From contig CAVXQJ010000016.1 of the NCBI GenBank assembly GCA_963763745.1, forward strand, positions 321,029 to 385,028: a stretch of DNA of 64,000 nucleotides, read 5' to 3'. Numbering within the stretch: the stretch's first letter is position 1; the number at the start of each line of letters is the position of its first letter. Of this stretch, positions 1 through 64,000 are shown in pieces. This DNA comes from an uncultured delta proteobacterium. GTDB taxonomy: Bacteria > Myxococcota_A > Polyangia > Polyangiales > Polyangiaceae. The notes under the pieces are model-generated. The model was not told the DNA's origin. It did no database searches and saw only the letters and a list, made by a program, of their open reading frames with translations. The translations under genes and the position numbers were made by a program.

Positions 1-800
1 ACGACGCAACTCACGTTGTCGGGGCCGCCGCGCGCGTTGGCCGCGTCGACGAGCGCAGCGCACGCGTCGCGCGGTTTTTCGTGCGCGAGGAGCGTCGCGC
101 GGATGACGTCGTCGCCCACCGGACCGAAGAGACCGTCGGAGCAGATGAGGAGCACGTCGCCCGATTGGATCGGCACGCGCGTGAGCGCCACGTCGACCGC
201 GGGGCGCGCACCGACGGCCTGAAGGATGACGTTGCTCCCGATGCCGAGCTCTTCGGCGGGTTTGCTCGTGCGCTCGGCGAGGAGCGCGGCGAGCGTTTGA
301 TCGCGCGTGAGCTGGACGAGCGCGCCTTTGCGAAAGAGATACGCGCGCGAGTCGCCGACTTGCCCGACGATAATCTCCGAGTCGCCGAGGGCCGCGACCG
401 TCGCCGTCGTCCCCATGCGTGAAAGGGCGGGATTTCCCTGCGCCGCGGCGTGAACGACTTGCGAAGCGTGCTCGACCGCGGATCGGATCGCGTGCGCGAG
501 CACGTCGCCCGTCGAGCCTTGCATGACGAGCATCGCGCCCAAGATCGCCTCGATCGCCATGCGGCTCGCGACTTCGCCGCCGGCCTCGCCGCCCATCCCG
601 TCGCACACCGCGGCGACCCAGTCACCGGGCGCCGCGGTCGCCACGGCTTCCGCGCCGCTCCCGATCGCGACGCCGCTCGACAAGTCACACACGAGCACGC
701 GGTCTTCGTTGTTCGTGCGCTCGCGCCCGACGTCGCTCGCCGCGGCCACGTCGACTCGAAAGGGGCAGGGGTTTGGAAAGGGGACAGGAAGGGCTTTCAT
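1..800 (-). CDS. PP2C-family Ser/Thr protein phosphatase. The 3' end (C-terminus) runs off the window start.
   Basis: The minus-strand frame ending at ATG 800 is not in the ORF track because it has no stop inside the window. It translates MKALPVPFP...GDWVAAVCDGMGG...ICSDGLFGPVGDD...ARGGPDNVSCVV. The DGMGG and GGPDNV motifs are PP2C hallmarks. Confidence 0.85.
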   Translation of the reverse strand, partial: MKALPVPFPNPCPFRVDVAAASDVGRERTNNEDRVLVCDLSSGVAIGSGAEAVATAAPGDWVAAVCDGMGGEAGGEVASRMAIEAILGAMLVMQGSTGDVLAHAIRSAVEHASQVVHAAAQGNPALSRMGTTATVAALGDSEIIVGQVGDSRAYLFRKGALVQLTRDQTLAALLAERTSKPAEELGIGSNVILQAVGARPAVDVALTRVPIQSGDVLLICSDGLFGPVGDDVIRATLLAHEKPRDACAALVDAANARGGPDNVSCV

Positions 801-860
801 GAATCTCAAGGTGCTGCTAGAAACTAAAGTTGTCAACCGAGGAAGCAAGAGATTCAGCGC

Positions 861-1457
861 ATGGTCATCGACGACTCGGACGGTTACGTTGACGAGATGC
901 CCCCGAGCATGAGCGATTGGCAGGAGCGCCTCCAAGAGGCGATGGAGGCGCGTGGGTTCAGCGGCGGTGAGCTCGCACGCCGCACGGGCTTCTCCGCGCA
1001 GTACGTCAACTCGCTGAAGAGCGGCGAGCGCGGCGCGCGCCTCCCGCTCGACACCGCGCGCAAGATCGCGCAAGCGCTCGCCGTGAGCGTCGATTGGCTG
1101 ACGCGCGGCGAAGGTCCGCGCGAACGCCTCAGCGACGTGTATCCGGTCGTCGCGGTTGCGTCGTCCCCTCACGGTGGCGAGGCGCCGCCGCCATCGGATC
1201 GCTACGCGGGACGCGCCGAGGCGATCGCGCTCCTCGCGCGGATCACGCCGCCCGAAGTGATCGATGCGCTCCGCGCCGTCGTTCCCAACGAGGAGGGATT
1301 CGATCCGGGCCGCGAGTGGTGGCTCGCCTACGCGAAGGATCTCGCGCGCGACTTCCGCCGCATCAAAGACGATCCCGATTTCGTCCCCGACGCGCACCCC
1401 GCGAAGAAAGCGCCGAAGAGCGAGTTCTCGCTCAAGCGCGCCCGACGCGTGACCTGA
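861..1457 (+). CDS. XRE-family helix-turn-helix transcriptional regulator
   Basis: This 198 aa ORF contains LARRTGFSAQYVNSLKSGER, which has the form of an HTH_3 (Cro/C1) helix-turn-helix. It is divergent from the PP2C gene across a 60 bp spacer. Confidence 0.65.
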   Translation: MVIDDSDGYVDEMPPSMSDWQERLQEAMEARGFSGGELARRTGFSAQYVNSLKSGERGARLPLDTARKIAQALAVSVDWLTRGEGPRERLSDVYPVVAVASSPHGGEAPPPSDRYAGRAEAIALLARITPPEVIDALRAVVPNEEGFDPGREWWLAYAKDLARDFRRIKDDPDFVPDAHPAKKAPKSEFSLKRARRVT

Positions 1458-2745
1458 CGCGTGACCTGAGCACGAGGCCCGCAAGGAGCGCGGCGAGCGC
1501 GAGGAGCCCCGCGGTCACGCTGGTTTCGGGGCTCGAGGAAGCCGCGGAGCAACCACCGCTACTCCCCGCATCGCCCGTCACGGAACCGCCGTCGTCGCTC
1601 GCATCGACCCCCGCGTCGATCTCGGGCGGCGCCTCGGTCGTCGAGAGCGGCGTGATGCAATCGGGGTCCGCGAGATCGACGAGCTCGTCTCCATCGTTGT
1701 CGAGCCCGTCTTCGCAGTCCGTTCCCGTCCCGCCAAACAGCGTTTGCTTCGAGACCGCGTTGCGCAAAAACGCCATGACGGGCTTCTCGTCGTAGCCGGC
1801 GCCCGCGTCGGGATCATGCACGCACACGCCGAAGTGATAGGGCGCTGGCGGCTCGTCGAACGACTCGTAGAAGATCGTGTTCGTCCACCACGGGCGCGTG
1901 AGCATGCTCTCGAGCACGCGCCGGTAATATCGAGTTTGCGCGGCGAGCGCGGCGCTGTCGCCGAGCGCCGCCTCGATGCCCGTCTCGGTGATCCAAAACG
2001 GTTGCTTCGCGCCGTGCGCGTCGATGATCTCTTTGAACGAGAGCGGACCTTCGTAGACCACGCTCGTTCCGACCTTCACGATGCGGTGCGAATCGAGCTT
2101 GTTGTAGAAGCTGTCCGATGCGCCGCCCGCGCCCGCCGTGTCTTGCGGGAATTGCGCGTAGTCGTGTCCGCTGATGACGTCGATCTTCGATTGCGCGCCC
2201 GTGAGCACCGTATCGAGGAATGTCGCGTAGCTCGTGCCCACCGTCGCGATCGCGGGGCCGACCACTTTGCACGTCGCGCACGCTGCGTGGAGCGCGTCGG
2301 CGCCTTTGACGAGGATCTCGTCCGTATATTGCTGCGCAGTTCCTTCCCAAAACGTTTGCAGGTCGGGCTCGTTCCACAGCTCGAAATACGTCACGCGATC
2401 TTTCAAGTGGTTGACGGCCGCGGTGACGTAATTGGCATATGCGCCCGAGACGGGGACATCGTTGTTGGGGCCATCGCCGAGCGTGTCGCCCGTCGAAGCC
2501 CACGTGGGCGTGTAAGCGAGCACGGCGAGCACGTTGAGATTGCGCGCTTTGGCGGCGTCGACGACGGCGTCGAACAAAGTGAAATCGAACTGGCCTTGCG
2601 TCTTCTCCGCGTCGAGCCAGTTCGCGTCGATGCGCACCCATCCGAGCGACGAAGCCTTCGTCGCGTCGAGGCCCACCGTCGTCGATTGATGGACGTTGAG
2701 CCCGAGCGACGCGGCCGCCGCGAAGAGAATCGCCGCTGCGTTCAT
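1432..2745 (-). CDS. Secreted GH5-like glycoside hydrolase with a MYXO-CTERM-type C-terminal sorting tail
   Basis: It has a signal peptide. ELWNEPD looks like the GH5 acid/base motif and WITETG like the nucleophile. The C-terminus is ...SGGCSAASS...AGLLALAALLAGLVLRSRVRSR, i.e. a G-C motif, a hydrophobic helix and an Arg-rich end. Confidence 0.75.
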   Translation of the reverse strand: MNAAAILFAAAASLGLNVHQSTTVGLDATKASSLGWVRIDANWLDAEKTQGQFDFTLFDAVVDAAKARNLNVLAVLAYTPTWASTGDTLGDGPNNDVPVSGAYANYVTAAVNHLKDRVTYFELWNEPDLQTFWEGTAQQYTDEILVKGADALHAACATCKVVGPAIATVGTSYATFLDTVLTGAQSKIDVISGHDYAQFPQDTAGAGGASDSFYNKLDSHRIVKVGTSVVYEGPLSFKEIIDAHGAKQPFWITETGIEAALGDSAALAAQTRYYRRVLESMLTRPWWTNTIFYESFDEPPAPYHFGVCVHDPDAGAGYDEKPVMAFLRNAVSKQTLFGGTGTDCEDGLDNDGDELVDLADPDCITPLSTTEAPPEIDAGVDASDDGGSVTGDAGSSGGCSAASSSPETSVTAGLLALAALLAGLVLRSRVRSRVGRA

Positions 2746-4652
2746 TGAGCCGACATGACGACGCTATTGAGCTTCGTGATGTTCGCGCCCGACGGATAGC
2801 CGTAGCTCACCCATCGCGTGAAGCGCGGATCGTCTTCTTGATCGGCTTGGAGCGTCGCGGCGCTGCCCCAACCCCAAACCGTCATTCCGAACATCGGCGA
2901 GCCCGTCGCCGCGTCGCCCGCGAACGTTGCTTGAATGACGTGAACGCCGTTGTTGCAGTTGCCGACGCCTTGGAAATTTCCCGTCGACAAATCCACGCGC
3001 GTGAACTGATACGTCCCGCTCGAGCCGACGTTCGTCCAGCTCGACAAGCTCCCCGCGCAATCGAGGTTCACGTCTGGAAATCCGAATTGCGGATCTTTCA
3101 CGCGCACGACGACGAGGTTCGTCTCGGGATACGTCGGATCGGTGAAGAACGTATAACGCGACAAATATTGTTGCGATGAGAGGACGTTGATGAACTCGGG
3201 ATCGCCCGTTCCGTCGTAAGGCTCGCCGCCCGTCATGTATTGCGCCATGTAGAACGGGTGCGATGCGTCCTGGCTGCGCACGACGAACGGCGTATTCGGG
3301 ATGAACTCCACCATTTGCCCGGCGGACAACGTCGTTGGCGCTCCGGCCGGAGTCGATGGCTCGTACGTCAGCGAAGTTCCATTCACGACGCCGACGACGC
3401 GATAAGGCGAATACTCCTCGATTTGCAGGTCTCGGGATCGGTAACGAACCGCGACGTATTCGCTCCCGAGCGCGCGAATCGGCGGAAGCATTTGGTGCGC
3501 GCTGTCCGCGCGTATGTGATTGAGCGGAACGTCCATCAGCGTCGACCCGCCGACGACGGCGACGGGCGCGGACGCTTGAATCGCGCTTCCCGTGAGCGGA
3601 TTCGGCTGCGTGAATTGAACGTACTCGCCTTTGTTCAATTGATATTTGCCGGACGTGTTCGCCGCGATGCCGGCGAGCCCGCCGCCCGCGAGGATGTCCG
3701 TGACGGGCTTGATCGTGACCGTCGTGTTGTCCGCTTGCGCGATGATCATCATCGTTGGACCCGCGCGATCCTCGGTGAAGCTCGTCGGCGTGTCGTAGGC
3801 ATTCACCGCGACGTAGTTGTCGCCCCACACGTTCGTCGGCAAGAGCAAGCTCGAACCCGTGACGCGCGCGCGCCCCGCGCCGAACGGCAACATCGAATAC
3901 GCGACGACGGGCACGTTCGTCTTGATGTGGAACGCCGCCGCTTTTCCCGTTCCGTGAAGCGACGCGTCGCCGTTCACCGCGGGAAGAACACCCGACGGAC
4001 ACGCCGCGAGCTTTCGCGGGTCGGTCGTGTTGGGATCTTGATCGGCCGCGGGATCGCGCGACAAGAACAAAACCGCGATTTGGTTTTGCGGCAAGCCGAC
4101 GTTCGGGTCGTATGGATTGTAAACGACGCTCGTGCCGAATCCGCTCGGGATGCGCGCGAATTGATCGATCGGCAGCACGGTGCCGGAGAGATCGACTTGG
4201 ATCTTCGCCGGCTCGCCGGTCTTCCACTGATTGACGATGAAGATCGCATAACAAACGCCGGCGGCCTCGGGCGTCATGTCCATTTCGGCCATGTAGAACT
4301 CGCAGCCGTTCGACGTGTCTTGGCCGAGCGTGTCGACGCACGGGTTCACGCATTTTCCTTCTTCGCATTGCTCGAGCGAGCTGCATTGAAAGACGCGCAC
4401 GCCGCACGCGTAGAGATAGCCGAGATCGTTCGGCTCGCAGTACGTGCTCGAGTCGGGGCAGTCCGTGACGACATCGAGCGGGCCGCCTTCGATGAGCGGG
4501 CCGTCGCCGGTGTGATCGATCGTCTGGTCCGTGGTCGCGTCGAACGGGGTGGTCGGCTCGTAGAGACCGGTGCGCGCGCCGCACGCGACGAAGACCGCGC
4601 TCACCGCGAGCGACACCGCGATCAAGCGAAGCAAGGAACGGCGACGGGACAT
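2742..4652 (-). CDS. Large secreted lipoprotein of unknown function
   Basis: This 636 aa ORF has an N-terminal lipobox (LAVSAVFVAC-G) and Cys-rich, protein-like composition throughout. Its stop overlaps the start of the GH5 gene in the ATGA style, which suggests an operon. Confidence 0.6.
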   Translation of the reverse strand: MSRRRSLLRLIAVSLAVSAVFVACGARTGLYEPTTPFDATTDQTIDHTGDGPLIEGGPLDVVTDCPDSSTYCEPNDLGYLYACGVRVFQCSSLEQCEEGKCVNPCVDTLGQDTSNGCEFYMAEMDMTPEAAGVCYAIFIVNQWKTGEPAKIQVDLSGTVLPIDQFARIPSGFGTSVVYNPYDPNVGLPQNQIAVLFLSRDPAADQDPNTTDPRKLAACPSGVLPAVNGDASLHGTGKAAAFHIKTNVPVVAYSMLPFGAGRARVTGSSLLLPTNVWGDNYVAVNAYDTPTSFTEDRAGPTMMIIAQADNTTVTIKPVTDILAGGGLAGIAANTSGKYQLNKGEYVQFTQPNPLTGSAIQASAPVAVVGGSTLMDVPLNHIRADSAHQMLPPIRALGSEYVAVRYRSRDLQIEEYSPYRVVGVVNGTSLTYEPSTPAGAPTTLSAGQMVEFIPNTPFVVRSQDASHPFYMAQYMTGGEPYDGTGDPEFINVLSSQQYLSRYTFFTDPTYPETNLVVVRVKDPQFGFPDVNLDCAGSLSSWTNVGSSGTYQFTRVDLSTGNFQGVGNCNNGVHVIQATFAGDAATGSPMFGMTVWGWGSAATLQADQEDDPRFTRWVSYGYPSGANITKLNSVVMSAQ

Positions 4653-4680
4653 GGAGATATCCTACGGCCGATGGCCAGCG

Positions 4681-5018
4681 TCGTCGATCGCGTCAACAAG
4701 CTCCTTGCGCTCAGCGCTTCGTCGAACATGCACGAAGCGCGCAACGCCGCGCTCCTCGCTGCGAAATTGATCCGCGAGCACGGTCTCGAAGTGCGCGAGC
4801 GCGACGTGCGTCGCAAGACGCCGCGCCCGACACCGAAACCGAAGCGACCGAGCTCGAAAAAAAATCGCGCGGTCGTTCCGCCGATCATCGAGAGCCCGCT
4901 CGGCGGCGATTGCGCCGTATGCGGCAAGCGCTATCGCGCGGGAACCGCCGTGCATTGGTCCGACGCGGACGGCGGCATCCACACTGCGTGCATCGAAGCG
5001 TGGTTGCGTCGCGGTTAG
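4681..5018 (+). CDS. Small protein with a DUF2786-like N-terminus and a Cys/His C-terminus
   Basis: This is the in-frame tail of a long junk [38 protein letters not shown] resembles the DUF2786 helix. The C-terminus has CAVCGK...H...H..C. Confidence 0.4.
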
Positions 5019-5942
5019 CTCAGCGCGAGCATGCGATCGATCGGCACGCGCGCCTTTTCGAGGAGCTCCGGGGACATCTCGATGCGCGGCTGCAAATCGC
5101 GGAGGCAGAGATACACCTTCTCGAGCGTGTTCTTCTTCATGAACGGGCACTCGTTGCACGAGCAGCTCGCCTCGGGCGGCGCGGGGATGAACGTCTTGCC
5201 CGAGCCTTCCGCTTGCTTCTGCATCTGGTGCAAAATCCCCGCTTCCGTCGCGATGATGAATTCCTTCTTCGGGCTCGCGAGCGCGTACTTCAAGATGCCC
5301 GTCGTCGAGCCGATGTAGTCGGCCATCTTCAAGAATCGAGTCTTCGCACTCGGGGTGCGCGAGGATCTCCGCGTCGGGGTGCCGCGTCTTCAGCGCCACG
5401 AGCTTCCGCTCGCTGAACGTTTCGTGCACTATACAACTACCTTGCCAGAGCTTCATGGGGCGATCGAGCTTCTTCTCGAGCCAGTGACCGAGGTTCTTGT
5501 CCGGCGCGAAGAGGATCGTCTTGTCCTTCGGGACGGCGTTCACGATCTTCTCGGCGTTCGATGACGTGCAGATGTAGTCCGACAGCGCTTTCACCTCGGC
5601 AGAGCAGTTGATGTACGTGATCGACACGGCGCCCGGGTTGCGCTCGCGCCACGCGCGAAAGCGTTCCGCGGGGCAACCGTCGGCGAGCGAGCAGCCCGCG
5701 TCGAGATCGGGCACGACGACGATCTTGTCGGGGTTCAAGATCTTCGCCGTCTCGGCCATGAAGTGAACGCCCGCGAAACAGATGACGTCGGCGTTCGTCT
5801 TCTTCGCGGCCTGCGCGAGCTGGAGCGAGTCGCCGATCACGTCGGCGACGTCTTGGATGTCGCTCTCTTGGTAGTAGTGCGCGAGGATGACGGCGTTGCG
5901 CTCCTTCTTGAGGCGGCGAATCTCGGCTTCCAAGTCGACCAT
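5015..5942 (-). pseudogene. nadA: Quinolinate synthase NadA, interrupted by a +1 frameshift near 5335
   Basis: The N-terminal 200 aa are in ORF 4662..5942: [60 protein letters not shown]. The C-terminal 105 aa are in ORF 5015..5332: [14 protein letters not shown]...[17 protein letters not shown]. One extra base at ...cttGaagatggcc... shifts the frame. Confidence 0.8.
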
Positions 5943-5982
5943 GCGTTGGATCGTAGGTACGAAATGCCGCTACGCCAACAGG

Positions 5983-6516
5983 TCAATAGTTGGCGCAGGC
6001 AGGCGCGTCGAATGCGCCCTTCACCGACCCATGCGCAAAGACGAGGTCGAGCGTTCCGCGGATCGACGTCGCGCTGATCGCTTCGATCGTGACGGTCCCA
6101 CGCGTGGCGCTCTCGACGAGCGCGCCCTTCGGGCCGTAGAAATTGGCTTCGACCGACATCGGGCTCATGGCGCGCGTGAGCTCGTACGTGCCGGGCGCGA
6201 TCGCACCCGACATGCGCGTGAACGCGAGCTTCACGGTTGGCCCCGATGGTGACTTCACATTTGCGCACGCATCGACGAACGTCGCGATCGTCAGGCCCGC
6301 GAACACGATCATTCCGTGCTTGTAAGACGAGATCGCGTCTTTGCTTTCAAACGCCGCGCCGGCGACCGTTCCGCTGACCGTGCGCGTGACGGGGGCGATC
6401 GATGCGACGGGCGTCGCCGACGAGGACGCGCTCGCCGCCACCGTCGTGGTGGCCGTCGGGCTCGGCTTTCCACACGCGAGCAGGCACGCGCAAGCGACGA
6501 CCGACGACCTCGTCAT
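5983..6516 (-). CDS. Lipoprotein of unknown function
   Basis: The internal Met of ORF 5983..7017 gives MTRSSVVACACLLAC-G, a lipobox, followed by about 160 aa of protein-like sequence. Upstream in that ORF is Arg-rich junk. The ATG at 6516 overlaps the PilZ stop. Confidence 0.6.
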   Translation of the reverse strand: MTRSSVVACACLLACGKPSPTATTTVAASASSSATPVASIAPVTRTVSGTVAGAAFESKDAISSYKHGMIVFAGLTIATFVDACANVKSPSGPTVKLAFTRMSGAIAPGTYELTRAMSPMSVEANFYGPKGALVESATRGTVTIEAISATSIRGTLDLVFAHGSVKGAFDAPACANY

Positions 6517-6926
6517 TCGTCCGGTTTGCGCGAGAGGAGCTTGCCGGAGATGTGCTCGCCGAGCGCGTCGGCCATGAGCTTCTCGACGATGTCGTCGAGC
6601 GCTTGCCGCTCGCTGTCGTCTTGGAAGAGAAAACGAATGCCCATGCCGGGGATGGCGTCGTCGCCGGTTTTCGTCGCGTCGGCGGTGGCGTTGACCCAAA
6701 TCACTTTTCCGCGAAGCTTGAGCTGCGTGTCTTGCGCGGGCAGCGAGAGAACGAAGACAAACTCCGTTCCGATGTCGAGCGGCTTCGCCGTTTTGATGAA
6801 CGTCCCGCCCTTCGAAATGTTCTTCGTGTAGTCCGCGAAGAAAGTGTTCAGCCGTTTGTAGTCGACGCGCAGCGTGATGGCAGCGCGGTCGGCTTGGCGC
6901 TTCTCCGAACCGTCCATGGTAAGCAT
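6513..6926 (-). CDS. PilZ-domain protein (putative c-di-GMP receptor)
   Basis: RVDYKRLNTFFADYTKNISKGGTFIKT...GKVIWV...GMGIRF follows the PilZ pattern. The start is taken at MLTMDG (6926). The N-terminal 24 aa of the track ORF are junk. Confidence 0.65.
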   Translation of the reverse strand: MLTMDGSEKRQADRAAITLRVDYKRLNTFFADYTKNISKGGTFIKTAKPLDIGTEFVFVLSLPAQDTQLKLRGKVIWVNATADATKTGDDAIPGMGIRFLFQDDSERQALDDIVEKLMADALGEHISGKLLSRKPDE

Positions 6927-6931
6927 CGTAC

Positions 6932-8593
6932 ATGGCGTCGAGGCTCGAGGACATGCGCAAGCGCATCGCGGACGTACCCGCGCGCGCGCGTGCGGCATGG
7001 CACATGGGGCGGAACACGGGGGCGATTTGGGAGCTCCGGCCGCGCGGCCTCGTCGAGATGGCGCGCTCGCTGAACCGCGAGTACCAAAACCCGTCCGCGA
7101 TCTACACGATCCACGCGAGAAACCATCCGGGTCGCGTCGCGATTCGATTCCGCGGTCGGTCGATCACGTTCGGCGAGCTCGACGACAGGCTCGATCGGCT
7201 CGCGTCGGGTCTCGTCGACCGCGGGCTCGAGCGCAAACAGAGCGTCCTCGTGATGATGAAGAACCGCCCCGAGTTCATCGAGATCGGCGCGGCAGCCGGG
7301 CGCGCGGGCGCGGCGGCGGTCGCGGTGTCGTGGCGATCGACGCCGCACGAGCTCGCATACCTCGCGAACAACTCGGGCGCGCGCTTCATCTTCTTCGACC
7401 ACGAATTGTGGCCGACGATCGAGCACGCGCTCCCGCAGATCACCGTGCCGCACGAGAAGCTCGTCGCGGTGGGCGGCGACGTGCCCGGTTGCGCGCGCTA
7501 CGAGGATCTTCTCTCGGGCGCGAAGCGCACGATCGAAGGCGACGACGAAGCCGCGGCGGTCGTCACGTACACCTCGGGCACGACGGGAAAACCGAAGGGC
7601 GCGGTGCGCAGGTTTCCGCGCGAGATGTTCGTGCAGATCCTCGAGTTCATCGCGTCGACGCCGATCAAGTCGACGGACGTGCACCTCTGCGTGTGCCCGC
7701 TCTATCACATGACCGCGTTCGCCTTCTTCACGATGACCCACGTCGTCGGCGGCACCGTCGTCATCGCAGACGACTTCAAGCCCGAATCGTTCCTCGAGCT
7801 CGTCGAGCGCGAGCGCGTCACGACGACGGCGATGGTCCCGACGATGCTCCAGCGTCTCCTCACGCACGGCACGGACGCCATCCACGCGCACCGCACGCGA
7901 TCGCTCCGCGCGATCTTCCTCGGCGGCGCGCAGCTCCCCGCGCAGCTCGCGATCGACGCGATGGACATCCTCGGCGACGTCGTCTTCAACTTCTACGGCG
8001 CGACCGAGCTCGGCATCGTGACGCTCGCGTCGCCCGCCGATTTGCGCGCCGCGCCCGGCACCATCGGCCCCGTCGTGTCCGGAAACGACGTGCTCCTCCT
8101 CGACGACGAGAAGAACCCCGTGAAAGACGGCGCGGTCGGCGAGCTCTACGTGAAGAACGCGATGTTGGTAGCAGGGTACCATGGTAACGAATCAGCCATG
8201 CGCGAGAGCATGCACGCGGGTTACTTCAGCGTGGGCGATCTCGCGCGCCGCGACGGCGACGGGCGTTACTTCATCGAAGGCCGCAAGCGCGACATGGTCA
8301 TCTCGGGCGGCGTGAACGTGTATCCCGCGGAGGTGGAGGGCGCGATCGAAGCGCACCCGCAGGTGCTCGAAGCGGCGGTCGTCGGCGTGCCCGATCCCGA
8401 GTGGGGCGAGCGCGTGAAGGCGTTCGTCGTCGCGCGCGCGGGCGAGCGCATCGACTCCGAGCAGCTCAAGCAGTTCCTCCGCGAGCGCATCGCGGGCCCG
8501 AAGATCCCGCGCGAGTACGCGTTCATCGACGCGCTCCCGCGCAACCCGACGGGCAAGGTCTTGAAGAACGATCTGCGCGCACAGCGCGTTTGA
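6932..8593 (+). CDS. AMP-dependent acyl-CoA synthetase/ligase (FadD-like)
   Basis: The 553 aa ORF carries TYTSGTTGKPKG (the AMP-binding P-loop), YGATE, and ...PRNPTGKVLK at the C-terminus. Confidence 0.85.
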   Translation: MASRLEDMRKRIADVPARARAAWHMGRNTGAIWELRPRGLVEMARSLNREYQNPSAIYTIHARNHPGRVAIRFRGRSITFGELDDRLDRLASGLVDRGLERKQSVLVMMKNRPEFIEIGAAAGRAGAAAVAVSWRSTPHELAYLANNSGARFIFFDHELWPTIEHALPQITVPHEKLVAVGGDVPGCARYEDLLSGAKRTIEGDDEAAAVVTYTSGTTGKPKGAVRRFPREMFVQILEFIASTPIKSTDVHLCVCPLYHMTAFAFFTMTHVVGGTVVIADDFKPESFLELVERERVTTTAMVPTMLQRLLTHGTDAIHAHRTRSLRAIFLGGAQLPAQLAIDAMDILGDVVFNFYGATELGIVTLASPADLRAAPGTIGPVVSGNDVLLLDDEKNPVKDGAVGELYVKNAMLVAGYHGNESAMRESMHAGYFSVGDLARRDGDGRYFIEGRKRDMVISGGVNVYPAEVEGAIEAHPQVLEAAVVGVPDPEWGERVKAFVVARAGERIDSEQLKQFLRERIAGPKIPREYAFIDALPRNPTGKVLKNDLRAQRV

Positions 8594-8617
8594 TGCAGTA
8601 GAGCTTTCGCAGGCGCC

Positions 8618-9919
8618 GTGGAGCTCGTTCCTGGATCCGTGTTGCAGGGAAAATACCTGCTGACCTCCAGCATTGGGCGTGGCGGGATGGGCGAGGTGTT
8701 CGCCGCGAAGCGCACGGACGACGGGCGCGAGGTCGCGATCAAAGTCGTCAGTCATCGCATCGTCGACGACACGCTCATGGCGCGCCTCGAGCGCGAGGCG
8801 GTCGCGGCGCGTCGCATCCGCAGCATCTACATCCCCGAAGTCTACGAAGTCGATCGCACGCAAGACGGCGAGCTCTACCTCGTCATGCGTCGCCTTCACG
8901 GCGAGTCTCTCGCGACGCGCCTCAAGGAGCGACGCGCGCTCCACTTCCCGGAAGTCGAGCGCATCGTCGACGACGTGCTCTCCGCGCTCGCCGATGCGCA
9001 CGCCGCGGGCGTCGTGCATCGCGATCTCAAGCCGGCCAATATTTTTCTCGAGCAAGTCGAGGAGCCGACGATCCCGAGCCACACGCCCGCGGTCGGATGG
9101 CGGCCGTCGCTCGAGATCCACGGCATCGAGCGCGCGATGATCCTCGACTTCGGCGTTTGCAAGATGGACGCGAGCGACGGGCCGAAGCTCACGGTGACGG
9201 GCGAATCGGTCGGAACGATTTCGTACATGGCGCCGGAGCAAATCCGCGGCGCGTCGGACGTCGACGGTCGCGCGGATTTGTATTCGCTCGCGATGGTCGT
9301 GTTCGAAGCGATCACGGGGCGCATCGCGTTCGACGCGACGGGGCAGATGGCGATCCTCGCGGCGAAGCTCGAAGGGCGCCCGAAGCGTCTGCGCGATCAC
9401 GCGGTCGTCGCGATCCCGCCCGGGCTCGACGCGCTCGTGAACAAAGCGCTCTCGCGCCGCGCCGAAGATCGCTTCGCGAGCGCGCGCGAAATGCAACAAG
9501 CGTGGCGCGCGCTCGGTCCCGCGACGGAAGCGCCGCACGCGCAGCTCGGCGCAGAGGTGACGGACGCGCACCCGACGCAAACCGCGCTCACGGCGGGCAC
9601 GCACACGCGCATGGGCACGTTCATGCCGCGCCTCGGTTTGTTCGTCGCGTGCGCCGGCGTCTTCGCGTCGGCCGTCGCGATCGCGATGGCGCTCCACAAA
9701 CCGAAGCACGCGGCGGCGCCCGCGCCCGCCGATTTCGTCGACGCGATCGGCACGGCTTCGTCGTCCGCGCCCATCGCGCAACCGCCCGTGCCTTCCGCGA
9801 CGACCATCGAGCTACCCGACGCGCCCGACGCAGGAAAGCGAACCCAACGCGTCGTCCGCCACAGAAACGTACCGCCCGCGCAGACCGGTCCGCACATCAC
9901 GACCGAACCGCGCTATTAA
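8618..9919 (+). CDS. Hanks-type Ser/Thr protein kinase with a C-terminal transmembrane segment
   Basis: GRGGMGEVF, AIKV, HRDLKPANIF, DFG, SYMAPE and a TM helix (LGLFVACAGVFASAVAIAMAL) are all present. Confidence 0.85.
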   Translation: MELVPGSVLQGKYLLTSSIGRGGMGEVFAAKRTDDGREVAIKVVSHRIVDDTLMARLEREAVAARRIRSIYIPEVYEVDRTQDGELYLVMRRLHGESLATRLKERRALHFPEVERIVDDVLSALADAHAAGVVHRDLKPANIFLEQVEEPTIPSHTPAVGWRPSLEIHGIERAMILDFGVCKMDASDGPKLTVTGESVGTISYMAPEQIRGASDVDGRADLYSLAMVVFEAITGRIAFDATGQMAILAAKLEGRPKRLRDHAVVAIPPGLDALVNKALSRRAEDRFASAREMQQAWRALGPATEAPHAQLGAEVTDAHPTQTALTAGTHTRMGTFMPRLGLFVACAGVFASAVAIAMALHKPKHAAAPAPADFVDAIGTASSSAPIAQPPVPSATTIELPDAPDAGKRTQRVVRHRNVPPAQTGPHITTEPRY

Positions 9920-9925
9920 AGGAGC

Positions 9926-11161
9926 GTGAGGGTCTTTCTTTCGGTCGTGGGGCTCGGGCTCGTCTTCGGGCTCATGGCCTCCGGTTGCAGTGGCGACAAC
10001 GCGCAGCCCGACGCAGGCAGCGACGCGAGCGACGAAGGCGACGCCGGGTTCGCCGCGCCTCACGCACCCATGCCGCAGGTCGTGTCGTCCGGCGGATCTG
10101 TGATCGCATCACCGAAGGTCGTGGCGATTTCGTTCCAAGGCGATCCGCTGCAGAGCGACGTCGATGCGTTCGCCTCGCAGCTCGTCTCCGCACCCGCGTA
10201 TTGGAGCGGCGCGGTCGGCGAGTACGGCGTCGGTGCGATCAACGAGACGCCGTATCACGCGCAAGAGACCGCGCCCGCGGGAACGATCAGCGACACCGAC
10301 GTGCAGACGTGGCTGACGAACAAGATCAACACGGACTCGACTTTCCCGAAGCCCGACGCGAGCACGATCTACACGCTCTTTTATCCGGCCGGCACGACGG
10401 TGGCCTCGGGGCTCGACACGACGTGCAACCAGATGCAGGGCTACCACAGCTCGTATCCGCTCTCGTCGAGCGTCAACGTCATCTACGCGATCGTCCCGCG
10501 TTGTCCGCCGCCGCCCGTCGCCGGCGTGACCAACGCCGATCAAATGACCGCGGAGGCGTCGCACGAGCTCGTCGAAGCAGCGACCGATCCGCTCCCATCG
10601 CAGACCCCGGATTACCTCTCGGTGGATTCGGACAGTCACGCGTGGGAGCTCCTCGCGGGCGGCGAGATCGGCGATCTCTGCGCCGCGTTTCCGAACTCGT
10701 TCTACAAAGCGTCCGGGTTCGATCACCTCGTGCAGCGCGTGTGGTCGAACCAAGCCGCCGCGGCGAATCACGATCCGTGTCAGCCCGATGGAACGTCGCC
10801 GTACTTCAACAGCGCGCCTCTCGTCGGCGACACGATCACCGTGCGCGTCGGCGGCGTTCCCATCAAGACGAAAGGCGTCGCGCTCGCCGTCGGCGCATCG
10901 ACGACGATCGAGGTCGATCTCTACAGCGACGCGCCGACGTCCGGGAAGTGGACGGTCTCGGTCGTCGACATCACGAGCGCCTTCTTCGGAGGCGCGCCCG
11001 CGCTCACGCTCACACTCGATCAAACGACGGGTCAGAACGGCGACAAGCTGAACCTCACGATCAAGCTCCTTCGCCTCGTGGTCGGTGGCGCGCCGTTCTG
11101 GATCCAGAGCGATCTCGGGAGCGCGACGACGGTGTGGCTCGGAGCGGTGAATCCCAACTAA
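9926..11161 (+). CDS. Secreted lipoprotein of unknown function (contains an HELVE motif)
   Basis: It has a lipobox (LMASGC-S) and a protein-like 411 aa. It lies 6 nt after the kinase stop. Confidence 0.55.
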   Translation: MRVFLSVVGLGLVFGLMASGCSGDNAQPDAGSDASDEGDAGFAAPHAPMPQVVSSGGSVIASPKVVAISFQGDPLQSDVDAFASQLVSAPAYWSGAVGEYGVGAINETPYHAQETAPAGTISDTDVQTWLTNKINTDSTFPKPDASTIYTLFYPAGTTVASGLDTTCNQMQGYHSSYPLSSSVNVIYAIVPRCPPPPVAGVTNADQMTAEASHELVEAATDPLPSQTPDYLSVDSDSHAWELLAGGEIGDLCAAFPNSFYKASGFDHLVQRVWSNQAAAANHDPCQPDGTSPYFNSAPLVGDTITVRVGGVPIKTKGVALAVGASTTIEVDLYSDAPTSGKWTVSVVDITSAFFGGAPALTLTLDQTTGQNGDKLNLTIKLLRLVVGGAPFWIQSDLGSATTVWLGAVNPN

Positions 11162-11162
11162 C

Positions 11163-12077
11163 GTGGGTCTCCGTCGCGCGATCATCGCATCGCTCCTGCT
11201 CGTCGCGACGGTGGCGCGCGCGCAAAATCGCGACGCGCGCCCCGAGGAGCCGAACGAATCGCAGCAGAGGCAGGAGTCGCGCGCGGCGTTTCGTCGAGGC
11301 GTCGCGGCGCTCGAAAAACAAAAGTGGACGGAGGCGCGCGACGATTTCGTTCGCGCGTACGAGCTCTTTCCGCACCCGAGCATCTTGCTCGACCTCGGCT
11401 TGTCGCGATCGCACGTCGGCGAGTGGGTCCAGGCCGAGCAGGATCTCACGCGCTTCTTGGCGGACGACACCGGCGCGCTCCCCGACGAGCTCCAAACTGC
11501 GCGCGGTGCGCTCACCGAAGTGCGAAGGCACGTCGGGACGATACGCGTGCGCGTCGCGCCCGCCGGCTCGACGGCTTCGCTCGATCACAAACCGATCGCG
11601 CTCGCATCGAGCGACTTCGTCGAGGTCCGCGTCTCCGAAGGCGATCACGAGCTCGAGGCCACGGCGAGCGATCACGACGTGTGGAGCGGGCACGTCGCGG
11701 TCGACGGCGGTGGTACGAAGGTCCTCGACCTCACGCTCACGCCGCACGTCGAGAAAGAAACGCCCCACGGACCCGGACCGCAGCGCATCGCGAGCTTCGT
11801 CTTGTTCGGCGGCGCCGTCGCGCTCGCCGGCTTCGGCGTCTTCGCCGGCGTGCACTCGATCGATCTCGCGAATCAATACAACACGCCGAGCGAGACGAAC
11901 TACCAGAACCCCGGAACGAAATCCGAAGGCATCGCGTACCGCACGGCTGCGGACGTGACGTTCATCGTGGCCGGCGTGTGCGTCGTCACGGGCGTCGTCT
12001 TGTACGTGACCGCGCCTTCGCAGAAAACGGGCGCGAGCGTTTCGCTTTCGCCGTTTGGAATCGCCGGCCGTTTTTGA
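11163..12077 (+). CDS. Kinase-associated membrane protein: signal peptide, TPR-like region, PEGA-like beta domain, TM helix and a conserved ...G-R-F C-terminal tail (paralog 1 of 4)
   Basis: Its architecture is shared with 12500..13426, 56135..57136 and 60924..61856. It starts 1 nt after the preceding gene. Confidence 0.6.
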   Translation: MGLRRAIIASLLLVATVARAQNRDARPEEPNESQQRQESRAAFRRGVAALEKQKWTEARDDFVRAYELFPHPSILLDLGLSRSHVGEWVQAEQDLTRFLADDTGALPDELQTARGALTEVRRHVGTIRVRVAPAGSTASLDHKPIALASSDFVEVRVSEGDHELEATASDHDVWSGHVAVDGGGTKVLDLTLTPHVEKETPHGPGPQRIASFVLFGGAVALAGFGVFAGVHSIDLANQYNTPSETNYQNPGTKSEGIAYRTAADVTFIVAGVCVVTGVVLYVTAPSQKTGASVSLSPFGIAGRF

Positions 12078-12080
12078 TCG

Positions 12081-12503
12081 TCAATCCGTGGCGGCTGCGT
12101 CCGCGCACGCCGCTTGCGATGCGCATCCCGCGACCGTCGTGCACACGGTGCACGCGACGACGCAGTCGTTGAGACACGTCGTCTCCGTTTGATCGCACGC
12201 CTTCTTGCACGGACTGCCCGAGCAGCCCGCGCGACACGTCGTGTCCGCTTGCACGCATCCTGCGCCGCACGTGCCCGCTTCGACCAAACACGGCGTGATC
12301 GTCGCGCACGCTTCGACGTTCACATCGAGTGGCGCGTCGGCGGCGGCGTCCGTGGATCCTTCGGCGTTCGCGTCGGGCGGCGCCGCCTCGTTCATCGCGT
12401 CGTCGAGCCCGGCATCGCCGACGATGCGCGTCTCCGTTCCGACGAGAAGCGTGCATCCTGCAAGCATCGCGGCGAGCACGGCGAGCCTCGCGTGCTGCTT
12501 CAT
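12081..12503 (-). CDS. Small Cys-rich lipoprotein
   Basis: The internal start gives MKQHARLAVLAAMLAGC-T, a lipobox, followed by 18 Cys in 75 aa. It overlaps the stop of the upstream TPR/PEGA gene. Confidence 0.5.
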   Translation of the reverse strand: MKQHARLAVLAAMLAGCTLLVGTETRIVGDAGLDDAMNEAAPPDANAEGSTDAAADAPLDVNVEACATITPCLVEAGTCGAGCVQADTTCRAGCSGSPCKKACDQTETTCLNDCVVACTVCTTVAGCASQAACADAAATD

Positions 12504-13426
12504 CGAAAAGTCCCCGTGATCGACAAGCCAGCGACGCTCGGCGCCATGCGCACCTCGGTGGCGTGCGAAGTGAGCACGAGCACCAGGCCCACGATGGCGA
12601 GCGCTGCGCCGCCGAAGATCATCGCGTCGGCGACGTTCGCTTCGGTCTTCGCGCGCTCGTGAAGATCGACCGCGTGCTGATCGACGCACACGCTCCCCGC
12701 GCATGATGCGTTGCTCTGTCCGTTGTCGGCGAGCGCGAGCCCGCCGAACACGCCGCCGACCGCGGCGGTCGCAACGCCAACGCCGCCGATGACGAACCCG
12801 AGCGTCCGCGTGAACGGCGTGTGCGTGTTCGTGACGACGGGACGAGCCGCGACCTGCACGGTCGGAGTCTTCGCGGCGGGTCCCACGGCGAGCGCGAAAT
12901 CGCGGCGCTCGTTCTCGGCGAGCGTCACCTCGAACACGCGGTCCGCGTGCCCCGGCGCGCGGACGATGAAATGATGCGCGCCGGGATCCATCGGAACGGG
13001 CACGTTCAAGAGCGCGTCACCGAGCGGCGCGCCGTCACGCTCGACCGAAGCGCCATGCGCGTCGAGCACGACGCGAAGCCGTGGAACGCGCTGCTCCAGC
13101 GCCGTGCTGTGCGACTGCACGTAAGCGCGCCTGTCGTCGGCGGGCGGAAGTTGATCGAGCAGCTGATGGAAGTGTTGCCACGCGCTCGCGAGCTTGCCGT
13201 TGCGCTCCTCGCAGTCGGCCAAGTTGAAGAGCGTTCCTTGCGTGGGATCGAGGCGGTAGCTCGCGGCGAACTTCGGACATGCAGCGGCGTAGTTGCCCGC
13301 ATCGGCGTCCGCGCGCCCTTCGCGAAAGAGCGCTTCCGCGCCGACGGCGTCGTGCGTCTGCGCGGCCGCGGCCGATGCGACGCACGATGCGACGACGAGC
13401 GCACGGACCGCGATCGAAAAGCGCAT
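12500..13426 (-). CDS. Kinase-associated TPR/PEGA-like membrane protein (paralog 2)
   Basis: The true start is MRFSIAVRALVVASCVASAAAAQ (a signal peptide) inside ORF 12500..13588. It is followed by a TPR-like region, a beta domain, a TM helix and a ...GTFR tail. The start overlaps the end of the kinase. Confidence 0.6.
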   Translation of the reverse strand: MRFSIAVRALVVASCVASAAAAQTHDAVGAEALFREGRADADAGNYAAACPKFAASYRLDPTQGTLFNLADCEERNGKLASAWQHFHQLLDQLPPADDRRAYVQSHSTALEQRVPRLRVVLDAHGASVERDGAPLGDALLNVPVPMDPGAHHFIVRAPGHADRVFEVTLAENERRDFALAVGPAAKTPTVQVAARPVVTNTHTPFTRTLGFVIGGVGVATAAVGGVFGGLALADNGQSNASCAGSVCVDQHAVDLHERAKTEANVADAMIFGGAALAIVGLVLVLTSHATEVRMAPSVAGLSITGTFR

Positions 13427-13430
13427 GCGA

Positions 13431-14870
13431 TCAGTAACGCCGATCGAACAGGTTCGCCGTGGGCGCCGCGGTCGCGGCCGGCGCGCTCGCATCTCGCGCT
13501 GCATCTCGCGTCGCGGCAGGCGCGCGCGGTTTGTTCTTCGCGACGCGCGGGGACTCGGACACATCGGCCGGCACGATCGGAGAAGCAATCGCCGTCGTCG
13601 TCGTCGTGGCTTGCGTCGCGGCCGTCGTCGTCACGACCTCCGAGGACGGTTGCGGCAGCGCGCTCACGACGGCATCCGGTGCGCTCGCCGCCGTGCGCCG
13701 CTCCTTTACCATCCACGCCGTCGCGGCGATGCACGCGAGCGCGGCGCTCGCGACGATGACCCAACGCGCGCGCGAGCTCTTCGGCGCCGCTGCGATCGGC
13801 GGAACCGATGGCTGCACACCGGCCGCATGCGGCCGCTGCGACCACGTCGGCGAGAAGGACATGTTGACGTCCCGCGACGACGGCGGCTCGCTGGTGCCAA
13901 AACCCGAGCCAAAACCCGATAGCGATGGGTTGCTCAACCGCGGGAGCGGCGGGTTGCTCGGCGTCCTCGGGATGTCCGCTCCGGTCAGCGCGTGAAACGC
14001 GACGTGAACCGCTGCGCCCATCGCGCTCGCGTTGGCCCAACGCGCATCGCGCTCGAGACGCAGCCCACCATCGACGACTGCGACGAGCTCCGGCGTTGCG
14101 TCGGGCAGCACCTTCGAGAGAGACGGCGGCTCTTTCGTGAACGTTGCGGCGATCATCTCGGCGGCCGTCATTTGATCCTGATGAATCATCCGTCCCGAGA
14201 GGAGCGTGAACATCGTCGCCGCGACGCCCCACAAATCGCTGCGCGTGTCGACGAGATCCCAACGACCGCGCGCTTGCTCGGGCGACATGAACGCGGGCGT
14301 TCCCATCGACACGCCCGATTGCGTCGACGTCGGCGTGCGCTCGCTCTCGAGCATGCGCGCGAGCCCGAAGTCGAGCACCTTCACGAGCCCGGCGGTCGTC
14401 ACGAAGAGATTGTCCGGCTTGATGTCGCGGTGGACGATGCCGAGCGCGTGCGCAGCGCCGAGCGCGTCGAGCACCTGCGCGGCGTACGCGAGCACGTCAT
14501 CGACCGGCAAGCGACCGCCGCGATCGCACGCGAGATCCTCGAGCGTTTTTCCCGCGAGGAGCTCCATCACGAGGAACGCCGCGCCGTCCTCGGCGACGTC
14601 GTCGTCGAGCACGCGCACCGCGCCAGGGTGATCCACTTTGTTTGCGAGATAACCCTCGCGGAGAAATCGCTCGCGCATCGACTCGAGCCGCGAGAGCGAG
14701 AGGTCGAGCACCTTCACGGCGCCGCGCATCCCGTTGCGATGCGTCGCTGCATACACCGCCGCCATCCCGCCGAGACCGAGCAGCGAATCGAGGCGCCACT
14801 TTCCGCGAAGGGTCGTCCCCACGCGCGCGAGAGCCTCAGCGTGGCGGGTGTCGGTTTCTTGTTGCGTCAA
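13431..14870 (-). CDS. Hanks-type Ser/Thr protein kinase with a TM helix
   Basis: GLGGMAAVYAA, AVKVL, HRDIKPDNLF, DFG, GTPAFMSPE and a TM helix (WVIVASAALACIAATAWMV) are all present. Confidence 0.85.
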   Translation of the reverse strand: MTQQETDTRHAEALARVGTTLRGKWRLDSLLGLGGMAAVYAATHRNGMRGAVKVLDLSLSRLESMRERFLREGYLANKVDHPGAVRVLDDDVAEDGAAFLVMELLAGKTLEDLACDRGGRLPVDDVLAYAAQVLDALGAAHALGIVHRDIKPDNLFVTTAGLVKVLDFGLARMLESERTPTSTQSGVSMGTPAFMSPEQARGRWDLVDTRSDLWGVAATMFTLLSGRMIHQDQMTAAEMIAATFTKEPPSLSKVLPDATPELVAVVDGGLRLERDARWANASAMGAAVHVAFHALTGADIPRTPSNPPLPRLSNPSLSGFGSGFGTSEPPSSRDVNMSFSPTWSQRPHAAGVQPSVPPIAAAPKSSRARWVIVASAALACIAATAWMVKERRTAASAPDAVVSALPQPSSEVVTTTAATQATTTTTAIASPIVPADVSESPRVAKNKPRAPAATRDAARDASAPAATAAPTANLFDRRY

Positions 14871-14911
14871 GGAGGTCCCTCCCCAAAAAAGCGCCCCACC
14901 TTACCACCAGT

Positions 14912-16699
14912 TCAGTGCGCGAACATCTCTTCTTCGACGAGCGAGGGCGCAATCGTCCCGTGGGCGAGGAGCGCGTCGTGGAAGCGTTTGAGCGAGAACT
15001 GAGCGCCCCATTCGCGCTTCGCGCGCTCGCGAATCGCGAGGATTTTCTGCCGCCCGACGAGGTAACTGGAGGGCTGCGTCGGCGTCTCCGTGTAGCGCTT
15101 CACTTCGCTCACGGCGAGCGCGCGTTCGAGGTGGACCTTGTCGGTCAAGAACGCGACGCCCTGATCGAACGTCATGCCCTTCGTGTGCAGCCCGACATCG
15201 ATCACGATGCGCGCCGCGCGAACGAGCGTCCATTCGAGCTGCATGATGCGCTCTTCATCGGTGTACATGCCGAGCTCGCTCATGAGCTCCTCGGCGTAGA
15301 GCGCCCATCCTTCCGCGAACACCGCAGGTCCCGTCGCTTTGCGCACGACGGACGGATGACGCCGCGCGATTGACAGTTGCAAATGGTGACCCGGATACGT
15401 CTCGTGCGTCGCGGTGTCGACCTGATCGCCGTGGTCGTTCTCGCGAAGCATTTGCTCCTGTTCTTTCTTCGAGGCCTTCAGATCGACCGGCGTGACGAAG
15501 AAAAATCCCTTCGTGACTTTGTCGAACGGCGGCGGCTGATCGTACGCCGCGGTGATCGTCGAGCGTTGGAACGGCGGCGTCTCGATCACTTCGCAGTCGT
15601 CGCCTTCGGGGAGCGTGACGACGTCCTTGTCGACCAAGAATTTCCGCGCGCGCTCGAGCTCGTGCCGGTAGCTCGGGAGCAAGTCGTTCGCGGTGGGATG
15701 ATGCGACTTCACCTTCGCCACGACCTCGGGCCACGACTTGGCCTTCGGGTCGATGCGTTTGGCGATTTCGTTCATCTGCGCGTCGGTCTCGGCGAAGATC
15801 TTCTGGCCCATCGCGACGAGATCCTCCGCGCTCTCGGTCAGGAAGAAATCCTGCTTCAAGAGAAAGTCGAACGTCTCCGCGCCCGCCGCGTAGTCGTCGC
15901 CGCCCATCGGGAGGACCTGCTTCTCGAGAAATTGCTTGTAGTCTGCATAGGCTTTTTGGGCCATTTGCAGGGCTTTTTCGATGCGCGCCTTCTCTTGCGG
16001 CAGCGCGTCTTGGAGGGGCTTTCGCTCGTCGTCGAAGAACTGCTTCGCGCCGCCCGCGGCTTCGATCCCGACTTGCGTCCACACCTTCGGCGGCTTCGGG
16101 ACGTAGAGCCGATTGGAGAGGTTCTTCTTCGCGTCTTCGAGCTGCGCCGGGATCTTCTCGATGCGCGCGAGCGCGTTCTTCGCGCGGTCGGCGGCGGGCG
16201 CGTAGTCGCGCGCCGTCATGAGGAAGATCGCGTTCATCGGGCCCATGTACGTGTCGGGCTTTCGACGCAGCGGGTCTTGCGAGCGCTTCATCTTGATGTC
16301 GACCGCGAGCGCGTGCTCGGTGATCGCGAGATCGGTGAGCGCGGCGCGCGTCGCGCGCGGCTCGGCGAAGCGCTTCTTCAAATCGTAGAGCATCTTCTCT
16401 TCGAGCCCGACGTCGTGCTCGAAGCCCGCGAGCGTGCGATCGTCGAGGTCGGCGTCGCGTTCGTGGAGCCCGAGCTGCGTGGCCGTCTCGGGAGAAATCT
16501 TCACGATGAGATCGACGTACTCCTGCCCGGCGCGCGCGATGGCGGCGTCGTCGCGATCGGCGGGCGGAGCGTCGGGTGGTTTCACGCTCGCGACGGCAGA
16601 CGCGCTCGCTTGCGTGGTGGGGTGGTCAGGCGGGTGACCAGTCTCGGGCGATCCGCACGCAGCAACTGCGATCACGAAGAGCATCGAGTAGCGAAACAT
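14912..16699 (-). CDS. DUF885-family lipoprotein (putative metallopeptidase-like)
   Basis: MFRYSMLFVIAVAAC-G is a lipobox. The THETYPGHHLQ motif is typical of DUF885, recalled from memory. The protein is 595 aa and the start is approximate. Confidence 0.65.
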   Translation of the reverse strand: MFRYSMLFVIAVAACGSPETGHPPDHPTTQASASAVASVKPPDAPPADRDDAAIARAGQEYVDLIVKISPETATQLGLHERDADLDDRTLAGFEHDVGLEEKMLYDLKKRFAEPRATRAALTDLAITEHALAVDIKMKRSQDPLRRKPDTYMGPMNAIFLMTARDYAPAADRAKNALARIEKIPAQLEDAKKNLSNRLYVPKPPKVWTQVGIEAAGGAKQFFDDERKPLQDALPQEKARIEKALQMAQKAYADYKQFLEKQVLPMGGDDYAAGAETFDFLLKQDFFLTESAEDLVAMGQKIFAETDAQMNEIAKRIDPKAKSWPEVVAKVKSHHPTANDLLPSYRHELERARKFLVDKDVVTLPEGDDCEVIETPPFQRSTITAAYDQPPPFDKVTKGFFFVTPVDLKASKKEQEQMLRENDHGDQVDTATHETYPGHHLQLSIARRHPSVVRKATGPAVFAEGWALYAEELMSELGMYTDEERIMQLEWTLVRAARIVIDVGLHTKGMTFDQGVAFLTDKVHLERALAVSEVKRYTETPTQPSSYLVGRQKILAIRERAKREWGAQFSLKRFHDALLAHGTIAPSLVEEEMFAH

Positions 16700-18149
16700 G
16701 AACGCTTCATACTCGACTCGACCAGCCGAAAACATACTCGACTATGCTGGTGGGATGGTTCCGCCGGCGCCGCGCTCGAGCTTCTCGCTCCCCGCGCCGG
16801 GTGACTTGCGCGATCGCGCGGATCGCGCCGGTGGTCACGCGCGGAGGCGCGGAAGGCCGCGCGATCGCTTCATCGCCGAGCGACGCGCGACGCTCCTTCG
16901 TTATCTCGTCCCGTGTCTCGCGCTCGCATCGATCATCGGCGCGTCGGTCGCGGTGGTCGACGTCGCGTTCGCATCGTTCGCACCCGATGAGCGCGCGACG
17001 ATGGCCGAAGCGGGCGCATCGGTCGTGCTCGCGATCGCCGTCGTGCTCGTCCTCGTGCTTCGCCGTCACTTGCGCGCGCTCGTCGTCGTGCACGGCGCGT
17101 CGGCGGTCGCGAGCCAGATCGCTTGGGGTTTTGCGGCGCGGTACACGGGCGGCGCGGCGAGCCCGTATCTCCTCGCGCTTCCGCTCTCGCACGTTCTCTA
17201 CGCGGGCGTCGTCCCGGCCGACGCGTGGGTCGCGGCCGCGAGCGGCGTCGCGTGTTACGGCTCGCTCTTGATCGCGAGCCCCACGTCGCCGCTCCCCGTG
17301 CATCTCGTCGTGCTCGCGTCGGCGACGGGATCGGTCGTGCTCGCGCTCGCGCGTCATCAGCGATCGCTTCGCACGTTCCTCCGCGCGGAGCGGCTCGCGG
17401 CGTCGCTCGCGCGCGTTCGCCGCATGCAAGAGCAGCTCATCGTCGTCGAGAAGCTCGAAGCGCTCCGCGTGCTCGTCGGCGGAATGGCGCACGAGCTGAA
17501 CAACGCGCTCGCGATCGCGATCGCGTCGAACCAACAAGCGACGCGCGATCTCGCGACGAACGCGGAGCTCGCAAAGGCGGCGATCGCACGCGGCGACGGG
17601 GGCCTCCAGCGCATCAAGAAGACCGTCGATCGACTTCGCCGCTTCGCGATGGCCGCCGAGGGCGTGCTCGAGCCCGCCGATGTCGGCGCGATGCTCGACT
17701 TCGCGCTCGAGAGCGCGATCGGCCGCGCGCGCTCGGGCGTCGTCGTCGAGCGCACGTACGATCCGCAAGTCGGCTCGCTCGAAGTGCACGTCTCCGCGCT
17801 CGCCGAGGCGCTCTATCAAGTCGCGCGCAACGCGGTCGAGGCGATGCCCGGCGGCGGAACGATCTCCGCGAGCGTGCGCAAGGAGGGCGATCGCGTCGTC
17901 CTCTCCGTCGCCGATCAAGGGCAGGGGATCTCGCCCGAAGAAATCCCGCGCGTGTTCGATCCGTTCTTCCGCGCGAAGGGAAAGAGCGGCGTGACGAAGA
18001 GCGGGCTCGGTCTGTCCGCGGTGTACGGGCTCATCACGGCCATCGGAGGTCACATCGACATTCGCAGCGAAGTAGGCAAGGGCACCGAAGTCGCGATCGC
18101 GATGCCCGCGCGAAAAACCGCGTTGTCCGTTCGCCCACCGTCCACATGA
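16698..18149 (+). CDS. Membrane sensor histidine kinase. The start is uncertain and probably lies downstream of 16698.
   Basis: There are multiple TM helices, an HisKA H-box (GGMAHELNNAL) and HATPase motifs (DQGQGI, GKSGVTKSGLGL). The stop overlaps the next gene's ATG in an ATGA overlap. Confidence 0.75.
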   Translation: MNASYSTRPAENILDYAGGMVPPAPRSSFSLPAPGDLRDRADRAGGHARRRGRPRDRFIAERRATLLRYLVPCLALASIIGASVAVVDVAFASFAPDERATMAEAGASVVLAIAVVLVLVLRRHLRALVVVHGASAVASQIAWGFAARYTGGAASPYLLALPLSHVLYAGVVPADAWVAAASGVACYGSLLIASPTSPLPVHLVVLASATGSVVLALARHQRSLRTFLRAERLAASLARVRRMQEQLIVVEKLEALRVLVGGMAHELNNALAIAIASNQQATRDLATNAELAKAAIARGDGGLQRIKKTVDRLRRFAMAAEGVLEPADVGAMLDFALESAIGRARSGVVVERTYDPQVGSLEVHVSALAEALYQVARNAVEAMPGGGTISASVRKEGDRVVLSVADQGQGISPEEIPRVFDPFFRAKGKSGVTKSGLGLSAVYGLITAIGGHIDIRSEVGKGTEVAIAMPARKTALSVRPPST

Positions 18150-21100
18150 CGAAAAAAAACGGAGACGTCGTCGGCGCGCGTTTCGTGATCGAGAGCCTCG
18201 CAGGCGAAGGCGGAATGGGTGAGGTGTATCGCGCCAAGGATCGCGAGCGCGGCGCGGACGTCGCGCTGAAGATTTTTCGAACGCGCGCACGCGCGAACGA
18301 ACAGGAAGCGCGCACGCTGCTCGAGCTCGTTCATCCGAACATCGTGCGCTGCGTCGCGTTCGGCACGACCGACGAGGGGAGCGATTTTCTCGCGACGGAG
18401 TGGCTCGACGGCGAGACGCTGCGCGCCCGCCTCGCGCGAGGCGCGGTGCCGATGACGCAAACGATCCGCATCGCGCGCCGCGTCGCCGAGGGGCTCGCCG
18501 CGGCGCACGCGTGGGGAATCACGCATCGCGACGTCACGCCGGCGAACGTGATGCTGCTCCCCGACGGACAAGTGAAGCTCCTCGACTTCGGTCTCGCCGT
18601 TCACGGACGCGAAGGCGGCGCAGCGGGCACCGTCGGCTACGCCGCACCCGAGCAAGCGCGCGGCGATCCGCTGACGCCGCGCGCCGACGTGTTCTCGCTC
18701 GGCTGCGTGATCTACGAGTGTCTCCTCGGAGAGAAACCTTTCGCCGCCGAGACCGACGTCGCGGTGATCGCGCGCATGCTCGAAGGCGACACGGCGCGCG
18801 TGACGGCGCGCCTCACGGGCGTGCCGAGCGCGCTCGTGCGTCTCGTCGCGCGAATGCTCGCAAGCGATCCGGAGGCGCGTCCGCATGGCGCAGCGGCGGT
18901 CGCGTCGGAGCTCGCGGTGCTCGAAGCGCGCGAAGGTCAGAAGAGCGAGCCGGCCGCGACGATCTCGACGACCGACAAAGGGCCGTCCGCATTTCCGAGC
19001 AGTCGATCCGTCACGGACGCGGAGGCGCGCGCGTCGCAAGCGCTCGTCGCGGAGACGGCGGCCGCGGGCAGCGCGCGTTTGAACGCGGAGCTCGAAGCGC
19101 TCGGCGCGGCGGTCACGCGAGCCGGGTCGCGCGTCGTGTGCGTGTGGCAGACCGAGACGTCCGCGGTCGAGCGCGCGGTGCGCGGTGCGCGCGCGGCGCT
19201 CGCGGTGTTGCGATCGGATGCCCACGCGCGCGTCGCGCTCGCCGCGTCGACGTCCGCGTCGATCGCGGAGAGCTCCGCGATCGAGGCGCTCCCCGAGGCG
19301 CCGTCGATCCGCATCGACGCGGACACGGCGCGGCTCCTCGGCGATCGCTTCGTCATCCGTCCCGACGGCGACGAGCTCGTTCTCCTGCGCGAAGGCGCGA
19401 GCCCGCATTCGCGTACGTCGCTGCTCGGACACGAGACGCGATGCGTCGGTCGCGATCGCGAGATCGGCCTCATCGTGTCGACGTTCGAAGAGTGCCGCGA
19501 CGAGCCCGACGCGCGCGTCGTGTGGGTGACGGGCCCACCGGGAATCGGAAAGACGCGCGTGCGCGACGAGGTCATCACGCGCATCGTCAGCGGCGATGCG
19601 CCGCCGCGCGTGTGGAGCGCGCAAGCGGATCCGACTCGCGCGGGCGTCGCGCTCGGCGTGCTCGGGGATCTCGTACGTTCGGCGGCCGCGATCGTGGAAG
19701 GCGACGACGCGCGCCACGAGCACGCCTCGCTCGAGTCGCGCGCGTGCGCGCGCGTCAACGCGATCGACAAGCCGCGCGTCGTCGAGTTTCTCAGCGAGCT
19801 CTTGCGAATCCCCATCGCGGATCCGAGCCCGCAGCTCAAGGTCGCGCGCGAAGAGCCGCTCTTGATGGGCGATCAGGTTCGTCGCGCGTTCGAGGATCTC
19901 GTCCTCGCCGAGCTCGCGGCCGGATCGCTCGCGATCGTCGTCGAGGATTTGCAGTGGGCGGACGCCGCATCCGTTCGCGCGCTGTCCGACGTCGCGCGCG
20001 CGGCGCGCGAAAGGCCGCTCTTCATCTTGCTCCTCGGACGACCCGAAGCGAAAGACACGCTCCTTCGTCTCGTCGCGGATCGTCAGCCGACGGGCGTCGC
20101 GCTCGGCAAGCTCGGAACGAAGGCGATGGAGAAGCTCGTCGCGTCCGCGCTCGCCGGCGCCGACGGACAAGCGATCGACGCGGAGCTCGTCGCGAGCATC
20201 GCGACGCGCGCGGGCGGCAATCCGTTCTTCGCCGAGGAGCTCGTCCGCGCGACGGCGACGGGCGCGGCGCCGATGGCCGCGCTCGCGATGCTCGAGTCGC
20301 GCCTCACGAGCCTCGAGCCCGAAGCGCGCCGCGTGCTCCGCGCAGCGAGCGTGTTCGGACAGCAGTTCGTCTCGAGCGACGTCGCGGTGCTCCTCGGCGA
20401 CGACGGGCAAGGTGCGTCGGTCGAGTTCGTCGATGCGTGGTGCGCGTGGCTCGCCGAGCGCGAGGTGCTCTCGCAGAGCGCGGGCGTGTGGTCGTTCCGT
20501 CACGCGCTCGTCCGCGACACGGCGTACTCGATGCTCACCGACGCGGATCGAAAGACCGCGCACGCGCTCGCCGCCGAGCTCCTCGAGCGATCGCAACGCG
20601 CTCCTGGACCGGTCATCGCCGATCATTTCGCGCGCGCGGGCGAGCCCGAGCGCGCTTCGCGGTGGCTCGCGTCCTCCGCGACCGATGCGCTCGAGGCCAA
20701 CGACTTGAGCGCGTGTGTCGACCTCGGCGAGCGAGCCATCGCAGAGGCCGCGACGGGCGATTGGCGCGGCGAGCTCCTCGTCGTTCTCGCCGAAGCGCAT
20801 CGCTGGCGAGGCGAGTTCGAGCGCTCCGCGGCGTGCTCGCGTGAAGCGATCGATCTTCTGCCCGAAGGCAGCGCGCGGTTCTTTCGCGCCGTCGCCGAGC
20901 TCGCCGCAGCGACGGGAACGGCGGGGCCTCCCGATCAGTTCGAGCTCGCGCTCGCAAAGCTCGCGACCCTGCCGCACGACGACGCGAAGGGCGCCGCGTC
21001 GACCGCGTGCAGCCGCGCGGCGATGCACCTCATCGTGCGCGGCGACCCGCGCGGCGATGTGCTCCTCGCGCGCGCCGACGCGTCCGCGGACTCCAATCTC

Positions 21101-21877
21101 GCGCGCGGTCGCGTGAATCAAGCGTACGCATTCCGAGCAAACATTCGCGGAGAGCTCGAAGAGACGATGCACCGATACACCGCGAGCACGCGCGCGTTCG
21201 AAGCGGCCGGCGATCTTCGCACCGCGTGCGTGCAGGAGCTCAACGCGGCCGCGGCGCTCTGCGAGCTCGGGCGCGACGACGAAGCGCGTACGCGCCTCGA
21301 CCGCGGAGCACGCGAAGCCGACGCGCGAGGTCTCCTCTCCGCCGTCGCGCTCGCGCACCACCTCGGTGGAATCCTGCTCGCGCGCGAGGGCCGCATCGAC
21401 GAAGCCATCGCGGAGCAGCTCCGCGCGATCGAGACGTTCACCGCGCAAGGCAACGCGCGCATGGAGGGAGGCGTCCGGTGTCATCACGCCGAGCTCTTGC
21501 TCAAAGAGAGGAGGCTCGACGAAGCGCTCGCCGAAGCAAAGCGCTCCTGCGATTTGCTCGCGGCGGTCGCGCCGGCGCGCGCACGCTCGCTCGCGGTGCT
21601 CGCGCTCGTTCACATCGCGCGCGGCGACACGCCCGCGGCGCTCGACGCATCGAAGGAAGCGCTCGCGCTCGCCGAGACCGCGGGCGTCGAATCCGGCGAG
21701 GCCATCGTCTACGCCGCGCGCGCCGACGCGCTCACGCTCGCCGGCTCCGCCGAAGCCGCCACCGTGCGCGAAACCGGGCGAAAAAAGCTCCTCGCGCGCG
21801 CGGGCACGATCGCCGACGCGTCGCTCAAGAAGAGCTTCCTCGCCGTCCCGGAGAACGCGCGCCTCCTCACATCTTGA
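18146..21877 (+). CDS. Multidomain Ser/Thr kinase fused to an AAA/STAND-type ATPase with C-terminal TPR repeats (1243 aa)
   Basis: The kinase domain has GEGGMGEVYRA, HRDVTPANV, DFG and GYAAPE. The P-loop is VWVTGPPGIGKTR. A long TPR-like tail follows. The frame is continuous for 3.7 kb. Confidence 0.85.
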   Translation: MTKKNGDVVGARFVIESLAGEGGMGEVYRAKDRERGADVALKIFRTRARANEQEARTLLELVHPNIVRCVAFGTTDEGSDFLATEWLDGETLRARLARGAVPMTQTIRIARRVAEGLAAAHAWGITHRDVTPANVMLLPDGQVKLLDFGLAVHGREGGAAGTVGYAAPEQARGDPLTPRADVFSLGCVIYECLLGEKPFAAETDVAVIARMLEGDTARVTARLTGVPSALVRLVARMLASDPEARPHGAAAVASELAVLEAREGQKSEPAATISTTDKGPSAFPSSRSVTDAEARASQALVAETAAAGSARLNAELEALGAAVTRAGSRVVCVWQTETSAVERAVRGARAALAVLRSDAHARVALAASTSASIAESSAIEALPEAPSIRIDADTARLLGDRFVIRPDGDELVLLREGASPHSRTSLLGHETRCVGRDREIGLIVSTFEECRDEPDARVVWVTGPPGIGKTRVRDEVITRIVSGDAPPRVWSAQADPTRAGVALGVLGDLVRSAAAIVEGDDARHEHASLESRACARVNAIDKPRVVEFLSELLRIPIADPSPQLKVAREEPLLMGDQVRRAFEDLVLAELAAGSLAIVVEDLQWADAASVRALSDVARAARERPLFILLLGRPEAKDTLLRLVADRQPTGVALGKLGTKAMEKLVASALAGADGQAIDAELVASIATRAGGNPFFAEELVRATATGAAPMAALAMLESRLTSLEPEARRVLRAASVFGQQFVSSDVAVLLGDDGQGASVEFVDAWCAWLAEREVLSQSAGVWSFRHALVRDTAYSMLTDADRKTAHALAAELLERSQRAPGPVIADHFARAGEPERASRWLASSATDALEANDLSACVDLGERAIAEAATGDWRGELLVVLAEAHRWRGEFERSAACSREAIDLLPEGSARFFRAVAELAAATGTAGPPDQFELALAKLATLPHDDAKGAASTACSRAAMHLIVRGDPRGDVLLARADASADSNLARGRVNQAYAFRANIRGELEETMHRYTASTRAFEAAGDLRTACVQELNAAAALCELGRDDEARTRLDRGAREADARGLLSAVALAHHLGGILLAREGRIDEAIAEQLRAIETFTAQGNARMEGGVRCHHAELLLKERRLDEALAEAKRSCDLLAAVAPARARSLAVLALVHIARGDTPAALDASKEALALAETAGVESGEAIVYAARADALTLAGSAEAATVRETGRKKLLARAGTIADASLKKSFLAVPENARLLTS

Positions 21878-21914
21878 CGCGCGCGCGCGTTTTCCATAAG
21901 CGTACGGCCCGAAG

Positions 21915-22812
21915 ATGCAGTCGGTTGCGTCCGCCCGAAGAGTCGCGTCCCCACGCGTTTTGGCGCGCGACGTGCTCGCGCTCGCGAAGCCGCGCATCAC
22001 GTCGATGGTGCTTCTCACGGCGGCCGGCGGCCTGTGGCTGGCACCGGGTCACGCGTCGCGCACGGCGACCGTGTGCGCGCTCCTCGGCACCGCGCTCATC
22101 GTGAGCGGCGCGAACGCGCTCAACATGTTCATCGAGCGCGACATCGACGGCTTCATGAAGCGCACGAAGGATCGCCCGCTCCCGGCGGGTCGCATGCCCG
22201 CGCGCTTCGCGCTCGTGTTCGGCGTCGCGCTGTCGGTGCTCGCGGTTCCGATCCTCGCGCTCGGCGTCAACGCGCTCGACGGCGCTCCTCGCGGTCCTCG
22301 CGAACCTTCTCTACGTGCTCGCGTACACGCCGCTCAAGCAGCGCTCGCACTGGGCGCTTCAGGTCGGCGCGGTGCCCGGCGCGATCCCTCCGCTCCTCGG
22401 TTGGACGGCAGCGACGGGACGCGTCGACGCGGCGGGCTCGTCCTCTTCGCGATCCTGTTTTTCTGGCAGATCGCCGCATTTTCACGCGATCGCGCTCTTC
22501 CGAAAGCTCGAGTACGGACGCGCGGGCCTCGTCGTTCTTCCGAATGTCGAAGGAGACGAATCCGCGCGTCACAGCATCGTGCGCCACGCGAGCGCGCTCG
22601 CCGCGGTGAGCCTGCTCCTCTATCCGCTGCACGTCGCGCACGGGATTTACGTCGCGTCCGCGCTCGCGCTCGGCGCTTCGTTCATCGCCGTCTCGCTCCT
22701 CGGCATTCGCAAAACGGTCAGCCCGCGCTGGTCGCGCCGCGTCTTCGGAGCCTCGCTCGTGTATCTCGTAGGTCTCTTCGCAGCGATCGCCGCCGACGCG
22801 ATTTGCTCATGA
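21915..22812 (+). pseudogene. ctaB: Protoheme IX farnesyltransferase (heme O synthase), with three frame changes
   Basis: The protein is split across ORFs 21915..(frame 0) and 22315..22812 (frame 1). Recognisable pieces are [90 protein letters not shown](PHF)HAIALFRKLEY. The frame changes are a +1 event near 22280 (ctcGacggcg), a -1 event near 22440 (gggg to ggg) and a +1 event near 22478 (atcGccgcat). Confidence 0.8.
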
Positions 22813-23228
22813 CCCCTTGGCGCCTTGGCGCCTTGGCGATCTTTCTCTTCGCCTGCGAGACGCGCATGCCCGATTTCCACGGCGTCGCGCTCGGCATGGC
22901 CCCACGCGACGTGCGCGATCGCTTCGACGTGAAAGGCGCGTTCGACGTCGAGCCCTCGGCCGACGATTTCAAAATGCGATTTTCCCCCGAGACGAAGGCG
23001 ACGGTCACGACGGCGCAGTTCGAGTTCCACATGGGCGCGCTCGTCGCGATCCGCGCCGACATCGCGCCGAGCGATCCATTCGCGCGCGGCGAGGACACCG
23101 TCGTCACGAAAGCGATCGTCCTTCATCGCGCGCGCTCGCCCGAGTCGGTGCACATCGACGAGCTCGCGCGCGATTGCCCCTCGCATCACGCCGAGGCGGA
23201 GAAGCTCGTCGCGCCATCGGCGCGATGA
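22809..23228 (+). CDS. Small putative lipoprotein
   Basis: The ATG overlaps the ctaB stop (ATGA). MTPWRLGALAIFLFAC-E is followed by a protein-like 139 aa. Confidence 0.4.
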   Translation: MTPWRLGALAIFLFACETRMPDFHGVALGMAPRDVRDRFDVKGAFDVEPSADDFKMRFSPETKATVTTAQFEFHMGALVAIRADIAPSDPFARGEDTVVTKAIVLHRARSPESVHIDELARDCPSHHAEAEKLVAPSAR

Positions 23229-23268
23229 GCTCAGGTCGTCCCGGAGCGGCGTCAGCCGCGACGAGGAG

Positions 23269-23843
23269 CTAGTGCACTGACGGTCCGAGGATCACGCCGA
23301 GCCGCAATCCCGCCGTGAAACGCACGACGTCCCACTCGAGCGCCGTGCTCTTCGCGATGAGCTGAAGCGGATAAAAATCCGGACCGAATTCGACGCCGGC
23401 CAAGAAGCGCTGCCAAAAACGAAACGAGACGATGGCCGAGAGCGAGACCATCCCGAGCCACTGCGTCTGCGTGCTCCCGGCGGTCTCGGTGAACACGGTG
23501 ACGCTCTCGAGCGCGGCGGCGCCGCCGATCCAAACGTGCTCCTTCGCGAGCGCCGATCCGATCGCGAGACCAAAACCGCCCCGCACCGAATCGATCGTCG
23601 CACCCGCATCGCCCGGCCCGAGCGACCAGCCGAGCCGCACGAAAGGCTGAAGAGCTCGTCCACGAGCCATACCGCGGCCATCGCGTACACGCCGAAGTCG
23701 CCGTCCAGCGGATCGCGCAGCCCGAACGAGTTTCTCCCGCCCGCGCCAACCCAACCGCGAAGCGGCCCATCATCGTCGGCGCGAGCGCTCGCGGAGACGA
23801 GAATCGAGGCGAAGACGATCATCCGCGCGGCGCGCACAACCAT
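23269..23843 (-). pseudogene. Small outer-membrane beta-barrel-like protein, frameshifted near 23650
   Basis: The signal peptide (MIVFASILVSASARA) and N-terminal strands are in ORF 23292..23975. The remainder (PFVRLGWSLGPGDAG...RFTAGLRLGVILGPSVH) is in ORF 23269..23754. The junction between the two frames sits at ELFSL/QPFVRLGW. Confidence 0.45.
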
Positions 23844-24037
23844 CGCGTGTACCACGAAACCTTTTCGCGCTTTCGCGTGCGCGGACGATCTCGCGAATCT
23901 CTCTTGTGCGGTAAGCCCTGCGTCCCCTATAAGGACCGCGCGAACGAGCGTTTGGATCGCGCGCGCGCGATTCATCGAGCACCGTCATTCGTCGGGGCGG
24001 CGTGCTCGAGAGCGACGCTGTCGCAACGAGCCTCTCG

Positions 24038-24667
24038 ATGCAAATTTTCCCCCGAGCTCTGAACAAGCTGCCGCTCTACGGCGCCGTTGGCAGTCTATTC
24101 GCGATGACCGCGGTCGTCGGAGTGTTTTGGTATTACTTCTCGCCGAAGAACCTCCAGGTCGGGTACGCGCCGAAGCAACCGGTGCCGTACAGCCATCGCC
24201 TCCATGCGGGGCAAATGGGCATCGACTGCCGCTACTGCCACGCGCAGGTCGAGCGCGCCGCACACGCGATGATCCCGCCGACGCAAACGTGCATGGGGTG
24301 TCACGCGGTCGTGAAGACCGACAGCGCGATGCTCGCGCCCGTCCGCGAGAGCTGGGAGACCGGCGAGCCGGTGCAGTGGGTCAAGGTCCACAAGCTCCCC
24401 GAGCACACCTACTTCAATCACAGCGTGCACCTCGCGGTCGGCGTCGGCTGCGCAACGTGCCACGGTCGCATCGATCAAATGGACGTCGTGCGTCTCGATA
24501 AACCGATCGCGATGCAGTGGTGCCTCGAGTGCCACAGAAACCCGACACCGAACCTTCGCCCGAAGGATCAGATCACCAACATGAGCTGGACGCCCGAACA
24601 AGCGCCCGCCGGCTGGAAACCGCCGGAAGTGCATCCCCCCACGAACTGCAGCGGGTGCCACCGATGA
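24038..24667 (+). CDS. actA: Alternative Complex III subunit ActA (pentaheme cytochrome c)
   Basis: There are five CxxCH motifs (CRYCH, CMGCH, CATCH, CLECH, CSGCH) and an N-terminal TM anchor. The start may instead be at 24002. Confidence 0.85.
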   Translation: MQIFPRALNKLPLYGAVGSLFAMTAVVGVFWYYFSPKNLQVGYAPKQPVPYSHRLHAGQMGIDCRYCHAQVERAAHAMIPPTQTCMGCHAVVKTDSAMLAPVRESWETGEPVQWVKVHKLPEHTYFNHSVHLAVGVGCATCHGRIDQMDVVRLDKPIAMQWCLECHRNPTPNLRPKDQITNMSWTPEQAPAGWKPPEVHPPTNCSGCHR

Positions 24668-27600
24668 GCAAGCGGCAACCGTTTCCCCAGGAAGAGATCT
24701 CCCCGAACGCGAAAGCGATCTGGAAGAGCCTCGACGAAAAGCGCGATCCCGCGGCGGCAAAAGAGGAAGCGAAGAAAGAGTTCTTCGCGCCGATCCAGCT
24801 TTCGCGACGCGGTCTCTTCGGGTTCGGCGCGGCGACCGCTGCGCTCGCAACCTCGGGATGCCTTCGCCGTCCCGTCGAGCACATTTATCCGTACACGAAG
24901 GCGCCGGAGTACGTGATCCCCGGCGTCGCCGATCACTACGCGACGATTCTCCCGCGTCGCGGCGAAGTCGTCGGCGTGCTCGTCGAGAGCCACGAAGGCC
25001 GCCCGACGAAGGTCGAAGGCAACGAAGAACATCCGACGTCGCTCGGCGGCGCCGACTCGCTGCTCCAAGCCGCGACGATGGATCTCTACGACGCCGATCG
25101 CTCGACCGACGTCCGCGAAAAAGGAAAAAAGAGCGACTGGGCCGCGTTCGACAAAGCGTTCGCCGCGATCCTGAAGACGCTCCAAACGGACGGCGGGTCG
25201 AAGCTCCGCGTGCTCGTGCGTCCGTCGCAATCGCCGACGATGCTGCGCCTTCGCACGCTCGCATCGGAGAAGTTCCCGCACGCGCGCGTTCACATGTACG
25301 CGCCCGTCGCGGAGTCGAACGTCCGCGAAGGCGGGCGCATCGCGTTCGGAACGCAAGTCGTCCCGCGATACAACTACGCCTTCGCCAAAGCGATCGTCGC
25401 GCTCGACGCCGACGTGCTCCACACGGAGCAAGGCTCGATTCACGCGACGAAGGGCTTCGTGCGCGGTCGCAAGATCGAGCGCGCGAGCGATCCGATGAGC
25501 CGCTTGTACGTCGTCGAGCCGACGCTCACTGTGACGGGCGCGAACGCCGACGAGCGCTTGCGTCTCCCCGCCGCGCACGTCGACGCGTTCGCGCGCGCGC
25601 TCGCAGCGGAGCTCGCGGACAAAGGCATCGATCTCGGTCCGATCAAGGACTCGGTCGCTGGCGCGAAGGCGCCGGAAGGATCCGAAGCGTTCCTCAAAGC
25701 CGCCGCGGCGGATCTCGTCGCGAACAAAGGCAAAGGCGTGCTCGCCGCGGGTCGCCGTCAACCGGCGCACGTCCACGCGCTCGTTCACGCGATGAACACC
25801 GCGCTCGAGAACGTTGGTCGCACGGCGAGCTACGCGCCCGTCGTCGACGTGACGGAGCCGGCGGATCTCGCGGGCGATCTCAAAGCGCTCGCCGACGACA
25901 TCGACGCAGGCAACAAAGTCGACGTCCTCCTCATCCTCGGCGGAAACCCCGTCTACGACGCGCCCGGCGACATCAAGCTCGCCGCGAAGATCGACACGAT
26001 CCCGACGACGATCCACCTCTCCTCGCACTTCGACGAGACGAGCGAGCACTGCACGTGGCACATCCCGCTCGCGCACGAGCTCGAGAGCTGGGGCGATGGC
26101 CGCGCGTTCGACGGCACGTGGTCGATCCAGCAGCCGCTCATCGCGCCGCTCCACGACGGTCGCTCGATCATCGAAATCTTCGCGAACCTCACCGACGAAG
26201 CTCCGCACGGTCACGAGCTCGTCCGCGCGACGTTCCGCGAGCGCGCAGCGACTCCATCGCGCTTCGAAGGCGCGTGGAAGACGGCGCTCCGTCTCGGCCT
26301 CGACTCCGGCTCGAACTCGATTCAGTTCGAAGCGCACGCGACGCTCACCGACGTCGCCGCCGCGATCACGAAGGTCCCGCTCGGCAAGCCCATCGGCGCG
26401 CAGAACATGGAGCTCGCGATCGCGCCGTGCAACAAGCTCCACGACGGCGCATCGGGCAACAACCCGTGGCTGCTCGAAGTGCCCGATCCGATCACGAAGA
26501 TCGTCTGGGACAACGCCGCGCTCTTCTCGCCCGCAACCGCGAAGGCGCTCGGCATCGACGGCGGCGACATCGTTTCGATCGCGCGCGAGGGCTCACAGAC
26601 GATCGAAGTCGTCGCGTGGGTCCAACCCGGTCAAGCCGACAACTCGATCGCGCTCTCGCTCGGTTGGGGCCGCCAGAACGCGGGCCGCTACGGCAACACG
26701 CGCGGCTTCAACGTGAACCCCGTGCGCTCGTCCAAGTCGATGGACATGCTCGACGGCGCGCGCGTCTCGAAGACCGGCAAGATCTACAAGGTCGTCCAGA
26801 CGCAAGATCACGATCGCATGGAAGGCCGCCCGCTCGCGATCGACGCGACGCTCGACGAGTTCAAATCGAACCCCGCGTTCGTCCTCTTCCCGAGCACGTC
26901 GCGCAAAGACGAGGTCGTCACCGGTCCGCTCCACCGCGAGCTCGAGCGACCGGGCTCGCCCACGCCGAAGGCGCAACCGCTTTGGGACCGCGTGAAATAC
27001 GAGGGCCACAAGTGGGGCATGACGATCGACCTCAACGCGTGCACCGGTTGCAACGCGTGCGTCGTCGCGTGCATCGCCGAGAACAACATCGCGTTCGTCG
27101 GCAAGGAACAAGTCTTCCGCGGCCGCGAGATGCACTGGATCCGCATCGACCGCTACTTCGTCGGCGACAGCGAAGACGACCCGGAGGTCGCGTTCCAACC
27201 CGTCGCGTGCGTGCAGTGCGAAGAAGCGCCGTGCGAAAACGTCTGCCCCGTCAACGCGACGATCCACAGCGACGAAGGCCTCAACGACATGGCCTACAAC
27301 CGCTGCATCGGCACGCGCTACTGCGCGAACAACTGCCCGTACAAAGTCCGCCGCTTCAACTTCCTCGAGTGGCGCGGCCCCGAAGGCGCGCAGCAGCGCG
27401 TCCAAGATTTGTACGACAACATCCCCGAGACCGAGAAGCTCGCGTTCAACCCGAACGTCACGGTGCGCATGCGCGGCGTGATGGAGAAATGCACGTACTG
27501 CGTGCAGCGCATCGAAGAAGCCAAGATCGGCGCGCGCCGCGAGACTCGCGCGATCTTGCCGAACGAGATCAAGACCGCCTGCCAGCAAACCTGCCCGGCT

Positions 27601-27813
27601 GACGCGATCACCTTCGGCGATCTCAACAACCCGAAGGCGGAAGTGACGCGCCTCCAGCGCAGCGAGCGCGGCTACGCGCTCCTCGCCGTCCTCGGCACGC
27701 ACCCGCGCACGACGCACCTCGGAAAGATCCGAAACCCGAGCCCAGCACTCCACAAACCGAAGGTCGCCGATCAGAAACACGAAGGCGGAAGCTCGGGGGA
27801 GGCGCCGAAATGA
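24664..27813 (+). CDS. actB: Alternative Complex III subunit ActB (molybdopterin-oxidoreductase-like domain fused to an Fe-S domain)
   Basis: Tat signal [19 protein letters not shown]. There are three Cys-rich Fe-S motifs ([37 protein letters not shown]). It is 1049 aa and its ATG overlaps the actA stop. Confidence 0.9.
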
Positions 27814-29253
27814 GCAACCGCAACCTGCCCATCAAAGCCATCGGCGAGGTCTACCTCACGAAAGAGGGGATGACCTTCCACGAGATCTCGGACGTCGTAT
27901 GCGGCGTCACCGAGAAGAAGGCGCCACGCAACTGGTGGATCGCCTTCTTCATCGCGTCGACGTTCACCGGCATCCTCTTCTCGGCGATCGGTTACCTCTT
28001 CTGGCAAGGCGTCGGCGTCTGGGGAAACAACGCGCCCGTCTACTGGGCGTGGGACATCACGAACTTCGTCTGGTGGATCGGTATCGGTCACGCCGGCACG
28101 CTCATCAGCGCCGTCCTCTTCATCTTCCGCCAGAAGTGGCGCACGGCGATCAACCGCGCCGCGGAGGCGATGACGATCTTCGCCGTCATCTGCGCGCTCC
28201 TCTTCCCCGGCATCCACGTCGGCCGCGCGTGGTTTGCATACTACATGTTTCCGATCCCGAACCAGATGGCGATCTGGCCGAACTTCAAGAGCCCGCTCAT
28301 CTGGGACCTCTTCGCGGTCAGCACGTACTTCACGGTTTCGCTTTTGTTCTGGTACTCGGGCCTGATTCCGGACTTCGCGCTCCTGCGCGATCGCGCGATG
28401 GGCATGACGGGCCGCGTCGGCAAGGTCCGCCGCCTCGTCTACGGATCGCTCGCGCTCGGTTGGCGCGGATCGAACCGTCACTGGCAGAACTACGAGCGCA
28501 TGTACCTGATCCTCGCGGCCATCTCGACGCCGCTGGTTCTCTCGGTGCACAGCGTCGTCTCGTTCGACTTCGCGACGTCGGTCTTGCCGGGCTGGCACAC
28601 GACGATCTTCCCGCCGTACTTCGTCGCCGGCGCCATCTTCTCCGGCTTCGCGATGGTCATGACGCTCATGCTCGTGACGCGCGCCGTCTACGGCATGAAG
28701 AGCGTCATCACGATGCGCCACCTCGAGCTGATGAACAAGATCATCATGCTCACCGGTTCGCTCGTTGGTTACGCGTACGCGATGGAGTTCTTCATCGCCG
28801 GGTACTCGGGCAACGAGTACGAGCGCTACGTCTTCATGAACCGCGCCTTCGGCCCGTACGCGTGGGCGTACTGGACGATGATCACGTGCAACGTGATCAT
28901 CCCGCAAGCGTTCTGGTTCAAGAAGGCGCGCACGAGCATCCCGATCATGTTCGCGATCTCGATCACCGTGAACATCGGCATGTGGTTCGAGCGCTTCGTC
29001 ATCATCGTGACGTCGCTGCATCGTGACTTCCTGCCGTCGTCGTGGGGTTACTTCCGCCCGACGCATCATCGACATGTGCACGTACACGGGCACGCTCGGG
29101 TTGTTCTTCACGTGCTTCCTCCTCTTCATCCGCTGGGTCCCGATGATCGCGATCGCAGAAGTGAAGGGTGTTCTCCCGGCAGCGGATCCCCACGCAAGCG
29201 ACGAAGAGCACGCACCGGCACACGCGGAGGCAGCGGCGTCGCCCGCGGAATGA
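27810..29253 (+). CDS. actC: Alternative Complex III subunit ActC (NrfD-like membrane subunit), with one +1 frameshift near 29065
   Basis: About 417 aa of polytopic membrane protein are in frame 0. The C-terminal about 60 aa ([35 protein letters not shown]...) are in ORF 29023..29253. The join is at acgCatcatc. Confidence 0.8.
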
Positions 29254-29831
29254 TCATGGCGAAGCGTCGAATTGCTCTCTACTTGGCGAAGTACGACACG
29301 ACGGCCGACGTGCTGCACGCGGCGGAAAAAGTCCGCAAAGCGGGCTACACGAAGTTCGACGCGCACACGCCGTTCCCCATACACGGCATGGACGACGCGA
29401 TGGGCCTGCCCGACAGCAAGGTCGGTTGGATCGTCTTCTTCGGCGGTCTCACCGGCATCTCGTGCGCGTACTTGATGATGTGGTGGATGGGCGGCGTCGA
29501 CTACCCGCTCGTCATCGGCGGCAAGCCCGGCTTCACGCTTCCGTCGAGCGTCCCGATCATGTTCGAGCTGATGGTGCTTATCTCGGCCTTCGGCGCGCTC
29601 TTCGGCATGCTCCACTTGAACCGCCTCCCGCGCCATCACCACCCGGTGTTCGAGTCGGAGACGTTCCGCGAGGCGTCGGACGACAAGTTCTTCATTTCGA
29701 TCGAAGCGGAAGATCCGAAGTTCGATCTCTCCGAAACGAAAGCGGTGCTCGAGTCGACGCACCCCGCGCACCTCGAGCTCGTCGAGGAGCCCGTCGAGGA
29801 AGAAAAAGAAGAAGAGGAGCATCACGCATGA
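29250..29831 (+). CDS. actD: Alternative Complex III subunit ActD
   Basis: [17 protein letters not shown]...two TM helices, then an acidic tail. Its position is conserved between actC and actE. ATGA overlaps occur at both ends. Confidence 0.75.
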
Positions 29832-30412
29832 GAACGACGATGCTGCTCATGAGCGCGCTCGCGCTCGCTGCGTGTCGCGGTCAGACGTCGGAAGACCCGC
29901 CGATCGTCCCGATCCGCAACATGTACGACCAACCGAAGTACGAGATGCAACAGGCCGGTGAGTTCTTCTCGGACAACCGCGCGATGCGCCCGCAGGTCGA
30001 AGGCACGATCTCGCGCGAGCAAGAGATCGACCCGCGCATCGCGCACGGTCGTCTCGAAGACGAAACGGGCTACGTGCTCAACATCCCGCAAGAGGCGATC
30101 GACAAGTTCGGCGGAATGGATCGCACGCTCGCGCGCGGACAAGACCGCTTCGGGATTTATTGCACGGCGTGCCACGGGCTCGACGGCTCGGGGCAGGGGA
30201 TGGTCGTCAAGCACGGCTTCGTGCAACCGCCGACGTACCACTCCGATCGCCTCCGCCACGTCCCCGACGGTCAGATCTACGCGACGATCGAGAACGGTCT
30301 TCGCAACATGCCCGCCTACGGCCCGCAAATTCCGACGTTCGATCGCTGGGCGATCGTCGCGTACGTGCGCGCCCTCCAACTGAGCCAGCAGAGCGCGGAG
30401 AAGAAGCCGTGA
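29828..30412 (+). CDS. actE: Alternative Complex III subunit ActE (monoheme cytochrome c lipoprotein)
   Basis: Lipobox LALAAC-R and a single CTACH heme motif in 194 aa. Confidence 0.8.
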
Positions 30413-32085
30413 CCGACGAGAAAGATCCCAAAGAGGAATCTTCGAAGTCCGAGGAAAAATCGGAGGAGCCGAAGGCTGCCGCCGAGACGAAGGCGTCCGA
30501 CGAAAAGAAGGCCGACGAAAAGAAGGCCGACGAAAAGAAGGCCGACACGAAGAAGGCCTCTGACGAGAAGAAGCCCGAAGAGAAAAAAGAAAAGAAGAAG
30601 AAGGCCGAGAAGGATCCCGCCGACGCGTTCCGCATTCCCGCAAGCCACCCCGTGGCGAGCGTTTGGAAGACGTGCGCCGGATTCGGGCTCGCCGGAACCA
30701 TCGGCGCGGGCTACTCCTACTACGCGCAAGACCACACGCGCTTCGCGTATGCGTGGCTCTTCGGGTTCATCTGCGCGCTCACGCTCGCGATCGGCTCGAT
30801 GATGTTCGTGATGATGCATCACCTCTCGAACGGGAACTGGGGCATCGTCGTGCGCCGCGTCGCGGAGATCTTCGGCGCGTCGTCGTGGGTGCTCATCATC
30901 CTCGTGATCCCCGTGCTCCTCATGCGCGGAACGCTCTTCGGCGAGTGGTTGAAGGGCGAGTCGCATCAAGCGAAAGAACATGCGGCCCTCGAGCCGCAAG
31001 TCGACCCGCACGATTACGAGCTCGCGTCGAACGACTTCCAGTTCCAACCGCACGGGGGCCTCGGTGGGCCCGGTCGCGGCGGCCCGCCGCGCGGGAACCC
31101 GCACGGACCAGGCGGCGGACCCGGCATGCCACCCGGTGACTTTCACGGTCACTCGGGCGTCGGCACCGGTCCGATGTCGGGCACGCCGATCCACGTTCAA
31201 GTGGGCCGCGGCCCCGAGGAGCGCGCCGATCACGTCGAGCACGAAGAGGTGATGAAGGCGAAGAGCTGGTACTTGAACCAGACGTTCTTCTTCGCGCGCC
31301 TCATCGCGTACTTCATCATCTGGTACGCGGTCGGCTTCACGCTCCTCAAGTGGTCGACGGATCAGGACAAGACGAAAGACCTCCGCTTGACGGTGAAGCT
31401 CGCGCGCTTCTCAGCGCCGGGCATCGTGCTGATGGTGCTGACGCTCACGTTCGCCGCGTTCGACTGGATCATGGCGCTCGATCCAACGTGGTACTCGACG
31501 ATCTTCGGCGTGACGTTCTTCGCCGGCTCGATGGTGTGCGTCTTCGCGACGCTCATTCTCGTCTTCCTCGGTTTCCGCAGCAACGGCTTGCTCGTGAAGG
31601 AAGTGACGGTCGAGCACTACCACGACCTCGGCAAGCTCCTCTTCGGCTTCATGTGCTTCTGGGCGTACGTCTGCTTCTCGCAGTTCATGCTCATCTGGTA
31701 CGCGAGCATCCCCGAAGAGGTGACCTTCTATCACCACCGCTGGGACGGCGGGATGTGGAAGAACGTGAGCCTCGCGCTCGTCGGGCTCCACTTCATGTTG
31801 CCGTTCGTCTTCATCATGTCGCGCAACGTGAAGCGCAACCTCGGCATGTTGCGCTTGGGCGCCACGCTGCTGCTGACGATGCACATCATCGACATCTACT
31901 GGCTCATCATGCCGAACGTTCCGCACCAGGGCTCGAACTTCACGCTGGCCTTCGTCGACGTGTGCGGATTCTTCGGACCCGTCGGCATCTTCCTCGCCGT
32001 CGCGTTCCGTCGCATGACCGAATACCCGATCCTTCCGGTCGGCGATCCACGGCTCCAACGCTCCGTTCACTTCGTCAACGCATAG
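30409..32085 (+). CDS. actF: Alternative Complex III subunit ActF (NrfD-like), with an unusual Lys/Glu-rich N-terminal extension and a Gly/Pro-rich loop
   Basis: GTG start overlapping the actE stop (GTGA). There are about 90 aa of KKADEKKADEKKAD low complexity, then a polytopic membrane core (WYASIPEE, TFYHHRW). Confidence 0.8.
   Translation: MTDEKDPKEESSKSEEKSEEPKAAAETKASDEKKADEKKADEKKADTKKASDEKKPEEKKEKKKKAEKDPADAFRIPASHPVASVWKTCAGFGLAGTIGAGYSYYAQDHTRFAYAWLFGFICALTLAIGSMMFVMMHHLSNGNWGIVVRRVAEIFGASSWVLIILVIPVLLMRGTLFGEWLKGESHQAKEHAALEPQVDPHDYELASNDFQFQPHGGLGGPGRGGPPRGNPHGPGGGPGMPPGDFHGHSGVGTGPMSGTPIHVQVGRGPEERADHVEHEEVMKAKSWYLNQTFFFARLIAYFIIWYAVGFTLLKWSTDQDKTKDLRLTVKLARFSAPGIVLMVLTLTFAAFDWIMALDPTWYSTIFGVTFFAGSMVCVFATLILVFLGFRSNGLLVKEVTVEHYHDLGKLLFGFMCFWAYVCFSQFMLIWYASIPEEVTFYHHRWDGGMWKNVSLALVGLHFMLPFVFIMSRNVKRNLGMLRLGATLLLTMHIIDIYWLIMPNVPHQGSNFTLAFVDVCGFFGPVGIFLAVAFRRMTEYPILPVGDPRLQRSVHFVNA
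30499..30552 (+). repeat. Three tandem 18-nt repeats (gacgaaaagaaggccgac) encoding DEKKAD units
   Basis: Perfect triplication inside the actF 5' region. It is locally AT-richer than the rest of the genome. Confidence 0.8.
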
Positions 32086-32091
32086 GTTCCC

Positions 32092-32595
32092 ATGGCTTCC
32101 GAAGACACACGGCCCAAAGTCCGCATGCTGCTCACGATCGGCATCGTGTCGGTGTCGCTGCTCGTGGGCATCAAGTTCGTGCTCGACAGCTACTACCTCG
32201 ACATGGTCGAAAACTACGAGCACGGCCTCTTGCCGAAGACGGAGCTCCTCGACAAGACGCGCACGGATCAACACGCCGCGCTCGACAAGGGCGAGAACGG
32301 AAACATCCCGGTGAGCGTCGCGATGCAAACGCTCGCATCGAAGGGACGCGACAACGCCGACCCGCTCATCACGGCGCAACCCTCCGATGACATCGAGCCG
32401 CTCAAAGGTTGGACGAAGCTCCAACACCAAGTTCACCTCCCTCCACAAGTGACGACGATCGCGCCGCCTCCTCCGCAAGCACCGCTCGGCGACGCGGGCG
32501 CGACCACCGCGACGGACGCGGGCGCACCGCCGAAAGACGCGGGCGCTCCACACGTGATCCAACACCTCGACGCGACGAAAGACGGAGGCAAGTAG
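32092..32595 (+). CDS. Small membrane-anchored protein (possible ActG-like accessory subunit)
   Basis: One N-terminal TM helix (MLLTIGIVSVSLLVGIKFVL) and a Pro/Ala-rich tail. It sits between actF and sco1. Confidence 0.45.
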   Translation: MASEDTRPKVRMLLTIGIVSVSLLVGIKFVLDSYYLDMVENYEHGLLPKTELLDKTRTDQHAALDKGENGNIPVSVAMQTLASKGRDNADPLITAQPSDDIEPLKGWTKLQHQVHLPPQVTTIAPPPPQAPLGDAGATTATDAGAPPKDAGAPHVIQHLDATKDGGK

Positions 32596-32597
32596 CA

Positions 32598-33458
32598 GTG
32601 AGCCTCCGCGTCGTCCTCGTCGTGCTTCTTGCGCTTCTCGCGACCACACCGGCGTTCGCTCAATACGCGGGCGCGACGGGCGGTCAAGAGACCCCGCAAG
32701 CCGTGCTCGATGACGTCGGCGTGAGCGAGCAGCTCGACGGCCAAGTCCCGCTCGACGCGATCTTCAAAGACGAACAAGGCAAGATGGTTCGCTTCGGCGA
32801 CTTCGTCGACGGCAAACGGCCCGTCGTGCTCGTCCTCGCGTACCACTCGTGCAAGACGCTTTGCTCGTTCGTGCAGAACGCGGTGCTCGACTCGCTCAAG
32901 GCGATTCGGTGGACCGTCGGCAACGAGTTCGAGGTCGTCACGCTGAGCATCGACGCGCGCGACACCGTCGCCATCGCGAACGGCAAGAAGAACGAAACGA
33001 TGACGTCGTACGCGCGCGAAGGCGCGTCGCGCGGCTGGCACTTCCTCACGGGCGACGATCAAAACGTCCACCGCGTCTCGGACGCCGTCGGTTGGAAGTT
33101 CCACAAAGACATCGACGGCGAGATCGCCCACCCAGCCGCGGTGATGCTCCTCAAGCCGAACGGACGCGTCGCGCGATACCTCTACGGCATCGAGTTCGCG
33201 CCGAACGACATGAGCCTCGGTCTGCTCGAAGCGTCCGAGGGCCACAACATCACGACGATCGATCGCATCAAGCTCTATTGCTACCACTACGACCCGCACC
33301 AGCGGAAATACGCGCTGCTCGCGACGCACGTGATGGAGATCGGCGGCGGGCTGACCGTGCTGCTCCTCGCCGCGTTCATCGGCGGCATGTGGCTCAAGGA
33401 GCGGCGCAGCAAGAAGACGACGGACGTTTCACCTCGCATCGCGGAACAGACGCCATGA
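32598..33458 (+). CDS. sco1: SCO1/SenC copper chaperone (thioredoxin-like, for CuA assembly)
   Basis: GTG start, a signal/TM segment, a CxxxC motif (YHSCKTLC) and conserved His in a thioredoxin-like fold. ATGA overlap with coxB. Confidence 0.75.
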   Translation: MSLRVVLVVLLALLATTPAFAQYAGATGGQETPQAVLDDVGVSEQLDGQVPLDAIFKDEQGKMVRFGDFVDGKRPVVLVLAYHSCKTLCSFVQNAVLDSLKAIRWTVGNEFEVVTLSIDARDTVAIANGKKNETMTSYAREGASRGWHFLTGDDQNVHRVSDAVGWKFHKDIDGEIAHPAAVMLLKPNGRVARYLYGIEFAPNDMSLGLLEASEGHNITTIDRIKLYCYHYDPHQRKYALLATHVMEIGGGLTVLLLAAFIGGMWLKERRSKKTTDVSPRIAEQTP

Positions 33459-34465
33459 TTCACCACCTTCTCACTCCACCGCCTGCAGCCTTCGATCTCC
33501 CGCCGGCCATCGCCGCCGAATCGGGTGAGGTCGATTGGCTGTACAACATGATTTATTACGTCAGCGTCTTCTTCACGGTGATCATCACCGGGCTGATGCT
33601 GTACTGGGTGCGCATCTACAAGCGGAAGCCCGGCGACAAGCGCATGGACACGCCGCACTTCCCGCGCCTCGAGATTTTCTGGACGGTCGTCCCGATCTTC
33701 TTCGTCATCTTCTTGTTCCACGCGGGCTTCAAGGCGTTCATGAAGCAAGCGATCGCGGCGCCCGATGCGCTCGAGATTCGCGTGCGCGGACAGAAGTGGT
33801 TCTGGACGTTCACGTATCCGAACGGTCGCCAAGAGAACAACCACTTGTATTTGCCGGTCGGCAAGCAAGTGAAGTTCGTCATCTCCGCCGCCGACGTGCT
33901 CCACTCGTTCTACGTCCCCGGCGCGCGCGTGAAGAAGGACGCGGTCCCCGGCATGTTCACGACGATGGTGTTCACGCCGACCTCGCTCGGCGACACACCC
34001 GTCTACTGCGCGGAGTACTGCGGCGCGCCCATCGGTTATCCGGAGCCCGCGCTCGATGGCGCGCCCCACGGCGGACACTCCGCGATGATGGCGATGATCC
34101 ACGTCGTCTCGCAGGAAGAGTTCGACAAGATGCTGCGCGAGGGCCCGAAGAAACCCGAAGGCATGAGCGACGCGGATTGGGGCAAGAAGCTCTACAAGGA
34201 GAACGCGTGCTTGACGTGTCACTCCGTCGACGGCAGCAAAGGCACCGGTCCGACGTGGAAGGGCATGTTCGGCAAACCCGTCGAGCTCAACGCCGCGCTG
34301 TCGGGCGGCATGGGAAGCACGACGGCCGATGAGGCCTACGTCCACGAGTCGATCGCGAAACCGCAAGCGAAGGTCGTGCTCGGCTTCAACCCCGTCATGC
34401 CGCCGTATCAGCTGTCGAACAAGCAGGTCGACGCGATCATCGAGTACATGAAGTCCTTGCAGTAG
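33455..34465 (+). CDS. coxB: Cytochrome c oxidase subunit II with a fused C-terminal cytochrome c domain (caa3-type)
   Basis: Two TM helices. CuA site H...CAEYCG...H..M. C-terminal CLTCHS heme c domain. Confidence 0.9.
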
Positions 34466-34482
34466 AAGAGGCGAGATTACCC

Positions 34483-36135
<1,653 letters not shown>

Positions 36136-36137
36136 CC

Positions 36138-36902
36138 ATGACTGAAGCGGCAGCGGAACACGACGAACACGAGCACGCCGGGGAGGAGCACCACGGCGAT
36201 CATCCCAAGTGGCTGCAACACCACTGGGACACGCCCGCGCAGCAATTCGACGCGGCGAAGATCGGCATGTGGGCGTTCCTCGGGCAGGAGCTGCTCTTCT
36301 TCAGCGGGCTCTTCGTCGCCTACGCGATTTTCCGCACGTGGTACGGCGCGGCGTTCGCGGCGGGCTCGCACGAGCTCAATCGCACGATGGGCGCGGCGAA
36401 CACGTGCGTTCTCCTCTTCTCCAGCTTGACCGCGGCGCTCGGCGTCCGTTCGTCGCAGCTCGGCAAGAAGAACGAGACGTCGATGTGGATCGTCCTCACG
36501 ATCGCGTGCGCGTTCATCTTCTTGGTCGTGAAGTACTTCGAGTACCACGCGAAGTTCGAGCACGGCCTCTTGCCGGGGTCGTTCTTCGGCACGCCGCGCG
36601 ACATGCTCACGTTCCAGCCGCTCGTCGGGCACCACTCGCCCGCCGAGGAGCTGCCGGATCACACGCACGTCTACTTCTCGCTGTACTTCATCATGACGGG
36701 CATCCACGCGCTCCACGTCATCATCGGAATCGGCGTGTGGATCTGGATCCTGAAGCGCAACCTCCGCGGCGATTTCTCGAAGCGGTATTTCACTCCGGTC
36801 GACGTGACGGCGCTCTACTGGCACCTCGTCGACCTCGTGTGGATCTACCTCTTCCCGCTGATGTACCTCATCGACTACGTGCCGCCTGGCCACAAGGGCT
36901 GA
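36138..36902 (+). CDS. coxC: Cytochrome c oxidase subunit III
   Basis: 254 aa, polytopic. The C-terminal helices are typical of subunit III (HVIIGIGVWIW, LYWHLVDLVWI). Confidence 0.85.
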   Translation: MTEAAAEHDEHEHAGEEHHGDHPKWLQHHWDTPAQQFDAAKIGMWAFLGQELLFFSGLFVAYAIFRTWYGAAFAAGSHELNRTMGAANTCVLLFSSLTAALGVRSSQLGKKNETSMWIVLTIACAFIFLVVKYFEYHAKFEHGLLPGSFFGTPRDMLTFQPLVGHHSPAEELPDHTHVYFSLYFIMTGIHALHVIIGIGVWIWILKRNLRGDFSKRYFTPVDVTALYWHLVDLVWIYLFPLMYLIDYVPPGHKG

Positions 36903-36907
36903 CCGCC

Positions 36908-37483
36908 ATGACCGAAGAAGAAAAAGAGCACGAAGAGCACGAGGAAGAGGGTCACGATCACGATCATGATCATGATCACGACCATGATCACGATCCATAC
37001 GATCACGATCACGATCACGGCGAAGAAGGGCCCTACGGCGCGGACGAAGTGCACGCGCACATCGGGTCGTACAAGCTTTATGGCGCCGTCTTCGTCGCGC
37101 TGATCTTCTGCACGCTCCTCACCGTGGGCGTCGCGGCGATTCACCTCGGCAAGGCGAACCTCGCGGTCGCCGTCATCATCGCGTCGATCAAAGCGGCGCT
37201 CGTCTGCACGTTCTTCATGCACTTGAAGGACGACAACAAGTTCAACTCGCTCATCCTCATCGCGGCGGTCACGTTCATCGGCGTCTTCTTCGCGCTCACG
37301 CTGAACGACGTGAGCTATCGCGAGAAGCTCGACACGCAGAGCGGCAATCGCGTGTTCCTCCAGTCGGGCGACTCCGCGCCCGGAAGCTGGGAGAACCCCG
37401 TGAAGAAGGAAGAGAAAAAGGAAGAAGCCGCGCCGGCTCCGGCTGGAAGCGGCAGCGCTGCGCCGGCCCCAAAGCACGAGTGA
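36908..37483 (+). CDS. coxD: Cytochrome c oxidase subunit IV (prokaryotic caa3 small subunit) with a (His-Asp)n N-terminal repeat
   Basis: HIGSYKLYGAVFVALIFCTLLTVGVA matches the CoxIV-like helices. The N-terminus has GHDHDHDHDHDHDHDPYDHDHDHG. Confidence 0.7.
   Translation: MTEEEKEHEEHEEEGHDHDHDHDHDHDHDPYDHDHDHGEEGPYGADEVHAHIGSYKLYGAVFVALIFCTLLTVGVAAIHLGKANLAVAVIIASIKAALVCTFFMHLKDDNKFNSLILIAAVTFIGVFFALTLNDVSYREKLDTQSGNRVFLQSGDSAPGSWENPVKKEEKKEEAAPAPAGSGSAAPAPKHE
36945..37020 (+). repeat. Hexanucleotide (CAY-GAY)n microsatellite-like repeat encoding (His-Asp)n
   Basis: cacgatcacgatcatgatcatgatcacgaccatgatcacgatccatacgatcacgatcacgatcac within coxD. Confidence 0.8.
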
Positions 37484-37536
37484 GCTCGGCCGTGGAAAGC
37501 TGCGTCGTCACGGGGCGCGTCTGATAGCGTGAAACG

Positions 37537-38358
37537 ATGCGGCCTCGATCGGTCACGATCGTGCTGGGGGCATCCATGGCGGCGTGTGGTCTTTTTCCGG
37601 ATCTCTCCGGGCTGACGACGAGCAGCGATGCGAGCGCGACGGACGCGCCGAGCGAGAGCGCTCCGCCGAACGATGCGCCGGGCGTGGATGGGCCAATCGA
37701 CGCGAGTTGCCCGACGATTTCGCGCGTGCAAGTCGCGACGAACCCGGGCTCGTCGGAGAACCAAGACGTCAGCGTCACGATGAGCCTCACGGCTGGGCAC
37801 CTCGTCGTCGCGCTGCTCGGCGCGCAGTTCCTCGGCACGATCTCGCTGTCCGACAGCGCCAATACGCCATGGACGCTCCTCGACGAGATCGACAACTACA
37901 CCTGCGTCACCGACGCGGCGCCGTGGGGCTCGCGCGCTCGCATCGCCTACGCGACGGTCCCGACGAACGTGACGAACGACGTCATCAAGCTCTCGACGAA
38001 CGGCTCGCCGGACTACCTCACGATCACCGTCGCAGAGTACGCGGTCAGCGCCGGCAAGCTCGCGTTCACGACTTCGAACGCCAGCAGCGCGACCTCTTCG
38101 TCGAGCACCATCACGCTCCCATCACTCTCCACGACGGGCTGCACGAACCTCGTCGTCGCGATGATCGCCGACGAGTACCCCGGCAACGACAACTGGACGC
38201 CGCTCTCGGGTTTCGACACGCTCTCCGTCAACGGCGGATGGTCGTTCGTCACGATCGAGGACCTCGCGGCTCCGCCGAGCTCGGTCGTGGCTGGCGCGAC
38301 GCACCCCTCTGCGGAAGCCTGCTGGGTGACCGCCGGCGCGTCGTTCGCCGCGCAGTGA
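37537..38358 (+). CDS. Lipoprotein of unknown function
   Basis: Lipobox LGASMAAC-G and a Ser/Thr-rich 273 aa. Confidence 0.5.
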   Translation: MRPRSVTIVLGASMAACGLFPDLSGLTTSSDASATDAPSESAPPNDAPGVDGPIDASCPTISRVQVATNPGSSENQDVSVTMSLTAGHLVVALLGAQFLGTISLSDSANTPWTLLDEIDNYTCVTDAAPWGSRARIAYATVPTNVTNDVIKLSTNGSPDYLTITVAEYAVSAGKLAFTTSNASSATSSSSTITLPSLSTTGCTNLVVAMIADEYPGNDNWTPLSGFDTLSVNGGWSFVTIEDLAAPPSSVVAGATHPSAEACWVTAGASFAAQ

Positions 38359-38383
38359 CTGCCATCGGGTATGATGCCGCGCC

Positions 38384-38797
38384 ATGCGATTGGCTCTCCT
38401 TATGTCGTGCCTGATGCTTGCATTCTGCAATGAAAACAAGCCTGAAAATACGGCGAATCCGAAGGCGTCCGTCTCGGCGAAGGCGACCGCCACGGCGCCG
38501 CAGTCGCCCGCGGACGAAGCGAAGTCGCTCGCGCAGGTGCGCTGCGGAATGTGCCACGGAGCGGCGGGCAAGGGCGACGGGCCGAGCGCGGCGACGCTCA
38601 ACCCGAAGCCGCGCGATCTCACGAACAAGGAGTGGCAGAAGTCCGTGAGCGACGCGCAGATTCACGCGGTGATCGTCCAAGGCGGACCCGCGGCGGGAAA
38701 GAGCCAGCTCATGCCGCCGAATCCGGATCTGGCGGACAAACCCGCGGTCGTCGACGAGCTCGTGAAGATCGTCCGCGGCTGGGGCGGAGGAGCGTAG
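38384..38797 (+). CDS. Class I c-type cytochrome lipoprotein (probable electron donor to caa3)
   Basis: Lipobox LMLAFC-N, one CGMCHG heme site, and a Met ligand region (QLMPPNP). Confidence 0.75.
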   Translation: MRLALLMSCLMLAFCNENKPENTANPKASVSAKATATAPQSPADEAKSLAQVRCGMCHGAAGKGDGPSAATLNPKPRDLTNKEWQKSVSDAQIHAVIVQGGPAAGKSQLMPPNPDLADKPAVVDELVKIVRGWGGGA

Positions 38798-38799
38798 TC

Positions 38800-40635
38800 A
38801 TGAATCGAACGCTTCAAGATCTCAACGCGCGCTACCTCGCCGCGCACGTCGCGAAGGAAGACGCATTCTGGGCGCAGAAGATGGGGCACCACGCGTACGT
38901 CGAAGGCACGTTCGAGAAGGCCGAGATCGAGCTCCGCGATTTGACGAGCGACGATGCGTGGCTCGTCAAGGTGCGCGGCGAGCTCGGTCGCGGCGATCTC
39001 GACAAAGACGATCGCGTCGGGCTCGAAGGGTGGAAGCTCTTCTTCGAAGCGAACGTCATCGAGAAGGACGAAGCGAAACGCATCGCGAACGATCTCATCG
39101 TGAAGGAGGGCGCGCTCGAGCGCTCGCGCGCGATGATGAAGCTCGGCTACGGCGATCCGAAGAGCGGCGCACGCGTCGATTCGGACTACTTGAAGCTCGC
39201 GCTCGAGATCCGCACGAACGAAGACGAAGGCATCCGCCGCGCCGCGCACGCGGGGATGAAAGAGATCGAGACGCACGTCCTCGAGAACGGCTTCCTCGAG
39301 ATCCTCCGCGCGCGAAACAGGCTCGGGCGCATGCTCGGCTACGAGGACTACTACGATTACAAAGTCTCGCGGAACGAAGGCTTCGGAAAGAAGAAGCTCT
39401 TCGCGATGCTCGATGAGCTCGAGCGCGGCACGCGCGACGCGGCGAAGCGCGCCATCGCGGGCCTCCAAAAAGAAAAAGGCGACGGCGCCGACGCGGCGCA
39501 CAACTTCGGGTTCTTCACGTCGGGCTCGCTGACGGCGCAGCTCGATCCGTATTTCGGGTTCGAGTCGGCGGTCCCGCGCTGGGGTCGTTCGTTCATGCGG
39601 CTCGGCATTCGCTACCACGGCGCGGAGCTCACGCTCGATCTCATCTCGCGCACCGGAAAATACGAAAACGGTTTCATGCACGGACCCTTTCCGGGCTTCG
39701 TCGATCGCGGGACGTATCGGCCGTCGCGGATCAACTTCACGTCGCTCGGCACGCCCGGACAAATCGGCGCGGGGTACGTCGCGCTCCAGACTTTGTTCCA
39801 CGAGGGCGGGCACGCCGCGCACTTCTCGAACATCTTCATGCCCGCTCCGTGTTTCTCGCAGGAGTTCGCGCCGACGTCCGTCGCGTATGCGGAGACGCAA
39901 TCGATGTTCCTGGACAGCCTCGTCAGCGACGTCGACTGGCGCGCGCGCTACGCGAAGGACAAGAACGGCGGCGCGATGCCGCGCGCGCTCCTCGACGAAG
40001 CCGTGTCGCGCAAGCAACGCTACGCGGCGAACAACGTCCGGCAGCTCCTCGTCGTTCCATACGTCGAGCGCATGCTCTACGAGCTCGCGGACTCGGAGCT
40101 CGATGCTCGAACGATCTTGCGACGCACGCGCGAGATCGAACGCGATCTCTTGTTCCTCACCGAGAATCCGCGGCCGACGCTCTCGATTCCGCACCTCATC
40201 TCGGGCGAGAGCTCGGCGTATTACCACGGCTACGTCCTCGCGGAGATGGCCGTGCAGCAGACGCGCGCGTTCTTCTCGAAGCGCGACGGTCACCTCATGG
40301 ACAACCCGCGCATCGGTCCCGATCTCGCGAAGCACTACTGGAACCCGGGAAATTCCCGCACGTTCCTCTCGCTCGTCGAGGATCTCACCGGCGCGCCGTT
40401 CTCGGCGGCGGCGCTCGTTCAGGATTCGAATCGCGACGTCGGCGAGGCGCTCGCGGACGCGGAGCGCGCGCTCGCACGCGAGAAGGACATTCCCAAGACG
40501 GACGAGCCGATCGATCTCGACGCGCGCATCTCGCTCGTCCACGGCGACGAGGTCATCGCGACGAATCGCAACGGCGAGTCGTTCGATTCGCTCTCGTCGC
40601 AGTTCGCGACTTGGCTAACGCGCGCCGCGGGGTAA
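38800..40635 (+). CDS. M3-family-like zinc metallopeptidase (oligoendopeptidase-like)
   Basis: 611 aa with HEGGHAAH (HExxH) and downstream Glu. There is no signal peptide. It starts 3 nt after the cytochrome c stop. Confidence 0.6.
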   Translation: MNRTLQDLNARYLAAHVAKEDAFWAQKMGHHAYVEGTFEKAEIELRDLTSDDAWLVKVRGELGRGDLDKDDRVGLEGWKLFFEANVIEKDEAKRIANDLIVKEGALERSRAMMKLGYGDPKSGARVDSDYLKLALEIRTNEDEGIRRAAHAGMKEIETHVLENGFLEILRARNRLGRMLGYEDYYDYKVSRNEGFGKKKLFAMLDELERGTRDAAKRAIAGLQKEKGDGADAAHNFGFFTSGSLTAQLDPYFGFESAVPRWGRSFMRLGIRYHGAELTLDLISRTGKYENGFMHGPFPGFVDRGTYRPSRINFTSLGTPGQIGAGYVALQTLFHEGGHAAHFSNIFMPAPCFSQEFAPTSVAYAETQSMFLDSLVSDVDWRARYAKDKNGGAMPRALLDEAVSRKQRYAANNVRQLLVVPYVERMLYELADSELDARTILRRTREIERDLLFLTENPRPTLSIPHLISGESSAYYHGYVLAEMAVQQTRAFFSKRDGHLMDNPRIGPDLAKHYWNPGNSRTFLSLVEDLTGAPFSAAALVQDSNRDVGEALADAERALAREKDIPKTDEPIDLDARISLVHGDEVIATNRNGESFDSLSSQFATWLTRAAG

Positions 40636-40645
40636 GAATCATGGC

Positions 40646-43426
40646 ATGTCTTCACTTCGCTTCGTCTTGGTCGCGTTTTGTGTGCTGCACGGGTGCGATT
40701 GCTCCGAGCCACCGCCCATCACGCCTGCAACTTGGGAAATCGTCGGCAGCTCGCTCCCGAGCGCGCTCATGTCCGTCGGCGGAACCTCGTCGACCGACGT
40801 CTACCTAGCCGGCGCAGACAAAGGCTCCGGCCCGCTCGTCTTCCACTTCGACGGAAAGGCGTGGACCGAGCTCCAGACGGGCGTGAGCGGCGATCTCTGG
40901 TGGGTGCACGCGTTCACCGGTGGCCCCGTTTTCTTCGCCGGCGCGAATTCGCTCCTCCTTCGCTACGACGGAAACACGTTCGAGCGATTGCCCGTACCCG
41001 GCCTCGCGCGCCAAACGATCTATGGCGTGTGGGGCACGAGCCCGACGGACGTGTACGCAGTCGGCGGCGCCGCGGGTCGCGAAGGATTCATCTGGCACTA
41101 CGACGGACAAAGCTTCACGCCGGTGGATCTTCCGCAAGACACGCCGCGCACGACGAACGGCGAGGTGCCCGGTCTCTTCAAAGTGTGGGGGCAAGGGGAC
41201 GACGTGTGGGTCGTCGGCGGCGCGGGAACGATCTTGCACAAGAAGGGGAGCGGCGCGTTCACCAACGTCCCGAGCGGAATGGCGGACACGCTCTTCACCG
41301 TGAGCGGCGACCAGACGCGCGTCGTCGCAGTCGGCGGCGCCAGCAACGGTGAGGCCGTGCTCGGGAGCGCGAGCGGATTTGCGAACGCATCGCCGCAAGC
41401 GGCGGGCCTCCTCCAAGGCGTCGACGTCGCGCCCTCCGGCGACGTGTGGGCGAGCGGCGAAAAAGGCCTGATGTATTCGTTGCAGAATGCAAACTTCGTC
41501 CAAGTCGATCACGGTCTCCCGCTGACGGTAGGCTCGCTCCACGCGACGTGGGTCGACGACGTGGGCGGCGTGTGGTCCGTCGGCGGCAACGTGCTCACGG
41601 CGTCGCTGGATCAGGGCGCCGTGATTCACTACGGCGCGCAGATCCCCGCGCTCCCGTACATTCCCGGTCCCGAAGCCGGGACCGACGCGCCGCCGCCGGT
41701 CACGTGTCCGCAATCGGTGATCGACGTGGCGAAGGACAAATCCATCGCGCGGCGGTGGGACGAACAAACGCTCGCGTCGATTCGTCGCGATGTCCCGCGG
41801 CCGACGGTGCACGCGCGAAACCTCTATCACGTGAGCGCGGCGATGTGGGACGCGTGGGCCGCGTTCGACAACGTCGCGGAGGGCGTCTTCGTGCGCGAGA
41901 AACAAACTTCGTCGAGCGTGGACGCGGCGCGCGCCGAAGCGATTTCGTACGCCGCGTATCGCGTGCTCCTCGATCGCTACACGACCGCGATCGGCGGCGC
42001 GACGGACGTCGCGTGTTACCGCGCGGTCATGCAAGCGCTCGGTTACGATCCCGACGACAAGACCGACACGGGCGCGACGCCGCGCGCGCTCGGAAATCGC
42101 GTCGGCGAGGCCATCATCGCGAAGGGCGCCGTCGACGGCTCGGATCAATCGAAGAACTACGCCGATCCGAACCCGTACGTTCCCGTCAATCCGCCGCTCG
42201 TCGTCGACGACGTCGGCACGACGTTGAACGATCCGAACACGTGGCAGCAGCTCAACTTGTCCGTCGCGCAGACGCAGAACGGAATCATCTTGCCCGCGGG
42301 CATTCAGGGGTACATCGGCTCGCAGTGGGGAAGCGTCGTGCCGTTTGCGATGACGCGCGTGTCCGATCAAGTCCCTTGGCACGACGCAGGGCCGGCGCCC
42401 GTCGTCGATGCGCAGATGACTTCGTACATCCAAGAGGTGATCACGCGATCGAGCGAGCTCGACCCGAGCGACCCAGCGATGATGGACGTCTCGCCCGGCG
42501 CATACGGCAACAATTCGCTCGGCGCGAACGACGGCACGGGCCACGCGCTCAATCCGATTACGAATCAACCGTACGCATCGGTGATGGCGCGCCGCGGAGA
42601 CTTCGGTCGCGCTCTCGCGGAGTTTTGGGCCGATGGTCCGAGCAGCGAGACGCCGCCGGGACATTGGAACGTGATCGCGAACCTCGTCGCCGACTCGCCC
42701 AATTTCGGATTCCAACTCTTCGGGACCGGCACGCCGCTCGATCCGCTCTCGTGGGACGTGCACGTGTATCTCGCGGTGAACGGCGCCGTGCACGACGCGG
42801 CGATCACCGCGTGGGATCTCAAGCGCCGCTCCGTCAGCGTGCGACCGATTTCGCTCGTCCGATGGATGGGCGCCATGGGAACGCTGCCCACCGTGCCAGG
42901 CGTGATCGAGACGATCACCGACGCGTCGAGCGCGCCCGGCGAGCGCCACGCGCACCTCGCGCTCTACAAAGGCGAGACGGCCATCTACGCGTGGCGCGGC
43001 GAGCCCGCGGATCGCAAGACCCAGGTCTCGGGCGCGGGATGGATTCGCGCGGTCGACTGGATGCCGTATCAGCGGCGCACCTTCGTGACGCCGGCGTTTC
43101 CCGGTTTCATCTCCGGTCACAGCACGTTCAGCCGCGCGGCCGCCGAGGTGCTCGCGACGCTCACCGGCTCGCCGTATTTTCCCGGCGGGCTCGCGGAGTA
43201 CGTTCTCCCGCAAGACAAGTGGCTCACGTTCGAGCTCGGTCCATCGGCGGACGTTCACTTGCAGTGGGCGACGTACTACGACGCGTCCGATCAAGCGGGT
43301 CAGTCGCGCATTTGGGGCGGCATCCACATCACCGCGGACGACTTCGCGGGCCGCAACCTCGGGAGCCTCGTCGGCAAGGATGCCGTCGCGCTCGCGGCGC
43401 AATACTTCAACGGCACCGCGCCCTGA
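40646..43426 (+). CDS. Lipoprotein with an N-terminal beta-propeller-like repeat region and a C-terminal PAP2-superfamily / vanadium-haloperoxidase-like domain
   Basis: Lipobox VLHGC-D. Repeated ...VWxVGG... blades. The C-terminal motifs KRRSVSVRP, PGFISGHSTFS and SRIWGGIHITAD match the PAP2 KxxxxxxRP / PSGH / SRxxxxxHxxxD pattern. Confidence 0.65.
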   Translation: MSSLRFVLVAFCVLHGCDCSEPPPITPATWEIVGSSLPSALMSVGGTSSTDVYLAGADKGSGPLVFHFDGKAWTELQTGVSGDLWWVHAFTGGPVFFAGANSLLLRYDGNTFERLPVPGLARQTIYGVWGTSPTDVYAVGGAAGREGFIWHYDGQSFTPVDLPQDTPRTTNGEVPGLFKVWGQGDDVWVVGGAGTILHKKGSGAFTNVPSGMADTLFTVSGDQTRVVAVGGASNGEAVLGSASGFANASPQAAGLLQGVDVAPSGDVWASGEKGLMYSLQNANFVQVDHGLPLTVGSLHATWVDDVGGVWSVGGNVLTASLDQGAVIHYGAQIPALPYIPGPEAGTDAPPPVTCPQSVIDVAKDKSIARRWDEQTLASIRRDVPRPTVHARNLYHVSAAMWDAWAAFDNVAEGVFVREKQTSSSVDAARAEAISYAAYRVLLDRYTTAIGGATDVACYRAVMQALGYDPDDKTDTGATPRALGNRVGEAIIAKGAVDGSDQSKNYADPNPYVPVNPPLVVDDVGTTLNDPNTWQQLNLSVAQTQNGIILPAGIQGYIGSQWGSVVPFAMTRVSDQVPWHDAGPAPVVDAQMTSYIQEVITRSSELDPSDPAMMDVSPGAYGNNSLGANDGTGHALNPITNQPYASVMARRGDFGRALAEFWADGPSSETPPGHWNVIANLVADSPNFGFQLFGTGTPLDPLSWDVHVYLAVNGAVHDAAITAWDLKRRSVSVRPISLVRWMGAMGTLPTVPGVIETITDASSAPGERHAHLALYKGETAIYAWRGEPADRKTQVSGAGWIRAVDWMPYQRRTFVTPAFPGFISGHSTFSRAAAEVLATLTGSPYFPGGLAEYVLPQDKWLTFELGPSADVHLQWATYYDASDQAGQSRIWGGIHITADDFAGRNLGSLVGKDAVALAAQYFNGTAP

Positions 43427-43482
43427 CCCAACGCGGCACACGCGCGTCGCGTGGTTTCGCGCAGTTGAGAGCGGCACCTGGT

Positions 43483-44841
43483 ATGCAATGGGCAACTCTC
43501 ATGCGGAAGTTCGTCCTCGCGACAGCGGCGCTCTCCATCCTCGTGCTCGCGCGGCCGACACCCGCTCACGCGTGCGGCGGTTGCTTCTCGCCGCCGTCGC
43601 AGAATCCCACGGTCGTCACCGATCACCGGATGATCCTCAGCGTCTCGCTCCAGCAGACGACGCTCTACGACCAAATCGAATATTCGGGCGCGCCCGAGTC
43701 GTTCGCCTGGGTCCTCCCGATCGCCGGCACGGTCGACGTGGGTCTATCGGCGGACATCGTCTTCGACGTGCTCGACTCGCTCACGCACACGACCGTGTTC
43801 GCGCCGCCGCTCGGCTGCGCCCCGCCGCCGTATTGTCCGTCCGGCGCGGATGCTGGCGTCGCGCTCGAAGACGCGAGCGCGGGCGGCGTGAACGTCCTCA
43901 AACAAGAAGTCGTCGGCCCGTACGAGACCGTCCAGCTCCAGAGCACCGATCCGCAAGCGCTCAACACCTGGCTCACGAGCCACGGCTACGACGTTCCGTC
44001 GGACGTGCAGCCCGTCATCGACGCGTACGTGAGCGAGGGTTTCGATTTTCTCGCGATGAAGCTCGTGCCCGGCGCGAGCGTTCAATCGATGCGGCCCGTG
44101 CGCGTGACGACGCAAGGCGCGTCGCCGGTTCTCCCGCTTCGCATGGTCGCCGCCGGAACGGGAACGAACGTCGGCATCACGCTCTGGATCGTCGGCGAAG
44201 GTCGCTACGAGCCGCAGAACTTCCCGTTCTTCCGCATCGAAGACAGCGAGATCGTCTGGGACTACGCGACGCAATCGAGCAACTACGCGACGCTCCGCCA
44301 AGAGCACGAGCAAACGCTCAGCGGGCGCGGTTGGGAGATGGAGAGCTCGCTCTCTCTCGACGTGCCCACCGTCGAATCGCAGGTTCGATATGGAGGCACG
44401 TATCCGTATTACGGTTACGACGCAGGTGCCGACTACGATCCAATCACGACGGCCGACGGCGGAACGGAGACGCCCGACCAAGCGCGCGACGCGGATCTCG
44501 CGACGCTCTTCGCCGGCGTGAGCACGCCGAACGCGCGCGTCACGCGCATCCGCTCGGACATCGCGCGCGCCGCGCTCACGGCGGATCTCTCGCTTCAGGC
44601 ATCGCAAGATCAGAGCGTCCTCGCGAGCAATCGATACCCGACGAGCTCGATCAACAAACCCGCGTGTCCGAAATACCCGAGCTGCCCGACCGAAGACGCG
44701 GGCGACAACTCGATCCACGCGTACGGCGGAAGCGGGTGCGGCGTTTCACCCGAGAGTGATGGGAACGGCTTCTTGTGGATGTTCGGCGGCGTCGCGATGA
44801 TGATCGCGCACGGCGTGCTGGCGCGGCGTCGCAAACGCTGA
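43483..44841 (+). CDS. DUF2330-like secreted protein with a MYXO-CTERM tail (paralog 1)
   Basis: Signal peptide, then AHACGGCF. It ends ...GSGCGV...LWMFGGVAMMIAHGVLARRRKR. The start is at 43483 or 43501. Confidence 0.7.
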   Translation: MQWATLMRKFVLATAALSILVLARPTPAHACGGCFSPPSQNPTVVTDHRMILSVSLQQTTLYDQIEYSGAPESFAWVLPIAGTVDVGLSADIVFDVLDSLTHTTVFAPPLGCAPPPYCPSGADAGVALEDASAGGVNVLKQEVVGPYETVQLQSTDPQALNTWLTSHGYDVPSDVQPVIDAYVSEGFDFLAMKLVPGASVQSMRPVRVTTQGASPVLPLRMVAAGTGTNVGITLWIVGEGRYEPQNFPFFRIEDSEIVWDYATQSSNYATLRQEHEQTLSGRGWEMESSLSLDVPTVESQVRYGGTYPYYGYDAGADYDPITTADGGTETPDQARDADLATLFAGVSTPNARVTRIRSDIARAALTADLSLQASQDQSVLASNRYPTSSINKPACPKYPSCPTEDAGDNSIHAYGGSGCGVSPESDGNGFLWMFGGVAMMIAHGVLARRRKR

Positions 44842-44853
44842 CAAACTTCCTCG

Positions 44854-46197
44854 ATGCTTCGACTATTTTCGTGGGGTGCGCTCGCAGCGCTCGCGATGGT
44901 TCCGATCTCGCTCGAGCGCGACGCGCGCGCGTGCGGCGGTTGTTTTCGCCCGACGCAAGTCGTGACGGCGGTGAACGCGCACCGCATGGTGTTCTCGGTC
45001 TCTCCAGAGCAGACGGTGCTCTGGGATCAATTCACGTACTCGGGCAATCCGCAGGATTTCGCCTGGGTCCTCCCGGTGCACGCGGCGGGCGTTCAAGTCC
45101 AGCTCGCGCACGACGAGTTCATCGCGGCGCTCGACGCGTGGACGGCGCCGGTGATTCGAGGTCCGCAAGCTACCGGCGGCGGTGGTTGCAGCTCGAACGC
45201 GACTTCGTTCGAAGGGCCCGGCAGCGGCGGCGTCACCGTGATCAACCAACAGATCGTCGGGCCGTACGAAGTCGCGACGCTCGCGGCGACCGATCCGGGC
45301 GCGCTCGAAAATTGGCTCGCCGCGCACGGCTACGAGATCCCATCGAACGTCCAGCCGACGATCGCCGCGTACGTGGCCGGCGGGTTCGATTTCATCGCGC
45401 TTCGTTTGCAACCCGGTCAAGGCGTCGCCGCGATGCAACCCGTTCGCGTCGTGACGAGCGGCGCGGACCCGACCCTCCCGCTTCGCATGGTCGCGGCCGG
45501 CGTCGGCGCGGACGTGAGCATTCTCCTCTACGTGATCTCGGAGGGCCGATTCGAGACCGCGAACTTCCACAACCTCACGATCGACGAATCGAAGCTCGCG
45601 TGGGACAAGAACGCGAACAGCTCGAACTACGACTCGGTGATCAAAGACACGATGACGGGCGGCGACGGTCGCAACTTCGTCGTGGAGTTCGCCGGCCACC
45701 TTTTCTCGAACGATCCGTCGATCAACTCGAGGCAAGCGTTCACGCAGTTCTATTACAGCGGCGCGACGCAAGCGCAGAAGTGTCCGTATCAGTCGATCGA
45801 CGGACCGGATTTCTCGAGCATCGTCACGAATCCTTTCGACGCGAGCTCGGGCTTCGGCGATGCGAGCACGAGTGATGGCGGCGCGAGCGATGGCGGCGGG
45901 ACGCTCGCCGCGCCGTACGACCAGTGCTTCTTCGACGACCTCACGACGGCGACGCAAGGAATGAATCGCAACGACGTATTTCTCACGCGCCTCCGCGCCG
46001 ATCTCGCGGTCGCTTCGCTCGACAAAGATCTCGTGGTTCAAGCGGCCGCGGATCAATCGCCGTACGACAACGTCCACAACGTGACGCAGAGCACGAGCGG
46101 ATGCGCCACCGCAAACGAAGCGCCCGATCGCGGCATGCTCGTCGTGCTCTTCGGCACGCTCGCCGCGCTCTTCGCGTGGAAGCGCCGTGCGCGCTAG
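44854..46197 (+). CDS. DUF2330-like secreted protein with a MYXO-CTERM tail (paralog 2)
   Basis: ARACGGCF after the signal peptide. It is colinear with paralog 1 (FAWVLP, VGPYE, HGY.PS, EGFDF, MQPVRVTT, LPLRMVAAG). It ends SGCATANE...LVVLFGTLAALFAWKRRAR. Confidence 0.7.
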   Translation: MLRLFSWGALAALAMVPISLERDARACGGCFRPTQVVTAVNAHRMVFSVSPEQTVLWDQFTYSGNPQDFAWVLPVHAAGVQVQLAHDEFIAALDAWTAPVIRGPQATGGGGCSSNATSFEGPGSGGVTVINQQIVGPYEVATLAATDPGALENWLAAHGYEIPSNVQPTIAAYVAGGFDFIALRLQPGQGVAAMQPVRVVTSGADPTLPLRMVAAGVGADVSILLYVISEGRFETANFHNLTIDESKLAWDKNANSSNYDSVIKDTMTGGDGRNFVVEFAGHLFSNDPSINSRQAFTQFYYSGATQAQKCPYQSIDGPDFSSIVTNPFDASSGFGDASTSDGGASDGGGTLAAPYDQCFFDDLTTATQGMNRNDVFLTRLRADLAVASLDKDLVVQAAADQSPYDNVHNVTQSTSGCATANEAPDRGMLVVLFGTLAALFAWKRRAR

Positions 46198-47125
46198 CGC
46201 GATTGCGCTCGCCGCCGCGTTCGCGTGTCGATCCGAATCGCCCGGCACGCTGACGGCGGGCATCGAGGACAGTCAGCTCGGAGATTATCTGCAGAGCGTT
46301 CACGTCGTCACGACGGCGGACGGCGTCGTGACGAGCGACACGACGTACCGCGCGTCGCAGGGCGCGCTCTTTCCGCGCGAAGTGAAGATGGATCCGCACG
46401 GAGATCCCGAAGCGCTCGCGTCGGTGCGCGTCGAGGGGTTCGCGACGGACGATCCGTCGGCGTCCGCGCCCGCGATCGTGCGCACCGCGGAGACGACGAT
46501 GTCGCCCGCGCCGTGGAACAAGCTCCTCCGCATCGATCTGGATCCGCTGTGCGTCACGCTGCCGCCATCGGGCGGGATCGTCGGACCGACGTGCTCGCAA
46601 CCGGGCACGACGTGCATCGCCGGCAACTGCGTGAGCGACATGATCGACCCGGCGTCGCTGCAGGACTATCAGACGAACTGGCCATCCGCCGCGCCCGACG
46701 TGTGTCGCCCCGCGAACCCGGGCGCGCCCATCGTCGTCGTCGGCGAAGGGCAGTCCGACTACTTGCCGCTCACCGATGGCCAAACGCTCCAAGCGCAGAC
46801 GGGCCCGCAAGGCGGTCATCACATTTGGATCGCGACGCGCATGCAGAACTTGAAGCAATCGGGATCGACGACGACGGTGACCGCGGTGCAACCCGGCACG
46901 GGAGCTACCGTCGCGCCGTTCTCCGTCGTGTTCACGTTTCTTCCGGACGACGGCGGCTTCTGCAAGCTCTACGGGCTTCGATTTCAGCTCGACGCGAACG
47001 GTGTAGATTACACGCAATTTCTCGGAAAGCCTCTCGACGTCACCGTCACGATCGCCGACTCGCTCGGCGAGACGGGGAGCGGCATCGCGCACATCAACCT
47101 CGACACGACGGTGCTCCCTCTCTAG
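46187..47125 (+). CDS. Secreted Cys-containing protein of unknown function
   Basis: N-terminal signal peptide (MRASAIALAAAFAC). Protein-like 312 aa. It overlaps the previous gene by 11 nt. Confidence 0.5.
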   Translation: MRASAIALAAAFACRSESPGTLTAGIEDSQLGDYLQSVHVVTTADGVVTSDTTYRASQGALFPREVKMDPHGDPEALASVRVEGFATDDPSASAPAIVRTAETTMSPAPWNKLLRIDLDPLCVTLPPSGGIVGPTCSQPGTTCIAGNCVSDMIDPASLQDYQTNWPSAAPDVCRPANPGAPIVVVGEGQSDYLPLTDGQTLQAQTGPQGGHHIWIATRMQNLKQSGSTTTVTAVQPGTGATVAPFSVVFTFLPDDGGFCKLYGLRFQLDANGVDYTQFLGKPLDVTVTIADSLGETGSGIAHINLDTTVLPL

Positions 47126-47140
47126 GTCGCGTGCATCCTA
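47117..47140. terminator. 7-bp perfect inverted repeat (ctctagg-N10-cctagag) spanning the stop codons of two convergent genes
   Basis: Seen directly. Both genes end in TAG inside the stem arms. There is no U-tract, so this is only a weak terminator candidate. Confidence 0.25.
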
Positions 47141-48157
47141 GAGCGAACCGCCGAAGCCGATCTCGAGCCCGCCCGGGATCGGAAATGCGAGCGGGGAGAT
47201 CGAGACGTCGGAGGGGCGCGGCACGCGCGGCGCGCCATCTTTCGGAAGCCACGCGGTCGCGATGAACGTGGACACGAAGCCGATGCCGCTCCCGATCGCG
47301 ATCGCAGCGAAGGAGTCGGGCGCCTTGCAGTGATCGATGCACGCGAGACCGGGGATCACCGCGCCGCCGATCCAACCGAGGTCGATCAAATGCACGCGGA
47401 GCGTGCTCGGCGAGAGCCACGTCGCGGTCGCGATGCCGCCGGCCGTGCCCGCGATCCCCGCGAGCGCCGCCGTGATGCCTACGTTGCGATTGCCTTCGGG
47501 GTCGAAGGCTGGCGTTGGATATCCAGCGGGTCGCGATGCGGCGCCCGCGAGGCTCCCCGCGAACAAACCGCCGAAGAGCCCGGTCGTCGCGACCCACGAT
47601 GCGCGCCCCGGCGTCGTCTTCACGAAGCGCGTGAGAACGAGCCCCGTCGCGAGCCCGACGGCCGGACCGGCGAAGATCCACGCGATGTCCTTTCGATACG
47701 TGTGAAACGACGACGTCGCGCGGTTCGCGAAGTACTCGTTCCACGCGATGGCTTCGCCGAGCCCGAGGAGCATGCTCGTCGATACGATCGTCGGAGCGCC
47801 GCGCTCGTAGTGGTTCACGTGATCGATGAGGGGGACGAGTGCCGCGCCGAGAGGCGCGGTGAGCAGCGTGGCGAGCTCCGCGCCGATCGCCGCGCGCGCG
47901 AACGGGCTCGGCTGCGACATCCCGTCGATGAAGAGCGGCACGGAGCCTGCCCATTCGATCATCGTGAGGTAGAGAAGAACGAGCTCGCCGGGCTCGCGCC
48001 GGTTTGGATCGTGTGGGCGTCGCGGCTTTTTGACGTTCGTCTCGTCGAGCGTCGGTGTGTCGTCGTCGACGGCGACGTCTGCGAGCGCGCTGCGTGGCGC
48101 GATCAGCGCGAGCGCGATCGCCGCCGCACCAGCGACGCAAGCGCGATGAGCATGAGC
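47138..48157 (-). CDS. Integral membrane protein of unknown function (start uncertain)
   Basis: ORF 47138..48250 has several hydrophobic helices. Its 5' end overlaps the DUF2330 gene, so the true start is probably internal. Confidence 0.4.
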   Translation of the reverse strand, partial: AHAHRACVAGAAAIALALIAPRSALADVAVDDDTPTLDETNVKKPRRPHDPNRREPGELVLLYLTMIEWAGSVPLFIDGMSQPSPFARAAIGAELATLLTAPLGAALVPLIDHVNHYERGAPTIVSTSMLLGLGEAIAWNEYFANRATSSFHTYRKDIAWIFAGPAVGLATGLVLTRFVKTTPGRASWVATTGLFGGLFAGSLAGAASRPAGYPTPAFDPEGNRNVGITAALAGIAGTAGGIATATWLSPSTLRVHLIDLGWIGGAVIPGLACIDHCKAPDSFAAIAIGSGIGFVSTFIATAWLPKDGAPRVPRPSDVSISPLAFPIPGGLEIGFGGSL

Positions 48158-49635
48158 GACGTCGAGATCACGTTTCGATTTTCGCCGGCCGTCTCGCATC
48201 CACATCCATCTTTCGGCGGCGGGGAAGCAGTCGCCGGCGCGTTGGGACAAGGGTCGTAGCTCGGATCACTGTACGCGCTCGTCTGGATCGTGGTCGAGAG
48301 GGTCGATTGGTCGCCGCTCGCTTTGAGCTTCAAGTCGACCGCGAGCGCGTTCGCGGGGAGCGTCGTACGGAGGCGCGTCACGCGAATGTCGTAGGCATTC
48401 ATCGATTGCGTGGCGACGTCATAGTCGGTGAAGTACATGCACGCGGGTACGTAGTCGACGCACGTCGATGCGTCCGGTGCGCTGCCGTCGGCGATGCCGC
48501 CGTCGCTCGTCGTCGTCGTCGTGTCGTCGCTCGCGTCCGACGCATCGTCGCTCGCGTCGTCGCCGGCCTCCGCGGTCGCATCATCCATCGCGTCGTCCGT
48601 CGCGTCGTCGGGTGCATCCGTCGCCGCGTCGGGCGTGCCGCCGTCGTCGGGGCACGCGACGGGAACTTGCGGCGCCTTCAAGCACGCTGCTTGGTAGAGG
48701 CTCCCGAGATTGCCCACGGGCACGGACGATTCCGTCACCCAGCCGACGCCAGCCGTGACGGTGGTGTCGAACAGCTCCGAGTAGTTCGAGCGCTGAGCGG
48801 CGCCGTCCCAGACGACCTTCGAGCGATCGACGAGCAGCGCGGGAAAGCTCGAGGACTCGTAGCGACCTTCGCCGATGACGTAGAGCGTGAGCCCGACGGA
48901 CTGACCGATCCCGGCGGCGACCATGCGAAGCGGGAGCGTCGGGTCCGCGCCGGGCGTCGTCACGCGAACGGGTTGCATCGCGTTGACGCCCTCGTTCGGC
49001 GCGAGCTTCAGCGCGATGAAGTCGAAGCCTTCGTTCGTGTACGCGTCGAGCACGGGCTGGATCGACGTGGGAATGTCGAACCCGTTGTCGGTGAGCCAGG
49101 TCGAGATCGCTTCGCCGCTCGACGATCGAATCGTGACGGCGACGTATGGACCGACGACCTCTTGGGAGATCACGGTGACGCCGTTGCCGCCGTCGAAGTT
49201 GGCGCTCGCGTCGGCGTAGTTTCCGCCGCTGTACGAAACGGAGCTGTCGGATGCGCCGCAGCCGAACCCGCCCCCGCCACCGCCGCCATTGAATGCGCCG
49301 CAGCGCGACGGAAGCGGCGGCGAGTAGACAGCAGGGCTACTCGTGATGTCGAGCGCTTGAAGCCACTCGTCGCGCGCCAGATCGATCGTCGCGCCTTGTC
49401 CAACCGGGAGGACCCAGGCGAATTCGCTCGGGTTGCCCGTGTAACGAATCTGATCCCAGAGCACCGTTTGCGACGTCGAGATCGAAAACGCCATGCGGTG
49501 GTCGGTGACGACGCTCGTCGTCTGGTTCTGCCCCGGCGGCGGATGAAAACAACCTCCGCACGCGTGAGCGGGCGGCGCGTAAGTCACGATGGCCGCGAGA
49601 CCGAAGAGCGAAGAAAGAAGGAGTTGACGATTCAT
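48103..49635 (-). CDS. DUF2330-like secreted protein with a MYXO-CTERM tail (paralog 3), carrying an acidic Asp/Ala/Thr-rich insert
   Basis: AHACGGCF after the signal peptide. It shares the blocks of paralogs 1 and 2. It ends GCGCETAGEN...LMLIALASLVRRRSRSR. Confidence 0.7.
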   Translation of the reverse strand: MNRQLLLSSLFGLAAIVTYAPPAHACGGCFHPPPGQNQTTSVVTDHRMAFSISTSQTVLWDQIRYTGNPSEFAWVLPVGQGATIDLARDEWLQALDITSSPAVYSPPLPSRCGAFNGGGGGGGFGCGASDSSVSYSGGNYADASANFDGGNGVTVISQEVVGPYVAVTIRSSSGEAISTWLTDNGFDIPTSIQPVLDAYTNEGFDFIALKLAPNEGVNAMQPVRVTTPGADPTLPLRMVAAGIGQSVGLTLYVIGEGRYESSSFPALLVDRSKVVWDGAAQRSNYSELFDTTVTAGVGWVTESSVPVGNLGSLYQAACLKAPQVPVACPDDGGTPDAATDAPDDATDDAMDDATAEAGDDASDDASDASDDTTTTTSDGGIADGSAPDASTCVDYVPACMYFTDYDVATQSMNAYDIRVTRLRTTLPANALAVDLKLKASGDQSTLSTTIQTSAYSDPSYDPCPNAPATASPPPKDGCGCETAGENRNVISTSLMLIALASLVRRRSRSR

Positions 49636-49755
49636 TCCCGTTCTCCAAAGCGAAGACGCTCCATGACACGTTTGTCATGGAGAAGCATGCGAGAGACCCA
49701 CAAACCCCGCGGTTTCATGGGTAAGGCTCCGATGGAGTGCAACGCGCGCGCCATG

Positions 49756-50043
49756 TCAGCGAACGTGCTCGACCGACGTTCGTGGAGGCGCCGACTGGAT
49801 CGGGGGCGCCGAATTTTTTCCGTGCTCGATTATCTCGTACCCCGAAAGCGCGAGCACGAGCGCGCCGGCGATGACGAGGAGCGCGATCTGCGCGCGGCTC
49901 GGCTCGGTGCGTGAGCGGAGCTCGCGCGCTTTCTTCTTCACGTCATCGGACGCGTCGCTCTTTTCGATCTCGGTCACGCCGTCGCGCACGGCGCGGTAGT
50001 TCCCCGCTTCGAACGCTTTCTCGAGCGCGTCGAGATCCGTCAT
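49756..50043 (-). CDS. Small membrane protein (95 aa)
   Basis: MTDLDALEKAFEAGNYRAV...QIALLVIAGALVLALSGY (one TM helix). The ATG overlaps the stop of the upstream degraded gene. Confidence 0.4.
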   Translation of the reverse strand: MTDLDALEKAFEAGNYRAVRDGVTEIEKSDASDDVKKKARELRSRTEPSRAQIALLVIAGALVLALSGYEIIEHGKNSAPPIQSAPPRTSVEHVR

Positions 50044-51537
50044 GTCGCGATCGCGATGCCGAGCTGCTTGCGCAATTTCGCGTAGCGGTCGCTCGACACG
50101 AAGACGAGGAGATCGTCCATGCGCTCTTGCGTCTTCGTCTTGTCGTCGAGATCGAAGACGCGATTGCGCGGCGCGAAGATCGTTGGCGAGGAGGAGCCCC
50201 GCGCGGCACACCGTGCGATCGACGCCGCTCGCCCAGCGCTGCAAGTTCGTGCGCCCGCCTTCTTCGACGAAGCGCAGGAAGTGTCCGCGGAGCTGATCGA
50301 TCGCGAGCGGCTCGAGGATCGGCTCGATGGCCTTCGCGATCGGGACGACGATTTGTTTTCCGCGATCGTTCATCGGCATGCCGGGATTTCCGATCGAGAG
50401 CGCCGCGAGGAAAATGTCCTCGAGATCGGCGATGCCCGGAATGAGCGCGCGCATGAACTCCTGCGCGCGGTGATGCGCGAGGTGTTTGCCCGCGATGAAC
50501 GCGAGCTCCGCGGCGCTGCGGCCCGAGAGCGACTTGCCGCCGATCCGCGTCGCGGGCGGCATCGCCGGGGACGAGCTCGGCGGTGCCGTCGAAATCGGGA
50601 TCGACGAAGAGCGCCGGCGCGTGCATACCGAGGATCGCCGCGGCCCACGCGAAGCAGCGCACCGCTTGGATCGTCGAGGTCGCGGGGTCTTGGCGCTTCG
50701 TTGCGTCGAGCTTCGGCAGCGAGCTTGTCGCGTCGCAATGCGGAGACGCGACCGAGCAGAACGGCCGGCGCGACGACGGCGAAGATTTCGCCGACGAGCG
50801 GCTCTTCGTCCGGATGAAGGAGCAAGCGCGACCACGCGTCGGCCGTGAGCGCGGCCTTGGGCTTGATGAGCGCGGTCTCGCGAAACTGCGTTGAAGTGCG
50901 CGCGCTCGTCGGGCGACGCCTGATTCAGGATACACGAGCGCTTGCGCGACGCACCACTTGCCGTCGGCTTCGTTCTTCTTGTCGTACACGCGATAGAGCG
51001 AGTGAAGCGCCGCCTCGTCGCGCGGATCGTGTCGCAAGCGTCGTTGGAGCTCGATGGGATCGTCGTCGGGAACTTCCTTCGCGGTCACGCCCGAGAGATC
51101 GACCTCGACCGAGACGTTCGCGCGCGCCTCTTCGAGCTGCCGCTCGAGCTCGCGCGACGCGCGCCTCGAGGAGTGCACGCGACTTTTGCAGCGCGAGCGT
51201 TTGCTGATCGGTCGCGGGCCGACCGGCTGGAGCGAGGCGCGCGGCGCCTCTTGATCCTCCGCGCTCTCGTAGAGCTCCTTGATGATGACTTGATGCCGCG
51301 CCTCGTACGCCGACTGGAGCGCTTGCTCGAGCGTGCGCAGGCGCGCTTTGTCGAGGCCGAGCGAGTCGGCCATCTTGTCGAGCTTTTGCACGCTCTTCTT
51401 GCGTGATGATCCCGTCCTCGATCACCTCCGCGAAGAGCTCCTCGTACATCATCTCGAGCTTGCCGAGCCGCACGTTGCGCGGCGACCTCGCCGGGCTCGA
51501 ACGAAACTCTGTGCTCGAAATCGTCGTGTTCGCTCAT
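50040..51537 (-). pseudogene. Hypothetical protein gene broken by at least 6 frame changes (pseudogene or low-quality consensus)
   Basis: Protein-like segments alternate between all three minus-strand frames. In order they are MSEHDDFEHRVSFEPGEV, RLGKLEMMYEELFAEVIEDGIITQEERAK, QKLDKMADSLGLDKARLRTLEQALQSAYEARHQVIIKELYE, HDPRDEAALHSLYRVYDKKNEADGKWCVAQALVY, LLHPDEEPLVGEIFAVVAPAVLLGR, RCFAWAAAILGMHAPALFVDPDFDG, ELAFIAGKHLAHHRAQEFMRALIPGIADLEDIFLAALSIGNPGMPMNDRGKQIVVPIAKAIEPILEPL, and RVFDLDDKTKTQERMDDLLVFVSSDRYAKLRKQLGIAIAT. Confidence 0.45.
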
Positions 51538-51609
51538 GGTTTGGGAGCCTACTTGGTGGCACGGTCAAATTCACCTGCGCGTTACATTCGGCGAGTAGCT
51601 TGAATCGAA

Positions 51610-52301
51610 ATGGCACGCATTCTCGTGATCGAAGACGAACGCGATTTGCAGCAGGTGGTCGCGTACAACTTGCGACAAGCAGGTCACGACGTGGCGACGG
51701 CGTCGGGTGGGCAAGAGGGGCTGCGGCTCGCGCGTGAGGAGCCGCCGGATCTGGTGCTCCTCGATTTGATGCTGCCGGACATTCCGGGCACCGAGGTCTG
51801 TCGCGCGCTCAAGCGCGAGCCGGCGACGCAGGGCGCCGCGGTCGTGATGGTGACGGCGAAGGGCGAGGAGATCGATCGCGTCGTCGGGTTCGAGCTCGGC
51901 GCGGACGACTACGTCGTCAAGCCGTTCAGCGTGCGCGAGCTTCTCCTTCGCGTGCAAGCGATCCTGCGGCGCAGCTGGAGCGAGCAGCCCGTCGCGCCGA
52001 CGTTCGAGTTCGGTTGCCTGCGCGTCGATCGCGAGGCGCACCGCGTGTGGGTGGACGGGCAAGGAGGTCGAGCTCACCGCGCTCGAGTTCAAGCTCCTCG
52101 ACGACGCTCCACGATCGCCGCAACCGCGTGCAGACGCGCGGCGCGCTCCTCAGCGACGTGTGGGGCATCGACGCCGACATCACGACGCGCACCGTCGACA
52201 CGCACGTGAAGCGCCTGCGCGAGAAGCTCGGCGCCGCCGGCGAGTACATCGAGACGGTGCGCGGCGTCGGCTACCGATTCGCCGACGCGCCACCGAAGTG
52301 A
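51610..52301 (+). pseudogene. OmpR-family response regulator with two +1 frame changes in the winged-helix region
   Basis: The receiver domain is intact (VIEDERDL...[11 protein letters not shown]...VMVTAKGEE). The C-terminus is split over three frames (VWVDG / [13 protein letters not shown] / [22 protein letters not shown]...[14 protein letters not shown]...VRGVGYRF). The insertions are at gacgGgcaag and ctcGacgacg. Confidence 0.75.
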
Positions 52302-52323
52302 CGAGGCGTGCTACGACGGATTG

Positions 52324-52895
52324 ATGCGGGTCGCGGTATTGTTTGGCATGCGTCGCGTGCTCGAATGGGATCGCACCCAAGCCCGACGCGTCCGCTGACG
52401 CCACGCCGAGCGACGTCGTCGTCGGCGACGGAAATCCGTGCACAATACAACCAACTGCGACGATCCAAGGCACGTTCCTCGGCGCGACGCTCAAGCCGAA
52501 AGACGCGATTGCGCTCGTCACGCAGACGTCGGAATACGAAGTGATCGTGGCGGTGACGGATTACGCGGGCCGATGCCCGTACGGAAACGACACGAAGGCG
52601 AGCTCGAACGTGCTCGCGATCGTCTACCAACTGGACGACGCCGCTGTTGCAGCCCACGACCTTCGACCTCCAGCAGACGAAGCTCCGTGTTCGCGGAGTA
52701 CACGCAGTTCGACGGCGTATGCGGCACCTCCGCAACCGAGTCCGCGAGCTTCGGCGAACAGTGACGTACGACACCATCGACGCGTGCGGCATCACCGGGA
52801 AGTTCGATCTCACGTTCAACGCGGATCATGTGACGGGAACGTTCTCCGCACCGATCTGCAGACAACCCGCCCGATGGAGGCGCGGGGTCGTGTAA
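52324..52895 (+). pseudogene. Small secreted protein gene with several frame changes
   Basis: MRVAVLFG..CVACSNGIAPKPDAS...EYEVIVAVTDYAGRCPYGNDTKASSNVLAIVYQLDDAAV / PTTFDLQQTKL / FAEYTQFDGVCGTSATESASFGEQ / TVTYDTIDACGITGKFDLTFNADHVTGTFSAPIC are spread across three frames. Confidence 0.3.
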
Positions 52896-52906
52896 ATGAA
52901 CAAGCG

Positions 52907-54362
52907 ATGAGCGACGACGCAGACGAGCGGGCACAGCAGCGCGTCGGGAGCATGCTCAACGACAAATGGACGCTCGAACGGCTCTCGGCATCGGCGGGAT
53001 GGCGGCCGTGTACGCGGGCGTGCATCGCAACGGCGCGCGCGCCGCGGTCAAGGTGCTGCACCTGTCGCTCGCGCGGCGCACGGAGCTCCGCGAGCGGTTC
53101 TTTCGCGAAGGTTACGCCGCGAATCGCGTGGACCACTCGGGCGTCGTGAAGGTGCTCGACGACGACATCATCGAGGGCGGACCCGACGAGGGCGGCGCGT
53201 TCCTCGTGATGGAGCTCCTCGAGGGCGAGTCCGTCGAGGATCGCATGGAGCGCGGGCCGCCGATCGACGAGCGCGAGCTCCTGCGCGATCACCGCGGCCG
53301 TGCTCGACGTGCTCGCCGCCGCGCACAAGGCAGGCGTCGTCCATCGCGACTTGAAGCCGGAGAATATGTTCCTCGCGCGCGACCCGGAGAAGCCCACCGC
53401 GCCGCCGAAGATCAAGATCCTCGATTTCGGTCTGGCGCGCGTCGCCGAGGCCGGCAAACAAGACGATGGCCGGCATCGCGATCGGCACGCCGTCGTACAT
53501 GCCGCCGGAGCAAGCGGCGGGTCGCGTCTTCGAGATCGACGCGCGCTCGGATTTGTTCGCGCTCGGCGCGTCGTGCTTTCGCATTCTCGCGGGTCGCACG
53601 GTGCACCCCGCGGAGAGCGCGCTGGCGATCTGCTCGCTCATGGCGAAAGATCCAGCGCCGAAGCTCCTCACGCGTGGCGCCGAACGTGTCGCCGAAGACC
53701 GCGGCGATGGTCGATCACGCGCTCGAGTTCAAGCGCGAGGATCGTTTCCCGACGCGACCGCAATGCGCAAGGCGGTCGACGAGGCCATCGCGGATCTCGG
53801 CGGCGACACGATCGAGATCGACAGCGGCATGTACGAGGTCGAGCCGCCGCCTCCGCCGCCACCATCACCACCGCCTCCGCCTCCGCCGCCCGCGAGAGAA
53901 GAGAAACAGGAAGATCAGGAAGATCAGGAAGAAGTCGAGGTCGAGAAGAAGAAGGGTGGGGGGCTCGGGTGGGTGTTCGTGCTGCTGCTTTTGGTGGGCG
54001 GTGGCGTGGCGGCGAAGATTGCGTGGGATCGGCTTCAGCCGACGGCGCCTTTGGGCGTCGTCGATGCGGCGGGATCGGCGACGAACGTCGTCGTGGTCGA
54101 TGCGACGGTGCAAGCAGCCGTCGAAGACGTGCACGCGGAGGAAGTGCGCGAGGCGGCAAGCGAGGATGCTCCGGTCGAGGCGTCCACGGATGCAAACGTC
54201 GAAGACGGCGCGATCGACGCCACGGCGGACGTTTCCATCGACGCACCGGTCGACGCGGAAACCCTCGATGCACGAAGCACATCGATAAGTGCGCCCGACG
54301 CGGGACACCACCGCCGCGACGGCGGCGTCCACCACAACGTGCACCACGGCCACCACCACTGA
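52907..54362 (+). pseudogene. Hanks-type Ser/Thr protein kinase broken by about 5 frame changes
   Basis: The pieces are MSDDADERAQQRVGSMLNDKWTLERL (frame 2), LGIGGMAAVYAGVHRNGARAAVKVL...[14 protein letters not shown] (frame 1), [24 protein letters not shown]...[10 protein letters not shown] (frame 2), [17 protein letters not shown]...[13 protein letters not shown] (frame 0), and then a poly-Pro, TM and acidic C-terminus (frame 0). Confidence 0.7.
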
Positions 54363-56138
54363 TTGGGTTTCCAGGCGCAGCGTGTGTACAATGTGGTCGT
54401 GCAAGCGAACGCCCCGCAACCCGCGGGCGCGACCTCTCGAACCTTCGAGCGTGTCGCGGTCGTCAGAACGCTCGCGAATCGAAAGGTTCCGTCTGCGATC
54501 GTCCACGCGTTTGCGCCCACGGGCGCCGAGGTCGTCGTCGTCGAACGCCACGGGCAAGTCGACGGGGCGCTCGGGACGAGCGACCTCGACGCCATCGAAG
54601 CCGCCGCGCGCGCCGCGATGACGCTGCGTCACCCGAACGTCGCGAGCGTGCGCGACGTGTGGCGCGAGAGCGGCGAGGTGTGCGTCGCGAGCGAGTTCGT
54701 GGAAGGCGAGACGCTCGAAGAGCTTCGCCGGCTCGGGACGGGTGGCAAGGAGCTCACGCTCGAAGTCGGCGTGCGCGTCGTCGTCAATCTCCTCGCCGCG
54801 CTCAGCGCGCTTCACACGCTCGGCGCGGGGACGCTCGCGCACGGCGAGATCACCGCGAGCAACGTCATCGTCGGATTCGACGGGCTGACGCGCCTCGTGC
54901 GACCTTATCGCGGGCGCGTCGCCGGAAAAGTCGCCGAGGCCGATTGGTTTTCGTACGCCGCACCCGAAGTGATCCGCGGCGGACCCGCGTCGGTGCACGC
55001 GGATTTGTACGCGGTCGGCGTGATTCTCTGGGAGACGCTCTCGCGTCGAAAGCTTTTTCCGAAGGCCACGCGCGAGGGCCGCGCCGCGCGCAGCTTGCCC
55101 GTGGGCAAACCGTCGCCGCCGGCCGACGCGAATTGGGCCGCGCCGCTCGCGGCCGTCGCGGAGCGCGCGCTCGCGAACAATCCCGCCGCGCGTTACACGT
55201 CGGCCGCGGAGATGGCGGCTGCCGTGCGGCTCGCCGTGCGATCGAAACTGGCGATGCCACCGCGCGTCGCGGCCGCCGTGGACAAGCTCGCGGGCGAGCG
55301 CATCATCGCGCGCCGCAACACCAACGCGCTCCCCGAGGCGCTCTCGTCGCGCACGTCGGGGAGGCCGTCGCGCCCATCCGTTCCACCCGAAGCCGTGCGC
55401 GCGCTCTCCGCCATGCGACCGTCATCGCGTCCGCCAACGCCGGGCACGCCGTTCGTCGTCCCCGCGATGCCGAAGGCGGCGCCCGTTCCAACCGCGTTCG
55501 CCGCAACGCCGCCACCCGCGCCCACTGCGCCGGTGAAGCCGCGTCCGCCCGTGCCGCCGATCAAGATCGCCGATCCGACGCCGAAGCCGCCACCGGTCGC
55601 CGTCGCGCCTCCACCTCCCGTGATCGAAGAAGCGCCAATCTCGATCGATCCGTCGTTCATGAGTGAGGGCGTAGAGTCCGCGCCCGAGCCCGCGGTTGCG
55701 GCGGCTGCGCCCGTCGCGCCGCCGATCGCGCCGATCCAAGCTCCACCGACGCATGCGCCGGTCGTCGCGGAGCCGGAGGCGTTTGCTGCTGCCGGCGTTC
55801 CCCCGACGAACAAACGCGTTCCGATCATTGCGGGCGCCGCGTTGCTGCTCCTCATCGTGGCGTTCGTGATCGTGCGCGTGGCGACGAGCGGCACGAGCAC
55901 GAGCACCGCGCCATCGGCGAAGGCGTCGAGTGCACATCCGTCGTCGACGGCTCTAGCGACGAACACCGTGACCGCGCCGATGCCGTCACCGACCGAGACC
56001 GTGCCGCCACCACCGAGCGCGTCGGCGAGCGCAGAGCCCGAAACGTCAGCCGCGCCCGACAACACCGCGCCGATCCCCGACACCTCACATCGGCCGCACA
56101 CGAGACCGAGACCCACGTACGATCCCATGGGCATTTGA
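54363..56138 (+). CDS. Degenerate kinase-like protein (pseudokinase) with a Pro-rich linker and a TM helix. The start codon is uncertain (TTG at 54363 or GTG at 54399).
   Basis: It has a kinase-like fold ([43 protein letters not shown]). The HRD catalytic loop is replaced by [13 protein letters not shown] and DFG is replaced by GFDG. The intact frame runs for 1.78 kb. Confidence 0.6.
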
Positions 56139-57136
56139 TGCGGAAAAAACTTCTTTCTCTCTCTTTGGCTGGCGTGCTGCTTTGCGCCTTGCCCGCGCAT
56201 GCCGCGGGCGTCGACCCCGCGAACGCCACGGCCGTGCAGCGCGAGCAAGCGCAGCAGCACTTCTTGAAGGGCAAGGACCGCTTCGATCGCAACGACATGA
56301 ACGGCGCGCTCGAAGAGTTTCGCGCGTCGCTCGAGATCGTCGCCAGCCCCAACGCGCGCCTCTACGTCGCGCGCACGCTGCGCGAAATGGGTCGGCTCGT
56401 CGAGGCGTACGCGGAGTTCGGGCGCACCGCCGCCGACGCGAAAGAGCACGAGCGCGAAGACGGACGCTACGGAAAAGCCGCGCAGGCCGCGCTCGCCGAG
56501 CGCGACGCGATCGCGCCGCAAATCGGATTCGTTCAGCTCACCATCCACAACGCAAACGACTCGACCACGGTCACGGTCGGCGGCAATACGATCGTTCGCG
56601 CGGGTTGGGCCGATCCGATTCCGGTGAAGCCTGGCAACGTCGATGTCGACGTCGCCACCTCCGGCGCCGCTGCACCCTTTCACAAGACGCTCACGCTCAG
56701 AGCCGGCGAGAGAGCACCGCTCGACGTGGACGCCAACGCGCCCGGCACCGTCGTCGCACCACCGCCGCCGAAGATCGCGGAGCCCACGACGCACAAGCCA
56801 GGGTGGATGCTCCCCGTCGCGATCGCCGGCGCGGGCGTCGGCGTCGTCGGCATGATCATGTTCGCGATCGAGGGCGTCGCGTCGAACAACACGTACTCCG
56901 ATTTGAAGAAACAATGCGGTGCGGCGCCGTGTCCGCCGTCGCTCGCGAGCGAGGTCTCCAGCGGAAAGACGCAGCAGGCGATCGCGAACGTCGGTCTCGT
57001 CATCGGCGTCGTGGGGCTCGCGGTCGGCGCGACGTTCTTCGTGCTCTGGGTCCTCCCGCAAAAATCATCGACCGCGAGCGCGAACGTCGGGCTCACCGTC
57101 GGTCCAGGGTCGCTCGGCCTCGTGGGGAGATTCTGA
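56135..57136 (+). CDS. Kinase-associated TPR/PEGA-like membrane protein (paralog 3)
   Basis: Signal peptide, TPR-like region, beta domain, TM helix and a ...LVGRF tail. Its ATG overlaps the pseudokinase stop. Confidence 0.6.
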   Translation: MMRKKLLSLSLAGVLLCALPAHAAGVDPANATAVQREQAQQHFLKGKDRFDRNDMNGALEEFRASLEIVASPNARLYVARTLREMGRLVEAYAEFGRTAADAKEHEREDGRYGKAAQAALAERDAIAPQIGFVQLTIHNANDSTTVTVGGNTIVRAGWADPIPVKPGNVDVDVATSGAAAPFHKTLTLRAGERAPLDVDANAPGTVVAPPPPKIAEPTTHKPGWMLPVAIAGAGVGVVGMIMFAIEGVASNNTYSDLKKQCGAAPCPPSLASEVSSGKTQQAIANVGLVIGVVGLAVGATFFVLWVLPQKSSTASANVGLTVGPGSLGLVGRF

Positions 57137-57141
57137 TTCGA

Positions 57142-57684
57142 ATGAGGAAGCTCTGCGCGCTCGGCGTTGCGACCGCGATGTTCCTCTGCGGCGTCGCACA
57201 CGCCGAAGAATCGATCCTCAAGAAACCGGACGAGCACCCCGACGCGTTCGCCGAGCTCGACGTGCACGGCGTCGCCGCGTACTCGGCGGGCCCGCTGCTC
57301 ATCGGTCGCAATGGCTCCGTCGGCTTCGGACCCGGCGTGCGCGCGAACCTGCGCATCCTCAAGAACGGATTCATTCCGAGCTTGAACAACAGCATCGCGA
57401 TCAGCTTCGGCGCAGACCTCGCCTTCGCCATCGACAACAGCGTGCGCCTGCTCACGCCGGTCGCGCTTCAGTGGAACTTCTGGCTCACGCAACATTGGTC
57501 CGTCTTCGGCGAGCCCGGCATCGTGATCGAATTTCCCATGAGCACGCCGAACAGCAACGCGGAGCCCATCTACGTCGCGCCGTCGCTCGACGTGGGCGCG
57601 CGCTACAACTTCAACGACCACATCACGTTCACCGTGCGGCTCGGTTATCCGACGTCGACGATCGGCGCGACCTTCTTCCTCTAG
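57142..57684 (+). CDS. Small outer-membrane beta-barrel-like protein
   Basis: Signal peptide (MRKLCALGVATAMFLCGVAHA), alternating beta-strand pattern, and an aromatic C-terminus (...GATFFL). Confidence 0.5.
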   Translation: MRKLCALGVATAMFLCGVAHAEESILKKPDEHPDAFAELDVHGVAAYSAGPLLIGRNGSVGFGPGVRANLRILKNGFIPSLNNSIAISFGADLAFAIDNSVRLLTPVALQWNFWLTQHWSVFGEPGIVIEFPMSTPNSNAEPIYVAPSLDVGARYNFNDHITFTVRLGYPTSTIGATFFL

Positions 57685-58480
57685 TGCGAGGCCTTGAGCC
57701 AGCCGATTTCGCGCGCGGTCACGGGACCGATGGCGAGCTCGTCGAGCCTGTCGAGGACCTGCTCGTCATTCGGCGAAATCGGGCGGCCGCGTGTCATGAT
57801 CTCGACGAAGCGCTGCGGATAGCGCGGCGAGAGCTCGGGCTCGGCGAGCCCGTCGGGGATTTTCGCGCGGCCGAGCTCGTCGTATTTGTCGGTCGCGTCG
57901 AGCGTGTGGAGGAGCTCGTGCGCGATCACCGCGAGCGAGAAGTCGACGGTCCCCCCGTCGAGATCGACCGTGACCATGCCGATGCGACCGCCTTGCTCGC
58001 TCGAGCCCTCGATCATGTGCTTCTTGCTCGTCGGCCGGACGCACGGTCACGTAGATGCGCGCGTCGTAGCCGCCCGCCGTGACGTGCGCGCGATCGTCGA
58101 TGTCGCTCGTCCACTTGCGAAGGTTCCACGCGTGCGATGCGAGCGCGACGATGCCATCGCCGAGCGACGGGCTCGGGCGATGCGAGCGCGACCGGCCCAA
58201 ACACGGTGAACGAAAACGGAGCGGGCGCGTTCGGCGTGAAGCGGTGAAGCTCGCTCTCGAGTCGCGCCGCGAGCGCGGGGCTGCGGTCGCGCAGCGCATC
58301 GATCGATGCGTCGTCGACCGCGCCGCTCTTCAGCACGACGACGGCGACAGACAACGTGTGGTCCCACGTCTTTCGCGCGTTCCGCGACGCGCTGTCGTGC
58401 AGCGCATATGCGACGACGACGACCAAGATCGCGAGGAGCGCGATCACGCGCACGTAGAAGTAGCGAGATCTCCGAACCAC
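57681..58480 (-). pseudogene. Membrane-anchored putative zinc-metallopeptidase-like protein (HExxH) with at least 2 frame changes
   Basis: The N-terminal TM and soluble parts are in ORF 58013..58480 (MVRRSRYFYVRVIALLAILVVVVAYAL...). The middle is in ORF 57766..58299 (HAWNLRKWTSDIDDRAHVTAGGYDARIYVTVRP). The C-terminal part in ORF 57681..58016 has AVIAHELLHTLDATDKYDELG. Confidence 0.4.
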
Positions 58481-58500
58481 CGCGTGCGAGAATACGCTCG

Positions 58501-59472
58501 ATGCGGAGATCGATCATCGCTTCGATCGTGTGCGCCTGCTCGGTGGCGTTCGCGGACGCGCAGGCCCTCAAGATCGGCACGCTCGCGCCGCCCGACTCGC
58601 CGTGGGGACAAGTCTTCAAAGTGTGGAAGCGCGCGGTGGGCGAGCGCTCGCAAGGCGCGATCGACCTTCAATTCTTCTGGAACGGTCAACAAGGCGACGA
58701 CCGCGCGATGGTCGCGAAGATTCGCACGGGTCAGCTCGACGGCGCGACGCTCGCGGGCGCGGGCCTCGGCGAGATCGATCGCCAAGTGCTCGTGCTCCAG
58801 CTCCCTGGGCTCTTTCGCGAGTGGAGCAAGCTCGACGCCGCACGAAACGACATGCACGCGGGATTCGACGCGTCGTTCGAGCGGCAAGGCTTCAAGGTGC
58901 TCGGTTGGGGCGACGTCGGCCGCGCGCACTCGATGACGAAGGGTTTTCAGATTCGCGTCCCCGCCGACGTGAAGCATCGCCGCACGTTCTATTTGCCCGG
59001 GGATCCGATCGCGCCCGTCGTCTTCGCGCTCATCGGCGACGTGACGCCGCGCCAAGTCGCGGTCCCGGAAATTCTTCCGGGGCTCACCGCAGGGACGATC
59101 GACGCGCTCACCGCGCCCGCGCTCGTCGCCGAGCAGCTGCAGTGGGCATCGCGGCTCGACAACATCGGCGAGGACGTCGCGGGGATCGGCATCGGTGCGC
59201 TCGTGTTCTCGTCGGCGCGATATCGCGCGGTGCCGGCGGACGCGCAGGCGATCATCGCCGACACCGGACGCATCGCGGGCGAAGCGCTCACGCGACGCAT
59301 TCGTGCCGAAGACGACGCCGCGCTCGTTCGCCTCGAAGCGCGTATGACGCACTACGGCCTCACGGCGACCGAGCGCGCCGAGTGGGAGAAGCTCTTCGTC
59401 GAGACGGCGCGTCGCCTACGCGGCGCAGTCTTCGACGCCGCGATCTTCGACGAAGCCATCCGTCACAAATAA
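58501..59472 (+). CDS. TRAP-transporter solute-binding protein (DctP family); orphan, with no DctQM genes adjacent
   Basis: Signal peptide, then LKIGTLAPPDSPWGQVFKVWKRAVGERSQGAIDLQFFWNGQQGDD..., typical of DctP fold class. Confidence 0.65.
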   Translation: MRRSIIASIVCACSVAFADAQALKIGTLAPPDSPWGQVFKVWKRAVGERSQGAIDLQFFWNGQQGDDRAMVAKIRTGQLDGATLAGAGLGEIDRQVLVLQLPGLFREWSKLDAARNDMHAGFDASFERQGFKVLGWGDVGRAHSMTKGFQIRVPADVKHRRTFYLPGDPIAPVVFALIGDVTPRQVAVPEILPGLTAGTIDALTAPALVAEQLQWASRLDNIGEDVAGIGIGALVFSSARYRAVPADAQAIIADTGRIAGEALTRRIRAEDDAALVRLEARMTHYGLTATERAEWEKLFVETARRLRGAVFDAAIFDEAIRHK

Positions 59473-60924
59473 CTACTGCTTCTGCACCATGACGGTGCCG
59501 CTCACGATGAAGAGCTGCTGATTCACGGGCGTGATCGTGAGCACGGGACCTTCGACGCCGATGTCCACGATCGTGCGAACGGGCTCGCCGCGCGCGACCG
59601 ACCCAGTCACGTTGACGATCTCGTCGCCGATGCGCAGTTGGTCGGCGCGAATGACGCCGCGCGACGACTCGTAGATCGGATGATTCGGCGTGACGTGGAG
59701 GCGACCATTCACGAGGAGCAGGCTCTGCGGCTCGTGGCGATCGATCTTCGCGATGGGCGACGGGCGGAGCGCGTGCGTTCCCCAGTCGTACGTCATCACG
59801 ACGTCGCCCTCGTGGAGCGTGCCCATCGCGCGCTCGGTGCCGTCGCCCATGAGCACGGGCTCGCTCTCGGGGAAACATCCACCGCCGCCGCCGCAGCACG
59901 TCGAGCGCGTGCACGTGCGACCGCAGTTGTCGGTGCCGGTGCCGCAGCACTCCGAGCACGAGGTCAGGACCGACGTGCACCCGCACACGTTCGCGGTGCC
60001 GCCGCCGCCGCACGTGTCGGGCGAGACGCAGTTCGGGCCGCACGAAATGTTGCCGCCGCATCCGTTCGGCACGGTGCCGCAGTTCGCGCCCGTCGGGCAC
60101 GTGCCCGTCGGCGTGCATCCGCATTGATGCGCGGTGCCGCCGCCGCCGCACGTCTGCGGCGAGGTGCACGTGACGCACGGACCGACGTGCCGCCGCACCC
60201 GTTCGAGATCGCGTCGCACGAGGTTGCCCGCTTGCGCGCACGTCTTCGCGGTGCATCCGCATTGGTGCGCGGTGCCGCCGCCGCCGCACGTCTGCGGCGA
60301 GCTGCACGTCGTGCATGGACCGACGGTGCCGCCGCATCCGTTCGGGACGGCGTCGCATGGGTTGCCGATCTGCGAGTCACCGCATTTGTACGGCGTGCAT
60401 GGCGTCGCGCTGCATTTGCCGTTGTCGCAGTTCGGCGTGTTGCCGGAGCAACCGGCGCCGCAGTTGATGGTGTCGCTCGCGCAGCCCGTTGGGTACGTGC
60501 CGCACGCGGGATTGTTGTAGTCTGCACACGTTTTCGCGACGCATTTGCACGCGTTGTTCACGCACGAGTCCGTGCCGCATGCGCCGCAGTCGAGCGAATG
60601 ACCGCAGCCGTCGTCGACGGTGCCGCACGCCGCGTTGAGCTCGGTGCAGGTCTTCGGCGTGCACTCGCACTTCTGTCCGTTGCACGTGTAGTTCTGTGGG
60701 CATTGCGTGCCGCAGTCGAGCGTGTTGCCGCAGCCGTCGTTTTGAATTCCGCACGCGGCGAGCGATGCGCACGTCTGGCATTGCGTGGAGCCGTCGCCGG
60801 AGACGACGCCGCCGTCGGGGTTTTGGAATTTGTCGAAGTCGACGCCGAGCAGCGAGCTGCACCCGGTGAGAGCGAGCGCGAGCGCGAACCAAACGATCAC
60901 GTACTTCTGCATCGCCGCCTCCAT
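59473..60924 (-). CDS. Lipoprotein with myxobacterial Cys-rich repeats and a C-terminal Hint (Hedgehog/intein-like) domain
   Basis: Lipobox LALTGC-S. Repeated ...SPQTCGGGGTAHQCGCT... units. C-terminal CFPESEPVLMGDGTERAMGTLHEGDVVMTYDWG...TPNHPIY...GDEIVNVTGS. Confidence 0.7.
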   Translation of the reverse strand: MEAAMQKYVIVWFALALALTGCSSLLGVDFDKFQNPDGGVVSGDGSTQCQTCASLAACGIQNDGCGNTLDCGTQCPQNYTCNGQKCECTPKTCTELNAACGTVDDGCGHSLDCGACGTDSCVNNACKCVAKTCADYNNPACGTYPTGCASDTINCGAGCSGNTPNCDNGKCSATPCTPYKCGDSQIGNPCDAVPNGCGGTVGPCTTCSSPQTCGGGGTAHQCGCTAKTCAQAGNLVRRDLERVRRHVGPCVTCTSPQTCGGGGTAHQCGCTPTGTCPTGANCGTVPNGCGGNISCGPNCVSPDTCGGGGTANVCGCTSVLTSCSECCGTGTDNCGRTCTRSTCCGGGGGCFPESEPVLMGDGTERAMGTLHEGDVVMTYDWGTHALRPSPIAKIDRHEPQSLLLVNGRLHVTPNHPIYESSRGVIRADQLRIGDEIVNVTGSVARGEPVRTIVDIGVEGPVLTITPVNQQLFIVSGTVMVQKQ

Positions 60925-61856
60925 CAGAACGTCCCCGAAAAACTCGCGCCCACGAAGTCGGGACCGACGAGCGCCGTCGCATGCGCGCGCTTGCCGCCCA
61001 ATACGAAGAATACCGCACCCGTGGCGAGGAGCACACCTCCCGCGATGACCGTGATCGTCGAGAGCGGCGAAAGGACGCGTCCGTCGGCTGCGGCGTCGTA
61101 GCCCGCTTGATCCGCGCAGATGTTCGTCGTCGTGTTGCAGTGTGTCTTCACCGTGTTCGCGCGGTCGAGCGCCATGACGCCCGTGACCACGCCGGCCGCG
61201 AGGCTCGCGACGCCGATCGAGGCGACGACGATTCCAATCGGCCGAAGCGGCGACGACGACGAGACCGTCTCCGGCGCGCGGGTCGTCGTCGTTTCCACGA
61301 TGGTCGTGTGCTCTTGCTGCACGTCGCCGACTTGGAGCGTGAGATCGATCGTGTCGCCGTCTTTGATCGTGAGCGGGTAGGGGCGATCGACGCGCCCGGG
61401 CGACGTCACGACGAGCGACGTCGCGCCGGGATCGATCGGTGTCGTCTTTCCGAGATCGGCGAGCGCGACGCCATTGCGTTTGACGACGGTGCCGTCGGGC
61501 GTGCTCGGCGCGAGGTGGAGCGTGATGTGCGCGATGCGCGCGTCGAGATCATCGGCCTTCTTCGCGCAGAACGCGCGGCGCGGATCGTTCTTCGGGAAAC
61601 CCGACGCGGCGAGCCTGTAGTGCTCTTGCGCGGAGATGAGCTGCCCGACGTTCTTCTCGCAATCGGCGAGGTTGAGGAGCGTGCCGGGCGCGGGCTCGAG
61701 CCGCTCGCTCTCGGCGAACATCGGGCATGCGCGCGCGTAGTCGCCCGCCTCGACGAGCTTGCGCGCGTCTTTGAAGAGCTTGTCGGCGTCTTGCGCGTGC
61801 GCGGTCGCGGAGAGAAGGGCCACCGACGCCGCGGCCATGATGATCGTCCGGCGCAC
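60924..61856 (-). CDS. Kinase-associated TPR/PEGA-like membrane protein (paralog 4)
   Basis: Signal peptide, ACPMFAESERLEPAPGTLLNLADCE (shared with paralog 2: ACPKFAASYRLDPTQGTLFNLADCE), a beta domain, a TM helix and a ...FSGTF tail. Confidence 0.6.
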   Translation of the reverse strand: MRRTIIMAAASVALLSATAHAQDADKLFKDARKLVEAGDYARACPMFAESERLEPAPGTLLNLADCEKNVGQLISAQEHYRLAASGFPKNDPRRAFCAKKADDLDARIAHITLHLAPSTPDGTVVKRNGVALADLGKTTPIDPGATSLVVTSPGRVDRPYPLTIKDGDTIDLTLQVGDVQQEHTTIVETTTTRAPETVSSSSPLRPIGIVVASIGVASLAAGVVTGVMALDRANTVKTHCNTTTNICADQAGYDAAADGRVLSPLSTITVIAGGVLLATGAVFFVLGGKRAHATALVGPDFVGASFSGTF

Positions 61857-61857
61857 G

Positions 61858-63300
61858 TCAGAACCGTTCGTTCATCATCGATTGGTCGGTGGCCGGTTGT
61901 GCGGGCTTCGCGCCGTGCGTCGTCGTCGGCTTCGTGGTCGTCGTCGTGGTTTGGGGCTTCGCGGACGCAATCGTCGCGGTCGCGGGTTGCGCGGATGCGG
62001 TTGGCGGTGCCGTCATCGTCGCGGGCGGCGCCGCGCTGACGATCGGTGGCGGCGGCGGCTCGACGGGCTTGGGATCGTTTGTGACGATTTGCGTCGGCGG
62101 AGTCGGGGCGGCAGAGCGCTGCTTGAAGAAGAAGAACCCGCCCGTCGCGAGCCCGACGACGAGCGTCGTGGCAAAGACGCCGATCGCCACGCCCAGGTTG
62201 CTGCCCGACTTCGGCGGAACCGTGCCGCCCGCGACGAGCGGGCGCGACGTCGTGAGTCGCGCGTCGAGCGGGTCGAGCGGAAGCGTCACCGCCTTGTTCA
62301 TCACGGGGGCGGTGTCCGGCGAGAAGGTCATCGCGAGCGGTGACGACGCCGGAGACCCGAAATGCGACGATGCGAGCGGCGACGTCGCGCGCATGGAGTC
62401 GCCCGCGCGCTTGAGCGCGACCTGCATCGAGCGCGCGTCGGGCCAGCGCTGCTCGCGATCGAACGCGAGCGCGCGATCGACGACGCGACGACCGCGACGC
62501 GGGACGATCGGCGCGAGCGTCGCGAGCGACGGCGCGGCTCGGGTCGTCGCCGAGCAAGAGCTCTTCGTCTGACCGTGTCCGCCTTGCGTGAGCCGCTCGC
62601 GCCGGCAGAGCAGCGTGAACATGCGTCGCGCCGACGGCCCAGATGTCGCGTGCGCGCGTCGACCTCGTCCCACGCCCGCGCGCCTGCTCGGGCGGCATGA
62701 ACGCGGGCGTGCCGATCGCGTGCCCGTCTGCGTCGCGCGTCGATCCGCGCGAGCCGCAGCTCGCGCAGGCGCGCGATGCCGAAGTCGAGCACCTTCACCG
62801 CGCCGTCGCGCGTGAGGAAGATGTTCTCCGGCTTGATGTCGCGGTGGACGATGCCCTTGCGCGTGCGCGGCGGCGAGCACGTCGAGGAGCTTGTCGGCGA
62901 TGCGAGAGCGCCTCGCTCGAGCGGGCAGGCGCCGTCGCGCGGTCTGCCGCAGCGTCGTTCGAGCGTCTCGCCCTCGAGCAGCTCCATCACGAGGAACGCG
63001 GTCGCCGTCGTCGGCGCACGTCGTCGTCGAGCACGGGCACCGCGCCCGGGTGCTCGACCTTGTTCGCGACGTAGCCCTCGCGCAGGAAGCGCTCGCGCAC
63101 CTCGTCGACTCGAGCGCGAGCTCGCGCGTGGAGGATCTTGATCGCGCGCGCCGCTTGCCGTTGCGGTGCGTCGCCGCGTAGACCGCGGCCATGCCGCCGA
63201 CGCCGAGCAGCGCTTCGAGCCGCCACTTGCCCTTCAGCACCATGCCCACGCGCGTGCGGGCCCGATCTTGGAGCGTGCGGAGATGACTCACCGAACGCAA
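61858..63300 (-). pseudogene. Hanks-type Ser/Thr protein kinase broken by at least 6 frame changes
   Basis: The kinase motifs are scattered over three frames: GVGGMAAVYAATHRNGKR, AIKILHA...[64 protein letters not shown]...VKVLDFGIARL, MPPEQARG...DIWAVGAT, MFTLL, and then an intact Pro/Thr-rich TM tail ending NERF. Confidence 0.7.
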
Positions 63301-63321
63301 ATCATAGCACTCCCCCGCGCT

Positions 63322-64000
63322 TTACGGGCGCTCGAGTAGGCCTGCCGCGCCCATGCCACCGCCGATGCACATCGTCACGATCGCGCGCTTTTGTTTGCGG
63401 CGCCGGAGCTCGTGCGTGGCCGTCGCGACGAGCTTCGCGCCGGTGCAGCCGAGCGGGTGACCGAGCGCGATCGCGCCGCCGTTCACGTTGAGCTTCTCCG
63501 CGGGGATGCCCAATTCGCGTGCACAATACACGGATTGGCTCGCGAAGGCCTCGTTCATCTCGATGAGGTCGATGTCGGCGATCGTGAGGCCCGTTTGCGC
63601 GAGGAGCTTCTTCACCGCCGGCAGCGGCCCGATGCCCATGATCGCGGGATCGACGCCCACGGTCGCGAACGCGCGGAACGTGGCGAGCGGCTCGAGGCCG
63701 AGCGCTTTGGCTTTCTCTTCGCTCATGACGAGCGCGGCAGCGGCGCCGTCCGAGAGCGGCGACGCGTTGCCCGCGGTGACCGTCCCGGTTTGCGCGAACA
63801 CGGGCTTCAGCGCGGCGAGGCCCTCTTTCGTCGTGTCGGGACGAACGAGCTCGTCGCGCGTGAAATGGAAATCGACGTGCTTGTCGCCGTCGAACTTCAC
63901 GGCCTTCACGGGGACGATCTCTTCGTCGAACTTGCGGCTCTCGATCGCGGCGGACGCTTTCTTCTGGCTCGCGAGCGCGAAGTCGTCTTGCTGCTCGCGC
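63322..64000 (-). CDS. Acetyl-CoA C-acetyltransferase (thiolase), C-terminal part. The N-terminus lies beyond the window end.
   Basis: [18 protein letters not shown] and [12 protein letters not shown] are the thiolase C-terminal active-site motifs. The frame stays open to position 64000. Confidence 0.85.

Follow-up and report, generated by a model that had tools for sequence, protein, structure and literature searches.

A kinase-linked family of exported TPR/PEGA-like proteins as the candidate hub of a three-gene envelope signalling cassette in Polyangia-type myxobacteria

Several kinases that lack a sensing domain of their own take their input from separate envelope proteins, often lipoproteins, as in the RcsF-IgaA, NlpE-CpxA, LpqB-MtrB, BceAB-BceS, and YycHI-WalK systems. 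In Corynebacterium and Mycobacterium, a conserved three-gene operon encodes the GlnH-GlnX-PknG system, which combines a sensory lipoprotein and a membrane transducer with a Hanks-type Ser/Thr kinase; coupling of this kinase to the membrane protein has been proposed to occur by docking through a TPR surface (PMC8546545).

A stretch of 64,000 nucleotides from an uncultured delta proteobacterium (hereafter, the window) carries four paralogous genes whose products are called adaptors here for the role proposed for them. The reading that best accounts for the evidence, to which we assign a probability of roughly 0.55, is that the adaptor serves as the hub of an envelope signalling cassette encoded by three genes (kinase, adaptor, and usually a lipoprotein) in Polyangia-type myxobacteria, of which docking and regulation are the conjectural part.

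The four paralogs and their neighbours

A sequence-only reading of the window had described four paralogous open reading frames (ORFs), and all four, designated A to D, are indeed present. They are listed with their associated genes.

8618..9919, + strand: K1, a bitopic Hanks-type Ser/Thr kinase of the A-type cassette (Pfam Pkinase, E=3e-38)
9926..11161, + strand: a 411-aa lipoprotein with lipobox LMASGC, the A-type third component (ORF; GC3 0.85)
11163..12077, + strand: paralog A, an A-type adaptor (ORF; independent HMM, E=5e-30, full length)
12081..12503, - strand: LipoB, a 140-aa Cys-rich lipoprotein (its start and the stop of B overlap in ATGA)
12500..13426, - strand: paralog B, a canonical adaptor with both Cys pairs (ORF; independent HMM, E=2e-108)
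13431..14870, - strand: K2, an active bitopic Ser/Thr kinase (Pfam Pkinase, E=5e-35; HRD, DFG, and catalytic Lys present)
52966..54362, + strand: Kfs1, a kinase gene upstream of pseudokinase K3 (tblastn frames 1, 2, 3)
54363..56138, + strand: K3, a bitopic pseudokinase directly upstream of C (Pfam Pkinase, E=6e-14)
56135..57136, + strand: paralog C, a C-type adaptor (ORF; independent HMM, E=9e-40)
57142..57684, + strand: the C-type third gene, encoding a 180-aa secreted beta-rich protein that is not a lipoprotein, directly downstream of C
59473..60924, - strand: LipoD, a 483-aa lipoprotein (start overlaps the stop of D, TGATG)
60924..61856, - strand: paralog D, a canonical adaptor with both Cys pairs (ORF; independent HMM, E=7e-84)
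61858..63300, - strand: Kfs2, a kinase gene upstream of D (tblastn frames -2, -1, -3, -1, -2)

The independent HMM, which was built without any window sequence, covers all four paralogs over their full length and has no further match inside the 64-kb window. GC3 values for the four genes are of the coding type (0.83-0.87), and each product begins with an AxA-type signal peptide, as had been supposed. Identity to paralog A among the other three is just 19-23%. For paralog C, the database gene call begins at ATG 56138. Homologues number 149 for A at E<=1e-10, with the nearest 60-73% identical and the synteny kept in two other loci (L081 and L082), and 528 for C at E<=1e-15. The family as a whole is very large, with 22,642 cluster representatives at E<=1e-30, and neither Pfam nor NCBIfam holds a model for it. 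Paralogs A-D are real members of this unnamed soil-myxobacterial family.

The four proteins share a common architecture: behind the signal peptide come approximately 2.5 TPRs and a PEGA-like beta-sandwich, then a hydrophobic hairpin of two helices, and finally a beta-hairpin tail that ends in F or W. AlphaFold2 predicts the same arrangement for B (pLDDT 89) and for C (pLDDT 85), the most divergent of the four and one without a Pfam match. The TPR-like and PEGA-like parts first read from the sequence recur in these models, while the single TM helix of that reading gives way to two hydrophobic helices that form a hairpin. Assignment of the TPR and PEGA-like regions rests on structure prediction and fold search because the Pfam scores are below threshold. 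Matches to TPR_2 reach 24.8-25.8 bits against a cutoff of 27, and PEGA (PF08308) is matched by B alone among the paralogs (E=0.0086; 16.4 bits against a cutoff of 20.8), with a precomputed PF08308 match on some homologues. Fold search relates the beta domain to carboxypeptidase-regulatory/transthyretin-like sandwiches, and "PEGA-like" is an appropriate description of it. The helical region consists of tandem 34-residue helix-turn-helix repeats with the TPR packing positions 4, 7, 8, 11, 20, 24, 27, and 32, and forms a three-TPR fold with a conserved concave groove of the Hop TPR1 type.

The hairpin helices, whose 19-residue Kyte-Doolittle means of 1.85 and 2.0 mark them as strongly hydrophobic, are joined by a loop of about 38 aa in which 91% of family members have a C-x(2-7)-C pair. 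A second Cys pair, in the TPR module, is present in 92%; both pairs are missing from paralog A. At the C terminus, the proteins end in ...FGIAGRF (A), ...LSITGTFR (B), ...LGLVGRF (C), and ...GASFSGTF (D), matching the GRF, GTFR, GRF, and GTF endings that had been noted. Conservation of the tail extends past the four paralogs: of 350 members, 89% have an aromatic residue at the very end (F 72%, W 16%; background F+W+Y, 4.6%), and 61% end in G-x-[FWY]. This G-x-F tail is poorly modelled (pLDDT 48-75).

An outer-membrane beta-barrel with a C-terminal beta-signal was considered and rejected: the terminal F/W of such proteins is present (89%), but position -3, which like -5 is hydrophobic in a beta-signal, is Gly in 61%, and two long helices are predicted with no barrel. 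The Pfam glycine-zipper models (PF05433 and PF13488) drew no match from A, B, C, or D at E<=0.1, and no Pfam outer-membrane-protein family matched them. The inner membrane is slightly favoured as the probable site of the adaptor. The conserved loop Cys pair would be cytoplasmic in this arrangement, which is unusual and speaks against it.

Kinase linkage, third genes, and tail motifs

Each paralog had been said to lie immediately downstream of a kinase or pseudokinase gene. This holds for C, which directly follows the K3 pseudokinase gene, and not for A, where the gene for the 411-aa lipoprotein intervenes. The broader proposal of a dedicated kinase-partner family is backed by both of the observations that might have refuted it, the aromatic tail residue described above and gene adjacency outside the window, as found in a sample of 80 loci from other Polyangia genomes (81 family genes; 1.27 Mb). 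A same-strand Hanks-type kinase is linked to 62 of the 81 genes when rearranged orders are included (53 upstream; the other 9 lie downstream, about 1.1 or 3 kb away). Given the density of unlinked kinases across this 1.27 Mb, chance would account for only about 0.25 linked genes, which makes the enrichment more than 200-fold. Where enough upstream sequence is available, a same-strand Pkinase ORF ends -120 to +300 nt upstream of the family gene in 50 of 78 cases. Kinase, adaptor, and third gene remain together across three different gene orders. The evidence supports the view that the earlier interpretation was incomplete, not wrong: the third gene and the kinase C-terminal motif were lacking, and the helix count was off.

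Among the 81 adaptors, 28 are accompanied by a kinase without a motif-bearing lipoprotein, 12 show the reverse, a lipoprotein without a kinase, and 7 lack both partners; these numbers count against a strict three-part cassette.

The first ORF downstream of the adaptor encodes a lipobox in 49 of 68 cases and starts approximately -21 to +8 nt from the adaptor stop; the lipoprotein gene is usually translationally coupled to the adaptor gene. A scan of 1.34 Mb in all six frames found the pattern lipobox-C-x-x-hydrophobic-hydrophobic-G-hydrophobic-[DE] 55 times, and 48 of these occurrences lie directly after an adaptor gene. These lipoproteins have a conserved strand of about 12 aa right after the lipidated Cys, followed by a flexible linker and a hypervariable globular domain, and Lys at +2 was never seen among them. 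Their variable domains include an RCC1 propeller, FGE-sulfatase-like, LTD, and Hint domains, and Cys-rich repeats. The FGE-sulfatase domain found on clade-5 cassette lipoproteins is also carried in cis by an unlinked kinase in locus L020, and this Pkinase+FGE-sulfatase fusion provides Rosetta-stone support for a lipoprotein-kinase cassette.

In the window, putative docking strands form the mature N termini of LipoB (CTLLVGTETRIVG, conserved) and LipoD (CSSLLGVDFDKF). Genes equivalent to LipoB follow the adaptor in six other loci (L001, L006, L009, L016, L024, and L044). Cys-rich repeats of the CGxxxDGCG type are present in LipoD, along with a C-terminal module that resembles Hint (Pfam Hint, E=1e-3, below cutoff), and LipoD orthologues follow D-type adaptors in L037 and L085. 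The 411-aa lipoprotein has no Pfam or NCBIfam match; its orthologues lie between the kinase and the A-type adaptor in L081 and L082. The 180-aa protein downstream of C ends in ...IGATFFL and has a weak OMP_b-brl match (E=0.022). Its position after the C-type adaptor is taken by an orthologue in L085 and by DUF481 and DUF4833 proteins in L086 and L087. C-type cassettes, with their small non-lipoprotein third gene, count against a general lipoprotein scheme.

Linked kinases run from a kinase domain through a juxtamembrane segment of about 67 aa and a single TM helix to an ectodomain whose median length is 100 aa (IQR 93-106) and which is 63% P/A/S/T/G. This ectodomain is neither folded nor a sensor domain, but a Pro/Ala-rich, disordered tail roughly 100 aa long. 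All four residues that define Hanks-type kinases (catalytic Lys, HRD...N, DFG) are present in 60 of 65 linked kinases and none is found in K3, in which HGE replaces HRD and both DFG and the catalytic Lys are absent. The 87-aa ectodomain of K3 ends in PTYDPMGI, the C-type tail motif, and its orthologues in L085, L086, and L087 are HGE pseudokinases or lack HRD/DFG patterns, with the ends TYDPMGI, TYDPEGI, and KYEPEGI. In K1, a single TM helix is followed by a low-complexity ectodomain of 74 aa that ends in ...HITTEPRY, kept as ITTEPRY or IVAEPRY in the orthologues of L081-L083. The 91-aa Pro/Ala-rich ectodomain of K2 ends with the canonical motif NLFDRRY. Two kinase genes are broken in this assembly. 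Kfs1 lies in three reading frames, with frameshift sites away from homopolymers, and its C-terminal end lacks the canonical motif; its orthologue in the syntenic locus L085 is called intact at 458 aa. Kfs2 is split over at least five frame segments and encodes a TM helix and a 93-aa ectodomain, and its C-terminal frame ends in ...SMMNERF, which fits the canonical motif. At the equivalent site in L085, a kinase gene continues past the locus end.

The seven C-terminal residues of linked kinases are conserved, with a relative entropy of 1.5-3.3 bits at positions -1 to -7 versus 0.2-0.6 bits at -8 to -30. Arg occupies -2 in 53 of 60 tails and Asp occupies -4 in 33 of 60, and the motif is absent from unlinked kinases in the same loci. 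Tail classes (FDRR[YH], GIP[DT]TRD, DVFDERL, NPLDGR[LH], DPLGxRH, ITTEPRY, and Y[DE]PxGI) correspond one-to-one with adaptor clades. The most conserved adaptor residues are canonical TPR groove positions (F34, R38, G64, N68, D71, and E74). In adaptors whose kinase has a non-canonical tail, groove residues are kept at 2 of 15 positions versus 47 of 93 for other conserved residues (Fisher p=0.01, drawn from few independent lineages).

The B-type groove is acidic (E74 in 83%, E73 in 58%) and its partner tail, with R at -2, is basic. In the C-type the groove itself is basic (R66 98%, R71 100%, R74 88%, K38 87%; R66, R71, and R74 lie in TPR2 helix A of paralog C itself), and its partner tail is Arg-free and acidic, Y-[DE]-P-x-G-I. 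Charge reverses between subfamilies, with the predicted groove residues appearing to switch with the tail motif in what are few independent lineages. The C-terminal motif, the loss of groove residues, and the charge reversal lend indirect support to a putative binding of the free kinase C terminus through the TPR clamp residues. Against it, adaptor columns of the TPR domain show no enrichment of mutual information with tail positions over those of the PEGA domain or hairpin, and shared phylogeny dominates this measure.

The proposed cassette and its alternatives

In the proposed cassette, a bitopic Ser/Thr kinase or pseudokinase without a folded sensor would carry a 7-residue linear motif at the end of its tail. 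The exported adaptor, anchored by its C-terminal helical hairpin, would present the TPR module and PEGA-like sandwich to the periplasm, where the concave TPR groove would clamp the free C-terminal motif of the cognate kinase, as Hop TPR1 does with the EEVD tail. The third component, usually a lipoprotein with an N-terminal strand, a linker, and a hypervariable domain, would dock through its strand on a part of the adaptor close to the membrane. For this site the conserved G-x-F beta-hairpin tail is a candidate, a role that is a guess. A ligand on the variable lipoprotein domain might alter the oligomeric state or conformation of the adaptor, which in turn could alter the clustering and trans-autophosphorylation of the tethered kinases. 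Among the roles first suggested for the paralogs, that of anchor or adaptor is best supported and that of substrate least, and sensing suits the co-encoded lipoprotein better.

Much of this evidence can be arranged differently. It is possible, if rather unlikely, that the adaptor sits in the outer membrane by way of a glycine-rich, SlyB-like helical hairpin, together with an outer-membrane lipoprotein, and that the inner-membrane kinase spans the periplasm with its Pro/Ala tether of about 100 aa and a terminal hook. The terminal F/W resembles that of outer-membrane proteins, the narrow range of tether lengths fits a spanning role, and the C-type third genes encode small outer-membrane-like beta proteins (weak OMP_b-brl, DUF481). 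Conservation of the loop Cys pair as strong as that of the periplasmic TPR pair suggests an oxidising compartment. In Myxococcus, Lys at +2 is the inner-membrane retention signal, and cassette lipoproteins are without it. However, helices as hydrophobic as these would be expected to cause stop-transfer at the Sec translocon, Pfam offers neither a glycine-zipper nor an outer-membrane-protein match, and Gly stands at -3 where the canonical beta-signal has a hydrophobic residue, with no barrel predicted. We also know of no outer-membrane insertion route for a non-lipidated helical hairpin. More tentative still is the fuller claim of an abundant trans-envelope architecture in soil Myxococcota, in which a heptapeptide hook on the length-constrained tail of a sensor-less inner-membrane kinase would be caught by an outer-membrane-associated adaptor that holds an interchangeable lipoprotein receptor via a second motif. 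If true, this architecture has been previously unrecognised, and it would be plug-and-play, with hook and groove co-diversifying and thereby insulating tens of paralogous cassettes per genome.

The remaining explanations leave more of the observations aside. Tight operon linkage would also be seen if the adaptor were chiefly a substrate or effector of the kinase, perhaps phosphorylated in the hairpin loop, whose second helix has a [KR]-[ST] dipeptide in roughly 60% (read from a 54-sequence alignment) and would be cytoplasmic under the inner-membrane model. This is improbable, given that the candidate Ser/Thr is not invariant and that the whole C-type subfamily pairs with dead pseudokinases that retain the conserved tail motif; the motif itself, the groove-charge co-variation, and the coupled lipoprotein would all go unaccounted for. 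It is similarly doubtful that the primary, dedicated task of the adaptor is to anchor or chaperone a class of polymorphic surface lipoproteins (Cys-rich, Hint-containing, RCC1), with the kinase as just a co-regulated neighbour. The 12 adaptors with a lipoprotein and no kinase, the translational coupling of the two genes, and the hypervariable domains all speak for such a role, as do the Hint modules on some of them, which are typical of polymorphic or autoprocessing proteins. It must be set against the 28 adaptors with a kinase and no motif-bearing lipoprotein, the tail classes that follow adaptor clades, and the lack of a sensor domain in the linked kinases. Finally, the genomes are very kinase-rich and the evidence is all comparative, so adjacency might reflect inherited gene order in a kinase-rich lineage, with motifs that are unrelated sorting or processing signals and no physical coupling. 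This last explanation is already disfavoured and seems very improbable, because the linkage far exceeds the unlinked-kinase density and persists across gene orders, unlinked kinases lack the motif, and motif class, adaptor clade, and groove charge shift together.

Comparison with known systems

The proposed cassette is analogous to GlnH-GlnX-PknG in logic only. There, the TPR belongs to a soluble cytoplasmic kinase, GlnX has no TPR, and GlnH binds amino acids, whereas the cassette has a bitopic kinase without TPR and a periplasmic TPR on a two-helix-hairpin adaptor, with docking proposed via the kinase C terminus. The components are not homologous, and the cassette lipoproteins carry RCC1, FGE-sulfatase, LTD, or Cys-rich domains rather than solute-binding ones. 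Systems of the RcsF-IgaA type share with the cassette a sensor-less kinase and a separately encoded envelope input, but these are two-component or phosphorelay systems without homology to the adaptor family and without docking through a C-terminal motif.

Carboxylate-clamp TPRs (Hop/Sti1 TPR1 with Hsp70 EEVD, SGT, RPAP3, CHIP, and PEX5-PTS1) offer the model for the putative clamp, whose Lys/Arg residues are partly equivalent. Unlike those receptors, the adaptor module is periplasmic, disulfide-stabilised, composed of only 2.5 repeats, and joined to both a beta-sandwich and a membrane hairpin. The adaptor is like SlyB/Pcp 2-TM lipoproteins and outer-membrane-protein beta-signals in its Gly/Ala-rich helical hairpin beside a beta-sandwich and its terminal aromatic residue, and differs from them in its lack of a lipid anchor, its more hydrophobic helices, its Gly at -3, and the absence of a predicted barrel. 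Hanks kinases fused to PASTA, PEGA, TPR, or FGE-sulfatase modules (PknB/PrkC type, and the L020 kinase) use the same kinds of extracytoplasmic module as the cassette. In those kinases the sensor is covalently attached, whereas in the cassette it would be split over two additional proteins joined by short motifs.

The adaptor family and its tail

The four open reading frames that the sequence-only reading had grouped as paralogs, here called adaptors A to D, can be found in the window, where GC content is high (62-72%), and their third-position GC of 0.83-0.87 is of the coding type.

11163..12077, + strand: adaptor A, ending GRF
12500..13426, - strand: adaptor B, ending GTFR
56135..57136, + strand: adaptor C, ending GRF
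60924..61856, - strand: adaptor D, ending GTF

Each carries an N-terminal signal peptide with an AxA cleavage site, and B, C and D are very divergent from A (19-23% identity). A family HMM trained exclusively on homologues from outside the window matches all four end to end (B, E = 2e-108; D, 7e-84; C, 9e-40; A, 5e-30) and detects no other member in the window. Pfam returns sub-threshold hits to TPR_2 for A and B and a single sub-threshold PEGA hit for B, with no match for C, and none of the four matches an NCBIfam model. AlphaFold2 models of B (pLDDT 89) and C (pLDDT 85) have the same architecture, in which five TPR-type helices and a beta-sandwich, both at pLDDT 90-98, are followed by a low-confidence linker, a hairpin of two long helices and a terminal beta-hairpin. 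Thus, the architecture initially described is real overall, except that its single transmembrane helix must be replaced by two hydrophobic helices (Kyte-Doolittle means 1.85 and 2.0) with a loop of ~38 aa between them. A positive-inside analysis of this hairpin yielded no clear topology.

A profile search over 1.84 billion cluster representatives (50% identity) places at least 22,642 representatives in the family at E<=1e-30 and 72,599 at E<=1e-10. No Pfam or NCBIfam model for the family was found, and its named members, from Polyangiaceae, Labilithrix and Sorangium, are annotated solely as "hypothetical", "PEGA domain-containing" or "TPR repeat". The tail is conserved beyond the four paralogs: of 350 members, 89% terminate in an aromatic residue (F 72%, W 16%), compared with a background frequency of 4.6%, and 61% end in G-x-[FWY]. 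Two cysteine pairs are also widely retained in this set, one in the TPR domain (C50/C72, 92%) and one at the hairpin tip (C-x(2-7)-C, 91%).

Certain variants depart from the standard layout. One Lys-rich homologue (P0220, 902 aa) has seven tandem TPR modules before its sandwich, hairpin and GKF tail, and another (P0121, 521 aa) carries a duplicated TPR-sandwich unit; both retain the C-terminal hairpin-plus-tail module of the family. With Gly at position -3 and no predicted barrel, the G-x-F tail was rejected as a member of the outer-membrane beta-signals, and the adaptor does not qualify as a glycine-zipper protein either. Near orphan adaptor genes, two loci encode secreted proteins that are unrelated to adaptors and end in GMTAGLVGWF (L003, 13377..14216) and GVTAGVLGWF (L005, 12922..13827). 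As judged from these G-x-x-G-W-F termini, an adaptor-like C-terminal aromatic tail may be present on other protein families of these genomes.

Kinase linkage and a third gene

A genome scan confirmed 366 loci, 80 of which were taken with 10-kb flanks from MAGs of Polyangiaceae, Labilithrix, Byssovorax, Haliangiales and Sandaracinaceae, and from Labilithrix luteola DSM 27648. Outside the window, 1.5 kb or more of sequence upstream was available for 78 family genes, and for 50 of them a same-strand Pkinase ORF ends -120 to +300 nt upstream. When rearranged gene orders are included, 62 of 81 adaptor genes are kinase-linked (53 upstream; 9 downstream at ~1.1 or 3 kb), compared to ~0.25 adjacencies expected by chance, given that the same 1.27 Mb contains 19 unlinked kinases. 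These counts support the original interpretation of the family as a dedicated kinase partner. Most of the linked kinases outside the window (60/65) are catalytically intact.

8618..9919, + strand: kinase K1, linked to A
13431..14870, - strand: kinase K2, linked to B
54363..56138, + strand: pseudokinase K3, linked to C
52966..54362, + strand: frameshifted kinase, frames 1/2/3
61858..63300, - strand: frameshifted kinase 5' of D, frames -2/-1/-3/-1/-2, at least five segments
12081..12503, - strand: lipoprotein LipoB, overlapping the stop of B by ATGA
59473..60924, - strand: lipoprotein LipoD, overlapping the stop of D

Within the window, every paralog had been placed directly 3' of a kinase or pseudokinase gene. 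This holds for B, which follows K2, for C, which overlaps the K3 stop, and for D, which follows a frame-split kinase gene, but not for A, where a gene for a 411-aa lipoprotein intervenes after K1. K3 is a true pseudokinase, with HGE and lacking both DFG and the catalytic Lys, and no natural in-frame kinase-adaptor junction occurs in the window. The two frameshifted genes are paralogous to K2 and are each broken several times. Homopolymer sequencing error is unsupported as a cause, given that the sites lie off homopolymer runs and long neighboring ORFs are intact. In a syntenic locus (L085), gene calling gives a single intact counterpart of 52966..54362, and the position of 61858..63300 is occupied by a kinase gene that runs off the locus end. 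The frameshifted kinases may be real pseudogenes, or assembly or polishing artefacts between paralogues.

The two-gene module proposed earlier captured the kinase-adaptor pairing and missed a conserved third gene. The ORF that comes next after the adaptor gene encodes a lipoprotein in 49 of 68 loci, and it starts ~-21 to +8 nt from the adaptor stop. The mature N-terminus of this lipoprotein reads C-x-x-[LIVM]-[LIVA]-G-[IVTA]-[ED]-D-x-x-[LV], of which positions +9 and +12 were outside the search pattern, and a six-frame scan of 1.34 Mb found the search pattern 55 times, including 48 occurrences directly 3' of an adaptor gene. The N-terminal strand is followed by a linker rich in G/S/A/P/T/D/E and then by a hypervariable domain of 79-816 aa. 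These domains include RCC1-like propellers, FGE-sulfatase, LTD, Stig1-like and other Cys-rich repeats, and Hint, and many have no Pfam match. Kinase and lipoprotein genes both accompany 34 of the 81 adaptor genes; 28 are accompanied by a kinase gene alone, 12 by a lipoprotein gene alone and 7 by neither. An unlinked kinase in one locus (L020) has an FGE-sulfatase domain fused in cis, which is a Rosetta-stone link between kinases and the type of domain found on cassette lipoproteins.

Gene order differs among adaptor subfamilies. In A-type cassettes the lipoprotein gene lies between kinase and adaptor, and the 411-aa lipoprotein was rejected as a general neighbor of the family because its position is conserved solely within this subfamily. 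The third gene of C-type cassettes encodes a small beta-rich secreted protein, or DUF481 or DUF4833 proteins at orthologous loci. LipoD has many Cys-rich repeats of the CGxxxDGCGxxxxCG type and a C-terminal Hint-like module of the intein/hedgehog type (Pfam Hint E=1e-3, below cutoff; motifs CF...DG and TxNHP), directly after which the protein terminates; this architecture is kept in two other genomes (L037; L085, 9791..11245).

Other regulatory genes lie close to these cassettes. A gene for an OmpR-family response regulator adjoins the C-type kinase/pseudokinase/adaptor cassette in the window (51610..52300, +) and in two other loci (L085, 2119..2808; L086, 1838..2527), where it has Response_reg and Trans_reg_C domains and no histidine kinase gene was called nearby. 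The Ser/Thr kinase could have this regulator as a target further down the pathway. A histidine-kinase-like gene (16698..18149, +) precedes a very large cytoplasmic kinase (about 18131..21877, +) whose ORF runs ~1,000 residues past the kinase domain. Two other MAGs (L081, 8760..10912; L082, 7699..10906) have this pair in synteny with the A-type cassette, and their copies of the large kinase contain Pkinase and AAA_16. The pair appears to be unrelated to the adaptor family.

Kinase tails and the TPR groove

Linked kinases consist of a kinase domain, a juxtamembrane segment of ~67 aa, one transmembrane helix and an ectodomain with a median length of 100 aa (IQR 93-106, range 52-134). Because this ectodomain is 63% P/A/S/T/G, these kinases lack a folded sensor. 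When they are aligned from the C-terminus, information content is 1.5-3.3 bits at positions -1 to -7 and 0.2-0.6 bits at -8 to -30, with Arg at -2 in 53/60, Asp at -4 in 33/60, and F/Y/L/P at -5. This pattern is characteristic of a disordered tether that terminates in a short linear motif. In the same loci, kinases without a linked family gene do not have the motif.

In four loci (L006, 18459..20261; L009, 19176..20642; L016, 18856..20451; L024, 18589..20349), another class of membrane kinase, encoded ~8.5 kb downstream of the adaptor gene, ends in a conserved C-terminal motif of its own, RPIGT-x-H-[ND]-GFTKL[KR]. Docking through C-terminal motifs may therefore be more widespread among Polyangia kinases, with other receptors involved.

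Table. Kinase tails found with adaptor clades
Main clade: hydrophobic-[FY]-D-[RK]-R-x
Labilithrix clade: GIP[DT]TRD
Clade with kinase ~3 kb downstream: DVF[DG][ED]RL
Clade with kinase ~1.1 kb downstream: NPL[DN]GR[LHF]
Byssovorax pair: DPLG[TS]RH

Two further subfamilies have tails of their own. The A-type subfamily is the one to which K1 and adaptor A (8618..12077) belong; its orthologues are widely conserved (60-73% identity) in a syntenic block of AMP-binding enzyme, kinase, 362-410-aa lipoprotein, A-type adaptor and DUF885, and their kinases end in HITTEPRY or IVAEPRY. The C-type subfamily (528 matches at E<=1e-15) is always preceded by a pseudokinase ending in [TK]-Y-[DE]-P-[ME]-G-I.

Outside the structural core, the best-conserved adaptor residues occupy the canonical groove positions of the TPR A helices: F34 and R38 in TPR1, and G64, N68, D71 and E74 in TPR2. 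N68 is the equivalent of the clamp Asn in Hop TPR1. The kinase tail has Arg at -2 in 58 pairs, of which 56 retain N68, 54 retain D71 and 52 retain E74. In three pairs whose kinase lacks this tail, strict groove residues are kept at 2/15 positions versus 47/93 for other conserved residues (Fisher p=0.01). The B-type helix G-T-L-L-N-L-A-D-C-E-E provides an acidic groove and its partner tail is basic, whereas the C-type helix N-A-R-L-Y-V-A-R-T-L-R-E is basic (R66 98%, R71 100%, R74 88%, with K38 at 87%) and its partner tail is acidic and Arg-free. Groove charge thus reverses with tail charge between subfamilies. Together, these patterns are indirect evidence, drawn from few independent lineages, that the TPR groove may read the kinase tail. 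When tail positions of the kinases were compared with adaptor columns by mutual information, no domain was enriched (mean maximum 0.65 for TPR, 0.67 for PEGA and 0.64 for the hairpin) and phylogeny dominated. The matched classes, FDRRY with an acidic groove and YDPxGI with a basic one, suggest a simple specificity code that would insulate paralogous pathways and that might serve engineering.

A proposed three-part cassette and its relation to known systems

Overall, the observation made from the unaided sequence was largely correct, and the two conserved motifs, the third gene and the matched subfamily pairs of tail motif and groove added here make it a specific mechanism that can be tested. 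The reading with the best support is a three-part envelope signaling cassette in which the TPR family would serve as the adaptor. The kinase would be held by its C-terminal motif in the TPR groove, and the variable receptor lipoprotein by its N-terminal strand, for which the membrane-proximal G-x-F hairpin of the adaptor is a candidate second docking site. Hanks kinases are activated by dimerization and trans-autophosphorylation. On this basis, ligand-dependent changes in adaptor oligomerization might bring the tethered kinases together; another possible route for the signal is helix-helix contact of the adaptor hairpin with the kinase transmembrane helix.

As the location of the adaptor, the inner membrane is slightly more likely than the outer and is favored by the hydrophobicity of both adaptor helices. 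The outer membrane is favored by the terminal F/W of the adaptor, its Cys pair on the far side of the hairpin, the lack of Lys at +2 in the cassette lipoproteins and the constrained length of the kinase tether. An inner-membrane topology would, by geometric argument, bring the hairpin tail and the lipid-proximal strand of the lipoprotein to the same periplasmic face.

Myxobacteria have the largest bacterial kinomes; to our knowledge, the signal input to most of their membrane Ser/Thr kinases is not known, and many of these kinases apparently lack a sensor domain. The cassette offers a concrete, testable answer for one large kinase class, in which sensor and docking hub would be separate proteins coupled to the kinase through short terminal motifs. 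Defining the adaptor family should also improve the annotation of many metagenomic proteins. Literature searches on myxobacterial kinomes, PEGA/TPR proteins, Hanks kinases and Mkap proteins turned up no description of the family, its cassette or the motif in the kinase tail.

The cassette is a variant of accessory-protein-coupled Ser/Thr kinase signaling, carried by a very large unannotated family. The proposed docking of kinase tails resembles that of the carboxylate-clamp TPRs of Hop and PEX5, and the adaptor has both the fold and the groove conservation of this class. In logic, the closest analogue found is the glnX-glnH-pknG operon of actinobacteria, which combines a lipoprotein sensor, a membrane protein and a kinase, with coupling proposed to occur via a TPR surface (PMC8546545). 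None of its components is homologous to those of the cassette, and its TPR lies on the opposite side of the membrane, in a different protein.

Follow-up and report, generated by a model that had tools for sequence, protein, structure and literature searches.

The locus described here raises the question of whether two adjoining kinase genes of an uncultured Polyangiaceae (Myxococcota) genome form one signalling pathway, and whether the first protein signals through the second, as the initial annotation proposed. The window, which is the whole 64-kb stretch of DNA analysed, contains a gene for an orphan sensor histidine kinase (HK) of 464 aa (16755..18149, + strand; ORF, translation, Pfam, NCBIfam, alignment, and AlphaFold model). 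It is followed by a gene for a cytosolic STAND Ser/Thr kinase of 1243 aa (18146..21877, + strand; translation and Pfam). The stop and start codons overlap in the sequence ATGA (18146..18149, + strand), read directly, with the ATG at 18146-18148 and the TGA at 18147-18149. Both frames exist as first described, and their GC3 is of the coding type, 0.84 for the HK and 0.85 for the STAND kinase, against only 0.51-0.76 for overlapping alternative and antisense ORFs. The HK start was originally placed at 16698, which gives 483 aa and would abut the start of a divergent DUF885 lipoprotein gene at 16699. Met20 (16755) is the likelier start, as the database protein P0001 is 100% identical with 464 aa and homologues align from this residue. 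A downstream start had been named as something that could make the overlap irrelevant; the start does lie downstream, but the overlap is untouched because it sits at the HK stop. No terminator-like signal above chance was found between or after the two genes, and the conserved ATGA overlap implies one mRNA and coupled synthesis. The two genes make up a compact, translationally coupled unit in which two-component and Hanks-type signalling are combined, as had been claimed.

The HK comprises an N-terminal cytoplasmic tail, six TM helices, and then the DHp and CA domains. It is a class I histidine kinase and belongs to a Polyangia-wide orthologous family. The membrane module (16857..17354, + strand, aa ~35-200) is predicted from the model and hydropathy to have six TM helices, joined by very short loops. 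In the AlphaFold model the helices span residues 35-72, 79-101, 106-130, 137-152, 157-174, and 180-265 with pLDDT 85-95, and TM6 continues straight into DHp helix 1; the confidence of the model is moderate overall (pLDDT 76, pTM 0.50). HAMP, PAS, and periplasmic domains are absent from the HK, and a Pfam search of the membrane module gave no family at E<=1. The protein is an intramembrane or membrane-state sensor, with six TM helices feeding the DHp. PDB fold matches of the model are confined to the DHp-CA part, which has a two-helix DHp and resembles solved histidine kinases including KinB, ZraS, and HK853. Pfam HisKA reaches 19.4 bits, under its gathering score of 26.9, while the NCBIfam AtoS and ZraS alignments extend across the DHp-CA. 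The predicted phospho-accepting residue from the motif scan is H246 (464-aa numbering; codon 17490..17492, + strand) in the H-box MAHELNNAL, and it is invariant in 19 aligned orthologues. The CA (ATP-binding) domain (17661..18107, + strand) was identified by HATPase_c (3.8e-22; 79.2 bits, cut-off 26.4), motif scan, and model, and has all of its boxes: N359, G1 DQGQG, F box FDPF, and G2 GLGLS.

The STAND kinase is cytosolic and of the PknK/MalT clade, and no TM segment was found in it. The database protein P0121 is 100% identical to it over 1243 aa. Its domains follow the order Hanks kinase, degenerate cyclase-homology domain, NOD, and MalT-like TPR sensor. The Hanks-type kinase domain (18191..18901, + strand, aa 16-252) matches Pkinase PF00069 at 2.4e-43, with 148.9 bits against a cut-off of 31.7. 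The STAND NOD (19433..20590, + strand, aa ~430-815) consists of an NBD, a helical domain, and a winged helix. It matches AAA_16 at aa 432-627 (58.3 bits, cut-off 32.6), and contains Walker A GPPGIGKT (aa 463-470, nt 19532-19555) and Walker B AIVVEDLQWAD (aa 596-606). An arm and a C-terminal TPR-type sensor superhelix make up the remainder (20606..21874, + strand, aa ~821-1243). Pfam TPR scores here are sub-threshold (22-25 bits against 30.1), while the profile search matches consensus TPR at 7e-7 and MalT 1hz4 at 6.5e-4, and the predicted model also favours a TPR sensor. Of the domain searches initially suggested, HATPase_c, Pkinase, and AAA_16 are above threshold, whereas HisKA and TPR fall below it in Pfam and are supported by the other evidence.

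The Hanks kinase, P-loop, and TPR repeats of a MalT/PknK-like protein had all been recognised correctly, but the domain at aa 291-416 (19016..19393, + strand) had been overlooked. It has the fold of a degenerate class III nucleotidyl-cyclase homology domain and is probably non-catalytic. Guanylate_cyc gave no Pfam match in the protein at E<=1, and a profile from six STAND kinase orthologues found no cyclase in the PDB for the middle domain. The canonical F-x-D-I-x-G-F-T and G-D cyclase motifs are missing by eye from alignment A4.

The STAND kinase is similar to PknK of Mycobacterium tuberculosis and to MalT-clade STAND kinases in its N-terminal Hanks effector, P-loop NOD, TPR-type sensor, and cytosolic location. 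PknK is itself grouped with the MalT-type STANDs (PMC4381067). The likeness to M. tuberculosis PknK is one of architecture, and the identity figures (34-39% full-length) come from Pkinase-AAA_16-TPR proteins of Chondromyces and Sorangium, some of them annotated 'PknK'. In contrast to PknK-type kinases, the present protein has a degenerate cyclase-homology domain between kinase and NOD, the catalytic loop HRDVTPAN instead of HRDxKPxN, and a gene translationally coupled to that of an HK. MalT of Escherichia coli and PH0952 of Pyrococcus horikoshii are also TPR-sensor STAND ATPases, and the 1hz4 profile match and the predicted model, from which all the structural evidence comes, suggest a likeness to them. 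Their effector binds DNA, whereas the effector here is an N-terminal protein kinase. The MalT-type mechanism involves an inducer-driven ADP/ATP switch and oligomerisation (PMC6468293, PMC4381067).

Conservation of the pair in relatives is positive at close range and negative beyond it. The pairing is present in 6/6 genome loci with an HK at least 66% identical, and also in L094 and L095. The ATGA overlap is kept in all eight of these related loci (L001, L003, L004, L005, L006, L007, L094, and L095), of which L001 and L007 are the same place. The HK and STAND kinase identities drop in step (84/71, 82/69, 80/65, 77/59, and 66/51%), as expected if the pair arose by one acquisition and was then inherited vertically. 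Within the clade the STAND kinase orthologue never occurs apart from the HK. The pairing is found in none of the 42 more distant HK orthologue loci, each counted with at least 3 kb of downstream sequence, and outside the clade the closest homologues of the STAND kinase, at 39-44% identity, have no adjoining HK. The HK family is far older than the pairing, which is missing in 42/48 informative loci.

In the more distant loci, the HK closes a cluster of an acyl-CoA-ligase-like gene, a membrane Hanks kinase, a periplasmic TPR/PEGA protein, and the HK. This cluster is far more widely conserved than the HK-STAND pair, occurring in 31-48 of 36-50 informative loci of Polyangiaceae, Labilithrix, and Pendulispora. 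The window has its own copy of the upstream genes (6923-12077). The first encodes an acyl-CoA-ligase-like AMP-binding enzyme (6923..8593, + strand, stop-to-stop limits; Pfam AMP-binding 8.6e-81), which falls under the cut-off of an NCBIfam long-chain-fatty-acid-CoA-ligase subfamily and has an orthologue upstream of the HK in 31/36 loci. The second encodes a membrane-anchored Hanks kinase (8594..9919, + strand, stop-to-stop limits; Pfam, translation) with the canonical loop HRDLKPAN and one TM helix. Its orthologue lies ~2.2-2.8 kb upstream of the HK in 34/36 loci, and the HK family had this conventional membrane kinase as its ancestral partner. A predicted lipoprotein of no known family (9920..11161, + strand) is inserted into the cluster and has homologues only in the close clade (L003-L006). 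The TPR/PEGA protein (11163..12077, + strand; Pfam TPR_2, weak PEGA) has a signal peptide and two C-terminal TM helices. A homologue is found upstream of the HK in 48/50 loci, directly adjacent in 37, with a 1-nt stop/start overlap with the HK in L085-L088. As the pairing is clade-restricted and the other cluster widely conserved, the old module is that of HK and Hanks kinase, to which one clade has added the STAND kinase.

A three-gene block identified by Pfam (12500..16699, - strand) now parts the HK from the ancestral cluster. It encodes a TPR protein (12500-13588, - strand), a second Hanks kinase (13431-14870, - strand), and the DUF885 lipoprotein (14912-16699, - strand) divergent to the HK. 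The DUF885 gene has the same position in L003, L004, and L006; it is missing in L005 and L007, where the TPR/PEGA gene still abuts the HK. The upstream side of the pair has been rearranged at least twice within the clade. On the other side, a heme O synthase (CtaB/CyoE) gene (21915..22812, + strand) begins 37 nt past the STAND kinase stop and is frameshifted in the window. Its orthologue in L094 is intact, with 299 aa and 268.6 bits for TIGR01473 (cut-off 210.3). Alternative-complex-III-like genes come after it.

The reading that we favour, and consider reasonably probable, is that the coupled unit places a clade-specific STAND kinase behind an older orphan HK, and that both act on one pathway by cross-regulation. 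In the ancestor of one subclade, the STAND kinase gene would have been placed immediately after that of the HK, and the two would have been inherited together since. The HK would autophosphorylate on H246 and pass the phosphate to an unlinked response regulator. A ligand or partner that binds the TPR sensor would turn the STAND kinase on, as in MalT, APAF-1, and PknK, through ADP/ATP exchange and oligomerisation that would bring the kinase domains together. Cross-regulation could then mean that the HK or its regulator is phosphorylated on Ser/Thr, or that the two proteins share an input, with no phosphotransfer from His to the STAND protein. Co-expression together with cross-regulation of the two proteins is plausible.

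It is rather unlikely that the two genes are neighbours without partnership, with one member of a greatly expanded paralogous kinase family having come to occupy a variable site flanked by two conserved blocks, the HK cluster and the heme O synthase/alternative-complex-III cluster, and the overlap being ordinary packing kept by inertia. More than 5000 STAND kinase homologues (E<=1e-20) have the same architecture, and the sampled paralogues, including those of Chondromyces and Sorangium, stand alone with no adjoining HK. Unrelated genes fill the post-HK slot in L002, L019, L085, and L089, and HK-to-heme O synthase synteny is also found without the STAND kinase. Overlaps of 4 nt occur in 10/55 other same-strand neighbour pairs of related loci (~18%; manual count from gene tables). 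As they are common in these genomes, the overlap alone is no proof of partnership; it is not unusual by itself, but its conservation stands out. Against coincidence, overlap and gene order persist in every clade locus, down to 66% HK and 51% STAND kinase identity, while the upstream side was being rearranged, and the STAND orthologue keeps to its HK throughout the clade.

The catalytic loop of the STAND kinase is atypical. In HRDVTPAN (18524..18547, + strand, aa 127-134), the Lys of HRDxKxxN is replaced by Thr131, and no basic residue is present at +2 or +4 (no Arg at +4). The loop is shared by all orthologues of the STAND kinase; it is found in all intact kinase domains of P0121-P0136, P0138, P0140, P0143, and P0144, with the variants HRDVTPGN in P0141 and HRDITPAN in P0142, whereas most paralogues have HRDxKPxN. 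The corresponding lysine of PKA, Lys168, positions the gamma-phosphate (PMC3415842, PMC4718504). The Lys-to-Thr change may, as judged from sequence, make the STAND protein a weak kinase or a pseudokinase. As a pseudokinase or scaffold, it would not phosphorylate substrates but would oligomerise on ligand binding and recruit other proteins, for example the HK or the upstream conventional kinase. The degenerate state of the adjoining cyclase-like domain is in line with this. However, the Gly loop, VALK Lys, HRD Asp, Asn134, DFG, and APE are all kept, which speaks for a protein that still binds nucleotide and probably still has catalytic activity, and the T/S loop variant also occurs in homologues not linked to an HK (P0143 and P0144). 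We consider a scaffold role improbable.

Orphan HKs with unlinked regulators are common in myxobacteria, where they are the norm. The HK here is an orphan, and the initial statement that no response regulator adjoins it holds. An iterated receiver HMM finds a single receiver domain in the 64-kb window, at 51604-52206, 33 kb from the HK. In 44/51 related loci, receiver domains are missing from the 10 kb to either side of the HK, and the receivers near it in the few others are conserved in neither place nor type. The absence of a regulator nearby had led to the suggestion that the HK may use the STAND kinase as its route of signalling. On this reading HK activity, or phosphate itself, would pass directly to the kinase, which would replace the response regulator as the HK's output. 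The stop/start coupling conserved in the clade and the persistent linkage of the HK family to Hanks kinases agree with this, and the TPR sensor could in principle bind the cytoplasmic part of the HK. The proposal does not stand up well. The STAND kinase has no receiver domain by the receiver HMM, which excludes canonical His-to-Asp transfer to it, and no Hpt domain by domain searches. The deep, near-universal neighbours of the much older HK family are the membrane Hanks kinase and the TPR/PEGA protein, and the STAND kinase adjoins none of the 42 distant HKs. DHp and CA are almost invariant family-wide in the alignment, with or without the STAND kinase, which points to a conserved HK partner elsewhere in the genome. 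Together with the myxobacterial habit of unlinked regulators, this makes the STAND kinase a very doubtful HK output.

We give as little credence to a hybrid membrane signalling complex of the polytopic orphan HK and Hanks kinases without a response regulator, in which the TPR sensor of the clade's STAND kinase would read the state or the conserved N-terminal tail of the HK, the HK would gate STAND oligomerisation and Ser/Thr output, and the AMP-ligase/Hanks kinase/TPR/PEGA/HK cluster, older than the pair, would be a so far undescribed module that senses the envelope by the same logic throughout the Polyangia.

Hanks kinases number in the hundreds in myxobacteria, which also have many orphan histidine kinases. 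To our knowledge, the wiring between the Hanks and histidine phosphorylation systems is largely unknown beyond a few Myxococcus examples. Both proteins of the pair belong to known kinds of signalling protein and current ideas are not overturned; the value of the locus lies in the candidates that it supplies, not in surprise. The broad linkage to test joins a membrane Hanks kinase and a TPR/PEGA protein to the 6-TM histidine kinase, and occurs in Polyangiaceae, Labilithrix, and Pendulispora. The narrow one is that of a PknK-like STAND kinase in the HK's translation unit in one clade, for which the conserved Lys-to-Thr change is a simple handle on catalysis versus assembly signalling.

The Esp system of Myxococcus xanthus also has myxobacterial histidine and Hanks kinases encoded together. 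One pathway there comprises the histidine kinases EspA and EspC, the Ser/Thr kinases PktA5 and PktB8, and EspB, and EspA with PktA5/PktB8 is a precedent for cross-regulation between Hanks kinases and two-component systems (PMC4320627). Unlike the HK here, EspA and EspC are hybrids that carry receiver domains, and neither Pkt kinase is of the STAND type. Against EspA and EspC models with cut-offs of 1200-1400 bits, the HK reaches only 77-82 bits; what the two systems share is a way of wiring, by analogy and not by homology. Further cases in which a Hanks kinase controls a two-component system, cited in PMC6213207, are PrkC-WalRK, PknH-DosR, and Stk1-CovR. Those pairs differ from the present one in that the kinase acts on a known response regulator and coupling of the genes is generally absent. 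By analogy, if the two proteins here are functionally linked, a Ser/Thr kinase modulating His-Asp output would be the likeliest form of that link.

The order kinase, cyclase-like domain, ATPase, and repeats is shared with the TOMM kinase/cyclase fusion family (NCBIfam TIGR03903). Membership was rejected, as two matched stretches total 195.6 bits against a cut-off of 705.75, and the neighbouring genes examined included none for TOMM biosynthesis. The anti-phage defence kinases PD-T4-6, Mad6, PglW, and MkoA of PADLOC were likewise rejected. No partner genes of these systems were seen, the matches are confined to the kinase domain, and the same models give equally good scores for the other two Hanks kinases in the window.

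The pair consists of an orphan sensor histidine kinase (HK, 464 aa, 16755-18149, plus strand) and a STAND Ser/Thr kinase (1243 aa, 18146-21877, plus strand), identical to database proteins P0001 and P0121, respectively, both from one 607-kb database contig. The ATGA overlap reported in the initial annotation is read directly in the sequence, with the HK TGA at 18147-18149 and the STAND kinase ATG at 18146-18148. At the high GC content of the window (0.62-0.72), every frame contains long spurious ORFs, and the STAND kinase ATG itself sits within a longer plus-strand ORF, 17123-21877. Both genes are open over their full length, with a third-position GC of 0.84-0.85, as against 0.51-0.76 in the overlapping antisense and alternative frames. 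The plus-strand ORF 16698-18149 fits the HK gene of the initial annotation, but the likeliest start is not 16698; it is 16755 (M20 of that ORF), 57 nt further in. P0001 begins there, orthologues align from there, and a start at 16698 would abut the 16699 start of the divergent DUF885 lipoprotein gene, the orthologues of which align from residues 3-7. A start well downstream, which had been held to make the overlap irrelevant, has no bearing on it, since the overlap is formed by the HK stop codon. A promoter and terminator scan of 16300-22300 gave no signal exceeding shuffle expectation.

The HK alignment was used to scan species-representative genomes, which yielded 49 orthologous loci (L003-L051); context look-ups added more. 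Pairing was counted by tblastn with the window proteins in the 48 loci, including the window, in which the sequence extends at least 3 kb past the HK. Six of these (the window and L003-L007), all with a full-length HK identity of at least 66%, have the STAND kinase behind it. A further locus with an 80% identical HK (L094) has the same arrangement, and another (L095) shows the same 4-nt overlap, with the downstream gene cut off. Conservation of the pair in relatives thus applies to one clade: every locus with an HK at least 66% identical carries the pair, each time with an identical ATGA overlap, but none of the other 42 loci has a STAND kinase behind the HK. Identities of the HK and the STAND kinase drop in parallel (84/71, 82/69, 80/65, 77/59, and 66/51%), which indicates a single acquisition followed by vertical inheritance. 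STAND kinase homologues fall abruptly from 51% to at most 44% identity, and those below the gap belong to a family of over 5000 proteins; none of those sampled at 39-44% identity adjoins an HK, and neither do the Chondromyces and Sorangium paralogues.

Conservation of the stop/start coupling in one clade implies one mRNA and coupled translation. The rival reading is that the two genes may simply be neutral neighbours, and a 4-nt overlap is found in 10 of 55 other same-strand neighbour pairs in our own count from the gene tables of related loci. The most distant genome with the pairing (L001/L007, two handles for the same place, 7370-19137) has the order 147-aa single-domain response regulator, fusion of a DAO-type oxidoreductase with TPR/PEGA, HK, STAND kinase, and a second, paralogous STAND kinase that is 35-38% identical in its NTPase/TPR part.

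Across its family, the HK closes a same-strand cluster. It is preceded there by the gene for an AMP-binding, acyl-CoA-ligase-like enzyme, then that for a Hanks kinase (about 430-450 aa), and then that for a TPR/PEGA protein (about 300 aa). Of the 50 loci with sufficient flanking sequence, 48 have a TPR/PEGA homologue upstream of the HK, in 37 of them immediately next to it; the Hanks kinase orthologue occurs in 34 of 36 loci and the ligase in 31 of 36. In four related loci (L085-L088), the TPR/PEGA stop and the HK start share a single base. Among cultured relatives, Pendulispora brunnea has the ancestral module (CP089982.1, 2417807-2439219). In the window, tblastn and Pfam place the ancestral cluster at 6923-12077, comprising the ligase-like enzyme, a membrane Hanks kinase, a clade-specific lipoprotein, and the TPR/PEGA protein. 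A PilZ gene, divergently oriented, lies at about 6525-6914. The Hanks kinase of this cluster has a canonical HRDLKPAN loop and one TM helix; the TPR/PEGA protein carries a signal peptide and, at its C-terminus, two TM helices. Three minus-strand genes at 12500-16699, coding for a TPR protein, a second Hanks kinase, and a DUF885 protein, separate the cluster from the HK. DUF885 is also upstream of the HK in L003, L004, and L006; the TPR/PEGA gene still abuts the HK in L005 and L007. Downstream, synteny of the heme O synthase and alternative-complex-III-like genes holds with or without the STAND kinase. Taken with the upstream HK cluster, this synteny indicates that the STAND kinase gene entered a variable site flanked by two conserved blocks, and the two-gene unit of the window results from that insertion and a later upstream one. 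The conserved cluster (6525-12077), which ends directly with the HK in most Polyangia relatives, may be a signalling module in its own right.

The second Hanks kinase and TPR-protein pair (12500-14870, minus strand) has homologues that shift position within the same neighbourhood among relatives. In L015 and L017 they precede the ligase gene, with a kinase identity of 52-55%; in L003, L004, and L006 they follow the ligase on the plus strand, with a kinase identity of 42-47%; and in L019 more distant homologues (32-33%) come immediately behind the HK.

The HK has a HATPase_c domain (79 bits) and a sub-threshold HisKA match (19.4 bits) in Pfam. Its DHp-CA region aligns to AtoS- and ZraS-type kinases in NCBIfam, all far under the equivalog cut-offs, and PDB fold matches to its model are restricted to this region. 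H246 (MAHELNNAL) and the N, G1, F, and G2 boxes are invariant across 19 orthologues. The AlphaFold model (pLDDT 76) has an N-terminal helix followed by six TM helices that are joined by minimal loops (pLDDT 85-95), TM6 is continuous with DHp helix 1, and no HAMP, PAS, or periplasmic domain is seen. Pfam has no family matching the first 240 aa. The HK family comprises at least 875 proteins at E<=1e-10, with named members from Polyangiaceae and Pendulispora, and its DHp and CA domains are strikingly conserved, with long invariant runs in the alignment. The cytoplasmic N-terminal tail (aa 1-40, 16755-16870) is also conserved, with the motifs [FL]-S/T-L-P, LRDRA, and GRPRxR[YF], the last in 103 of 120 homologues. 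A conserved phospho-acceptor in [FL]-S/T-L-P was rejected, since Ser/Thr in just 76 of 111 homologues is too variable.

Receiver domains were sought with an iterated receiver-domain HMM over six-frame translations; tblastn with CheY alone missed the receiver gene of L001. The window holds a single receiver domain, at 51604-52206, and in 44 of 51 related loci none was found within 10 kb of the HK, in agreement with the initial annotation that no cognate response regulator is adjacent. The few receivers near the HK in related loci vary in type and position. The HK is a conserved orphan.

The STAND kinase contains a Pkinase domain (aa 16-252, 149 bits) and an AAA_16 domain (aa 432-627, 58 bits) in Pfam, with the Gly loop, VALK, HRD, Asn134, DFG, APE, Walker A (GPPGIGKT), and Walker B motifs. 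The TPR region is sub-threshold in Pfam and is backed by a profile search and the predicted model; a single-sequence PDB search with the NTPase/TPR part gave zero matches, and a profile was required. Residues 291-1243, modelled from 36 homologues, reach a pLDDT of 89.4 and a pTM of 0.83. No TM segment was detected. The Pfam domains, motifs, profile search, and model support the MalT/PknK-like STAND label, with kinase, P-loop NTPase, and TPR as described, but one further domain had been overlooked; a degenerate cyclase-homology domain is present at aa 291-416. The catalytic loop (18524-18547) reads HRDVTPAN, in which the canonical Lys is replaced by Thr without a compensating Arg at +4. The canonical lysine (PKA Lys168) helps to position the gamma-phosphate (PMC3415842, PMC4718504). 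HRDVTPAN is found in all STAND kinase orthologues and in the two next-closest homologues, neither of which is HK-linked. Among the 120 best homologues, about a fifth have Thr or Ser at the Lys position, and most others have HRDxKPxN.

The six-TM module would let the HK sense the state of the membrane or envelope, possibly in concert with the TPR/PEGA protein and the membrane Hanks kinase. Autophosphorylation would occur on H246, and the HK would serve an unlinked regulator. The STAND kinase may be switched by sensor-controlled nucleotide exchange and oligomerisation, as are MalT, APAF-1, and PknK (PMC4381067, PMC6468293), and could cross-regulate the HK pathway through Ser/Thr phosphorylation. 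Cross-regulation between Hanks kinases and two-component systems has a precedent in Esp of M. xanthus (PMC4320627), and PrkC-WalRK, PknH-DosR, and Stk1-CovR are further examples (cited in PMC6213207). The initial annotation suggested that the HK may signal through the STAND kinase; direct His-to-STAND phosphotransfer is unlikely because the STAND kinase lacks an acceptor domain; the receiver HMM found none in it. An anti-phage defence role was rejected, as the PADLOC matches are generic kinase-domain matches common to all three Hanks kinases of the window.

Each component of the pair is of a known kind. The HK is a class I histidine kinase, and the STAND kinase is of the PknK/MalT type, which is very abundant in Polyangiaceae. 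Loci mixing His and Ser/Thr kinases are already known in myxobacteria. Three features appear to be new: an orphan HK hard-wired to a STAND kinase within a single clade, a catalytic loop with a conserved Lys-to-Thr change, and the Polyangia-wide cluster of ligase, kinase, TPR/PEGA, and HK; a limited literature search found no description of this cluster.

Behind the pair, alternative-complex-III-like genes for a multihaem cytochrome c and a molybdopterin/Fe-S subunit (24038-27813) follow the heme O synthase gene (ctaB/cyoE, 21915-23228) on the same strand. This order recurs in L094, where an NrfD-type subunit comes next. The gaps are short, and the HK-STAND kinase unit may be read through into these respiratory genes. 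UbiA of L085 matches the heme O synthase gene at 21951-22481 in frame 3 and at 22312-22809 in frame 1, which makes the 437-aa ORF a chimera. In L094 the orthologue is intact (299 aa, TIGR01473 268.6 bits). A quinolinate synthase (nadA) homologue (5018-5939, minus strand) is likewise divided, with 5178-5939 in one frame and 5018-5353 in another. With two conserved genes disrupted within 64 kb, indel errors in the assembly seem a likelier cause than genuine pseudogene formation.

Follow-up and report, generated by a model that had tools for sequence, protein, structure and literature searches.

We analysed a window of 64,000 nucleotides of DNA from an uncultured delta proteobacterium (GCA_963763745.1 CAVXQJ010000016.1:321029-385028), and all positions are counted from its first letter. 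Between 21915 and 38797, on the + strand, the window carries ctaB, actABCDEF, a divergent actG, sco1, coxBACD and the gene of a lipoprotein cytochrome c. Profile searches confirmed the families proposed in a first-pass annotation, namely the alternative complex III (ACIII) subunits A-F plus G, Sco1, the caa3 subunits II, I, III and IV, a heme O synthase and a c-type cytochrome, and all the named respiratory genes are co-directional, as had been stated.

Regarding ACIII, we compared the gene products with the chains of the solved complexes PDB 6F0K and 8K9E. The product of actA (24038..24667, +) is a pentaheme cytochrome c with five CXXCH motifs and an N-terminal TM helix, which matched 6F0K_A over its full length (residues 2-208, E=2.9e-73). 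ActB (24664..27813, +) has a Tat signal (SRRGLF) and the fused composition expected of this subunit, a molybdopterin-like B1 domain plus a four-cluster Fe-S B2 domain; it matched 8K9E_B (E=6e-246) and 6F0K_B (E=5e-242), as well as Fer4_7 and further Fer4 families of Pfam. Two NrfD/PsrC-like membrane subunits were found, ActC and ActF, although the frame of ActC as given is broken at 29064. ActC (27810..29253, +), the NrfD-like quinol-binding subunit, matched 6F0K_C with E=1e-186, and the match ends at residue 419 of 484. ActF (30409..32085, +) starts with GTG, is extended at the N-terminus by a K/E-rich stretch and has a loop rich in Gly and Pro; it matched 6F0K_F (E=3e-63) and shares 78% identity with the ActF of the relative L082, and tandem repeats lie inside the gene at 30466-30612. 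ActD (29256..29831, +) is a separate small membrane subunit (PF11821, E=5e-66; 6F0K_D, E=4e-56) with its own ATG at 29256 or, alternatively, at 29250. ActE (29828..30412, +) is a monoheme lipoprotein cytochrome c with lipobox LAAC and a single CXXCH motif, CTACH, which matched 6F0K_E (E=2e-48).

ActG is a small single-TM subunit encoded after actF and is optional among ACIII. At this position we found orf167 (32092..32595, +), which codes for 167 aa with one TM helix, an IPVSVAMQ motif and a Pro/Ala/Gly-rich tail. Its family (A3) was matched by hhalign to the family of small ORFs located 3' of actF in other phyla (A2) with 96.9% probability (E=1.8e-10), A2 matched the PDB chain 8K9E_G 'ActG' with E=3.9e-9, and the A2 HMM also hit orf167 itself (E=1.1e-4); searched directly against the PDB ActG chain, A3 gave no significant match. 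The transitive profile matches from A3 through A2 to 8K9E_G support the assignment of orf167 as a divergent ActG. The ActG-like genes have no Pfam family.

The sco1/senC gene (32598..33458, +) encodes a CuA copper chaperone with a thioredoxin-like SCO1 domain, a CKTLC motif, the distal His of IAHPAAV ~88 residues after it and a C-terminal TM helix, and its PF02630 score of 28.3 bits exceeds the cut-off of 22.8. CoxB (33455..34465, +) is a caa3-type subunit II, fused at its C-terminus to a cytochrome c domain: Pfam assigned COX2, COX2_TM and Cytochrom_C, the heme motif is CLTCH, and the best match, covering both domains, was 2YEV_B, subunit IIc of the T. thermophilus caa3 oxidase (E=2e-35). The CuA loop of CoxB reads CAEYCG-17 aa-HSAM; all the ligand residues of the H...CxExCGxxHxxM pattern are kept, with 17 residues from Cys-Gly to His versus 2. 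In the alignment this appears as a 15-residue insertion in the ligand loop (a gap versus 2YEV_B). A CoxB of 100% identity is encoded on a 607-kb contig in NCBI and ENA. Subunit I, encoded by coxA (34483..36135, +), is of the A2 type, with YSHPAV (YSHPxV in A2 enzymes) at residue 262, and covers PF00115 (COX1) entirely (positions 1-436 of 436, E=1.6e-154). The next genes are coxC (36138..36902, +; subunit III, PF00510) and coxD (36908..37483, +), whose product, the caa3 subunit IV, exceeded the TIGR02229 caa3_sub_IV cut-off of 37.25 bits with a score of 63.6 and has a His/Asp-repeat N-terminus; a 6-nt repeat of 11.8 copies occupies 36952-37019. The last respiratory gene (38384..38797, +) codes for a monoheme c-type cytochrome (CGMCH, Pfam Cytochrom_C) and is kept downstream of coxD in L001, L002, L084 and L085. 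This cytochrome had been called soluble, but it is predicted to be membrane-anchored because it carries a lipobox, LMLAFC.

Two further lipoprotein genes accompany the cluster. The first one, lipoS (22809..23228, +; 139 aa, lipobox LFAC), is a second small lipoprotein gene that the first-pass annotation missed; its product matched no family in Pfam or NCBIfam, and homologous ORFs lie 3' of ctaB in L002, L006, L007, L009, L073, L081 and L082. The other one, lipoL (37537..38358, +; 273 aa), also without a match in Pfam and NCBIfam, is lineage-restricted: only 3 homologues besides itself were found in 5.8 billion proteins, P0244 and P0242, for which the contig was inspected, are both encoded with coxD on one side and the cytochrome c gene on the other, and in 80 of 80 GTDB loci lipoL is missing from this position. 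It is a genus-level insert, part of the cluster only among the closest relatives, and its earlier inclusion among the respiratory genes is not supported.

The 809 nt that separate lipoS from actA (23229-24037) contain an opposite-strand gene (23269..23846, -), which would encode a secreted protein of ~190 aa of an uncharacterised family. A minus-strand coding signal extends over 23212-23978, and the product has 44 homologues at E<=1e-3, mostly of 170-230 aa, the alignments covering their C-terminal ~125 aa; no match was found in Pfam. The gene has one frameshift near 23655-23750 and sits within ~540 nt that are missing from L081 and L082, which makes this stretch an insertion relative to L081. 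Directly 5' of actA lies a conserved non-coding block (23853..23933, +), with bases invariant or nearly so across genera (the window, L081, L082, L001 and L002). It begins with the palindrome CACGAAACCTTTTCGCG (23853-23869) and contains a promoter-like pair, TTGTGC (23904-23909) and TATAAG (23928-23933), separated by N18. A strict sigma-70 consensus scan did not call the block; its conservation and resemblance make it a candidate for the promoter and operator of act.

At the head of the cluster, ctaB (21915..22812, +) belongs to the UbiA family of heme O synthases, and as given it contains no intact ORF of ~300 aa: the match to the Pfam UbiA profile is split between two frames (profile positions 1-90 and 90-247). 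The broken frame noticed earlier is therefore real in the given sequence, although it results from three single-base indels rather than one, at ~22275 (+1), ~22429 (-1) and 22474 (+1), seen as three 1-nt gaps in the DNA alignment with the intact ctaB of L081. After a single-base repair at each of the three sites the gene encodes a protein of 298 aa that shares 93% identity with P0001, a protoheme IX farnesyltransferase homologue whose frame is intact. The codon differences between both are 48 synonymous and 17 non-synonymous, the individual differences number 14/7/52 for codon positions 1/2/3, and the gene has no further lesion. In actC an extra C at 29064 (+1) joins its frame to that of actD, giving a literal ORF of 673 aa (27810-29831), while the last 63 aa of ActC are in the +1 frame. 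The alignment with the actC of L084 shows a one-base gap, and after repair ActC shares 94% identity with its 481-aa counterpart in L082.

That ActC and ActD are naturally fused in this lineage as one 673-aa subunit is hardly credible. The single open frame does contain both the NrfD and the ActD domains, but the linker between them is ActC sequence read out of frame, the true 63-aa C-terminus, conserved in L001, L082 and 6F0K_C, continues in the +1 frame past 29064, and GC3 over 29001-29300 favours that same frame. Furthermore, L001, L082 and L084 have actC and actD as distinct genes. The apparent fusion is an artefact of the indel. It might also be argued that the frameshifts are real, so that ctaB, actC and hence the ACIII-caa3 cluster are being inactivated and the organism uses other oxidases or another copy. 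The indels are, after all, present in the given sequence, none lies in a long homopolymer, and three of them cluster within 200 nt of ctaB. Nevertheless, we consider this quite improbable: the repaired genes are 93-94% identical to intact homologues and show strong purifying selection with no stop codons apart from the indels, the remaining cluster genes are all intact, and single-base breaks of the same kind also affect nadA, two kinases and a response regulator elsewhere in the window. Actually, at least 12 frame disruptions are spread over unrelated genes. The frame of nadA is split, bases are inserted at 52059 and at 52101 in an OmpR-type response regulator, 5 indels relative to the intact L084 gene break a Ser/Thr kinase at 52.9-53.8 kb, and another kinase at 61.9-63.3 kb is broken too. 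These similar indels, together with a repaired CtaB that differs from its homologue mostly by synonymous changes, point to assembly error, and as judged from the sequence the frameshifts of ctaB and actC are most likely single-base indel errors and not biological lesions. Their source is probably an error-prone long-read metagenome assembly. Frame breaks of this kind also abound in L001 and L007, which are related MAG contigs, and the closest long relative has a nanopore-style contig name, contig_30652_np1212. The short-read relatives L082 and L083, with the same synteny, have an intact ctaB (303 aa), an ActC of 481 aa and a separate ActD of 192 aa.

Regarding the junctions, 4-nt overlaps of the ATGA type join ctaB to lipoS, actA to actB, actB to actC, actD to actE and sco1 to coxB, and actE overlaps actF by GTGA; actC/actD may be a seventh case if actD starts at 29250. 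The start/stop overlaps said to form most junctions thus exist, but they account for only 6-7 of 15 same-strand junctions, the others being gaps of 2-53 nt. Between orf167 and sco1 there is a 2-nt gap; an overlap was discarded here because GTA at 32592 is no start codon, and sco1 starts with GTG at 32598. The tight coupling of act, sco1 and coxB is real. The M3 peptidase gene (38800..40635, +; PF01432) begins 2 nt 3' of the cytochrome c stop, an adjacency that also occurs in L001, L084 and L085. The same-strand run exceeds the limits first given to it: it already begins at 16692, with genes for a histidine kinase and a Ser/Thr kinase, and reaches 47125 or beyond, and therefore strand alone cannot delimit an operon.

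The first-pass annotation had proposed one translationally coupled operon from ctaB through the cytochrome c gene. The shared strand of the respiratory genes, the six or seven 4-nt overlaps and the short remaining gaps from actA to coxD agree with this model. Furthermore, we found no convincing intrinsic terminator between the genes: no + strand terminator-like site appeared in the gaps between respiratory genes, so read-through from ctaB is possible, and in L001 ctaB lies only ~85 nt 5' of actA. However, even in L001 the promoter-like block and its palindrome are kept between ctaB and actA, and in the window the run from ctaB to the cytochrome c gene is neither uninterrupted nor free of an internal promoter-like region, the 809-nt gap holding a real minus-strand gene. 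In many other phyla ctaB is downstream of the cluster or opposite to it, lipoL is flanked by gaps of 53 and 25 nt, and an equally tight spacing runs on into the M3 peptidase gene, which is not respiratory. Therefore, a single operon headed by ctaB seems unlikely to us. Transcription would most likely start at the conserved promoter-like element directly 5' of actA, and the transcript would span actA-G, sco1, coxBACD, lipoL and the cytochrome c gene, probably also the M3 peptidase gene, whereas ctaB and lipoS would form a separate upstream unit, split from actA by the opposite-strand gene.

The complete, tightly coupled arrangement had been called a good natural model for a supercomplex. It is the usual form of the cluster rather than an exceptionally complete one: the order actA-F, actG, sco1, coxBAC(D) was found again in ~60 of 80 related loci, which belong to Myxococcota, Planctomycetota, Bdellovibrionota, Acidobacteriota and Ignavibacteria. 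An ACIII-caa3 cluster with a copper chaperone is standard and widely conserved, and this arrangement is already known (PMC3150298, PMC5928083); "respiratory superoperon" is a term of 2011 for such a gene order (PMC3150298).

Among the characterized systems, the ACIII of Rhodothermus marinus (ActABCDEF(G), PDB 6F0K) has a caa3 oxidase cluster downstream (PMC5928083). The window shares its subunit set, and in the PDB its subunits A, C, D, E and F matched the 6F0K chains best. Common to both are a pentaheme ActA of ~210 aa with a TM anchor, a lipoprotein ActE, a Tat motif in ActB and, directly downstream, an A2-type (YS) caa3 oxidase whose subunit II carries a fused cytochrome c domain. The window differs in the N-terminal extension and loop of ActF, in having sco1 and an ActG-like gene between actF and coxB, and in the CuA-loop insertion of CoxB. 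The Cr 'respiratory superoperon' of Chloroflexus aurantiacus contains actG, SCO1/SenC and four cox genes (PMC3150298), and the actG-sco1-cox order is common to the window. The small post-actF ORF family has a single solved homologue, the ActG chain of the C. aurantiacus ACIII structure 8K9E. Nevertheless, the Cr operon lists only act B, E, A, G and actKLM (PMC3150298), whereas the window has the canonical actABCDEFG. The ACIII-aa3 supercomplex of Flavobacterium johnsoniae (6BTM) has homologous ActA-F and an oxidase linked to ACIII physically and functionally; in the window ActA is short and CoxB retains its cytochrome c domain. Finally, CoxB has its best structural homologue in the Thermus thermophilus caa3 oxidase (2YEV), over the CuA domain as well as the cytochrome c domain. 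However, Thermus has the canonical CuA loop CxExCGxxHxxM, shorter than that of the window, and a single large membrane subunit I/III (PMC5928083), in place of which the window has separate coxA and coxC genes.

By analogy with the solved homologues, ActA-G would oxidise menaquinol, and the electrons would pass through the Fe-S clusters of ActB and the hemes of ActA and ActE to the cytochrome c domain that subunit II of the A2-type caa3 oxidase (CoxBACD) carries, either directly or via the anchored cytochrome c. Sco1 would load copper into CuA, and CtaB would make heme O. CtaA would have to be encoded elsewhere, as suggested before; no COX15/CtaA domain was found in any scanned ORF of the window. 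Taken jointly, we regard it as very likely that the locus is a usual ACIII-caa3 module with an actA-proximal transcription start, a separate ctaB/lipoS unit and indels that are assembly errors. The region represents the module for aerobic respiration that is usual in Polyangia-like Myxococcota, and its source is an uncultured myxobacterium.

The locus is an ordinary, well-conserved module in which the genes of alternative complex III (ACIII), Sco1 and a caa3 oxidase follow each other on the forward strand. Genes were called by combining GC3 frame plots, codon-usage Viterbi segmentation, three-frame reading and profile searches; the ORF lists were noisy because the G+C content of the window is 62-72%. 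ActA to ActF each found their best PDB match in a chain of a solved ACIII structure: actA (24038-24667; 6F0K_A, E=2.9e-73), actB (24664-27813; 8K9E_B, E=6e-246), actC (27810-29253; 6F0K_C, E=1e-186), actD (29256-29831; 6F0K_D, E=4e-56, with a match to PF11821 too), actE (29828-30412; 6F0K_E, E=2e-48) and actF (30409-32085; 6F0K_F, E=3e-63). Sco1 (32598-33458) exceeded the Pfam gathering score and has both the CKTLC motif and the distal His. The best match of CoxB (33455-34465) was 2YEV_B, subunit IIc of the Thermus caa3 oxidase, which it resembles in having a fused cytochrome c domain, itself included in the match. CoxA (34483-36135) has a complete COX1 domain with a YSHPAV motif, as in A2-type enzymes (the heme-copper oxidase class of caa3), and CoxD (36908-37483) scored above the cut-off of TIGR02229 (caa3 subunit IV). 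There are five CXXCH motifs in ActA and one each in ActE, CoxB and the final cytochrome. The family assignments of the first-pass annotation were thus upheld by PDB chain, Pfam and TIGR02229 matches for ActA-F, Sco1 and the cox genes, and by transitive profiles for ActG. No COX15/CtaA domain was found in the scanned ORFs of the window.

At its N-terminus, CoxD carries a His/Asp run (HDHDHD...) encoded by an in-frame tandem repeat at 36952-37019 (6-nt unit, 11.8 copies), ActF has a K/E-rich, KADEK-like N-terminal extension encoded by in-frame tandem repeats at 30466-30612, and CoxC (36138-36902) begins with a His/Glu-rich tail.

Regarding gene order, about 60 of the 80 fetched loci have actA-F, (actG), sco1, coxB, coxA, coxC, (coxD), and this act-sco1-cox order is present in Myxococcota, Planctomycetota, Bdellovibrionota, Acidobacteriota and Ignavibacteria. 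The close relatives L082/L083 and L084 share a wider synteny, comprising the kinases, ctaB, lipoS, act, sco1, cox, the cytochrome c and the M3 peptidase. Furthermore, oxygen-reductase clusters have been reported often to follow ACIII clusters, and ACIII and caa3 to associate physically and functionally (PMC5928083). The Cr operon of Chloroflexus aurantiacus, termed a respiratory superoperon, has actG, SCO1/SenC and cox genes in the same order as here (PMC3150298). Therefore, this is an already known kind of cluster. What the first-pass annotation had described was partly confirmed as an observation and partly supported in its interpretation.

Between actF and sco1 lies a 167-aa ORF, orf167 (32092-32595), which profile comparisons identify as a divergent ActG. 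A small ORF would fit at this place in nearly all related loci, and the ORFs concerned share the motif ...Y..D...G...IPI..AM... and a single TM helix. Neither a direct PDB search with orf167 nor one with a profile of its 4-member family found ActG; only a broader profile did, built from 14 small post-actF ORFs of other phyla, which matched 8K9E_G, a chain named ActG (E=3.9e-9). This 14-member profile was in turn related to the orf167 family (96.9% probability, E=1.8e-10), and used as an HMM it matched orf167 itself (E=1.1e-4) and, in 57 of the 80 loci, an ORF that immediately follows actF. There is no Pfam model for this ActG-like family. Earlier papers describe ActG as non-universal, and for Melioribacter one of them reports no actG homologue (PMC3534657).

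The CuA ligand loop of CoxB in this clade is longer by 15 residues, inserted after the second Cys-Gly and before the His ligand (residues 191-207, window 34025-34075), so that 17 residues separate CxExCG from HxxM instead of the 2 of the canonical CxExCGxxHxxM. Of the 120 closest CoxB homologues, 66 have insertions of variable length in this loop (6-23 extra residues), whereas the others, like most other phyla, have the canonical two-residue spacing. Among the 80 loci the 17-residue spacing was found in L001, L002, L005, L007, L010 and L011. Our literature search gave no relevant description of a CuA-loop insertion in myxobacteria. Were the loop to reshape the CuA site, or to serve as a docking surface for the cytochrome c domain of CoxB or for ActE, the caa3 oxidases of these myxobacteria would represent an undescribed structural variant of the CuA centre, a reading that we consider rather unlikely.

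Two genes of the cluster are interrupted. In ctaB (21915-22812, +) the Pfam UbiA match is divided over two frames and, in the frame reading, the conserved LVLFAILFFWQI segment lies in a third arrangement. Compared with L081, a short-read contig of 89% identity in which ctaB is intact, there are three single-base differences, +1 around 22275, -1 around 22429 and +1 at 22474. The frame is therefore broken, as had been noted before, although by three indels and not by a single lesion. The literal actC ORF has 673 aa with both NrfD and ActD domains, and its match to 6F0K_C ends at residue 419 of 484; there is an extra C at 29064, and the remaining 63 ActC residues are found in the +1 frame. Broken frames were also observed in other genes: nadA (4662-5969, -) is divided over two frames, an OmpR-type response regulator (51604-52301, +) carries additional bases at 52059 and 52101, a Ser/Thr kinase (52913-53837, +) differs from its intact counterpart in L084 by five single-base indels, and a second kinase (61858-63321, -) is fragmented by frameshifts.

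These interruptions could be read as a ctaB pseudogene, as programmed frameshifting or, in the case of actC, as a natural ActC-ActD fusion, and both are best explained by sequence errors. A fusion would account for the two domains of the literal ORF, but the 63 missing ActC residues are in the +1 frame and ActD is encoded separately in L001, L082 and L084; after repair, ActC aligns end to end with the 481-aa ActC of L082 at 94% identity. For ctaB, programmed frameshifting was rejected: the three indels, which lie within 200 nt, differ in sign, there is no slippery context, and unrelated genes have similar breaks. Once repaired, ctaB is a 298-codon ORF with 93% identity to its homologue P0001 and no further lesion, and its differences from L081 show the pattern of a gene under selection: 14, 7 and 52 of the differing sites fall at first, second and third codon positions, and 48 of the changed codons are synonymous against 17 that are non-synonymous. 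Over its 64 kb the window contains at least 12 indels, locally clustered in genes that otherwise appear selected. Far more frame breaks are present in L001 and L007, related MAG contigs from a similar kind of project, and the contig of the closest long relative is named in nanopore style. A 607-kb contig in NCBI and ENA encodes a CoxB identical to that of the window. Most probably, the assembly behind the window was prone to indels, its technology being deduced from these signs, and we are largely confident that assembly error caused the frameshifts of ctaB and actC. Therefore, the apparent ctaB pseudogene and ActC-ActD fusion, most likely artefacts, should be neither interpreted nor spread by annotation.

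The first-pass annotation had also taken most junctions to be start/stop overlaps within one uninterrupted co-directional unit starting at ctaB. Regarding the overlaps, this is true of the act part: actA/actB, actB/actC and actD/actE share 4 nt (ATGA) and actE/actF 4 nt (GTGA), while actC/actD has a 2-nt gap, or an ATGA overlap if the start is the ATG at 29250. The 4-nt ATGA overlap also occurs at ctaB/lipoS and sco1/coxB. However, gaps prevail elsewhere: 6 nt at actF/actG, 2 nt at actG/sco1, 17 nt at coxB/coxA, 2 nt at coxA/coxC, 5 nt at coxC/coxD, 53 nt at coxD/lipoL, 25 nt at lipoL/cytochrome c and 2 nt at cytochrome c/peptidase. A sco1 start at 32592 was discarded; this codon is GTA, so the start is the GTG at 32598.

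The uninterrupted unit did not hold, since the 809-nt gap between lipoS (22809-23228, a small lipoprotein gene of 139 aa) and actA contains a gene on the opposite strand. The Viterbi coding model assigned this gap to the minus strand, and the ORF at 23269-23754 (-) has 44 homologues, mostly of 170-230 aa and aligned over the C-terminal ~125 aa; it therefore belongs to a real gene (23200-23846, -) for a secreted protein of ~190 aa, frameshifted in the window. It sits in a ~540-nt segment that is missing from L081 and L082. Directly upstream of actA, at 23853-23933, there is a palindrome, CACGAAACCTTTTCGCG, with a TTGTGC-18 nt-TATAAG element, both kept in L081, L082, L001 and the distant L002; in L001, without lipoS or the insert, the block is flanked by ctaB and actA. 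We regard it as a candidate promoter and regulator-binding site of the respiratory cluster, and actA may head its own transcription unit, given that the non-coding DNA upstream is conserved across genera. Between 21.5 and 41 kb, a strict sigma-70 consensus scan found no promoter and terminator-like sites did not exceed the shuffled expectation; none was on the + strand in the respiratory intergenic gaps.

Directly upstream of ctaB, a histidine kinase gene and a Ser/Thr kinase gene (1240 aa, AAA_16 and TPR domains) occupy 16692-21877 (+) and may encode regulators of the cluster. Their junction is an ATGA overlap; the pair is at the equivalent position in L082 and L083, and the kinase is there in L001 too. 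At the other end, lipoL (37537-38358, +), for a 273-aa lipoprotein, found no support as a respiratory gene: it has no family match, is missing from all 80 GTDB loci and, among 5.8 billion proteins, has just three homologues. For two of these, P0244 and P0242, the contigs were inspected (L084 and L085, the nearest relatives), and there the gene follows coxD and precedes that of the cytochrome c. Pfam and NCBIfam gave no match for lipoS, lipoL, orf167, ActF, the minus-strand ORF or the homologues of the latter. The cytochrome c (38384-38797, +), previously called soluble, has a lipobox and is therefore predicted to be anchored. The same-strand run continues unbroken with the M3 peptidase gene (38800-40635, +) and more genes to about 47 kb. 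Downstream there are a DUF6851/VCPO-like gene (40646-43426) and three paralogous DUF2330 genes (43424-46197, +, and 48103-49674, -), a block that L084 lacks between its M3 peptidase and response regulator genes. Rfam and tRNA scans of the entire window gave no matches.

Thus, a standard ACIII-Sco1-caa3 respiratory module is confirmed in uncultured Polyangia-like myxobacteria, with little new biology. Nevertheless, ActG-like genes after actF are far commoner than the literature implies, and this, together with the variable CuA-loop insertion of myxobacterial CoxB, may be of interest to respiratory-chain specialists.

Follow-up and report, generated by a model that had tools for sequence, protein, structure and literature searches.

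The window—the whole 64-kb stretch of DNA analysed here—carries an actABCDEF cluster for alternative complex III (ACIII), followed by SCO1-like and caa3 oxidase (cox) genes. Each of actA to actE was recognised, which places the gene after them in an act cluster: actA (24002-24667) encodes five CxxCH motifs (pentahaem, by motif count), ActB combines Fer4 and molybdopterin-type domains, NrfD-like ActC and ActD lie at 27810-29828, and ActE, a cytochrome c, at 29828-30409 (ActB to ActE by Pfam). An open reading frame at 27810-29831 that would fuse ActC to ActD was rejected as the artefact of a frameshift in actC; apparent single-base indels interrupt both this gene and a ctaB-like gene elsewhere in the window. 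A small oxidase subunit encoded nearby (~36906-37483) has an (HD)n N-terminus. The gene considered here, actF, occupies 30409-32085 on the + strand, as do all of its parts described below, and encodes 558 aa followed by a stop.

Searches of the actF product against Pfam and NCBIfam yielded zero family matches at E<=0.01, NrfD (PF03916) included, and the identity of the protein was therefore drawn from solved structures and fold comparison. With phmmer, the product matched the solved ActF chains 6f0k_F (3e-63, ~29% identity), 8k9e_F (2e-56), 6lod_F (1e-53), and 6btm_F (3e-36), whereas the match to the ActC chain 6f0k_C was far weaker (E 4e-8). An AlphaFold model with a mean pLDDT of 79.6 contains ten long, transmembrane helices (TMH), in keeping with the ActF fold, in which TMH1 and TMH10 accompany two four-helix bundles; in Foldseek, its top matches were ActF chains, with target TM-scores of 0.83-0.92 (0.92 for 6f0k_F), and ActC chains were recovered at E values of 6e-7 to 3e-5. 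These comparisons bear out the identification of the gene as ActF in the first-pass annotation. The superfamily fold is common to ActF and the quinol-binding ActC/PsrC/NrfD-like subunits, a kinship visible for this protein only through the fold and the weak phmmer matches to ActC.

In the model, TMH1-TMH3 span aa 81-171 (30649-30921) and TMH4-TMH10 span aa 291-538 (31279-32022), the latter forming the conserved ActF core in the phmmer and homologue alignments as well. Ser80, His88, Arg100, and Glu103 of Rhodothermus marinus ActF—the first four of the listed putative proton-path residues, and the four that were mapped—correspond to S130, H138, R150, and E153 in the phmmer alignment, and both R150 and E153 are invariant across 111 homologues. 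The ten-TMH fold, these channel residues, and the position after actABCDE and upstream of oxidase genes are thus common to the query and R. marinus ActF (6F0K chain F); the query differs in having ~50 more N-terminal residues, which form a K/E/D-rich tail, and a TMH3-TMH4 loop that is ~86-100 residues larger. From family membership, we infer that the core would lack a quinol site of the ActC type (His139, Ser164, Asp169, and Asp253 in ActC) and act as a putative proton-path subunit (PMC5928083, PMC8076601). The two additions would have no catalytic role.

Translation from 30409 depends on a GTG codon that overlaps the actE stop (TGA, 30410-30412) as GTGA and is preceded, 8 nt upstream, by GGAG at 30397-30400 (start context 30397-30412, read directly from the sequence). 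The next in-frame start is GTG 30652, with none between. This downstream codon was rejected, given that both the cap shared with homologues (described below) and the onset of homology to R. marinus ActF, already at aa 74, lie upstream of it. Read in this way, the sequence indicates that GTG at 30409 is the correct start.

The translation also upholds the initial description of the N-terminus as K/E/D-rich, although its extent required revision: rather than an extension of roughly 90 aa, we found ~68 low-complexity residues within 85 aa that precede TMH1, or ~50 aa beyond the Rhodothermus protein. By composition and pLDDT, the K/E/D/S/A-rich tail covers aa 2-69 (30412-30615), and K, E, and D account for 23, 16, and 8, respectively, of the first 70 residues. 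Across every window ORF of 100 aa or more, no 50-aa stretch outside this tail contained 12 or more K together with 12 or more D/E. Its GC content is 54%, compared with 79% for the core of the loop and 66% for the window, a lower background than the 70% GC genome initially described. Both ends of the tail are conserved across 25 close homologues. At the start lies the cap (M/V)TDEKDPK (30409-30432), in which positions 2-6 are T in 22/25, D in 25/25, E in 23/25, K in 24/25, and D in 24/25; directly before TMH1, within the aligned 30-residue stretch ahead of W86, lies the lysine cluster KKEKKKKAEK followed by DPADAFR (30583-30633). The distal part of the tail is net acidic (-5) and the membrane-proximal part net basic (+3), a split that holds in homologues of at least 56% identity; in remoter homologues, several tails carry a net positive charge. 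With a pLDDT of 46-56 and aa 1-60 assigned as coil, without secondary structure (AlphaFold/DSSP), the tail is predicted to be disordered. An E/K-rich single alpha-helix domain was rejected on the basis of this coil and of the Pro and Ser that interrupt the tail here and in orthologues.

Part of the tail is encoded by an exact tandem repeat (30497-30546), identified by self-match and TRF: a 15-nt unit in 3.33 copies, 50 nt in all, encoding (S)DEKKADEKKADEKKAD. TRF extends the array to 30558, with 4.1 copies at 93% matches. The three perfect 18-nt repeats reported in the first reading were not recovered, as self-match at period 18 covers 7 nt only; the unit is 15 nt and encodes ADEKK. Among the homologues compared, the exact ADEKK x3.3 tract is restricted to the query; it is absent from the nearest homologue (74% identity by BLASTP, 81% in the alignment), and the search recovered no close strain. 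Other lineages carry other units, including EEKKP x3, EAKSEKKS x3.1, EKSA x2.5, and KKAE x2.8, and at the position equivalent to the ADEKK tract, the relative L002 bears an independent DNA array (24 nt x 4.8). The differing units point to recurrent slippage.

The second addition is the loop between TMH3 and TMH4 (aa 172-290, 30922-31278), ~100 aa beyond that of R. marinus in the phmmer alignment. Residues 182-267 (~86 aa) have no counterpart in the solved ActF chains, and in the phmmer alignment query aa 178-275 stand unmatched against R. marinus residues 127-140 (roughly 12 residues). The Gly/Pro-rich insert originally noted corresponds to aa 216-255 (31054-31173), a core with NPHGPGG-type units; the insert as a whole is larger than that stretch, at ~86 aa, and the loop is also rich in His (10 in 115 aa). 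AlphaFold assigns aa 182-267 as coil, with a pLDDT of ~46-56 (~47-55 in the core), and the Gly/Pro/His-rich loop is accordingly predicted to be disordered. Two short predicted helices accompany it: YELASNDFQF (aa 200-209, 31006-31035), whose ELA(A/S)ND motif is common to the loops of close relatives (P0001-P0026), and PEERADHVEHEEVMKAK (aa 268-284, 31210-31260), conserved among the loop sequences as ...VEHEEVMK.K and followed by K285, which is invariant across 111 sequences.

In solved structures, both termini of ActF lie on the cytoplasmic (N) side (PMC5928083, PMC8076601). By homology to these, the N-terminal tail is placed in the cytoplasm and the Gly/Pro/His-rich insert between helices 3 and 4 in the periplasm; a crude positive-inside count gave 9 membrane-proximal K+R on the cytoplasmic side and 5 on the periplasmic side. 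Pfam further detected an OmpA domain within the TMH3-TMH4 loop of four homologues, which supports the periplasmic placement. The suggestion of a cytoplasmic tether or arm is therefore retained as regards the cytoplasmic location of the N-terminal extension, but not for the Gly/Pro-rich segment, which would be a periplasmic loop rather than a second arm. The quinol pocket of ActC and PsrC, towards the periplasmic side, is built by their first four-helix bundle, to which TMH3-TMH4 belong (PMC5928083). The TMH3-TMH4 loop of ActF deviates from that of ActC/PsrC, and a pocket was not found (PMC5928083, PMC8076601); in the query ActF, this loop is a long, predicted-disordered insert. The additions were also considered as a supercomplex interface, an idea that we dropped, as the R. 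marinus oxidase docks beside ActC, not ActF.

Both additions proved to be widespread among relatives, which are Myxococcota MAGs. The tail occurs in all full-length homologues of at least 56% identity (24/24), with lengths of 47-97 aa and a K+E+D content of 40-61%; all 24 begin with (M/V)-T/S-D-E/D-K-D and end with the lysine cluster and DPADAFR. A TMH3-TMH4 loop of 72-246 aa is present in 120/120 of the best homologues. By contrast, ActF proteins of Planctomycetota, Acidobacteriota, Bdellovibrionota, and other phyla have loops of 12-35 aa and short, uncharged N-termini, with the exception of a Phycisphaerae MAG (loop 77 aa); within the Myxococcota, an Anaeromyxobacter MAG is exceptional in its loop of 17 aa. 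Myxococcota homologues from public metagenomes and MAGs (P0002-P0026, L001, L002, and L007) have in common with the query the MTDEKD cap, the K/E/D tail, KKKK-DPADAFR, and the Gly/Pro/His loop, and differ by lineage in tail length and repeat unit. A tail is also present in a cultured relative, Pendulispora brunnea (P0115), whose N-terminal region measures 45 aa. Comparison with orthologues had been set beforehand as the check that could overturn the claim of an extension highly unusual for an NrfD-like subunit, and it did so: the extension is shared by related taxa and typical of the lineage. Given that tail and loop are common to relatives, the finding is real but ordinary.

These distributions also bear on whether the tail might have arisen artificially or only recently. 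If the true start were GTG 30652, the K/E/D region would be untranslated or just the end of actE, an annotation artefact of the kind raised at the outset; spurious long open frames are frequent in high-GC genomes, and the gene call of one relative (P0023, 419 aa) does begin downstream. That call, however, is truncated by an assembly frameshift, and an upstream ORF in L001 reads into DPADAFRLSPDHPVANAWKTFAG. Moreover, in 24 orthologues the frame stays open across tails that differ greatly in length, and the first six residues are the same, which, together with the GTGA overlap, the GGAG, the conserved cap, and the lack of an interior start, makes such an artefact extremely improbable. An assembly error in the copy number, or in some of the low-complexity region, deserves scarcely more credence. 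The indels in actC and the ctaB-like gene suggest an error-prone (long-read) assembly, and the exact ADEKK copy number depends on assembly quality for this reason, but errors of this type add or remove single bases rather than whole 15-nt units, and actF is in frame throughout, with orthologues aligning end to end. An origin of the entire extension by recent repeat expansion in this genome alone is likewise quite unlikely. While the 3.3 perfect copies missing from the nearest homologue would fit such an origin, the perfect tract accounts for just 17 of ~68 low-complexity residues, and tails alike in length and composition, with conserved ends, are found in homologues down to 50-56% identity. 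Sequence comparison thus indicates that the ADEKK tract alone is recent and that the tail itself is old, so that the early proposal of a recent repeat expansion holds for the short tract and fails for the tail as a whole.

A specific function for the His/Gly/Pro-rich loop, either metal (Cu/Zn) binding or the collecting or buffering of protons close to where the ActF channel exits on the P-side, seems unlikely, if somewhat less so than the origins weighed above. In its favour, His makes up 8.4% of the loops of the best 120 homologues, close relatives repeatedly show NPHG(P)GG-type units and the His of KEHA, IHVQVG, and VEHEEVM, the cluster adjoins SCO1-like and caa3 oxidase genes, and the N-terminus of the neighbouring small oxidase subunit is itself an (HD)n stretch. 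Against it, the loop is highly variable in length (72-246 aa) and sequence, some lineages have an OmpA domain or an Ala/Pro-rich stretch in place of its low-complexity core, and the loop matches no Pfam or NCBIfam family. Prion-type copper-binding octarepeats (PHGGGWGQ) bind Cu(II) via His and Gly amides; the loop, whose resemblance to them is a lead only, holds just 2-3 loose PHG(P)GG units, which lack Trp and do not form an exact tandem array. A broader speculation, to which we assign little probability, is that the loop and His/Asp-rich oxidase tails, such as the (HD)n at ~36906-37483, might together form a Cu/Zn-buffering or proton-antenna surface on a Myxococcota ACIII-caa3 assembly. Just as doubtful is a role for the conserved MTDEKD cap, on its flexible tail, as a short linear motif that would recruit a cytoplasmic partner.

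Most probably, then, this is an ordinary Myxococcota-type actF, a standard ten-helix core bearing two disordered low-complexity additions typical of the lineage. On this reading, aa 1 to ~75 would comprise three parts—a conserved cap (MTDEKDxK), a K/E/D/S/A spacer that varies and is net acidic, and the lysine cluster with DPADAFR. Short in-frame repeats (here ADEKK, 15 nt x 3.3) may slip during replication and so change the length of the spacer, slippage being the mechanism suggested by the variety of units. The spacer itself could be a bristle or tether, flexible and for the most part under no constraint, and the lysine cluster would dock on the anionic inner leaflet and strengthen the N-in orientation. 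On the other side of the membrane, the loop would occupy the site of the ActC quinol pocket; with that pocket lost from ActF, it may expand freely, in the query lineage as a Gly/Pro/His-rich disordered segment of 70-250 aa whose two conserved helical islands probably pack on the complex. Against this reading, conservation of the cap, the composition, and the His-containing motifs shows some selection, for which a purely neutral spacer cannot account.

The significance of these features past annotation is little, and literature searches found no experimental data on Myxococcota ACIII. For modelling or purification of the myxobacterial complex, ~150 disordered ActF residues should be expected, and the start codon should not be trimmed; neither tail nor loop is represented in the four solved ACIII structures. 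For the family, the TMH3-TMH4 loop of ActF is long and periplasmic in many Myxococcota (Polyangia-like lineages and Myxococcaceae, the Anaeromyxobacter MAG excepted), and one subclade also bears a polyampholyte cytoplasmic tail. The free expansion of the loop, in some cases with an OmpA domain, is consistent with lost quinol binding in ActF.

The actF call (30409-32085, forward strand; 558 aa) proved correct: the protein matches the solved ActF chains 6f0k_F (Rhodothermus marinus; E 3e-63), 8k9e_F (2e-56), 6lod_F (1e-53), and 6btm_F (3e-36), with far weaker matches to ActC chains and no matching model in Pfam and NCBIfam scans. Modelled by AlphaFold from 111 homologues (mean pLDDT 79.6), the protein has ten long helices and superposes on 6f0k_F with a TM-score of 0.92, TMH1-3 lying at aa 81-171 and TMH4 beginning at aa 291. 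Residues S130, H138, R150, and E153 align with R. marinus ActF Ser80, His88, Arg100, and Glu103, R150 and E153 being invariant in the family alignment. The gene lies with actA (24002-24667, five CxxCH motifs), actB, NrfD-like actC, actD, and cytochrome c actE, and is followed by a small conserved ORF, an SCO1-like gene, coxII, coxI, and coxIII, which fits an alternative complex III (ACIII) cluster then an oxidase cluster, the usual arrangement (PMC5928083). Directly 3' of actF, a 167-aa ORF (32092-32595) with one predicted TM segment, a tail rich in Pro and Ala, and no match in either Pfam or NCBIfam has a counterpart at the equivalent position in L001, a relative's locus (7458-8000), and may encode an ActG-like or lineage-specific ACIII subunit.

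The ActF N-terminus (aa 2-69) is K/E/D-rich, as quoted in the first-pass annotation, and compositionally exceptional within the window—no other 50-aa segment combines ≥12 Lys with ≥12 Asp/Glu in any ORF of ≥100 aa across the 64 kb. GC content is 54% in this tail, 79% in the Gly/Pro/His-rich core (aa 216-255, nt 31054-31173) of the TMH3-TMH4 loop (aa 172-290), and 66% in the whole window, rather than the 70% previously given. Comparison with the 120 best homologues nevertheless shows that neither segment is unusual for the lineage, against the earlier description of the extension as highly unusual: an N-terminal region of 47-97 aa with 40-61% K+E+D occurs in 24/24 full-length homologues at ≥56% identity, and a loop of 72-246 aa (G+P 14-41%, His 8.4% overall) in all 120. 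Orthologues sharing the extension are the very outcome that the annotation had named as refuting its description. The tails have a common anatomy—a conserved cap (MTDEKDxK-type first residues), a variable spacer, and a conserved lysine cluster followed by DPADAFR—with the spacer net acidic in close homologues (≥56% identity) and several more distant tails net basic. Loops span 66-153 aa in GTDB Myxococcota MAGs (Polyangiaceae, Labilithrix, Myxococcaceae, “delta proteobacterium”) and 12-35 aa in Planctomycetota, Acidobacteriota, Bdellovibrionota, Ignavibacteria, and one Anaeromyxobacter MAG, groups with short, uncharged N-termini; the exception outside Myxococcota is one Phycisphaerae MAG (77 aa). 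The K/E/D-rich tail is confined to a subclade, the Myxococcaceae N-terminus being short.

It had also been suggested that the tail is an annotation artefact with the true start downstream, a reading that the start region contradicts. The GTG start at 30409 and the actE stop codon share a GTGA overlap, GGAG lies 8 nt upstream, and no other in-frame start occurs before GTG 30652 (aa 82); because similarity to R. marinus ActF begins already at aa 74, starting there would delete conserved sequence. Moreover, 25 close homologues share first residues of the type M/V-T/S-D-E/D-K-D, and their frames stay open across tails of 47-97 aa. The homologue P0023 (419 aa, a short gene call) is the product of a frameshift in its own assembly: actF of L001 (MAG MFD01872.bin.1.328; 5590-7447) is frameshifted after TMH1, yielding this truncated database protein, and the upstream ORF still encodes tail-type sequence including DPADAFRLSPDHPVANAWKTFAG. 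Together, the overlap, the GGAG, the homology from aa 74, the conserved starts, and the P0023 frameshift indicate that the extension is translated.

Within the tail, the reported tandem repeat was recovered, with a different unit: instead of three perfect 18-nt copies, the exact periodic tract (30497-30546) comprises 3.33 copies of a 15-nt unit encoding ADEKK, and at period 18 self-matches over 7 nt only. The nearest homologue (74% identity by BLASTP, 81% in alignment) has a single ADEKK there, and only the exact ADEKK tract is private to this genome. Recent expansion, as earlier proposed, therefore suits the tract and is contradicted for the whole extension, since the tail is old and present in relatives. 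Tails of other lineages carry EEKKP x3, EAKSEKKS x3.1, EKSA x2.5, KKAE x2.8, and PEEKSEK x2, and a second relative's locus, L002, has an independent DNA array (24 nt x 4.8) at the equivalent site; such differing units would be the signature of recurrent in-frame slippage, with tail composition and ends constrained and sequence not. One caveat is that the repeat might be an assembly error, given that apparent single-base indels disrupt two genes of the window, actC and a ctaB-like gene; however, actF is intact end to end, and single-base indels do not create 15-nt units.

As for those two genes, a 673-aa “ActC-ActD fusion” ORF (27810-29831) is an artefact of the apparent actC frameshift (break near 29060-29070): past SWGYFRPT the fusion frame encodes junk until it reaches actD (MIMAKRR), and the +1 frame restores a C-terminus matching the intact ActC of L001, so that the actC break reflects either an indel introduced in assembly or genuine pseudogenization. 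The ctaB/cyoE-like haem O synthase gene 5' of the act cluster (~21915-22812) is split across at least two frames, with GRVDAAG, LVLFAILFFWQI, and PHFHAIALF in separate ORFs, further evidence of assembly indel errors. Elsewhere, a 6-nt repeat (TCACGA x 11.8; 36952-37019, in an ORF ending at 37483) gives a small membrane protein an N-terminal (HD)n run, GHDHDHDHDHDHDPYDHDHDHG. This protein, encoded just 3' of coxIII and possibly oxidase subunit IV, has a K/E/A/P-rich C-terminal tail (KKEEKKEEAAPAPAGSGSAAPAPKHE). Short charged or His-rich low-complexity ends also occur at the C-termini of ActD (29800-29831) and ActC (29200-29260) and the N-terminus of CoxIII (~36130-36200; MTEAAAEHDEHEHAGEEHHGDH), and this organism seems to decorate its respiratory subunits in this way quite generally. 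Further tandem arrays lie at 48501-48631 (24 nt x 5.6) and 59992-60366 (138 nt x ~2.6).

Published ActF topology, in which both termini are cytoplasmic and the TMH3-TMH4 loop departs from ActC/PsrC and lacks a quinol pocket (PMC5928083; PMC8076601), combined with the modelled helix positions, would place the tail on the cytoplasmic side and the Gly/Pro/His-rich insert in the periplasmic loop; the cytoplasmic arm proposed earlier would suit the tail and not the Gly/Pro-rich segment. Residues 1-60 and 182-267 are modelled as coil (pLDDT ~46-56), with helical islands in the loop at aa 200-209 (YELASNDFQF) and 268-284, whose motifs, ELA(A/S)ND and VEHEEVMK, are common to close relatives. Independent support for a periplasmic loop comes from four homologues (P0032, P0034, P0038, and P0039; 631-661 aa) with a Pfam OmpA domain inside it (aa ~216-315).

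We consider it probable overall that ActF combines a disordered tail with an expanded loop. The tail would be a cytoplasmic polyampholyte whose membrane-proximal lysine cluster most likely sits on the anionic inner leaflet, reinforcing the N-in orientation of TMH1, and whose acidic spacer may act as a flexible bristle or tether, its length only loosely constrained; the cap may reflect either a short binding motif or first-codon selection for translation initiation. The composition of the His-rich loop makes a dedicated function in metal binding or as a proton antenna conceivable, although the loop varies greatly. A catalytic role is not implied, and because the R. marinus oxidase docks beside ActC rather than ActF, a role at that interface gains no support. 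The enlarged periplasmic loop would have lost its quinol-pocket role in ActF and so tolerate lengths from 12 to ~250 aa and even whole-domain insertion, and the four OmpA-bearing Myxococcota homologues, their domain being of the peptidoglycan-binding type, would represent a case in which a membrane subunit of ACIII bears a domain of the cell-wall-anchor type.
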